32,000 nt of DNA, taken from contig PRDJ01000033.1 in NCBI GenBank assembly GCA_003345555.1, forward strand, positions 13,564 to 45,563, read 5' to 3'. Within the stretch, counting starts at the first letter, position 1. Each line of letters opens with the position of its first letter. A program made the position numbers and the translations under genes. Below the pieces are notes generated by a model. It saw nothing but the letters and a program-made list of their open reading frames with translations, made no database searches and was not told where the DNA came from. Shown here in pieces: positions 1-32,000 of this stretch. This stretch comes from Candidatus Thorarchaeota archaeon. GTDB taxonomy: Archaea; Asgardarchaeota; Thorarchaeia; Thorarchaeales; Thorarchaeaceae.

Positions 1-435
1 AAGAGCCAAGTCGTCGCGCTCCCAATCTGTCGGTTCGTAAAGCTTTCCATTATCGTACAGGGCCTTTCGTGATGTCACATAGCCCGGTGGTGTTATGCCC
101 TTGCGAAATGCCATGTTCTTGAGGCCAAAGATTATGTCAGTTATCTCGATTCCCTGAGGACAACGCTGCTGGCATTGATAACACGTAGTGCAGAGCCAGA
201 CCATGTCCGTGTCAAGGACTTCCCTGAAACCGAACAAGAGCATCCTCATCAACTCGTGGACTTGGATGTTCACTTTGTCAGAGACAGGGCACCCTGCGCT
301 GCACTTTGCGCACTGAAAACACGCGGTCAGGTCCTGCCCACCAATCAGCTTTGAGACCTCCTTCGTGAATTCAGCATCAAGTGCCTCGAACTTCTTGCCT
401 TCGAAGGACTTCAGCTGACCCCAGTTCTCTGCCAT
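1..435 (-). CDS. hdrC: Heterodisulfide reductase subunit C (third copy; 3' end runs off the window)
   Basis: Not in the ORF track; translated by hand from ATG at 435: MAENWGQLKSFEGKKFEALDAEFTKEV...CFQCAKCSAGCP...WLCTTCYQCQQRCPQGIEITDIIFGLKNMA. Two CxxCxxCxxxCP motifs; starts 4 nt after the hdrA stop. Confidence 0.9.
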   Translation of the reverse strand, partial: MAENWGQLKSFEGKKFEALDAEFTKEVSKLIGGQDLTACFQCAKCSAGCPVSDKVNIQVHELMRMLLFGFREVLDTDMVWLCTTCYQCQQRCPQGIEITDIIFGLKNMAFRKGITPPGYVTSRKALYDNGKLYEPTDWERDDLAL

Positions 436-439
436 TGAT

Positions 440-3400
440 TCATTTCCTCCTTGGTCTCAGAGGACTCGGTCCCAACTTGTCAGCGAGCTCAGAGAGCTTC
501 CGCACTGTGTCAGCCCAGATTGAGCCCTCGCTTGCACTAATGTGAGTGAACTGGAGCCGCTCGGTCTCAAGTCCCGCTTTCTCTAGTATCTTCTTCGCAA
601 TTGCGAATCTTCTCTCGAAGGTGATATTACCATCGACATAGTGACAGTCGCCTGTGTGACAACCGGATATCCAAACCATGTCTGCTCCGAGCCTGAATGC
701 TTCAAGGATGTGAGTGACACTAATGCGTCCGGTGCACATGACACGTATGTCTCGAACGTTGGTCGGCTGTTGAAACCTCGAGACACCCGCATTATCGGCC
801 CCGGCGTAGCTGCACCAGTTGCACACTATTGTTAGAATGCGTGATTGGTTTGCGGGCATGTCTTCGAGCGCCGCACGAATCTGAGAGAGTATCTGATCGT
901 CAGTGAAGTGCTTCATTGTGATAGCACCAGTGGGGCATCCGGCGGCACACTTTCCACAGCCCGCACAGAGCACGGGATTCGATACAGCATAGTCGTGACC
1001 GCCTTGGCCCGGAACAACCTCTATTGCATTGTAGGCACAATTGATTTCGCACGTGCCGCAGCCTACGCAGACCTCGGGATCCACAACAGAAACTATCGCC
1101 TCGGCCTTCCGAACACCCGTCACTAAAGGTACAAGTGCGCGAGCAGCCGCACCTCTTCCCTGTGCAATGGATTCATCGATTGACTTGGGTGCTGTTGCAG
1201 TCCCGGCCACATAGACACCATCTGTCTGGAAGTCCACCGGTCTCAGCTTCGGGTGTGCTTCCATGAAAAACCCAGACATGTTCAGCGGGACCTTGAATAG
1301 CTCTGAGATTTGCTTGTTGGTCTCCCGCGGAACCATCGCTGTTGCTAACACAACGTGATCAACATCAAGCCCTAGCTTCGCTCCGAGTATCTGGTCAGTG
1401 ACTTCTACCCTGAGGGGCCTGTTCTTCCCCTTCTTTACCTCTGGAGGCGAGTCCTTGTCGAATCTGATGAAAACAACACCTTTCTTCCGAGCTTCGCGGT
1501 ACCTGTCCTCTGCTGTGTAGGATACTCTCAGGTCCCTGTACAGATGGAATACCCGCGAATTGGGATACTTCTCGAGGAGCTCAAGAGTATGCTCAAGAGC
1601 AACAGTGCAGCAGATTCCCGAACACCAAGTTCGCGACCCTTCAAGAGACTCATCTTGGCGGGAACCAGCACAGTGGATTACAGCGAAAGTCTCTCCATCT
1701 TGGAATGCGTCGTCTTGTGCGAGCCGCTGATTCAGCTCAAGCTCTGTAGTGACATCGGGGAACTTCTGGAGGCCGTAGAGGCCCTTCTCCTCCAGCTGGA
1801 CTGCCCCCGTTGCAACGACGACAACCCCGACCTTCAGTTCCCGCTTCTGCTTCTTGCTTGTCATGACCGTTACTTCAAAATCACCAATCGATCCTTTGGC
1901 ATCCGTAACCTCCGAGTTTAGCATTAGCTCGATGTTAGAGTTGCCCTTGACCATTCGTTCGTGTTGTCCCACAATGTCTAGGGCAGGTGTGAAATCGAAG
2001 TTGACCGTGTGCAGCTGGCTCAATAGGCCGCCGACCTTGTCTTCCCTCTCTACAAGATATGTCTTGAACCCCTTGTCAGCTATCAGTTCTGCAGCTGACA
2101 TTCCGGCCACACCAGCTCCGATTACGAGAACCGCAGGCTCAACTTTCGTGGCTGCCTCTTCTTCAGGCTCGAGCAGTCTGGACTTGGCTACAGCCATTCG
2201 GACAAGATCCATGGCTTTCGCGGTGGCTTCATCTTTGGCACCTTGGTGTATCCATGAACAATGCTCACGTATGTTAGCCATTTCAAAAAGATACTTGTTG
2301 AGCCCAGCTTCTTCGGTTGTCGCTCTGAATAGGGGCTCGTGGGTTCTCGGTGTGCAGGAGGCTACAACAACACGATTGAGCTTGTGTTCCTTGATTGCAT
2401 CCTTGATGACGACTTGAGCATCTGATGAACAGGAATAAAGCAGATTCTGAGCATGAACGACATTAGGCAGCGAGCCTGCATAGCGAGTAACTTCTGCAAC
2501 GTCCACTGTTCCGGCAATATTGACACCACAAGAACAAACAAAGACGCCGATGCGGGGTTCTCCTGTTGCGAGTTCGGTGATGGTCTGTGTCGCCGCCTCA
2601 AGCTCAGGCGCCTTGGGGATGACTATATCAAGCGCTGCCAGTGCGGCAGCAGCGCTTCCCTGAGCGACTGAGTCAGGAATATCCTTAGGGCCATTCACTG
2701 TCCCACACATGTGAATTCCCGGGACACCGGTCTGGACACTTTCAACACGACCGGCCATGCCCTCCAAGTAGCCGTAGCTATCAATCTGAACACCGAGCTT
2801 CTGAAACAGATCTTGATTCTCGTTATGGACCATGGCCGGGCATAGGATGACTAAGTCGTAGCGATCCTGTAGAATCTCACGTCCTTTCATATCACTATGC
2901 CTGACAAGCAGGTCTCTGCTATCGCGGTCTTCGATGATTTCGCTGGGGAGACCCTTCACATAATTGATGCCATATTCCTTCTCGCCCCGCACGAGGAATT
3001 CCTCGAAGCCCTTACCAAAGGCACGCATGTCATTGTACAGAATGTCAATGTGGACCTCGGGCATATGCTCCTTCGTTATGATTGCCTCTTTCGTGGCATA
3101 TGTGCAACATATCCTTGAACAGTAAGGACAATGGTTCACATCACGTGAACCCACACACTGAACGAACGCAATTCGATGAGGTTCTCGACCATCGGAGGGA
3201 CGCATGATGACTCCCCCGGTGGGTCCGCTCGCAGAGACCATTCTCTCATACTCAAGACTTGTGACAACATTCGGGTACCGTCCGTAGCCCAGTTCCGGCA
3301 CGGTGGATGCGTCGAGAAGCCTGTAGCCAGTTGCAACAATGATTGAGCCAGCATTGATCTCAACCGTCTCATCCGGGCGTTCAAAATCGATTGCTTGGGC

Positions 3401-3904
3401 CTTGCAGCCATTCGCACAGGTCATGCACTGAATGCAGTTCTCGATGTCGATAGTCGCAATGTTGGGTACAGCCTGTGGGAATGGGATGTAGGCTGCTTTT
3501 CTCATCTTTAGGCCAAGGTCGTACTCGTTCGGAACCTCGATTGGACACACTCTCTGGCAATCGCCACAGCCAGTACACTTGTTCGAATCCACACGGCGTG
3601 TATGCTTCAGGACCTTCACTGTGAAGTCGCCCTGATTACCTGATACCTCTGTGACCTCAGAATAGGCCAGAATCGTGATATTGGGATTTCGTGAGCAATC
3701 GACCATCCATGGCCCCATGATGCACATCGAACAATCTAGGGTCGGGAACGTCTTGTCGAGCTGAGCCATGTGTCCACCGATGGATGGCTGCCTCTCGACC
3801 ATGTACACCCTAACGCCCATTCCGGCTAGGTCTAATGCAGCACGGATACCAGCGATTCCCGCGCCTATGATAACTACAGGTCTTGTTGAGGTCTCTGCCA
3901 TCAT
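440..3904 (-). CDS. hdrA: Large HdrA with two FAD/thioredoxin-reductase-like modules and a fused C-terminal MvhD
   Basis: IGAGIAG and IGAGVAG dinucleotide motifs; KTFPTLDCSMC; inserted ferredoxin (CTGCGDCQRVCP, CIQCMTCANGC); QCVGSRD..YCSRICC and HCAGSR..WCSGICC cluster motifs; HdrA N-terminal domain located mid-protein (GVFVCSCG, SCTPRTHE, NIREHCSW); C-terminal ferredoxin; MvhD motifs CNWCSYAGAD, VMCTGR, GCHTGDCHY, ISASEG. Confidence 0.95.
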   Translation of the reverse strand: MMAETSTRPVVIIGAGIAGIRAALDLAGMGVRVYMVERQPSIGGHMAQLDKTFPTLDCSMCIMGPWMVDCSRNPNITILAYSEVTEVSGNQGDFTVKVLKHTRRVDSNKCTGCGDCQRVCPIEVPNEYDLGLKMRKAAYIPFPQAVPNIATIDIENCIQCMTCANGCKAQAIDFERPDETVEINAGSIIVATGYRLLDASTVPELGYGRYPNVVTSLEYERMVSASGPTGGVIMRPSDGREPHRIAFVQCVGSRDVNHCPYCSRICCTYATKEAIITKEHMPEVHIDILYNDMRAFGKGFEEFLVRGEKEYGINYVKGLPSEIIEDRDSRDLLVRHSDMKGREILQDRYDLVILCPAMVHNENQDLFQKLGVQIDSYGYLEGMAGRVESVQTGVPGIHMCGTVNGPKDIPDSVAQGSAAAALAALDIVIPKAPELEAATQTITELATGEPRIGVFVCSCGVNIAGTVDVAEVTRYAGSLPNVVHAQNLLYSCSSDAQVVIKDAIKEHKLNRVVVASCTPRTHEPLFRATTEEAGLNKYLFEMANIREHCSWIHQGAKDEATAKAMDLVRMAVAKSRLLEPEEEAATKVEPAVLVIGAGVAGMSAAELIADKGFKTYLVEREDKVGGLLSQLHTVNFDFTPALDIVGQHERMVKGNSNIELMLNSEVTDAKGSIGDFEVTVMTSKKQKRELKVGVVVVATGAVQLEEKGLYGLQKFPDVTTELELNQRLAQDDAFQDGETFAVIHCAGSRQDESLEGSRTWCSGICCTVALEHTLELLEKYPNSRVFHLYRDLRVSYTAEDRYREARKKGVVFIRFDKDSPPEVKKGKNRPLRVEVTDQILGAKLGLDVDHVVLATAMVPRETNKQISELFKVPLNMSGFFMEAHPKLRPVDFQTDGVYVAGTATAPKSIDESIAQGRGAAARALVPLVTGVRKAEAIVSVVDPEVCVGCGTCEINCAYNAIEVVPGQGGHDYAVSNPVLCAGCGKCAAGCPTGAITMKHFTDDQILSQIRAALEDMPANQSRILTIVCNWCSYAGADNAGVSRFQQPTNVRDIRVMCTGRISVTHILEAFRLGADMVWISGCHTGDCHYVDGNITFERRFAIAKKILEKAGLETERLQFTHISASEGSIWADTVRKLSELADKLGPSPLRPRRK

Positions 3905-3977
3905 TTGTCCCTTTAGGGGTGATATGTAGCGGCCTCATGGTTGGACGATAAAACGTTTGTTCTAGCGGAGATTCTTT

Positions 3978-4877
3978 TCACGTTGTGCCAAGACTCAGAA
4001 TCATGTCTTTCAGATTCTTCACAATCCTGAGTGCATCATCCCAGTCACGCTGCCAGAGGTTCCTGCCGAAAATCAAACCTGCAGCTCCTTCTTGTAAGCA
4101 CACCCTTGCCTTGTGGAGGATTTCGTCATCATCAATCTTACCCCCGCCTGAGAAGAGCACGAGAGTCTTGCCAGCTGAATGTATCACCTTCCTCACGCGT
4201 TCATCATAGCTCAGGTTCAATGAGTCGTAGGGTTTCGGTTGTAGAGACCTTGTTTTTGGATCATCATTGGGAACGTTGATCTTGACTAGGTCTGCTCCAA
4301 GCTCACTTGCCACGCGAGCTGCGTAGTCGACTGCATATAGAGAATCGCGTCCGCCCTTCGAATCTACCGCTGCTCCTCTTGGGTATGCCCACATGACGAT
4401 TGGCATACCATAACGGTCAGCATCAGCTTTGACTTTCCTGAATTGGTTGAAATCTTCAACCTGCCTTGGACTACCCACAAAAAGAGTGTACCCCACAGCA
4501 TCTGCACCGATTCTGACCGCGTCTTCAACCGAGGCCGTCATGGGTGAGACAGGGTAACCCTCGCTAGGAATGCTCGTCTTACCATTGAGCTTGAGGATAA
4601 TCGGGACCTTGCCGGCATACTTCGATGCATACTTCTCGGCCAGACCCAAGTGAAGCGCAACTCCTGACAGACCGCCCTCAAGAGCGAGCCTGAACTGAAA
4701 CGTGGGGTCCTCAGAGGGGGGATTCGGGAGGAAGTCTATCGGACCGTGCTCGAGCCCTTGGTCAATTGGCATTATGAGCATATGCCCGTTGCCCGGACCG
4801 TGCTCATACATGAGTCGATGTAGCCTGATTCTCTTCCCGAGGCTGAGGTAGTCCATGTCGTCCAGCCAGTTCTTCAA
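3978..4877 (-). CDS. fba: Class I (DhnA-type) fructose-bisphosphate aldolase family protein
   Basis: PIDQGLEHGP, GADAVGYTLFVGS, WAYPRG (catalytic Tyr), GADLVK (Schiff-base Lys), GLIFGRN; TTG start with GAGGT upstream. Confidence 0.85.
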   Translation of the reverse strand: MKNWLDDMDYLSLGKRIRLHRLMYEHGPGNGHMLIMPIDQGLEHGPIDFLPNPPSEDPTFQFRLALEGGLSGVALHLGLAEKYASKYAGKVPIILKLNGKTSIPSEGYPVSPMTASVEDAVRIGADAVGYTLFVGSPRQVEDFNQFRKVKADADRYGMPIVMWAYPRGAAVDSKGGRDSLYAVDYAARVASELGADLVKINVPNDDPKTRSLQPKPYDSLNLSYDERVRKVIHSAGKTLVLFSGGGKIDDDEILHKARVCLQEGAAGLIFGRNLWQRDWDDALRIVKNLKDMILSLGTT

Positions 4878-4925
4878 AGCACGTAGACCTCGGTTTTACC
4901 AATGAAGCGGTCCTTCATAAACATT

Positions 4926-5870
4926 CTAGGCCGTTGCCTTTGCCTTGGCCCTGAGGTTGAGCCGCTCCCAATTAGGCTCGGTCTTCCTCTGCGAATACTG
5001 TAGATGGTTGGCGAGCCCGAATTCATCCGGCTCATGGCCAAAAGCGAGTGCTAGCAGCTCAGATACGTGCATGATATCGAACTTGTACTCGACTCCGAAG
5101 AGTTTCTGGATCTCTACTTGGCCCGTGTCAAGCTGAAGCAAACAGAACGGGCACGGGGTCACAATAACATCGGCACCACCTGCAGCCGCAATGCTGTCGA
5201 ATTTCTGCTTCGTGAAGTCGAGAGAAGTCTTGAGATCTGCAGTCCTTACCGCGCCACCGGCGCCACAGCAAATCAGCTCATCCTTGTAGTGGACGTACTT
5301 GGCACCGCTAGTTTCGCAGATTTCCCTGAATATGTGAGGCCGCTCGCTATCGTCTTTCTTCTTTACTAGTTTCGGTCTCATCCAGTGACATCCAGGATGA
5401 AGGGCCATTCTGACTCCATTCAGTGGGCGCGTGACATGCTCCTTAACCTTCTGAGTACCAACAACGTCGTGGAGCACATCGAGGTAGTGTGTCACCTCGA
5501 TTGTGCCTTTGAACTCACGCCCGATATCAGCTAGGTTGCGGTTCACGGCAGCCCTAAGCTCCTCGTCTTCCTTCAACTCATGGTTTGAGTCCCACAAGCT
5601 GGCGAAGCAACCGTTGCACCCAGTTGTAATGGGGTGGCCACCTTGCTCTGCAATAGTCAGATTTCGAGCAGCAATGGTAGCCCACGTGACTCTGTCAAAT
5701 GAACCGAACACGCCCGGAGCAGGACAACAGCTCGCCCCAACCATGTCAAGCAAGTCTATACCTAAGTCGTTGAAGACGAGTTTCGTTGCTTTCTCGATGC
5801 TCGGATATCGATGCGGAATAATGCAGCCCAGAAAATGATAGTATGCAGGTCGCTTCGACAAGCCGTTCAC
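4926..5870 (-). CDS. hdrB: Heterodisulfide reductase subunit B (methanogen type)
   Basis: Two complete CCG domains: FLGC, GASCCPAPGVFGSFD, GCNGC, PGCH, CCGAGG, PCPFC. GTGA overlap with the upstream hdrC. Confidence 0.95.
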   Translation of the reverse strand: MNGLSKRPAYYHFLGCIIPHRYPSIEKATKLVFNDLGIDLLDMVGASCCPAPGVFGSFDRVTWATIAARNLTIAEQGGHPITTGCNGCFASLWDSNHELKEDEELRAAVNRNLADIGREFKGTIEVTHYLDVLHDVVGTQKVKEHVTRPLNGVRMALHPGCHWMRPKLVKKKDDSERPHIFREICETSGAKYVHYKDELICCGAGGAVRTADLKTSLDFTKQKFDSIAAAGGADVIVTPCPFCLLQLDTGQVEIQKLFGVEYKFDIMHVSELLALAFGHEPDEFGLANHLQYSQRKTEPNWERLNLRAKAKATA

Positions 5871-6436
5871 TTCTCCTTCTTTTCCGCAGCGGGTGGTTCC
5901 TCAGTATAACCAATCAGTTTGTCAAATCCGCTCTTCTTGGCTATCTTGCGAATCTCCTGCGCCACCTTCGGACTCGACGACCCATTTGGAGGCAATGGTT
6001 CGAGACCGGATTTCTTCCTCAGTTCGGACCACGTATCCTTGTCAAGAGGCACAGCATGTCCGGACTCCATCACTTTCTTTGCTGTGTCCTGATGTGACTT
6101 GAGCATGTGTCCCTCTGCGACGGCGACGTTTCTGATTGCCTTGATGACATCGGTTGGCTTCACATCTTGCGGACAACGATCCGTGCACATGTAGCAGGTG
6201 GTACAGTACCAAAGCTCAGGAGCGGTGATGACCTCGTTCTTCAGGCCAAGCAGAGCCTTCCTTATGATTCCTCTCACAAGATAGTTAGTGCGGGCTCCCG
6301 CGGGGCAAGATCCAGAGCAAGTGCCACATTGGTAGCAGCTTTGGATGTTTGGTCCGCCGGCCTTCTTGATCATTTCGATGAATTCAAGGTCCACCTCGTC
6401 AACGTCAACCGGGGGTCTTTCTTCAACAATTGTCAA
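5867..6436 (-). CDS. hdrC: Heterodisulfide reductase subunit C
   Basis: CYQCGTCSGSCP, LWYCTTCYMCTDRCP, GHAVP. Start moved to TTG at 6436 because AGGTG lies just upstream (track gives 6466). Confidence 0.93.
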   Translation of the reverse strand: MTIVEERPPVDVDEVDLEFIEMIKKAGGPNIQSCYQCGTCSGSCPAGARTNYLVRGIIRKALLGLKNEVITAPELWYCTTCYMCTDRCPQDVKPTDVIKAIRNVAVAEGHMLKSHQDTAKKVMESGHAVPLDKDTWSELRKKSGLEPLPPNGSSSPKVAQEIRKIAKKSGFDKLIGYTEEPPAAEKKEK

Positions 6437-6569
6437 GTTCGGGCACCTGAGCGTTCGGACCAGCAAATGGTTCGGCCTTTTATCCGTTGCTTCATGGCTA
6501 CTGTTATTATGCGTTCGTTATGTGGCACAACGGAAAGGTTGAATCGAACGAGTGGAATAGAGGATCGGA

Positions 6570-7649
6570 ATGTTCTGCCCAAACCATTGTGACGAGAAGC
6601 GGCTTGTTTCATGCTCTGTAGGGTACTGCCCAGAGTGCCTTGCCGCTGATAGCCGATTGCTGGAAAGAGTGTTGAACGTGCACAGAGCCAGCAGAAACCA
6701 CGCTGGCCTGATTCAGGGTGTCCCAGCCACCGGTCCACATGTATGTCCGGAATGCGCAAATCATTGCAGGCTAAGTGATGGCCAGACGGGATTCTGTAAT
6801 GGCAGAAAGGCGACGGCGTCGGGCATAATCGAGAGATACCCGGGCAGGGCGGTCGTCTACTGGTACTTCGATCCATTGCCTACAAATTGCGTGGGGGACT
6901 GGGCCTGCTCGCTCACTCGTCCGGAGAAGAAGTCATGCCTCCCTTACCTGAAGAACCTGGCCGTGTTCTACGGGTCTTGCAGCTCTGACTGTCTCTTCTG
7001 CCAAAACATAGGCTATCGTGACATGATGGCAAGAGGACGACCTCTGATGACTCCCGAAGAACTTGCATCAGTGGCAGACGACAGGACAGCGTGCGTCTGC
7101 TATTTCGGGGGAGATCCATCGTGCAATGCGAAGCATTCAGTCGAAACGGCCAAGCTGGTTAGACAGGAACGGGACCTGAAGGTCTGTTATGAGACCAACG
7201 GCCTCATCTCCAGCAAGTGGCTACAGCGGATTGCCGATGTGGTATGGGAAAGCAGAGGACCAATCAAGTTCGACCTTAAGGCGTTCACCCCGGAACTCTA
7301 TACGGCATTAACGGGAGTGTCTAATGCATCTGTTCTCAGGAATTTCAGAACGCTGGCCCAACGAGGAAAGAACCGTGAAGAGGAATTCCTCATTGCCAGC
7401 ATATTGCTTGTGCCAGGGTATGTCGGAGTGTCAGAGGTCAGAAAGCTGGCAGACTTCATCGCTGCCTGTGACGCAACCATTCCGACTGCGCTCCTAGGTT
7501 TCTTTCCACATCACATGATGAGTGACTTGCCTTGCACTAGCATAGCACACGCGAATGCCGCGGTTAAGGCAGCAAGGGATGCGGGGCTAATGAACGTTAG
7601 AGTGGGAAATACTGGACTACTCTCTTCAGTAGAGTACACGGTCAGCTAG
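6570..7649 (+). CDS. Radical SAM protein (PflA/AmmeMemoRadiSam-related) with extra N-terminal Cys-rich segments
   Basis: CSSDCLFCQN (CxxxCxxC), YFGGDPS, ETNG, DLKAF, LLVPGY; N-terminal CPNHC, CPEC and CPECANHC..GFC motifs. Confidence 0.85.
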   Translation: MFCPNHCDEKRLVSCSVGYCPECLAADSRLLERVLNVHRASRNHAGLIQGVPATGPHVCPECANHCRLSDGQTGFCNGRKATASGIIERYPGRAVVYWYFDPLPTNCVGDWACSLTRPEKKSCLPYLKNLAVFYGSCSSDCLFCQNIGYRDMMARGRPLMTPEELASVADDRTACVCYFGGDPSCNAKHSVETAKLVRQERDLKVCYETNGLISSKWLQRIADVVWESRGPIKFDLKAFTPELYTALTGVSNASVLRNFRTLAQRGKNREEEFLIASILLVPGYVGVSEVRKLADFIAACDATIPTALLGFFPHHMMSDLPCTSIAHANAAVKAARDAGLMNVRVGNTGLLSSVEYTVS

Positions 7650-7875
7650 AGGCAGCTAGGGACATCAGATGATTGCTGCCCTCACGAGCTCATGTGAACA
7701 AGCGTCCATCCTCGGGCTCTCGTGGCCAATGCCCCGAGAAAGGGGAAATGTATAAAGGACCGCAGGACAAGGCTCTAAGATTGCAAGTGTGGCTCGTGTA
7801 CAAGCCTCGGGTGAGGTATCAAGAGTACACGAAGACAAACTGGCGTCCTTTCCCACCACAGGAGGTAACGAAGCT

Positions 7876-8328
7876 ATGGTCGCGAGTCCGATTACGACAT
7901 ATCTCTACGTGATAAGCCTGATTCTGGTCTACGGTTCCCTGGGAATTGCCTTTGCGGTCGGTGCTTCCATGACAATATTCGTCATCGACGGCGTTCTCTG
8001 CATACTGTCGCTTGCTCTGCTTCAGGGGCTCCGTTGCGCTATCACTGGCAAGACCGTAACCGTGGCACCTGGCCCCATGGCCGTTACACGATATCAGCAG
8101 CAATCCGATGGGGTTCATGCTGTAACTGAAAGTAGGTGGAGTGCTGGAGGGACCTACGGTGCACGATACTACGGTCTCCTGTTTGGGTGTCTGGGCCTGC
8201 TCTTCGGGCTCATGATTGGATTTGGTGGGGAGATGTACGAGCAAGATACCTTTCCAGCCGTGACTCTCTTAGCCAGTACCATCTTCGCTATCATCGGGGC
8301 GATAGCGTACAAACCCACTAGCAGCTGA
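7876..8328 (+). CDS. Small integral membrane protein (about 4 TM), unknown function
   Basis: GGAGGT 9 nt before ATG at 7876; four hydrophobic stretches; TATA-like TGTATAAA near 7750. Confidence 0.7.
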   Translation: MVASPITTYLYVISLILVYGSLGIAFAVGASMTIFVIDGVLCILSLALLQGLRCAITGKTVTVAPGPMAVTRYQQQSDGVHAVTESRWSAGGTYGARYYGLLFGCLGLLFGLMIGFGGEMYEQDTFPAVTLLASTIFAIIGAIAYKPTSS

Positions 8329-8344
8329 ATTGCACCGTATAGTA

Positions 8345-8673
8345 GTCACTCTTGACCTTGAGGCATTCGCTCAAGGAGTCTGCATCCATCCCGGCTGTCT
8401 ACTAGATTGCGAGTCGCGACGAACATACCGCTTGTGCCGGGATATGTTTGAGTGTCAGAGGTTAGAAGACGGACAGATTTCATTGCCAGCTGCGACCCCA
8501 CTATTCCGACAGCGCTCCTAGGCTTCATCCCGCATCATATGACGAGTGGCCTGCCTTGCACTGCCAGAGCACATACAGATGCAACTGTCAAGGCGACGCA
8601 AAAGGCAGGGCTAACGAACATAAGAGATAGAAACAAGGGTTTTCCGTCCAGCAGGGAGTACAACCTACAGTGA
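8345..8673 (+). pseudogene. Decayed 3' fragment of a paralog of the radical SAM gene
   Basis: 8431-8673 is colinear with 7407-7649 (about 68% nt identity by hand count) with GGA->TGA at 8449-8451; DLEAF (8354) matches DLKAF (7272) but is offset by a 58-nt frameshifting deletion. Confidence 0.85.
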
Positions 8674-8758
8674 TGACAAAGAGTGCACAATGTACAAGTA
8701 CTCTGAATGCGTTTATGCCAAGCTCTCAGCCACTGTCAGTATCATGAGTGAGTGAAAG

Positions 8759-9766
8759 ATGGAAGACCTGATTTCCAAATGTGGGATGTGCTGCAGTCGG
8801 TGCCCGGCCTACAGAGCAAACATAAGAACAAAAGCCGACAAGATTCGAACAAGTGATGGATGGTACAAGTACCTGGGCTTTCGCTTTCCTTCACGGCTAA
8901 TCATCTGCGATGGGTGCCAGATGCCGGATGATCAGAGCCCCTTGCGCATAAGACGAGGATGCACGGTACGAAACTGTGCAATATCAAATGGTGTCGAGAC
9001 CTGCGCGCATTGTTCGGAGTATCCGTGTGAAGCAGTAAAGACACTGAGCTACGTTGATAGGCAATGGGCCGAAACTAGATTGGGCGATAGAATCAAAGAG
9101 GAGGACTATCTAACCTTCATAGAACCATACGAAGGTATCAAGCATCTGGACAAGATTCGAGCCAGTCTTGGCCCCGAAGATATCTTGAAGGCAGAAATTT
9201 CGTTGGCCGAATCCAAAATATCGAACTTTCCTGAGCACCTGCCGCTTCCAAAGGAGGACCTAATCGCTTTACAAGCCCTCCACAGTATCTTGGCTTCAGT
9301 GAAATCCATTGGTGGCGGTACCTATGCTATGCAGGTGACCTTGGAGAACAGGAGGAGGTACCTCCTGAGGCTATTGTGGGTCTTTGGATGCTATGGTGAA
9401 ATGGAAGATAAGAACGGTTCGTACCTTGTGGTTACTAGTGAGGCCTACTCTACTAAGATGCGCCAAGCTCCGGCTTTCTCACTCTTCTCAAGGATGTTAG
9501 GTCACTTTGATGTCCTGAAAGAGTTCGGAATACGTTGCCAACATGTGCAATTGACAGAAGAGAAGTATGGGAAGAAAGGATGGCTAACCCCGACAGGAGC
9601 GTTGAGGAGAAATGGGTGGGCTATCAAGATGAGCTTCGAGGAGCGTGTGGGAGGGGCGTCAGCGTTGAAAGCTCTCAGAACCTACGCGACGAGACTGAGC
9701 GAGAAGCAGGGAGAAAAAGGATACGCCCTCTTCTCACAGGTGGACATGAGACCATTGGAAGAGTAG
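8759..9766 (+). CDS. DUF3795 Cys-rich domain protein with a long unassigned C-terminal region
   Basis: CGMCCSRC, CDGC, CTVRNC, CAHCSEYPC pattern in the first ~90 aa. Confidence 0.75.
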   Translation: MEDLISKCGMCCSRCPAYRANIRTKADKIRTSDGWYKYLGFRFPSRLIICDGCQMPDDQSPLRIRRGCTVRNCAISNGVETCAHCSEYPCEAVKTLSYVDRQWAETRLGDRIKEEDYLTFIEPYEGIKHLDKIRASLGPEDILKAEISLAESKISNFPEHLPLPKEDLIALQALHSILASVKSIGGGTYAMQVTLENRRRYLLRLLWVFGCYGEMEDKNGSYLVVTSEAYSTKMRQAPAFSLFSRMLGHFDVLKEFGIRCQHVQLTEEKYGKKGWLTPTGALRRNGWAIKMSFEERVGGASALKALRTYATRLSEKQGEKGYALFSQVDMRPLEE

Positions 9767-9843
9767 AGAATCACATGCGACCATGATTGACTGTCCATCG
9801 CACTGCACCAACCAAGCTCTACTTCGCCTCCCTTATGTGAATG

Positions 9844-9862
9844 CTTATATCGTGTCACACGA
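9844..9862 (+). promoter_or_regulatory. TATA-like box with adjacent palindrome upstream of the second hdrCB
   Basis: CTTATAT at 9844-9850 runs directly into TCGTGT-C-ACACGA (9850-9862), about 50 nt before the ATG at 9899. Confidence 0.4.
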
Positions 9863-9898
9863 CGAAGCGGCTACTGCTCCAAGTTCAGAGGTCCTACA

Positions 9899-10450
9899 AT
9901 GGGAGAGATCATTCGGGAAACCATTTCAGCTGGCGATATGGACCCAACATTCATAGAGAAGATCGAAAAGGCTGGTGCAGATAGGATACGAACTTGCCTA
10001 TCCTGTGGGACCTGCTCAAGTGTTTGCCCCTCTGGTCGTCGTACAGCTTTCAGAACGCGTGAGCTTATCCGTAAAGCCTTGCTCGGCCTCAGAGAAGACG
10101 TTCTGAGTTCTCCAGACCTTTGGTTATGTGCCACATGTCTTACTTGCTTGGAGCGCTGTCCGAGACAAATCAAGATCACAGATGCAATCATAATCATGAG
10201 AAACATGGCTGTCAAGGAAGGATTCATGCTTCCTCAGCATCGAAAGTCCGCTCAGAAGCTGCTTCAGACAGGACATGCAGTACCATTGGATGATGCAAAC
10301 CGGGACATGCGAAGGGAACTGGGTATCCCAGAGATACCTCCCACAGTGCACTCAAGCGAGGAAGCACTCGCACAGGTCAAGGAGATAATGAGACTCACGG
10401 GGTTCGATACCCTTGTAGAAGGAGAAGGAACAGGGGCCAAGCAGGAATGA
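9899..10450 (+). CDS. hdrC: Heterodisulfide reductase subunit C
   Basis: CLSCGTCSSVCP, LWLCATCLTCLERCP, GHAVP; ATGA overlap with hdrB. Confidence 0.93.
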   Translation: MGEIIRETISAGDMDPTFIEKIEKAGADRIRTCLSCGTCSSVCPSGRRTAFRTRELIRKALLGLREDVLSSPDLWLCATCLTCLERCPRQIKITDAIIIMRNMAVKEGFMLPQHRKSAQKLLQTGHAVPLDDANRDMRRELGIPEIPPTVHSSEEALAQVKEIMRLTGFDTLVEGEGTGAKQE

Positions 10451-11340
10451 CAGACCCTCAAACTTACTCATTGTTCCTCGGATGTGTGATGCCAAATCGC
10501 TATCCTAATGTCGAGAAAAGCATCAGAGTTGTACTTCCAGCACTCGGTATAGAGCTGGAGGAGCTGGAGGGAGCAAGTTGTTGCCCTGCACCGGGCGTCA
10601 TAAGATCATTTAGCGAGCGGACATGGCTCGCGCTCGCATCTCGCAACCTTGCATTGGCGGAAAGAGCGGGTCACGATATCATCACGGGATGCAATGGCTG
10701 CTATGGAACCTTCAAAGAAGCGCTCAATATAGTGCACGAGAAACCCGACCGGCTCAAGGATGTCCAGCAGATCCTCAAGAGCGTTGGACTGAAGTACGAG
10801 GCAGGTGTCGACGCAAAACACCTCATCGAGGTTATCTACAGCATTGGGATTGACCCTCTGCGAAAGAAGATTACGCGCCCCCTCACAGGCTTGAAGGTCG
10901 GCGTACACTATGGATGTCATCTTCTGAGGCCAAGCAAGCTGAGACCTTGGCACCAAATTCAGAAGCAGACATTCCTCGATGAGCTCGTCGAAGTGACGGG
11001 AGCCGAGAGCGTCAAGTACAAGGACAAGTTCCTCTGCTGTGGCGCCGGAGGTGGAGTACGTGGCTCCAATGTCCCTGTCAGCATAGACATTGCCCGAGAG
11101 AAACTTGATAATATGATGGAAGCAGGAGCTGATTGCATAGTCGATGTTTGTTCGTTCTGCCATCTTCAGTTCGAGGTTTGTCAGGCTGAACTCAACAAGG
11201 AACTAGGGGAGAACAAGTATCACCTACCCGTGATATATTACACCCAGCTCTTGGGATTGTCGATGGGGTTTGAACCTCAGGATCTCGGGCTTCACAAACA
11301 TGTTGTCAGCACTCAGGCGCTTCTGGATCGCTTCCTTTGA
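10447..11340 (+). CDS. hdrB: Heterodisulfide reductase subunit B
   Basis: FLGC, GASCCPAPG, GCNGC, YGCH, CCGAGG, VCSFC. Confidence 0.93.
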   Translation: MTDPQTYSLFLGCVMPNRYPNVEKSIRVVLPALGIELEELEGASCCPAPGVIRSFSERTWLALASRNLALAERAGHDIITGCNGCYGTFKEALNIVHEKPDRLKDVQQILKSVGLKYEAGVDAKHLIEVIYSIGIDPLRKKITRPLTGLKVGVHYGCHLLRPSKLRPWHQIQKQTFLDELVEVTGAESVKYKDKFLCCGAGGGVRGSNVPVSIDIAREKLDNMMEAGADCIVDVCSFCHLQFEVCQAELNKELGENKYHLPVIYYTQLLGLSMGFEPQDLGLHKHVVSTQALLDRFL

Positions 11341-11371
11341 TTCCCCCTAGCCCAGATTCCGTTTGTGCTTT

Positions 11372-12265
11372 CTAGTACCATCTCTTGGCCGCGTAGTACA
11401 CTACAAGAGACATGACAGCGCTTGATATTATCGCTGCGGAGATGAACAGTCCAATAATGAAGCCCTGGTCAGTTGTCGTCGTTGTTCTAGTGACCAGGAC
11501 ATCGCCTGCGGTGAAGGGTGCATCAGACGTGTCGCGATTCATGTAAATGCCGTCAGAGACCCTAATCTCAACAACGTAGGTGGAGATATTGAGGAAACCC
11601 TGGGTGTACCATGTAAACCACGTCTTGTTCAATCCTTTGGAAAGAAGTTGAAACGTCAATCCCGAGTCCGATGAGAGTCGGACCTCATAGGTGAGCTCCT
11701 CTTCGGAATTGTTGTCCCAACCGAACCAGGTTATGTTGTGGGCACCGGTCCAGTGCTCGCCGCCATTCGGGGAAATCACTCTTACGTGAGGAACGAGGAA
11801 GTTGCCTATGAATACATTAGTGACCGTCTCTTCAACAAAAGTCCCGTTGTATAGCCATGCCGACGCTATTATGACGCAGCTGGCATTGTTGCCGAGTTGT
11901 CTAGTGTCAACTGATGCTGTAGTCGAACTACTCTCGTTGGATATTGCCTTCGGGATTGCTGTGGCATTGACCACGATTCTTGTCTTCACGACCAATCCTA
12001 GAGGAGTCCAAGTCGCATTCAAGATTATGTGATCGCCTGAAATCGTATCACCAGAGTGAACCGTCATCGGGGTATGGTCCCATCTTGAATAGTATGTGAG
12101 TGAGAGATTAACGTCCCATGTGGAAAGCGCATGTCCAGTGGGCAGGAGGGGGGTGGCAACTGAGCACGCGTGCAATTGTGAAAGCGAAATCATCAGTAGC
12201 AGCATCACTATGTGACTGTAGCGAACATGAACGCTTATTGAGCGACTTTGAGATGGGTGCTTCAT
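11372..12265 (-). CDS. Membrane-anchored cell-surface glycoprotein with an Ig/FN3-like domain
   Basis: Hydrophobic N-terminal signal-like stretch; VISPNGGEHW..NITW..YEVRLSSD Ig-like pattern; 10 N-X-S/T sequons; Thr linker; C-terminal TM ending in AKRWY. Start moved to ATG at 12265 to avoid overlap with the upstream gene. Confidence 0.7.
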   Translation of the reverse strand: MKHPSQSRSISVHVRYSHIVMLLLMISLSQLHACSVATPLLPTGHALSTWDVNLSLTYYSRWDHTPMTVHSGDTISGDHIILNATWTPLGLVVKTRIVVNATAIPKAISNESSSTTASVDTRQLGNNASCVIIASAWLYNGTFVEETVTNVFIGNFLVPHVRVISPNGGEHWTGAHNITWFGWDNNSEEELTYEVRLSSDSGLTFQLLSKGLNKTWFTWYTQGFLNISTYVVEIRVSDGIYMNRDTSDAPFTAGDVLVTRTTTTTDQGFIIGLFISAAIISSAVMSLVVYYAAKRWY

Positions 12266-12324
12266 GAGACCCGACCTGGCCGCACGAAGTCCTCTTTTGC
12301 TCCAGTTAGTTCTATTGTTAGAAC

Positions 12325-12789
12325 TCAATCCTCTTGCTCCGGAAATGGTTGTTCCCTCCATATCCTAAAAGATTCGTACCAAAGGACAACGCAGACTGAC
12401 ACCAGAAGACCAACCAGAACGGCTGAGTACCATTCAATGTAGGAAAGCAGCATGGTGGTCAGTGCAGCTGTGACTGATGTGTAGAAGGTGGCATAGAAAA
12501 GAAACCGAGGAACCATCAGTCGACCTTTACCAATGAACATTCTCAGCACGCCAACCCTGACGTCGCGCCTCACTGTGTACTGCCCATGGACATCCTTGTC
12601 AACAAGACCCAGCTGCCTCAGATGTTCTAGGTGATGCATTGAGAGAGAAGGACTGGAAAGCGCAGCCCCTCTCTGAATCTCTCTGGCGGTCATTGGCACG
12701 GGATGCCGAAGCATATACCAGTATACACGAAGAGTCCTGCCCTTTAGCGACTTGACCAGCTCTTCCTCGTCAGGCTCCTCGTCGGGCAT
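12325..12789 (-). CDS. Winged-helix DNA-binding protein with two C-terminal TM helices
   Basis: LKGRTLRVYWYM..AREIQRGAALSSPSLSMHHLEHLRQLGLVDK wHTH pattern followed by two hydrophobic helices. Confidence 0.8.
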   Translation of the reverse strand: MPDEEPDEEELVKSLKGRTLRVYWYMLRHPVPMTAREIQRGAALSSPSLSMHHLEHLRQLGLVDKDVHGQYTVRRDVRVGVLRMFIGKGRLMVPRFLFYATFYTSVTAALTTMLLSYIEWYSAVLVGLLVSVCVVLWYESFRIWREQPFPEQED

Positions 12790-12887
12790 TACCTAGCACC
12801 GCCCCATCATGTTGCCGAACCAATCGTCGCGCTGACTCTTAACTAATATCTTTCTGAACACACTCATCAGAATCACAAGGTAAGCCT

Positions 12888-12894
12888 CTTATAC
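12888..12894 (+). promoter_or_regulatory. TATA-like box of the OFOR operon
   Basis: CTTATAC about 50 nt upstream of the ATG at 12943; same form and spacing as the box before the second hdrC. Confidence 0.35.
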
Positions 12895-12942
12895 CCGCGA
12901 CTTGACGACCAGTCTGAACGAGACGGAGTCGGTGAGTAGTCA

Positions 12943-13299
12943 ATGGCTTCCGTGAGAAAACCCATTACACCAAAACCTGTCAGAATGCGAGACAAGGTTC
13001 TCGTTATGCTGGAGGAGAGGTGCAAAGGTGATCAGTGCCAGCTGTGCGTCAGTTTCTGCCCTAAGAACGTCCTCTGTCTGACTGACAAGTACAACCGAAA
13101 GGGGTACCATCCAGTCACAGCTTGCGACATCGATGCATGCACGAATTGCCAGTTCTGTGAACTAATCTGTCCGGACATGGCGATATATCTCGCTGACAGG
13201 GATGAAGCTGAGAAGGTTTTCAAGAGCCACGGGCTGGAGGAGGGCACCAAGATTCCAGAACTCGAGAATGATGCTGCAAAGGAAGGGGGGACCGACTGA
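12943..13299 (+). CDS. korD: 2-oxoacid:ferredoxin oxidoreductase delta (ferredoxin) subunit
   Basis: CKGDQCQLCVSFCP and CTNCQFCELICPDMAI; abuts the alpha subunit. Confidence 0.88.
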   Translation: MASVRKPITPKPVRMRDKVLVMLEERCKGDQCQLCVSFCPKNVLCLTDKYNRKGYHPVTACDIDACTNCQFCELICPDMAIYLADRDEAEKVFKSHGLEEGTKIPELENDAAKEGGTD

Positions 13300-14436
13300 T
13301 TGCCTCGGCGTGAGATTTTTACTATGGGAGACATTGCCTGCGCGGAAGGCGCGATTAGTGCAGGATGCCGATACTTTGGTGGCTATCCCATAACGCCCGC
13401 AACGGAAATCGCTGAGTGGATGGCTGTCAGAATGCCGGAGGTCGGCGGCGCGTTTGTTCAGTACGAAGATGAGATTGCCTCGATAACAAGCGCGCTGGGT
13501 GCTTCGTGGGCCGGGACAAAGGCGATGACTGCTACATCCGGCCCCGGTGCAAGTCTCATGATGGAATCAGTTGGTCTTGCAGTCATGACGGAAACCCCAG
13601 TTGTTATTGTCAACATAATGAGAGGCGGTCCGAGCACAGGTCAGCCCACGCGCGGACAGCAGGGTGATGTATTCCAAGCCAAGTGGGGCAGTCACGGTGA
13701 CTATCAGATAATCGGACTGACACCGGCTTCAGTCCAAGAGATGTTCGATTTGACGGTTAGGGCTTTCAATCTCTCTGAGAGGTATAGGGTGCCTGTTTTT
13801 GTATTGGCGGACGAAGTCGTTGGGCATATGAGAGAAAAGCTTGTGATTCCTGACGAAAAAGACCTGAAACTCGTAGACAGGAAGATGCCAACTGTTGACC
13901 CCTCGGACTATCTTCCATTCAAGCCAGGCGATGATCTTGTACCGCCTATGGCATTGCTTGGCACTAAGTACCAGTTCTATGCTACTGGTTTGACGCATGA
14001 TGAAAGAGGATATCCTACCGACAGCGACGAAGTCCAAATCGAGCTGATAACACGGCTCAGTGAAAAAGTGCTCCGTCATGTGTATGATATAATCGACGTG
14101 GAGAAGTACATGCTTGATGATGCGGATATTGCAATAGTGGCGTATGGCACGCCTTCAAGAAGTGCGAGAAAGGCGATCAAAGATGCACGCGCCGAGGGCA
14201 TCAATGTGGGCATGCTGAGACTGAAGAGCGTATGGCCATTTCCGGAGAAAATCGTGTCTGAACTCGGTTCACAGGTCAGGCATATCATAGTCCCGGAGCA
14301 GAACATGGGGCAGATCTACTACATGGTCAGGGCATTTGCAGCGCCAACGCCCATTCACCTGATGACCAAGCCCGCTGGCACACCACAACTACCCGACGAG
14401 ATACTTCAGAAGATCAAGGAGGTACACTCCCTATGA
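13300..14436 (+). CDS. korA: 2-oxoacid:ferredoxin oxidoreductase alpha subunit (KOR/VOR type; substrate not determined)
   Basis: GYPITPATEI, EDEIASI, TATSGPG, MRGGPSTGQPT; TTG start. Confidence 0.92.
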   Translation: MPRREIFTMGDIACAEGAISAGCRYFGGYPITPATEIAEWMAVRMPEVGGAFVQYEDEIASITSALGASWAGTKAMTATSGPGASLMMESVGLAVMTETPVVIVNIMRGGPSTGQPTRGQQGDVFQAKWGSHGDYQIIGLTPASVQEMFDLTVRAFNLSERYRVPVFVLADEVVGHMREKLVIPDEKDLKLVDRKMPTVDPSDYLPFKPGDDLVPPMALLGTKYQFYATGLTHDERGYPTDSDEVQIELITRLSEKVLRHVYDIIDVEKYMLDDADIAIVAYGTPSRSARKAIKDARAEGINVGMLRLKSVWPFPEKIVSELGSQVRHIIVPEQNMGQIYYMVRAFAAPTPIHLMTKPAGTPQLPDEILQKIKEVHSL

Positions 14437-15275
14437 CGACGGCGCCAGCCACACTCGTGCATCCGATGTCCAAATACATCAGAGAAGATAGGCTGCCTTG
14501 GATCTATTGCCCCGGGTGTTCCATCGGGATAGCGACTGGCATGATAGTGCGGGCCATTGACAACATCGGCCTTGACTTCTCGAAGGTTGTATTTGTGTCG
14601 GGGATTGGTTGCAGCGGTCGCACGTCCGGCTACTTCAAGACAGGAACTTTCCACACGACTCACGGAAGAGCTATTCCATTCGCAACTGGTGTAAAAATCG
14701 CGAATCCTGACTTGGAAGTCATAGTGGTTGCGGGCGATGGCGATTTGGCCGCCATCGGGGGAAATCATCTCATACACGCTTGCAGGCGTAACATAGACAT
14801 GACCGTGGTCTGCATAAACAACTGGAACTACGGCATGACAGGCGGGCAGTTTGGGCCCACTACAGAACATGAGAAGCTGACTCAAACAAGCCCTCCGCCA
14901 ATAGGAAACATGGAGCATCCTTTCAATCTCATCAAGCTCGCTGCGTCGTCAGGTGCGACCTTTGTTGCACGCTGGACTGCCGTCCAGGTCCGCCGAGGTA
15001 TAACGTCGATAGAGAAAGGAATCAAGAAGAAAGGCTTCTCATTCATCGAGATTGTCGGTGCCTGCCCCACCGCGTATGGAAGAATGAACAAGCTGGGCGA
15101 AGGCGTTGACATGCACAAGCACCTTCTCGAGGTTACAGACATTCAGAATGGGTTGCCACCACACGAAGCGGAGATTGAATACGATAAGAGGATAGTATGC
15201 GGGGAGTTTGTTGACATCGAAAAGCCTGAGTATACGGACGTTCTCAAGCAGATGCATGCAAAGGTCAGGAAGTGA
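14433..15275 (+). CDS. korB: 2-oxoacid:ferredoxin oxidoreductase beta subunit
   Basis: YCPGC, SGIGCSGR, HTTHGRAIPFATGVK, GDGD..N (TPP binding), YGMTGGQ, GACPT. Confidence 0.92.
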   Translation: MTTAPATLVHPMSKYIREDRLPWIYCPGCSIGIATGMIVRAIDNIGLDFSKVVFVSGIGCSGRTSGYFKTGTFHTTHGRAIPFATGVKIANPDLEVIVVAGDGDLAAIGGNHLIHACRRNIDMTVVCINNWNYGMTGGQFGPTTEHEKLTQTSPPPIGNMEHPFNLIKLAASSGATFVARWTAVQVRRGITSIEKGIKKKGFSFIEIVGACPTAYGRMNKLGEGVDMHKHLLEVTDIQNGLPPHEAEIEYDKRIVCGEFVDIEKPEYTDVLKQMHAKVRK

Positions 15276-15280
15276 TTTGC

Positions 15281-15838
15281 ATGAGCCGTTACGAAATAAG
15301 AATCGGGGGCTTCGGCGGTCAGGGTATCGTGACGATGGCCGTGGTGATAGGAGAGTCTTCTTCGCTCTTTGACAAGAAGTATGTTGTACAGACTCAGTCC
15401 TACGGTCCTGAAGCCCGAGGTGGGGCGAGCAAAAGCGAGATAGTCATCAGCGACGAGGAGATCGACTATCCCAAGGTAATAGCTCCTGATGTCTTCATTG
15501 CGATGAGTAGGGCCGCGTATCTAGAATACGTTCATGGTCTGAAAGAGAACGGCGTACTGATAATCGACAGCGATTTAGTGAATGTGGAAAGCGAGTTGCC
15601 TCAAGGCGTCAGAGTATACAGGGTACCGGCCACGCGTATTGCAGATCAAGAGGTCAGAAGCAAACAGACGACGAATGTTGTAATGATGGGAGCATTCGCA
15701 GCCATAACAAAAGCTATCTCTATCGACGGTCTAAGACACCAGATGGAGGAGCGCTGGCCCAAGTTTGTTAAGATCAACCACCTAGCCCTTGAACTGGGAA
15801 TCAAGGCAGGTGAGAAGGCTCTCGCAGGTGAGTCGTAA
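15281..15838 (+). CDS. korC: 2-oxoacid:ferredoxin oxidoreductase gamma subunit
   Basis: GFGGQGIV, QSYGPEARGGASKSE, NVVMMGA; ATG at 15281 preferred over GTG at 15272. Confidence 0.92.
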   Translation: MSRYEIRIGGFGGQGIVTMAVVIGESSSLFDKKYVVQTQSYGPEARGGASKSEIVISDEEIDYPKVIAPDVFIAMSRAAYLEYVHGLKENGVLIIDSDLVNVESELPQGVRVYRVPATRIADQEVRSKQTTNVVMMGAFAAITKAISIDGLRHQMEERWPKFVKINHLALELGIKAGEKALAGES

Positions 15839-15848
15839 GGTTCTCGGT

Positions 15849-16628
15849 TTACTTGGTGGCTAGAATCGCTGCACCAAGAGCACCAGTTAGCTGAGGCTTT
15901 TCTGGTATCCAAAGAGGACTGTCAAGCTGCTTCGATAGGTAATGACGAAACGCAGAATTGAGAGCGACACCACCTGTTACGCCGATAGGAGTCGTGAGTC
16001 CGACTCTCCTCGCAAGAGCGCCAACCTTCGCTGCCATGGCTGAATGTGCCCCCGCAGCGATGTCGGCAGGTGCGACACCCGTCCCAATCTTGCCCACGAC
16101 TTCGCTCTCGGCAAAGACTGTACATGTGCTGCTGATTGTGCAGGGAGAAGTTGATTGAAGGGCGAGCGGGCCTAGGTCGTCAATCGATACTTCGAGGACC
16201 CGAGCCATCACCTCAAGGAATCTGCCCGTGCCCGCGCTGCATTTGTCATTCAGCTCGAAGTCGGTCGGCCGTCCGTTCGGCCCAATCTTGATTACTTTCG
16301 AGTCTTGGCCGCCCACATCTATCAACAGCCGAATGTCCGCATTCAACGAGTGAACGCCCACGCTATGGCAAGTTATCTCGGTCACGGCCTCGTGAGTGAA
16401 CTCAACAGACGTCCGTCCGTATCCCGTACTGACGATTGGGAGACCTGCCAAGTCCTTTCCTGAAGCTTGCGAGAGCTCCTCCAAGACTCTCCGTACAGCG
16501 ACAGGTGCTGACGAGCCAGTGGGTATCAGCGCACTAGCAAGAATGGTGCGCGACAAGTCGACAAGCACGCCCTTGGTTGTAGTCGACCCCACATCTAGAC
16601 CAATCCCCATGGTTGCGCGCTTTGTCAA
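15849..16628 (-). CDS. ATP-dependent [4Fe-4S] activase/archerase (HgdC/BcrAD family)
   Basis: GLDVGSTTTK, EITCH, DVGGQDSKVI, NDKCSAGTGRFLE, ISSTCTVFAESEV, TGGVALN. Confidence 0.92.
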   Translation of the reverse strand: MTKRATMGIGLDVGSTTTKGVLVDLSRTILASALIPTGSSAPVAVRRVLEELSQASGKDLAGLPIVSTGYGRTSVEFTHEAVTEITCHSVGVHSLNADIRLLIDVGGQDSKVIKIGPNGRPTDFELNDKCSAGTGRFLEVMARVLEVSIDDLGPLALQSTSPCTISSTCTVFAESEVVGKIGTGVAPADIAAGAHSAMAAKVGALARRVGLTTPIGVTGGVALNSAFRHYLSKQLDSPLWIPEKPQLTGALGAAILATK

Positions 16629-16639
16629 ATCACTGCCAC

Positions 16640-17872
16640 CTAGATGAACATCTCAAGTAGTGCATCAATTCTCGTCTGGATTTGTGCATCATTGAAGAGA
16701 CGGCTATCTACCATGTCGCCCTCTATGACTACACCCGGCACTCCTGTCCGTTCCATAACGAGTTCCTTCGACACAAGCTGTCCCAGCGAGTATCGTTTGC
16801 AGGATCGGACAGAGAACATAATGAAGCCATCAAGTGAGTATTCCTTGATTAGCTCACACATCTTGTCGACCTTGGCCTCTAAGCCCTTGTTGAGATAGAC
16901 GTTGGAATACACAGACACAACGCTGTCCACTAGGTCTGCACCACTGAGCGAGCCCGACCATGCATGAGTGTACGTGTCCGCAGGAAATACCACGCCCCTG
17001 GCAGCCAGCCCATTGAAGAAACGAAAGATTGTGAACCAAGGAGGAATGTCGTCCCAGAGAAGTCGTATCTTCTCGTCCCGGATTGCGCCCAGACCTTGCG
17101 CAACTCGTCCCTCCACCTCCTCAAGAAGTGCTTGATAGAATTCAACCGCAAGTTCTGTCCCACGCAAAGAGACAATAGGCGCCATTGCAAGGAATCTGTC
17201 GGCGCAATTCAATGGGCTTGGTCTGTTCCGACAGGCCTTCAAGCATCGTGTCCACAGGTCAATGCCTTTGCCTGAGAGATTCCCCACTTCTCGAAGGCGC
17301 TCTTCTGAGAATGTGGTGTGAAATGTAGTAGACAGAAAATCGATAAGCCTCATGACACTCTGGCGAACGTACTCCCTATGGTGAGGCGTCTGTTTGCCCT
17401 GTGTTGGAGGGGTATCGAAGAGAAAGACAGGTGCTCCGGTCATCTCAGATATGGCATCATACCATCTCAAGACAGTTCCACAGATGTTGTTGCATGCCAG
17501 CAACGCCTGAGGCTTCGGCAGTCCCTCCAGCGGGCTCTTCTCAGGATAGCGTGCCGCACCTATGCTGGACCGAGCGTATGAACAAAGCTCTTGGGAGTAA
17601 CCCATCTCCTCTGCAAAGCCGCAAATCTGAGGACCGACCTTCTGGGATCCGATGACTGCTCCGTACTGCTCAGGATAATTGACGCCCACGCCCATGGCCA
17701 CAGGTATCTCAACGGGGAAGCCCGATGTGATCCATGCCAGCCTTCCATTTTCACTGGCAGCATGGCCCTCCAGCATATACCGAAACATGATTTGCTGCAG
17801 GAGTGAATTGGTGCGCAACTGTCTGTAGACCTTTTCTTCTGTTCTTTTTTCTTGCTCCGCCAATGTCGTCAC
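16640..17872 (-). CDS. 2-hydroxyacyl-CoA dehydratase/benzoyl-CoA reductase family subunit (HgdA/BcrB-like)
   Basis: YPEQY, LCSYAR, CNNIC, RSCKRYSLGQ, IEGDMVD.R.F..AQ..TRIDA. Confidence 0.88.
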   Translation of the reverse strand: MTTLAEQEKRTEEKVYRQLRTNSLLQQIMFRYMLEGHAASENGRLAWITSGFPVEIPVAMGVGVNYPEQYGAVIGSQKVGPQICGFAEEMGYSQELCSYARSSIGAARYPEKSPLEGLPKPQALLACNNICGTVLRWYDAISEMTGAPVFLFDTPPTQGKQTPHHREYVRQSVMRLIDFLSTTFHTTFSEERLREVGNLSGKGIDLWTRCLKACRNRPSPLNCADRFLAMAPIVSLRGTELAVEFYQALLEEVEGRVAQGLGAIRDEKIRLLWDDIPPWFTIFRFFNGLAARGVVFPADTYTHAWSGSLSGADLVDSVVSVYSNVYLNKGLEAKVDKMCELIKEYSLDGFIMFSVRSCKRYSLGQLVSKELVMERTGVPGVVIEGDMVDSRLFNDAQIQTRIDALLEMFI

Positions 17873-19077
17873 CTCTGGTTTCTGGACTTGATAGTTTCAA
17901 GGAAGCTCTGGAGGCGAACACCAAGCCGCTCCCGATCCGAAAGCTCGGGATCAATAGGGAGACGGAGGACAACAACTCCCGACTTCGATGCTGCTGCTTC
18001 AAGACTCGGTGCCTCAAACTCATCAGGGTCACAGAACGATTGCTCGCATATGACTAGGCCGTCGATAGCCAAGTTTGTTAGAATATCCCTGACAAACGAA
18101 AGACGCATCTCAAGACCTTCTTGGGTCGGCTCTAAAGGAGAGGACAAAATGGATCTTGCGACAGACTCGAATGGATCGCCCTCCATGTCACACGGCCGTG
18201 TGAATGCTGTCTTGAAGCCGAATGTGAGAAGATCGATGACAAGTGCGTTCTCCGAAATGCCTGCAGCAGACAGGAGAGCAACAAGAGCTCCTGGATCAAT
18301 CATGCCACCAGCAACGGCTATTCTGGGTGAGTCCGTATCATGTGCGAAAGTCAATCGTGTAAGATGCCCTTTCAGCAACTGTTGCCGGATTCTATTGATA
18401 GGCTCCAATGATTTCGACTTAGCGAGTGAACGCTGGGCCTGCGAAGCTGCACGTACAACCTCAGTAACTGACTTCTGGTCAGGGGACATTAGAAACGTGT
18501 GGATTAAGGCAGCCAGTTTCGAATATGGAAGAACTTGGGGAAGAATAGCCCTAGATGCGTACAAGAACTGTATTGATTCTCGGAATTGTCGAGTCAGACT
18601 TGCAGCCTCTTCAAACTCAGACAAGGAAAATGGAAGTCCGAAAGCCTTCTCGAGCATATTGCTCAGACTTCTGATTTCTTCTGCAAGGAAGTGTACACCC
18701 GCTTCGCCCTGATTTGCAGCAGGATAAGTAAGCCGGAACACTGTGTCGTCAGGAAAGCGAACACGCCATATGTCACCCACATTGAGAAGTGAGTCGCAGG
18801 TGTTGCCCGGGAACAAGAGCGCGGCCAGGGGAGGCAGCTGATCATTCGCGCGTTGACTGAATAGGTTTCTAGTGTAGGAACAGGCAAACGTCTGCAGACT
18901 CGCCTCGAAAGCACCGACAACACCGGGTCTGGCACGGACCAGTGATGGTACGAAGCCGTGAGCCATGATGATTTCCACAGGTGCATGCGGATAGATGTAT
19001 CCTAGAGTGAGCTTCTCGGCAACGCCAAGTCTGAACCCCTGACTATTCGATTGTATTGTTGCTTGTTCATAACTCAA
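17869..19077 (-). CDS. 2-hydroxyacyl-CoA dehydratase/benzoyl-CoA reductase family subunit (HgdB/BcrC-like)
   Basis: PVEIIMAHG, LQTFACSY, PGNTCDSL, EQSFCDPDEFE, RLQSFLE. Start uncertain: TTG at 19077 chosen, track gives 19155. Confidence 0.85.
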   Translation of the reverse strand: MSYEQATIQSNSQGFRLGVAEKLTLGYIYPHAPVEIIMAHGFVPSLVRARPGVVGAFEASLQTFACSYTRNLFSQRANDQLPPLAALLFPGNTCDSLLNVGDIWRVRFPDDTVFRLTYPAANQGEAGVHFLAEEIRSLSNMLEKAFGLPFSLSEFEEAASLTRQFRESIQFLYASRAILPQVLPYSKLAALIHTFLMSPDQKSVTEVVRAASQAQRSLAKSKSLEPINRIRQQLLKGHLTRLTFAHDTDSPRIAVAGGMIDPGALVALLSAAGISENALVIDLLTFGFKTAFTRPCDMEGDPFESVARSILSSPLEPTQEGLEMRLSFVRDILTNLAIDGLVICEQSFCDPDEFEAPSLEAAASKSGVVVLRLPIDPELSDRERLGVRLQSFLETIKSRNQR

Positions 19078-19218
19078 TCTGGCGACCCTCGGTTGTTTGC
19101 TTTCGTGTCGAGCAATTGAATGCAACTGAGATTCATCACGCCGTATCTTAATCATTGTGCTGGCGCCGTCGTTCTGGGTGCCAAGGACAAGAGGCCTTAC
19201 TGAGGCAAAAGGCCGGTC

Positions 19219-19293
19219 TCTCTTCTGACAGAAGAGATATCAGTCACGGATTCCATCAGCCACCTATTCTTGAATCCCACCAAACTCAAGAAT
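19219..19293. promoter_or_regulatory. Two inverted repeats in the divergent dehydratase/ligase intergenic region
   Basis: TCTCTTCTG-A-CAGAAGAGA (19219-19237, perfect 9-1-9) and ATTCTTGA-N12-TCAAGAAT (19266-19293). Confidence 0.45.
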
Positions 19294-19322
19294 CACAAAA
19301 AGAGAGTAGCGAGTGGACTGGA

Positions 19323-21080
19323 TTGGATGAGACATACATCTGGTACAAACATAAGTGGCCAAAAGAAGCTAGAAAGAAACTAGACTATCCCAAGGAACCA
19401 TTGTATGCCATGCTTGACCGAGCGGCAGAACAGCATGGTAACAACCCATACACACTTTTCGAAGGTGCCTCGAAGACCTATGCACAGATACGTGATCATG
19501 CTGACAGAATTGCCAACTTCTTGGTCACTAGGGGTATCAAGAAGGACACAAGGGTGGCACTCTTTCTGCCGAACGTGCCGCATTTCCCACCCATCTTCTT
19601 CGGCGCACTCAAGGCTGGAGCCACGGTTGTAACGTGCAATCCCATGTATAAGGCCGGAGAACTGAACTTTCAGCTGAAAGATTCGGGTGCCAAAGTCGTC
19701 TTTGTACTCGACCACCCAACCTTCACGCCGACCTGCTACGAAGCCATAAAGGGGACCGAAGTGAACACGGTCGTCGTATGCAGCGTGAAGTCTTTCCTGC
19801 CCGGAGCAAAAGCGAAGTTGGGATCGGCGCTCGGCAAGATACCGAAGAGCCCCTCATATGAACCCGGAATCACCTTCTTCTATGACGACATAATAAAGAA
19901 GTATGAGCCTAAACCGCCGAAGATTCCCCATGACCCCGAGGAGGTTGCCTTGATTCTATATACAGGCGGTACGACTGGTACACCGAAAGGTGCAGCATTG
20001 AAGCACAGCAACCTAGTTTCCAATGTTCTTCAAGTCTACGAATGGGTCAACCTCTCCCCAGAGGACATCAAGGACGCACCATCAAAAATACAACCGGAAA
20101 GGGAGGTGTTTATCGGAGCCCTTCCGTGGTATCATAGCTACGGGCTCACTTTGACCATGCTGATGTGCACACACCTCGCTGGGAAGCTGGTCTGCATCCC
20201 TGACCCGAGAGCTGGAAAACCACCCATGACAGCTCTTCTCAAGGATTTGCAAGATTACAAGGGCACCATTTTCTGCTGTGTGCCCGCATTGTATGCCGGC
20301 GTAGTTAACCATCCGAACGTGAAGAACTACGACCTGAGGTCTATCAAGGTATGTGGTTCTGGAGCAGCGCCTCTTCCGCCACAACTCGCAAAACAGTTCG
20401 AAGCAGTCACCGGCGCGGTGTTGTTCGAGGGCTACGGTCTCACCGAAACGTCGCCTGTCACGCATTTGAACCCCACAACCAGGAAAGATCGGAAGTTCGG
20501 CTCTATTGGTCTGCCTATTTCGGACACAATCTGCAAGATTGTCGACATTGAAACTGGCAAGAAAGAACTGCCCGTCGGTCAAACAGGTGAAATAGCGATT
20601 TGCGGTCCACAGGTGATGAAGGGCTACTGGAACAAGCCGAAGGAGACAGAGGACGTCTTTCGCACCATCGATGGCAAGCGCTTCTTCCTTACTGGTGACA
20701 TAGGGCACATGGATGAAGAGGGTTTCACCATAATCAGCGACAGGAAGAAGGAAATGATCAATGTTGGCGGGCTCAAGGCGTATCCGCGTGAGATTGAGGA
20801 CACCCTGTACGAACATCCCAAGATCGCAATGGCAGCCGTCGTTGGTATACCCCGTAGCAAGGAGGACATGGGCAACGAATACGTCAAGGCCTTTGTAGTC
20901 CTGAAGAAGGGAGAGAAGGCAACACCTGAGGAAATACTCGAGTGGGCCAAAGAGAAGTTGGCGGGCTACAAGAGACCGAAGGAAGTCGAAATCGTGGAGA
21001 CGCTACCCCTCAGTCAAGTGGGTAAGGTACTGAGACGAGAACTCCGAATGAAGGAATTGCAGAAGAAAGGAATGGTTTAG
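19323..21080 (+). CDS. Acyl-CoA synthetase (long-chain fatty-acid--CoA ligase family)
   Basis: YTGGTTGTPKG, ALPWYHSYG, GYGLTE, TGDIG, DRKKEMI, GKVLRR. Start moved to TTG at 19323 (MDETYIW); the track's extension from 19155 is low-complexity and touches the divergent gene. Confidence 0.93.
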   Translation: MDETYIWYKHKWPKEARKKLDYPKEPLYAMLDRAAEQHGNNPYTLFEGASKTYAQIRDHADRIANFLVTRGIKKDTRVALFLPNVPHFPPIFFGALKAGATVVTCNPMYKAGELNFQLKDSGAKVVFVLDHPTFTPTCYEAIKGTEVNTVVVCSVKSFLPGAKAKLGSALGKIPKSPSYEPGITFFYDDIIKKYEPKPPKIPHDPEEVALILYTGGTTGTPKGAALKHSNLVSNVLQVYEWVNLSPEDIKDAPSKIQPEREVFIGALPWYHSYGLTLTMLMCTHLAGKLVCIPDPRAGKPPMTALLKDLQDYKGTIFCCVPALYAGVVNHPNVKNYDLRSIKVCGSGAAPLPPQLAKQFEAVTGAVLFEGYGLTETSPVTHLNPTTRKDRKFGSIGLPISDTICKIVDIETGKKELPVGQTGEIAICGPQVMKGYWNKPKETEDVFRTIDGKRFFLTGDIGHMDEEGFTIISDRKKEMINVGGLKAYPREIEDTLYEHPKIAMAAVVGIPRSKEDMGNEYVKAFVVLKKGEKATPEEILEWAKEKLAGYKRPKEVEIVETLPLSQVGKVLRRELRMKELQKKGMV

Positions 21081-21095
21081 TTCTTCGCTAGCGTA

Positions 21096-21137
21096 GCCTC
21101 GTGTGGTCGTTGCACTACACGAGGCCGGCTTTTTCTT
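21096..21137 (+). terminator. Hairpin plus T-tract after the ligase gene
   Basis: GCCTCGTGTGGT-CGTTGC-ACTACACGAGGC (12-bp stem, one G-U pair) followed by CGGCTTTTTCTT. Confidence 0.65.
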
Positions 21138-21506
21138 ATCTAGAGAAGTGGACGAAGGCAATTGCCTCCGTCGAAAACCTTGGCCTAAGAGCAGTCGTCC
21201 TGCGCGTGTTCTTGGTCTGAGCCACGTTCTTCACTTCACAACTGGTACGAAGGCGTAAGCCAGTGCAGCAGCAGACTGTACATTCGCGTTCTTTCTGTTC
21301 ATCATCACAGACATTTTTCGGGAATTGCTTTCGTGAGCCATGTTACTTCACGAGTAATGCCTCTCAAGTTCAGTATATAATGGAAAGCCACGTTTCGAGG
21401 CCACTGATGAGAGTCACATGATGTGACTGCACGTGAACCGAAACTGCCGGTAATAGAGGTGTCAGAGGCTGACTAGAACTGTGGCTGCTCGCAATCGAAG
21501 CAAGTC

Positions 21507-22040
21507 CTACTTGGTGGGCTTAGAACGGTCCGATTCCCGCTTGTGCCTCTTTCCGAGCTCAACATACAATTCTGCATCGGTCTTGAAGGACTCGTGCATG
21601 TCCGGAGGTACTTCCTTGATGACCTTTCCAGGAATTCCCAGCACTAGTGAATTTGGCGGGATTTGAGTGTTCTCTGTGACGACTGCCCCTGCCCCGATGA
21701 CACTTCCATCTCCGACTTTGACACCAGTGAGAACTATCGCACCGATGCCGACAACGACTTGATTGCCTATCTCACATGCGTGAATCACTGAATTGTGACC
21801 TGCAGTGACAAGGTCACCAATTATGGTCGGATTGAGAAACGTGCAGTGTACTGTGCAATTGTCCTGTATGGATGTGTTCTTGCCGATTCGTATCTTGTTC
21901 ATATCAGCTCGAACCACTGCGAACTCCCAGACGCTCGTTCCGTCTCCAATCTCAATATCTCCGATTAGAGATGCGCGCGGAGAGACGTAAGCACCCGGGT
22001 GAATCTTCGGCATCTTACCTTCAAACTTGTACAAGCCCAT
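21507..22040 (-). CDS. Gamma-class carbonic anhydrase family protein
   Basis: Hexapeptide repeats; VRAD, IQDNCTVH, GHNSVIHAC (three His ligands); PPNSLVLGIPGK. Start moved to ATG at 22040. Confidence 0.9.
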   Translation of the reverse strand: MGLYKFEGKMPKIHPGAYVSPRASLIGDIEIGDGTSVWEFAVVRADMNKIRIGKNTSIQDNCTVHCTFLNPTIIGDLVTAGHNSVIHACEIGNQVVVGIGAIVLTGVKVGDGSVIGAGAVVTENTQIPPNSLVLGIPGKVIKEVPPDMHESFKTDAELYVELGKRHKRESDRSKPTK

Positions 22041-22283
22041 CGTTCTGACACCAAGATCCACCACTGGTCGGAGGTCTATAAGAGTGTTGAGAAAGTCCAT
22101 GTATATCATTCCGGAAGGCTGCATCGCTCATGGGTTCAGTTCGATCTTGCTTGCCAAACCGACCGCTTGGATGGCTTTCCGCGGGGCTATTGCATTAACT
22201 GTGCACGACCCGAACTGCAGTACTACTTATAGGGTAGCTTAGCCAAGCCGCATGGCACATTACCATAAGGAGGAAAGAAGTGG

Positions 22284-23072
22284 TTGATTCTGAATCCCTT
22301 GGGTCCGGGCTTGGAAATTGCTTGGGACCTAGTTGCGATGGTGCTCTCTATTATTGCAGTCATGATGGTCGTGCAAATCAACGGAACCATCCGAAAGACT
22401 GGTAAGCTATCCTCTAACGTGACACGCAAGGTCGTCCACATCTTTGCGGCGCCCGTATTCGCCTTGACCTGGTATCTATACCCTGGCGATGCCTACAGTC
22501 GCTATTTCGCAATGATTGTGCCCATCTTGTTTGTGCTTCTATTCGCTGGAATAGGAATGGGAAAGGTGAAGAACGAGGCCTTTGTTGCATCGATGTCGCG
22601 CTCGGGAGATCCAAAAGAATTACTCAGAGGAACTCTATACTATGCAATGATGATAGTCATAGTGACATTCTTCTGGTTCTATTATCCTGCGACTCCCATG
22701 GGGCTTGTCATCTTTGGCTGCCTTGCTGGCGGTGACGGACTTGCAGACATCATCGGCCGCAAGTATGGCGGCAACAGGAAGTTCGGCATCGGTGGTGCAG
22801 AGAAGACTATGGCCGGGTCCGCTGGCATGTTCTTTGGTTCCTTTCTGTTCAGCTATATCCTGATTGCCATATTCTCCCTAGAAGTCGCGGCGTTCAATCT
22901 CGTTAACCTGTTTCTTCCAATTCTCGTGATTAGCTTGGTGGCCACGTTAGTTGAAGCCCTCTCGCCCAAGAACGTGGACAACTGGACAGTGCCATTGGCA
23001 GTGATTGTCATGGTCGTCCTGTTCATCTATTTCATGCCGACATGGTGGCCATTTGCATTGCTAAGCTTCTAG
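22284..23072 (+). CDS. CTP-dependent prenol kinase (phytol/farnesol kinase VTE5/FOLK-like; SEC59/DGK1 superfamily)
   Basis: RKVVHI, MSRSGDPKELLRGTLYY, GGDGLADIIGRKYG, KT.AGS, DNWTVP; multi-TM; AGGAGG before the TTG start. Confidence 0.85.
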   Translation: MILNPLGPGLEIAWDLVAMVLSIIAVMMVVQINGTIRKTGKLSSNVTRKVVHIFAAPVFALTWYLYPGDAYSRYFAMIVPILFVLLFAGIGMGKVKNEAFVASMSRSGDPKELLRGTLYYAMMIVIVTFFWFYYPATPMGLVIFGCLAGGDGLADIIGRKYGGNRKFGIGGAEKTMAGSAGMFFGSFLFSYILIAIFSLEVAAFNLVNLFLPILVISLVATLVEALSPKNVDNWTVPLAVIVMVVLFIYFMPTWWPFALLSF

Positions 23073-23094
23073 GTTCTCAGGCGGTGGCGGGATA

Positions 23095-23913
23095 ATGGCA
23101 AAGGACCTCACGGTCATCAAACTAGGAGGATCGCTCCTTACAGACAAGTCAAAGCCATATGAGGCACGCAAACCAGTGATCAGGTCGGTCACACGGGAAC
23201 TCAAGACGTGTATTGATGATGGGCTCATCAAGTCGTTGGTTGTAGTACAAGGAGTCGGGTCGTACGGTCACCCACCAATTCTTGAGCACGGTCTCCACAA
23301 GGGTTTCAAAGGACCCGAACAACTCCTTCCGCTGTCAAAGACGCAACGCAAAGTGAATGAGTTCCGGGAAATGGTTGCAGCGGAGTTCCATCTGGCCGGA
23401 TTGCCAGTGAACCTACTTCACCCATCCTCGATGATTACGGCAGAGAAGATGCGGATTCTCAAGTATTTCCTGGACCCGCTGAAGGGATATCTATCCCTAG
23501 GAATGGTGCCATTACTTGGCGGCGACATGCTGTATGACACTACAATGGGATTTAGTGTAGGGAGCGGCGACCAACTCGCAGTGATGCTGGCTCGTGAGCT
23601 CGATGCCAAACGTCTCATCTTCGCGATGGACGTACCAGGAATCTACACAGGCAATCCAAAGACAGACCCCAGGGCATCTATCATTGAACAGGTCAATCTC
23701 AATGAAATCGATAAGGTTCTTGCGCAAATGGGCTCCTCGGGAACTGCCGATGCAAGCGGAGCAATGAAGGGAAAGCTGATGTCGATTGCACAGGCCAGAG
23801 ACCTAGTCGAAGCAGGTCTGGAAGTCACTCTACTTTCAATGATGAAACCGGGGAATCTTCACGGCCTGCTTGAAGGCAAGGCTATAACGTGCACCCGGGT
23901 GGTGGTGAGGTAG
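23095..23913 (+). CDS. ipk: Isopentenyl phosphate kinase (amino-acid-kinase fold)
   Basis: VIKLGGSLLTDKS, GVGSYGH (IPK-type His), GDMLYD, GSGDQL, DVPGIY, DASGAMKGKL. Confidence 0.82.
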   Translation: MAKDLTVIKLGGSLLTDKSKPYEARKPVIRSVTRELKTCIDDGLIKSLVVVQGVGSYGHPPILEHGLHKGFKGPEQLLPLSKTQRKVNEFREMVAAEFHLAGLPVNLLHPSSMITAEKMRILKYFLDPLKGYLSLGMVPLLGGDMLYDTTMGFSVGSGDQLAVMLARELDAKRLIFAMDVPGIYTGNPKTDPRASIIEQVNLNEIDKVLAQMGSSGTADASGAMKGKLMSIAQARDLVEAGLEVTLLSMMKPGNLHGLLEGKAITCTRVVVR

Positions 23914-23975
23914 TTAAGTCCTCGGATCACCACATATAATCAGACGACCATATTGCTCGCAGCTTGTGAACCTCC

Positions 23976-24545
23976 ATGCCGTTCACCCCGCTCCACTATC
24001 CTATTGCGTATGCGCTTCATAGGCTTGGGAGGAGACTCTCCATGCCCGGCCTAATCGTGGGTTCTTTCGTGCCTGACATTGAGGTCCCGGTGCTATGGCT
24101 GTTCGGTGGTGGCCTTCCAGATCACTTAATCCTACACAGCATCATAGGCGTGCTCACAATTGGTGTATTGGTCTCGGTCCTGGTGACACGCTTCCTTTAC
24201 GCGCCCGCCATATCTGCCCTCTTTGGAATCGAACGAGCCAAGCTGGAGTCAGCCTGCGCAACGAGCTACGTCCTAATTGGGTCGTGTCTCCTCGGTCTGT
24301 TCGGTCATCTTCTTCTCGATCTTCCGATGCACCCCTACAATCCACTGCTTTGGCCATGGGTGAATCCTAATGCCATTGTTGGCATTCTTGTTATCCTCTT
24401 TGCCCAAGGAGGAAACATCGAAAGCGGTTTCGCAGCTGCGAATCAACTCGTCAGTGTTGTAATGCTAGTACCATTACTCGCGATCGTTATCAAACATAGA
24501 CATGTGCTGTGGAGCAGCCTGTGGCTTGATGAAACCCGAAAGTAG
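23976..24545 (+). CDS. DUF4184-like membrane protein (putative metal-dependent hydrolase superfamily)
   Basis: MPFTPLHYP, GSFVPDIE, LHS, GHLLLD.PMH; hydrophobic helices. Confidence 0.7.
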   Translation: MPFTPLHYPIAYALHRLGRRLSMPGLIVGSFVPDIEVPVLWLFGGGLPDHLILHSIIGVLTIGVLVSVLVTRFLYAPAISALFGIERAKLESACATSYVLIGSCLLGLFGHLLLDLPMHPYNPLLWPWVNPNAIVGILVILFAQGGNIESGFAAANQLVSVVMLVPLLAIVIKHRHVLWSSLWLDETRK

Positions 24546-24690
24546 CATCCTGTTGGAAGCTCGTGAAGTAGCGAAGCAGCTATAGGTACATGTGAGGATG
24601 ATCATACGGATAATAGAGATTGCCCAAACTGCTCTGCCCTAATGTAGTATTCATAAGGGAGCTTTGCATTTCTGGGTTCGTGACTGTGAG

Positions 24691-25947
24691 ATGACGGACT
24701 ACAAGGTAAAGGATATTGGTCTTGCACAAGAAGGCAGATTGCTGATCGACTATGCAGAGAAGCATATGCCGGTGCTCATGCACCTGAGGAAACAGCATTC
24801 TGACAAGAAACCTCTCAAGAACATGAGGATATCGGGCTGTCTCCATGTGACCAAGGAGACCGCCGTGCTGATAGAGAGCCTAAGAGCTATGGGAGCCGAA
24901 GTCGCTTGGTGTGGCTGTAATCCACTTTCAACAAATGACAAGGTTGCAGCAGCTCTTGCCGCTAACAACGTCCCGGTATTCGCATGGAATGGACTGAACA
25001 AGGAGGAGTACTACTGGTGCATAGAGAAGACGCTGCAATATCGGCCGAACCTCACTCTTGATGATGGTGCAGACCTAATATTCACACTCCACAGGAAGCA
25101 CGAAGACTTGATTTCCAACCTGTACGGAGGTTCGGAAGAGACAACAACAGGAGTGATCAGGGTGAGGGCCATGTCTGAAGACGGTGCGCTGAAATACCCT
25201 ATCGTTGCAGTCAATGATGCAGCCACCAAGCACATGTTCGACAATGTGTATGGCACAGGGCAGAGTACATTTGATGGTGTCTTGCGAGCTTCAGCAATAC
25301 TGATTGCAGGGAAGACTGTGGTCATATCTGGTTATGGCTTCTGTGGACGCGGACTAGCAGCGAGAGCCAGAGGATTCGGTGCTGATGTCATAGTAACGGA
25401 AGTCGACCCGGTTAAGGCCCTGCAGGCACGCATGGATGGCTATAGGGTCATGCCAATGAAGCAGGCGGCAAGGGAAGGAGACCTATTCATAACTTCAACG
25501 GGCATGAAGGACATAATAAACGCCGAGCATATGAAGGTCATGAAAGACGGGGCGATTCTGGGGAACGCCGGCCATTACAACGTAGAAATCAACGGCAGTG
25601 ACCTTGACTCACTTAGTACAGGAAAGAAGAGGGTGCGTCCTGCGCTTGACGAATACTTACTCAGAGACGGCAGACGATTGTATCTTCTGGGTGAAGGGAG
25701 ACTTGTCAACCTTGTGGCAGCAGAAGGCCATCCATCAGAGGTCATGGATCTTTCGTTCGCCGCCCAAATGAACGCAATGCTCTGGTTGACTTTGCATGGC
25801 AAGACATTGAAGCCTGCGGTCTACACGTTCCCAGAGGAGCTCGACAAACAGACTGCCATGGCGAAACTTGAGACAATGGGCATCAAGATTGACAAGTGGA
25901 CAACAGAACAGACTGCATATGCTAAGGCATACGCCGAAGGGACTTGA
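24691..25947 (+). CDS. ahcY: S-adenosylhomocysteine hydrolase
   Basis: GCLHVTKET, DDGADL, EETTTG, NDAATKHMFDNVYGTGQS, GYGFCGRG, NLVAAEGHPSEVMD; ATG at 24691. Confidence 0.97.
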   Translation: MTDYKVKDIGLAQEGRLLIDYAEKHMPVLMHLRKQHSDKKPLKNMRISGCLHVTKETAVLIESLRAMGAEVAWCGCNPLSTNDKVAAALAANNVPVFAWNGLNKEEYYWCIEKTLQYRPNLTLDDGADLIFTLHRKHEDLISNLYGGSEETTTGVIRVRAMSEDGALKYPIVAVNDAATKHMFDNVYGTGQSTFDGVLRASAILIAGKTVVISGYGFCGRGLAARARGFGADVIVTEVDPVKALQARMDGYRVMPMKQAAREGDLFITSTGMKDIINAEHMKVMKDGAILGNAGHYNVEINGSDLDSLSTGKKRVRPALDEYLLRDGRRLYLLGEGRLVNLVAAEGHPSEVMDLSFAAQMNAMLWLTLHGKTLKPAVYTFPEELDKQTAMAKLETMGIKIDKWTTEQTAYAKAYAEGT

Positions 25948-25952
25948 ACGGG

Positions 25953-25985
25953 GACTGAGGAGAGCATTGCTCCTCAGTCTTTCTC
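25953..25985. terminator. Hairpin between the convergent ahcY and hydrolase genes
   Basis: GACTGAGGAG-AGCATTG-CTCCTCAGTC (perfect 10-bp stem) followed by TTTCT. Confidence 0.65.
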
Positions 25986-25991
25986 GCCATC

Positions 25992-27755
25992 TCAGACAAT
26001 CTGGAATGTGCTCGCAATAATCACGGCGAGGAGAAATGCATTGAGCAGCGCTGTAGACATGTAGCTCTTCGATAGACCACCTACCCACAGGGTGATTAGA
26101 GCAGTGAGGCCAAACAGGACGGCGAACGGCAGCATCAGCAGGGCCACAAACATCACGAACCCGAGCTGTGCTCCCGCCAAGAACGGCAGATACAGAGCCG
26201 CTATCACGATTCCGAAGCCAGCCAACTTGTGAACGATTGCTCCCACAGACTTCTTTGATAGTGATAAGAACGAAGTCCATCCGGACACGACGCCAACGAC
26301 TCTGTCTAGCCAAAGAACGTCTACGTAGAACAGTGGCAAGAGTGTCATGGTCAGGACAACTGTAGACAGTGCTCTGAGCAGGAGAGCGCCGCTAATCACC
26401 TGTGGTGTGGCACTGATCTTAATACCGGCCAAGGAAGAGGAGAGGTAAGACCAGGCGCACAGCCAGACGATTATTGGAACAACAGGAATCAATGACCTTG
26501 CGAAGTTGTCAAGTGCTCGTTTGACTTGCATCTGAAAACCGTGGCCAATCTCGGATTGAGTCTGGGGTCGACCAAAGTTTCTTCGAATGAAGTAGATGGC
26601 AACTGGGAATATAACCAGAGAGAAAATCGTGAATGCTGTGCCGAATGATACAGGAACGATGACAATCCCTGCAAACTCCATTATGAGGCCTATGAACATC
26701 AATGAAAGAAACATCACTGCACTCAGAGAACCCAACAAGAGGCTGAATCTCAGAGCCTTAGACCGGCCCATCGGAGTCCACATATCCGTGCTAGCACGCG
26801 GCCTCAGCCTAGGAGGCAACTTGGTATACGTGATTAGGTACAACGGAAATAAAGACAGCAGCATTGCCGAAGCTTGTAGCAGACCCCCTATGTCTGCATA
26901 CTGGTAGACTTGATTTGAGATAGGAAGTGTGTGCTGCTCAAACTGGGACACACCTTGCAGAGAACGACCAAGCCAATCGACCGACTGCATGACTATTGTG
27001 ACATCGGAAATCTCGAAGAGATGATTTGTGAAGCTTAACACAAGCTTTCTTGCACTCCCGTCCGAGAAGCTGCCATAGATTGTGCCCGATGAAACGTCGG
27101 AAAGCCCTGTTGCAATCCTTAGAGTCGTATATGCAAGCTCAGGCGAGACCAGCTCGTCATAGAACCCGCAAGCTATCATCAGGTTATGGGGGTGGGTCTG
27201 GTTTAAGGAGAGAGAAAGGCCACCGAAGTTCTCGCCCATTCCTCCGCCGATGATTACAGTCGCATTGGGCTGAACTGACATGTTCTGCATGAGCATAGCC
27301 ACACCTGCACCCAATGAATGTCCGAGAACACCCCAAGTTGAGTTGCTTGTGTCAGGGTCGTTACTTTGAACATAGCGGACTGCTTCGTAAGCATCACTCA
27401 CAACTTCCATGAATGTCCCGAAACTGAATGTCTCTGACGACACTCCATGCCCGGCCAAGTCGACGGAGACGACTGTGAAATTCCTCCGAGCCAACTCGAT
27501 ATTGACCGGCAGCATCTCCGCCCTTGATGCAGAAATACCGTGAATCGTAAGGACTGCCGGTAGGGGTGCGCCATAGGTTAGGATGCGAGGCTTGTAGACG
27601 GAGAAATCAACCACCCGGCCATTTGTTCGCGTTATTTGTATGTTCACGACGGTGACTTCCCCCAGTCCTCTCTCAGCGGACCAAACCATGTAGGTTGACG
27701 ATGCAATGATCACCGAAAGAATGAACAGTGCTAGGTACCTTGGTTCCCTTGCCAA
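25992..27755 (-). CDS. Membrane-bound alpha/beta-fold serine hydrolase with a multi-TM C-terminal half
   Basis: IHG, DLAGHG, GHSLG nucleophile, YDELV, TNHLFE; N-terminal TM and about 8 C-terminal TM helices; GGAGG before TTG at 27755. Confidence 0.82.
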   Translation of the reverse strand: MAREPRYLALFILSVIIASSTYMVWSAERGLGEVTVVNIQITRTNGRVVDFSVYKPRILTYGAPLPAVLTIHGISASRAEMLPVNIELARRNFTVVSVDLAGHGVSSETFSFGTFMEVVSDAYEAVRYVQSNDPDTSNSTWGVLGHSLGAGVAMLMQNMSVQPNATVIIGGGMGENFGGLSLSLNQTHPHNLMIACGFYDELVSPELAYTTLRIATGLSDVSSGTIYGSFSDGSARKLVLSFTNHLFEISDVTIVMQSVDWLGRSLQGVSQFEQHTLPISNQVYQYADIGGLLQASAMLLSLFPLYLITYTKLPPRLRPRASTDMWTPMGRSKALRFSLLLGSLSAVMFLSLMFIGLIMEFAGIVIVPVSFGTAFTIFSLVIFPVAIYFIRRNFGRPQTQSEIGHGFQMQVKRALDNFARSLIPVVPIIVWLCAWSYLSSSLAGIKISATPQVISGALLLRALSTVVLTMTLLPLFYVDVLWLDRVVGVVSGWTSFLSLSKKSVGAIVHKLAGFGIVIAALYLPFLAGAQLGFVMFVALLMLPFAVLFGLTALITLWVGGLSKSYMSTALLNAFLLAVIIASTFQIV

Positions 27756-27943
27756 GTTCGTTCCTCCTGATTTGCCGGGTCTACCCCCCGAAATAAGTAT
27801 TAGCCGTAAGCCGTCTGCCTGCCCTGTGCCTTCATCGGACAATCGAAATGCAAAGGTCTGCTCCAACAACTTGGTCCAATACTCTCATATACGCTTGCGC
27901 ACGTCTTGACCCTGACAACCTCAGTGGGAGGAGAGTCACAGCC

Positions 27944-29365
27944 ATGTCACACTTGGAAGACGGTGCCAAGATGTTGTCTGATTTCGGCCTCACGCCATGT
28001 GAAGCCAAAGTGTATCTGGCTGTGGTCAGACTCGGACCGACGTCGGCAAGCAGGATTTCGAAGTTGGCTGGTGTCCGTCGAGAGGAGGTATACAGAACCC
28101 TGCCCCGACTCGAAAAGGCGGGAATAGTCGATAGAGTATTGGGCAGACCAGTGAAGGTCAAAGCATTACCAGTAGAGGATGCACTCTCGCTCCTCATTGA
28201 ACACAAGAAGGAAGAACTGCAGAAATCAGTCTCGGAGCTGAGTGCCAAGAAGGACAGATTCCTCCTCAGCTTCAAGTCCGAAATCCAAAGTACAGATTCT
28301 CGAGAGAATGGTTCCCACTTCGTTCTGATATCGGAGAAGGAAGCGATTACAAGGAGAACGGCAGTCCTAGCCGGCAAGGCAAGAGAGAGTATTGATCTGG
28401 CAGACTCCAGTGACTATGTGATCCGCTTCATCTTCAGTTACGCTGAAGCACTCAAGAAAGCCAGCGGAAGAGGAGTGAGATTCCGCATCCTGACGGACTG
28501 CCCTGATGATGAGAACGCTGTCCCAAGAGCGTTAGAGAGCTTCATGCCGAGAAACTCATTCAACTTGCGCTACCATGAGGAGATTCCCAGCCGATATGTC
28601 ATCTTCGATGGCAAAGAGTCTATGATTACTACATCTCCAGGAGGAGGGCTGGCGGAGAGCAATACACTTTGGACAGATGATGCCAGCCTCGTGATGCTTA
28701 TGCAGAGAGGCTTTGAGGATCAGTTTCGCTCTGCAACCGACTGCAAGGATTTCCACTTCTCAGCTTCTGACAAGCTGGCACGGGTTCTCAAAGGCCTCAA
28801 ACCAAGGGACCACGCAATACTAGTCTACAATTCCCCGGAGGTAAAGCGGGAAGCCCTTTTCACCTACATTAGGTACGGTTTAGAGAGAGGAGAAGCAGCT
28901 AAATACGTCTGTTCAGAAGAAACCCCGAGCGAGATCCGGAAAGCTATGAGAAGCTTTGGAGTCAACGTTGAGGAGTACGAAAAGACAGGAGCCTTGGACG
29001 TGCTTCACTACACAAGCATATACATCAGGGATGGAAAATTCACTATCCCGGATGTGATGAATTCGTGGGATAATTACTACAGAGAAGCAATAGCCATGGG
29101 CTTCAAAGGGCTTAGAGTCACAGGTGAAATGAGCTGCTTTATTGAGCACAAACTGGTCCGAGAGCTGCTTGAGTATGAACAGGCACTACACACGACTCTT
29201 GATATCCCTATTACTGCGATATGTGCCTACAACTCCCAAGCATTGGGTAGAATCGACAATCCGATAGATGTCTACTCCGAATTGGTAAAAGCACACGGTA
29301 AGCTTCTATTTGCTGGAAGCGACACTAGGACCTCAGAGAGAATGGAACTCCGAAAGGCCCGATAG
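27944..29365 (+). CDS. TrmB-family regulator with a C-terminal MEDS sensor domain
   Basis: FGLTPCEAKVYLA..ISKLAGVRREEVYRTLPRLEKAGIV (TrmB wHTH); SRYVIFDGKE (TrmB effector domain); DHAILVY..YIRYGLERGE..GLRVTGEM..LLEYE..AICAYN (MEDS). GGAGG before ATG at 27944. Confidence 0.88.
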   Translation: MSHLEDGAKMLSDFGLTPCEAKVYLAVVRLGPTSASRISKLAGVRREEVYRTLPRLEKAGIVDRVLGRPVKVKALPVEDALSLLIEHKKEELQKSVSELSAKKDRFLLSFKSEIQSTDSRENGSHFVLISEKEAITRRTAVLAGKARESIDLADSSDYVIRFIFSYAEALKKASGRGVRFRILTDCPDDENAVPRALESFMPRNSFNLRYHEEIPSRYVIFDGKESMITTSPGGGLAESNTLWTDDASLVMLMQRGFEDQFRSATDCKDFHFSASDKLARVLKGLKPRDHAILVYNSPEVKREALFTYIRYGLERGEAAKYVCSEETPSEIRKAMRSFGVNVEEYEKTGALDVLHYTSIYIRDGKFTIPDVMNSWDNYYREAIAMGFKGLRVTGEMSCFIEHKLVRELLEYEQALHTTLDIPITAICAYNSQALGRIDNPIDVYSELVKAHGKLLFAGSDTRTSERMELRKAR

Positions 29366-29445
29366 CCTCATTGACAAAAGCACATTGTTAGAGTCTGATG
29401 CCAGAGCATAGGGGCAAGTAAGACCTCGGTCTCTAGAAAGCCCAT

Positions 29446-29700
29446 CTATGCCGGCACGTAAATCCACTGTCGCATATCTTGCAGGCAGGGTACTCTCTTG
29501 ATCAGCTTCTTCTTCAGAAGCTTTCTCAGGGCATACCTTACGGTTCTTGGCGCAAAAGAGACTTTGTCCAAGAGCTGCTTCGGGGTAGCTCCGTTCATTC
29601 CGTTCTTCCGGAGAAGATCTAGTACAATCGTCTGGCTTTTTGTCAGCCGAACGACGTCTAGTTCCTCCCCTAGGCTTCTGTCACTCATCATATCTGACAC
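29446..29700 (-). CDS. Small archaeal winged-helix (MarR-like) protein
   Basis: LTKSQTIVLDLL..PRTVRYALRKL..LIKRVP.LQDMRQWIY; alternative ATG starts at 29691 and 29688. Confidence 0.8.
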   Translation of the reverse strand: MSDMMSDRSLGEELDVVRLTKSQTIVLDLLRKNGMNGATPKQLLDKVSFAPRTVRYALRKLLKKKLIKRVPCLQDMRQWIYVPA

Positions 29701-29733
29701 CTAACCTATAGATGATCGGCTGACCAAAAACCG

Positions 29734-29768
29734 ATTTAACCATGTGTGACTGCCAAGCTACAGTCACA
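29734..29768 (-). promoter_or_regulatory. TATA-like box and upstream inverted repeat for the small wHTH gene
   Basis: TTAAAT on the minus strand (29739-29734), 34 nt above the GTG; TGTGACTG-N8-CAGTCACA at 29745-29768. Confidence 0.4.
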
Positions 29769-30009
29769 TACCGGTTGTCGAGATTGTAGAGCAGTTCTCA
29801 ATCGATACTCAACCTGTTCTCTCCTGCCTCTGTGTCTAATTTCGCCCAAGAGAATCCTCGAATCAGAAAGCAGGAAGGAAATTCTATCCGATTACTTGGT
29901 ATCACCAACCAGACACAACAATGGGTCAGCCTGTCGAAATCCAATGAATCACCATAGGAAAGGCCAATAGCCGGACACATTGTGCAACAGACAGGTCTGG
30001 TGGCTTCAA

Positions 30010-30444
30010 ATGAAGACTAAGCCCGATATCTTGCGAACGGCAATGGATTCCCTGAATGTAGCAGTGGTTGTAATAGATGACAAGGAGCGCATAGTCATGT
30101 TCAATCGGACTGCTGGCCAGTTGTTTGGACAGGACGCACAAGACAGAATTGACAGCTCCATTCTTCGTTGTCACCCTGAGAGGGCTGAGCCGGGTGTATT
30201 GAAAATGATAGGTCAGATGAAGAGCGGAGAACTGAAGAAGTACCAAGGCTGGGTGAACTTCCGTGGCAGTATTCTCTATGAGTACATCTATCCTCTTCTG
30301 GACCGGGACGGCAATTACATGGGTGCCGTAGCAGAGCTGCATCCTGCCGCTGAGAAGGCAGAGTATCTCAAGAGCCGAGGCGAATTCAAGGAACCAGAGC
30401 TACACGGCGTAGGAGAAAGCTCGCCACGTAGTCCGCATCCGTAA
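30010..30444 (+). CDS. Stand-alone PAS-domain protein
   Basis: MDSLNVAVVVIDDKERIVMFN..ILRCHP..YIYPLLDRDGNYMGAVAEL; ATG at 30010. Confidence 0.8.
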   Translation: MKTKPDILRTAMDSLNVAVVVIDDKERIVMFNRTAGQLFGQDAQDRIDSSILRCHPERAEPGVLKMIGQMKSGELKKYQGWVNFRGSILYEYIYPLLDRDGNYMGAVAELHPAAEKAEYLKSRGEFKEPELHGVGESSPRSPHP

Positions 30445-30472
30445 GAGGCGCATCCGGCCAACTAGGACATGC

Positions 30473-30502
30473 AATGCGGCTGCCCTCTCTACAAACCGCA
30501 TT
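30473..30502. terminator. Weak hairpin between the convergent PAS and nucleotidyltransferase genes
   Basis: AATGCGG...CCGCATT 7-bp stem with a 16-nt loop, in pyrimidine-rich sequence. Confidence 0.25.
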
Positions 30503-30574
30503 TCAATCCTTCTGCACTGTTTTCGCTTTCTCTGCTTGTCAGGTCAGGTTCAGGATACTGCCAAAGACTATGGT

Positions 30575-31324
30575 CTAACCAATCTGATTGTCTACAGTTC
30601 TTCGCCAAGGTATCCGTTCTCCCACCAAGGATCTAATCTTCCAGCGTGTCGTCTTCTTACTCTCGACCATAGCATTCCTTAGAGCACTCAGAGTCTGCAG
30701 AACGTGTTCGTTGTCAACTAGATTCAATCCGTAGGAACCAAGAATATCGAAACACTTGGCCACAGATTCCAACACATCGTGATACAGACCCCACGATCTG
30801 GAACATAGACGTGCGATGTAATCGATATTGATGGTGTCAGGCAAGTCTTGGTCGCCAAGCGGCAAATCGTTCAGAAAGGTGATGATATCCCGGATGTCCT
30901 TGTCGTTCAGTCTTGAAATCGATAACTTGGAGAGAAGTAGGTCGCTGACCGACAGCGTTGACTCTTCTATCTCTAGTCGCTCCTGCAGCTTAATGACGTG
31001 TTCGAAATCCAGATTATCAAGAAAGACATCTACATGATCTTTGGACCCCAGTTTCCCGAAAAGCATCCGTTTCCCGCCCGTTGCCATGGTCATGCCAGTG
31101 TTCTCCACATACCCGAGGCCTTTGATGATGCCAGCAATCTGCGCCGATTGCTTTGATAGTCCAGCCAAGTCTATGTCAACGTGACTTCGCTCACAGAAGG
31201 CCATTTTCTTGCAGTGAACTTGGAACGCCAGTCCCCCAGCCAAGCGAAGAATGACGCCCTTCTCTTTGGCCGCCAAGAGAAGCCTTTTGGCCTCTGTGAT
31301 GTCCATGTGAGAGACTTCGCTCAA
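30575..31324 (-). CDS. Uncharacterised nucleotidyltransferase-fold protein
   Basis: LRLAGGLAFQVH..RSHVDIDL..VDVFLD..DLLLSKL..KDIRD pattern; start may be ATG at 31306. Confidence 0.72.
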   Translation of the reverse strand: MSEVSHMDITEAKRLLLAAKEKGVILRLAGGLAFQVHCKKMAFCERSHVDIDLAGLSKQSAQIAGIIKGLGYVENTGMTMATGGKRMLFGKLGSKDHVDVFLDNLDFEHVIKLQERLEIEESTLSVSDLLLSKLSISRLNDKDIRDIITFLNDLPLGDQDLPDTINIDYIARLCSRSWGLYHDVLESVAKCFDILGSYGLNLVDNEHVLQTLSALRNAMVESKKTTRWKIRSLVGERIPWRRTVDNQIG

Positions 31325-31584
31325 CGTCGATTCATGTCAATCTTTCACTTTGCTTACTTAAGCTGATGTATCGGTACCGGGATTCCTATCTGGATAGAAG
31401 TATATGAAAGCAGGGGCATTCCAGAGAGATGATACCAAGAAAACCGAGAATGATTTACTAATCGCAGGTTCGTCGTCAGAATGTAAGACTCCGGAAATCT
31501 GGGAATCTGCTGGGAGCATGGCACGCAGCAGGCAAGCCTTAAGAAATGTGGAGATGGCTCGGATTCGGATGTGCGTGAACCGAA

Positions 31585-31878
31585 ATGGGTTGGTGCGTCA
31601 TGGTCAAGGGGCCCTGCCTAGGGGAAAAATGCGATTTCTGGGCCAGAGTGAAACTAAGGAAGCAGACAGTAGATGAGATTGTTGGCGAAATCCTAAGCAG
31701 CATGACCCCTTGCGCCGACACCAGTATCGCAGATATCGAAGGGGCGCTCGATAGCTACTGGGGTGATATTGGTATAAAGGACATGGAAGCAATTCGCCGA
31801 GAGGAGCCCGGTCTGTATTCTAAAATGAAACAGGTCGAAGCTAAAGTACATTCAAAGTTGAATTCATCATCTAGTTGA
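31585..31878 (+). CDS. Hypothetical 97-aa protein with an N-terminal three-Cys motif
   Basis: WCVMVKGPCLGEKCDFW followed by a helical, charged region; fills the gap between two other genes. Confidence 0.5.
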   Translation: MGWCVMVKGPCLGEKCDFWARVKLRKQTVDEIVGEILSSMTPCADTSIADIEGALDSYWGDIGIKDMEAIRREEPGLYSKMKQVEAKVHSKLNSSSS

Positions 31879-32000
31879 ACTGTGGCGGAACAGGGACCAT
31901 GTCGCCTCTGTTGAGAATCCACTTTGGATCGAGCGCTCTCTTGACCGCCTGCATTTCCGAAATCCCTTGGTGACCATACATGACCTCTAGGAACGCTCGT
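31871..32000 (-). CDS. C-terminus of an FAD-linked oxidase (GlcD/D-lactate dehydrogenase family), 5' part outside the window
   Basis: Hand translation: ...AFLEVMYGHQGISEMQAVKRALDPKWILNRGDMVPVPPQFN*, matching the K..lDP..ILNpG terminus. Confidence 0.7.
   Translation of the reverse strand, partial: RAFLEVMYGHQGISEMQAVKRALDPKWILNRGDMVPVPPQFN

Follow-up and report, generated by a model that had tools for sequence, protein, structure and literature searches.

The hdr island of this Thorarchaeota genome, as far as its sequence can tell, probably encodes parts of three separate bifurcating or confurcating Hdr-type complexes and not one HdrA with swappable heads. It consists of three hdrCB pairs and two fused HdrA genes, together with a DUF2096 gene and a 2-oxoacid:ferredoxin oxidoreductase (OFOR), and its conservation supports the view that the cluster is a real unit across the family. 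The gene identities, motifs, synteny and phylogeny used below are direct observations.

Gene content and conservation of the island

The window, i.e., the whole stretch of DNA analysed (32,000 nt), and the adjacent part of contig C33 contain the following features:

C33:12605-13483, minus strand: hdrB3, just outside the window, upstream of position 1
1..435, minus strand: hdrC3, 5′ part (Pfam Fer4_8); the full gene is C33:13480-13998, 172 aa
440..3904, minus strand: hdrAf, a double HdrA fused to MvhD, 1154 aa (Pfam, NCBIfam, alignment with 5ODC HdrA)
3978..4877, minus strand: DeoC/LacD-family class I aldolase (Pfam, NCBIfam)
4926..5870, minus strand: hdrB1, methanogen-type (TIGR03288, two CCG domains, motifs, tree)
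5867..6466, minus strand: hdrC1 (TIGR03290, motifs), overlapping hdrB1 by 4 bases
6570..7649, plus strand: radical SAM enzyme with remote likeness to activase and AmmeMemoRadiSam types (Pfam, NCBIfam)
8759..9766, plus strand: DUF3795 protein (Pfam)
9899..10450, plus strand: hdrC2 (TIGR03290, match to methanogen HdrC 8rvu_c)
10447..11340, plus strand: hdrB2, methanogen-type (TIGR03288, alignment with 5ODC_B, motifs, tree)
11372..12789, minus strand: a 154-aa HTH protein, then a 329-aa protein of unknown family, convergent on hdrB2
12943..15838, plus strand: korDABC-type OFOR, which adjoins hdrC2B2 in the family

The minus-strand series hdrC-hdrB-aldolase-hdrA/mvhD-hdrC, described in a sequence-only reading that preceded this analysis, was recovered in full. 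The third hdrB that the same reading looked for upstream of position 1 is present. The junction sequences place the start of hdrC3 4 bases past the hdrAf stop, and hdrC3 and hdrB3 overlap by 4 bases. A second double HdrA (1045 aa) without MvhD, followed by the DUF2096 gene and convergent to hdrB3, is found there too. The island has no gene for MvhA/G, the group 3c [NiFe] hydrogenase expected to dock via MvhD. Pfam and gene annotation of the window found no mcr, mvhA/G or fdh genes, as the earlier reading had noted, and the neighbours of the hdr genes (OFOR, a 2-hydroxyacyl-CoA-dehydratase-like trio and a CoA ligase) are indeed of the heterotrophic kind. A TATA-like GCTTATATCG does lie ~50 bases before hdrC2; the separate hdrC2-hdrB2 promoter that had been read from it is faintly suggested by this element.

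Island order and orientation are kept in all six genera examined in the family, and true orthologs of hdrAf, hdrB1 and hdrB2 occur in 16/17, 17/17 and 15/17 of the family genomes sampled. The five genes hdrC1-hdrB1-hdrAf-hdrC3-hdrB3 share one strand at every family locus examined; hdrC1B1 is directly upstream of hdrAf in every family genome examined, with a gap of just 250-470 bases in three genera. The hdrB1-hdrAf junction takes unrelated insertions, namely the aldolase here, and regulators and other genes (2-4 kb) in genomes G013 and G014. The aldolase is a single-copy gene with orthologs (66-91% identity) in 21 of 24 family genomes; hdr genes are nearby at only 3 of 19 family loci fetched, all from the host's genus. 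Since it is lodged in the island in that one genus of six, it is probably no Hdr component. The radical SAM gene separates hdrC1 from hdrC2 in most family genera (it is absent from G003). In none of the relatives' loci examined was a DUF3795 gene seen between hdrC1 and hdrC2, and it is therefore not a conserved part of the island. The HTH and 329-aa protein pair keeps its place throughout the family, and the kor genes are conserved neighbours of hdrC2B2; in family f12, kor lies within an hdrCB-kor-hdrA-mvhDGA operon.

The fused HdrA is a one-sided pseudo-dimer

The hdrAf protein matches 5ODC HdrA with E = 1.9e-218 and is composed of two HdrA thioredoxin-reductase modules followed by MvhD (residues 1020-1150, FlpD domain 1023-1145); full-length alignments pair its HdrA modules with 5ODC chain A and its MvhD with chain D. 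Module 1 (residues 1-448) carries Cys197, the inserted ferredoxin domain, K409 and E356, while module 2 carries the N-terminal domain, and its residues at the K409 and E356 positions are E and N. Each element of the 5ODC-type electron-bifurcating HdrA thus occurs once across the two modules: the Cys197 motif, the inserted ferredoxin domain, the N-terminal domain, the C-terminal ferredoxin domain, MvhD and the K409/E356 flavin site. One (D/E)CxxC motif and K409 in module 1 were observed in 40/40 Asgard fused HdrAs examined, and the K409 position of module 2 is occupied in every family ortholog by E (hdrAf) or by A/T (the second fused HdrA). The same layout of two differing modules in one chain was found in 49 of 121 Asgard genomes sampled. 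By its domain composition, hdrAf is a predicted one-sided, single-chain pseudo-dimer with one complete set of electron-path elements.

With two differently composed thioredoxin-reductase modules in one polypeptide, hdrAf is of the type II (fused) kind and resembles the tandem, heterodimer-like HdrA of ANME archaea and methanogens (PMC9012536; PMC12054007). As in those proteins, the complementary distribution of the N-terminal domain, Cys197 and ferredoxin domains over the modules implies a built-in heterodimer. The order is the reverse of that in ANME HdrA3/4 (PMC9012536), Cys197 being in module 1 and the N-terminal domain in module 2 of hdrAf; module 2 lacks K409, whereas both key residues are kept in 75% of the type II sequences of PMC12054007; MvhD is attached at the C-terminus; the cluster has no FdhB/molybdopterin partner; and the host is no methane metaboliser.

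Two classes of HdrB heads

Two CCG domains were identified by Pfam in each of HdrB1, HdrB2 and HdrB3, and the ten cysteines for two noncubane [4Fe-4S] clusters (CX31-39CCX35-36CXXC) align in all three. HdrB1 and HdrB2 score 377 and 380 bits with TIGR03288 (NCBIfam HdrB equivalog cut-off, 345 bits), whereas HdrB3, at 266 bits, falls below. HdrC1 and HdrC2 both exceed the HdrC cut-off (TIGR03290, 160 bits) with 190 and 201 bits, and the scores of HdrC2 and HdrB2 bear out the separate plus-strand hdrCB proposed earlier. In direct comparison with solved methanogen subunits, HdrB1 matches 8rvv_B with 332 bits, HdrB2 matches 5ODC_B with 338 bits and HdrC2 matches 8rvu_c with 198 bits. The sequence-only claim that both methanogen-type HdrBs keep all CCG cysteines and GASCCPAPG agrees with the alignment; the loops of HdrB1 are CCPAPG and CCGAGGA. 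HdrB3 differs at both cluster sites, and its CCGAGGG is replaced by a CCG motif with a 2-residue deletion. Of the two residues proposed to form a proton path in M. thermolithotrophicus HdrB (E87 and H154; PMC13518236), H154 is kept in all three HdrBs, and E87 in HdrB2, with D in HdrB1 and HdrB3. Each HdrC has two CxxCxxCxxxCP ferredoxin motifs; the paralogs share 32-44% identity (HdrC3 vs HdrC1 or HdrC2, 32-34%), and this divergence and the HdrB tree agree with old paralogs, as had been surmised.

In the HdrB tree, HdrB1 and HdrB2 fall in one 27-row clade (SH-aLRT 99). Of its members, 12 come from outside Thorarchaeota; for 8 of these a canonical HdrA is encoded no more than 7 kb away, in most cases together with mvhDGA, and in no case is a fused HdrA the neighbour. 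HdrB3 clusters with C50_B and the HdrBs of other Asgard families' fused HdrA-MvhD loci (SH-aLRT 95), with which it shares the CCG motif and 2-residue deletion. The fused HdrA-MvhD of other Asgard families is followed by exactly one hdrC-hdrB, of B3 type, at 9/10 loci. In some other families, a fused HdrA with a separate mvhD has its CB pair upstream and not downstream, so that cognate CB pairs use both positions. These data point to two classes of HdrB head: a methanogen-type, which goes with canonical HdrA-Mvh, and an Asgard-type, which goes with fused or split HdrA.

The host genome

The host is a sediment Asgard archaeon, represented by a Thorarchaeota MAG that is 93.5% complete and comprises 82 contigs. 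None of mcrA, ComA, ComD and DsrC was found in it, which speaks against a methanogen or ANME host; with no mcrA, ComA or ComD found, CoM-S-S-CoB is probably not available to it. That the host might nevertheless be a methane- or alkane-metabolising archaeon, either cryptic or incompletely assembled, with ordinary CoM-S-S-CoB reductase paralogs is scarcely credible: HdrB1, HdrB2 and HdrC are very methanogen-like and the genome is 6.5% incomplete, but, besides the failure to find mcrA, ComA and ComD, almost all of the closest HdrB2 homologs bear the public names of Thorarchaeota MAGs, many family genomes that are 95-99% complete have this island as well, and Thorarchaeota are treated as non-methanogens in PMC7015854 and PMC11237513.

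The genome holds 5 CB pairs against 5 HdrA dimer-equivalents plus one HdrA with a GltD/NfnB insertion (type III, contig C36). Genomes G012 and G007 likewise have a 1:1 ratio; G022 and G014 depart from it by one. A canonical hdrA of the 650-aa type is an orphan on contig C57. The mvhDGA operons are on C36, with its own hdr genes, and on C24, as an orphan; none is in the island. On C57 and C24, several kb to either side of the orphan genes were inspected; because the MAG is split into 82 contigs, these genes could have neighbours beyond the contig ends.

Proposed assignment of heads to HdrA subunits

In the arrangement that we favour, the first unit would be hdrAf-hdrC3-hdrB3, in which the pseudo-dimer with its attached MvhD, keeping a bifurcation-type flavin site in module 1 only, would feed one Asgard-type HdrC3B3 head. 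The methanogen-type heads, hdrC2-hdrB2 and probably also hdrC1-hdrB1, would partner the canonical HdrA of C57 and the MvhDGA hydrogenase of C24, a presumably ancestral partnership whose genes still form a single operon in other Asgard families. Alternatively, one of these pairs may serve the second fused HdrA, which itself has neither MvhD nor a CB pair of its own. The complexes would link both reduced ferredoxin, which the adjacent OFOR would supply by 2-oxoacid oxidation, and a thiol/disulfide pair to H2. Head-to-HdrA assignment, reaction direction and substrate are what we infer here. For the cultured Asgard strain MK-D1, PMC7015854 proposes a confurcating MvhADG-HdrABC that re-oxidises 2-oxoacid-derived ferredoxin, and PMC11291895 speaks of an "unidentified heterodisulfide" in Asgard archaea. 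Since the CoM synthesis genes were not found, the disulfide is probably not CoM-S-S-CoB.

The proposal that interchangeable BC modules dock on both halves of a single HdrA fares poorly against these data: hdrAf is one-sided, related loci have a single CB pair in 9 of 10 cases, and the HdrB1/B2 clade sits beside canonical HdrA. The finding that the sequence-only reading had named as contrary to its model, each BC pair grouping with a different hdrA, was largely made, HdrB3 going with fused-HdrA loci and HdrB1/B2 with canonical HdrA.

Several observations sit less easily with three separate complexes. The position of hdrC1B1 directly upstream of hdrAf fits co-expression and physical partnership too, both hdrAf modules keep the four-cysteine cluster, the CB:HdrA ratio is not always 1:1, and no partner can be shown for the second fused HdrA. 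An unlikely alternative is that a single-chain hdrAf carries two HdrCB heads at once or alternately, C1B1 on one module and C3B3 on the other, and reduces two different disulfides. A second docking site may exist, because both modules, which also keep their FAD-binding glycines, retain the thioredoxin-reductase-domain four-cysteine cluster, which passes electrons on towards HdrC. The conserved five-gene order and the use of both upstream and downstream positions by cognate CB pairs across Asgard families also agree with two heads; the one flavin site, the single copy of each accessory domain, the lone CB pair at 9/10 related loci, the tie of the HdrB1 clade to canonical HdrA and the tolerance of the hdrB1-hdrAf junction for insertions do not. 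That hdrC1B1-hdrAf(MvhD)-hdrC3B3 forms one complex, with a methanogen-type and an Asgard-type head on one asymmetric HdrA, is quite doubtful. If true, it would be an Hdr architecture not described before, allowing electron exchange between two thiol/disulfide couples or a choice of high-potential acceptor.

It is likewise improbable that the HdrB heads act on something other than a small-molecule disulfide, as other CCG-domain proteins do; the substrate would be a disulfide or persulfide on a protein, or else a carbon compound linked to the neighbouring acyl-CoA and 2-oxoacid enzymes, the island being a fermentative ferredoxin/H2 redox balancer. Such a role would suit a genome in which ComA, ComD and mcrA were not found, the linkage of kor to hdrCB in two families, the divergent loops of B3-type heads and the lower-scoring NCBIfam hits that the HdrBs give with thiol:fumarate reductase TfrB, SdhE and LdhH-type CCG proteins. 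It accords less well with the equivalog-level scores of HdrB1 and HdrB2, their ~330 bits against solved methanogen HdrB and matching cluster-loop motifs, with H154 in all three HdrBs and E87 in HdrB2, and with a host genome in which DsrC was not found.

Relation to known systems and significance

The three-complex arrangement draws on parts with counterparts in the MvhADG-HdrABC of hydrogenotrophic methanogens (5ODC, 8RVU, 9SFI), with which HdrB1 and HdrB2 share ten cysteines, H154 and CCPAPG and CCGAGGG-type loops, HdrC1 and HdrC2 both ferredoxin motifs, and hdrAf its modules and MvhD. The Thorarchaeota system differs from it in that no mcrA, ComA or ComD was found in its host, its locus has no hydrogenase, its HdrA is a single-chain, asymmetric double with MvhD fused, and the loops of HdrB3 differ. 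The multi-copy, duplicated and fused HdrAs of Thor- and Lokiarchaeota, which PMC11237513 counts as several copies per genome, with C-terminal MvhD fusions, are the same protein types in the same lineage. There is likeness, too, to the Asgard MvhADG-HdrABC proposed as a confurcating hydrogenase in PMC7015854 and PMC11291895, where the heterodisulfide is described as unidentified. Multiple or fused HdrA in Thor- and Lokiarchaeota, heterodimer-like HdrA and this Asgard heterodisulfide are thus already in print, as are most island elements, and current views are not overturned. The excerpts of the same three papers contain no locus-level description, two HdrB classes, head-to-HdrA assignment or island of three CB pairs and two fused HdrAs with DUF2096 and OFOR.

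No known organisms are more closely related to eukaryotes than Asgard archaea, whose energy metabolism is believed to depend centrally on electron confurcation by Hdr-Mvh. The locus separates the methanogen-type heads of canonical HdrA-Mvh from the Asgard-type heads of fused or split HdrA, and shows that Thorarchaeota are unique in retaining two of the former. The conserved set of three CB pairs, two fused HdrAs, DUF2096 and OFOR could be expressed in order to find the substrate.

Gene content of the Hdr island

The island comprises three hdrC-hdrB pairs, termed heads C1B1, C2B2 and C3B3 here, and two fused HdrA genes. The heads and the first fused HdrA, hdrAf, are placed as follows. Positions are those of the window, which spans 13564-45563 of contig PRDJ01000033.1 (C33), except where the contig is named:

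5867-6466, minus strand, hdrC1, first in minus-strand transcription order
4926-5870, minus strand, hdrB1, overlapping hdrC1 by 4 bases
3978-4877, minus strand, DeoC-family aldolase gene, between hdrB1 and hdrAf
440-3904, minus strand, hdrAf, a 1154-aa HdrA-HdrA-MvhD fusion
from 435 off the window edge, minus strand, hdrC3, starting 4 bases past hdrAf
C33:12605-13483, upstream of the window, hdrB3, overlapping the hdrC3 stop
9899-10450, plus strand, hdrC2
10447-11340, plus strand, hdrB2

The third hdrB, which the sequence-only reading had predicted upstream of position 1, is thus present. Also upstream of the window, and convergent on hdrB3, are a second fused double HdrA (1045 aa, without MvhD) and a DUF2096 gene. 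On the plus strand, hdrC2-hdrB2 follow a radical SAM gene and two small genes. The island lacks an electron-input module, whether hydrogenase or Fdh. Elsewhere in the window are genes for a four-subunit 2-oxoacid:ferredoxin oxidoreductase, for an acyl-CoA ligase and for a 2-hydroxyacyl-CoA-dehydratase-like pair and its activase, along with housekeeping genes. Weak TATA-like AT-rich boxes precede hdrC2, hdrAf and the aldolase gene; they do not suffice to delimit transcription units.

Two classes of HdrB

The island HdrBs divide into two classes. A quick IQ-TREE run on 57 HdrBs taken from the fetched loci (SH-aLRT support only, midpoint-rooted, several long branches) groups HdrB3 with the HdrB of contig C50 and with HdrBs linked to fused HdrA (SH-aLRT 95), and places HdrB1 and HdrB2 in a clade of 27 rows (SH-aLRT 99).

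Twelve members of the HdrB1/B2 clade belong to other families. Of these, 8 are found no more than 7 kb from a canonical (~650-aa) HdrA, usually together with mvhD-mvhG-mvhA, and none adjoins a fused HdrA. Fused HdrA-MvhD proteins of the hdrAf layout occur in 49 of the 121 Asgard genomes sampled; of the 10 such loci fetched from other families, 9 have one hdrC-hdrB pair downstream and none upstream. In family f12 (L070:2262-11138 and L071:39-8912), a one-strand cluster reads hdrC-hdrB-korD-korA...-canonical hdrA-mvhD-mvhG-mvhA. Embedding of a 2-oxoacid:ferredoxin oxidoreductase in this Hdr-Mvh operon would link ferredoxin production directly to a confurcating hydrogenase, and accounts for the kor neighbor in the island.

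The HdrB loop motifs agree with this grouping. HdrB1 and HdrB2 carry the CCPAPG and CCGAGGG/A loops of HdrB in 5ODC, a solved methanogen Hdr structure, whereas HdrB3 and the HdrBs of contigs C36 and C50 have plain CCG and a 2-residue deletion after the second CCG. As the tree contains no methanogen sequences, likeness to the methanogen protein was judged by PDB searches, in which solved methanogen HdrB is matched at 332 bits by HdrB1, 338 by HdrB2 and 235 by HdrB3. HdrB1 and HdrB2 match each other at 238 bits (38% identity), each being closer to the methanogen protein than to the other.

The fused HdrA as a pseudo-dimer

Both fused HdrAs, the split pairs and the canonical HdrA were aligned; 5ODC residue numbering was transferred from the printed alignment, and the domains of hdrAf were assigned by sequence alignment to 5ODC. 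Module 1 carries the DCSxC motif (Cys197), both inserted-ferredoxin motifs, E356, K409 and a four-cysteine cluster (C386/C399/C403/C404). The N-terminal domain, the C-terminal ferredoxin domain and MvhD all belong to module 2, in which the four-cysteine cluster is retained, Cys197 and the inserted ferredoxin domain are missing, and N and E stand in place of E356 and K409, respectively. Thus, when these contents are set against the electron path elements described for homodimeric HdrA (PMC9012536, PMC13518236), the hdrAf pseudo-dimer contains each element exactly once, with one bifurcation-type flavin site. The same holds more widely for two of these features: each of the 40 fused Asgard HdrAs examined carries a single (D/E)CxxC motif, and its module 1 has K409. 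In module 2 of all family orthologs, the K409 position is occupied by E in hdrAf and by A or T in the second fused HdrA. The possibility that relatives carry selenocysteine in this second protein was rejected: the TGA flags are natural stops, and no in-frame stop lies within the aligned ORFs.

Hdr inventory of the genome

The source genome, a 2.28-Mb MAG in 82 contigs, encodes five hdrC-hdrB pairs (three in the island and one each on C36 and C50) and about ten longer HdrD-like CCG proteins. Besides the two fused HdrAs of the island, its HdrA units and Mvh genes are:

C36, split HdrA pair (448 + 583 aa), accompanied by mvhD-mvhG-mvhA and a 916-aa HdrA
C36:14615-17365 (fetched locus L002:11616-14366), minus strand, the 916-aa HdrA, of type III: its ferredoxin domain is interrupted by a GltD/NfnB-like NAD(P)H module
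C50, split HdrA pair (420 + 725 aa), second half fused to MvhD
C57, canonical HdrA (653 aa), no hdr neighbor
C24, complete mvhDGA operon, no hdr neighbor

The 916-aa HdrA heads an operon that continues with a 115-aa gene, hdrC, hdrB, the split pair and mvhD-mvhG-mvhA. In PMC12054007, type III HdrA is reported for ANME-1 and Bathyarchaeota only. Frames of ~930 aa in relatives G007, G013, G014 and G022 match hdrAf in two separated pieces, which is consistent with a large insertion. On C50 (C50:42480-46037; L003:11481-15038), an hdrC-hdrB-hdrA-hdrA/MvhD operon runs on into genes for a 760-aa protein whose C-terminus is a ferredoxin domain and for an acyl-CoA dehydrogenase, an arrangement that may point to a connection of this Hdr with the oxidation of acyl-CoA.

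The genome-wide search for mcr and CoM-synthesis genes that the sequence-only reading had called for found no mcrA, ComA or ComD (sulfopyruvate decarboxylase alpha subunit), and DsrC was likewise not found, in this genome of 93.5% estimated completeness; control genomes gave the expected responses in each search. Nearly all of the nearest HdrB2 homologs bear the public name 'Candidatus Thorarchaeota archaeon'.

Which head serves which HdrA

All pairing of heads with HdrAs considered here derives from synteny and phylogeny. In the simplest assignment, hdrAf would pair with C3B3; the canonical HdrA of C57, with the MvhDGA of C24, would pair with C2B2 and possibly also with C1B1, since a canonical homodimer offers two head sites; and the second fused HdrA would take the remaining methanogen-type head, or none. 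For the last, none of the 30 fused HdrAs fetched from other families matches it better than hdrAf, so there is no outside gene context from which to find its partner. The sequence-only reading had proposed that interchangeable HdrBC modules dock on the two halves of one asymmetric HdrA. The constant position of hdrC1B1 immediately upstream of hdrAf, and the retention in both hdrAf modules of the cluster leading towards HdrC, speak for such an arrangement; two heads on hdrAf would nevertheless be less economical than the three-part assignment. The number of heads equals that of HdrAs in the source genome, in G012 and in G007 and differs by one in G022 and in G014, a stoichiometry that only suggests 1:1 pairing.

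Relation to earlier descriptions

Duplicated HdrA fusions with C-terminal MvhD, along with many hdrA copies, are described in Thor- and Lokiarchaeota (PMC11237513), and heterodimer-like tandem or fused HdrA and NfnB/GltD-inserted HdrA in ANME, methanogens and Bathyarchaeota (PMC9012536, PMC12054007). A confurcating MvhADG-HdrABC has been proposed for cultured Asgard archaea (PMC7015854), and an 'unidentified heterodisulfide' is stated in PMC11291895. The sections of these papers considered here contain no locus-level picture of the Thorarchaeota island, no two HdrB classes with their HdrA partners, and no pair of methanogen-type heads specific to this family.

Conservation of the island and its lodgers

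Gene order is conserved in all 6 genera examined in the family: kor, an HTH + 329-aa pair, divergent hdrB2-hdrC2, usually radical SAM, hdrC1-hdrB1, hdrAf, hdrC3-hdrB3, and DUF2096 with the convergent second fused HdrA. Island orthologs at 67-88% identity are restricted to this family. Unrelated insertions occupy the hdrB1/hdrAf junction and, in three genomes, the hdrAf/hdrC3 junction. One such gene is the aldolase, whose orthologs (66-91% identity) occur in 21 of 24 family genomes; among 19 family loci fetched, hdr genes lie nearby in only 3, all from the genus of the source genome. The aldolase is therefore a lodger rather than a component, and was rejected as an Hdr-linked enzyme.

The DUF2096 gene (C33:12018-12590, plus strand; L001:12018-12590), ~1 kb before the window, has both Pfam halves; at every family locus examined it comes after the fused HdrA that lacks MvhD, in the same orientation. 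It is single-copy in the source genome, and among 14 control genomes has a match in M. jannaschii only; a distant copy in G031 (L086:9220-9738) directly follows hdrC-hdrB. No mention of DUF2096 was found in the literature searched. Its product is a candidate Hdr accessory protein.

In G003, the closest relative, the hdrB2 ortholog (L032:6611-7503) aligns as three pieces in different frames, reflecting either a pseudogene or assembly indel errors. A plus-strand fragment at window positions 8422-8670 matches the C-terminal 83 residues of the radical SAM protein (6570-7649) at 64% identity and is probably a remnant of a second copy.

Larger Hdr islands occur in other Asgard families at L077 (G089:C46) and L082 (G088:C3): one has a tandem array of three fused hdrA genes, every one accompanied by an mvhD; the other has fused, split and canonical hdrA and three hdrB-like genes, two adjoining an hdrC. 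Clustering of several Hdr units is thus common in the phylum.
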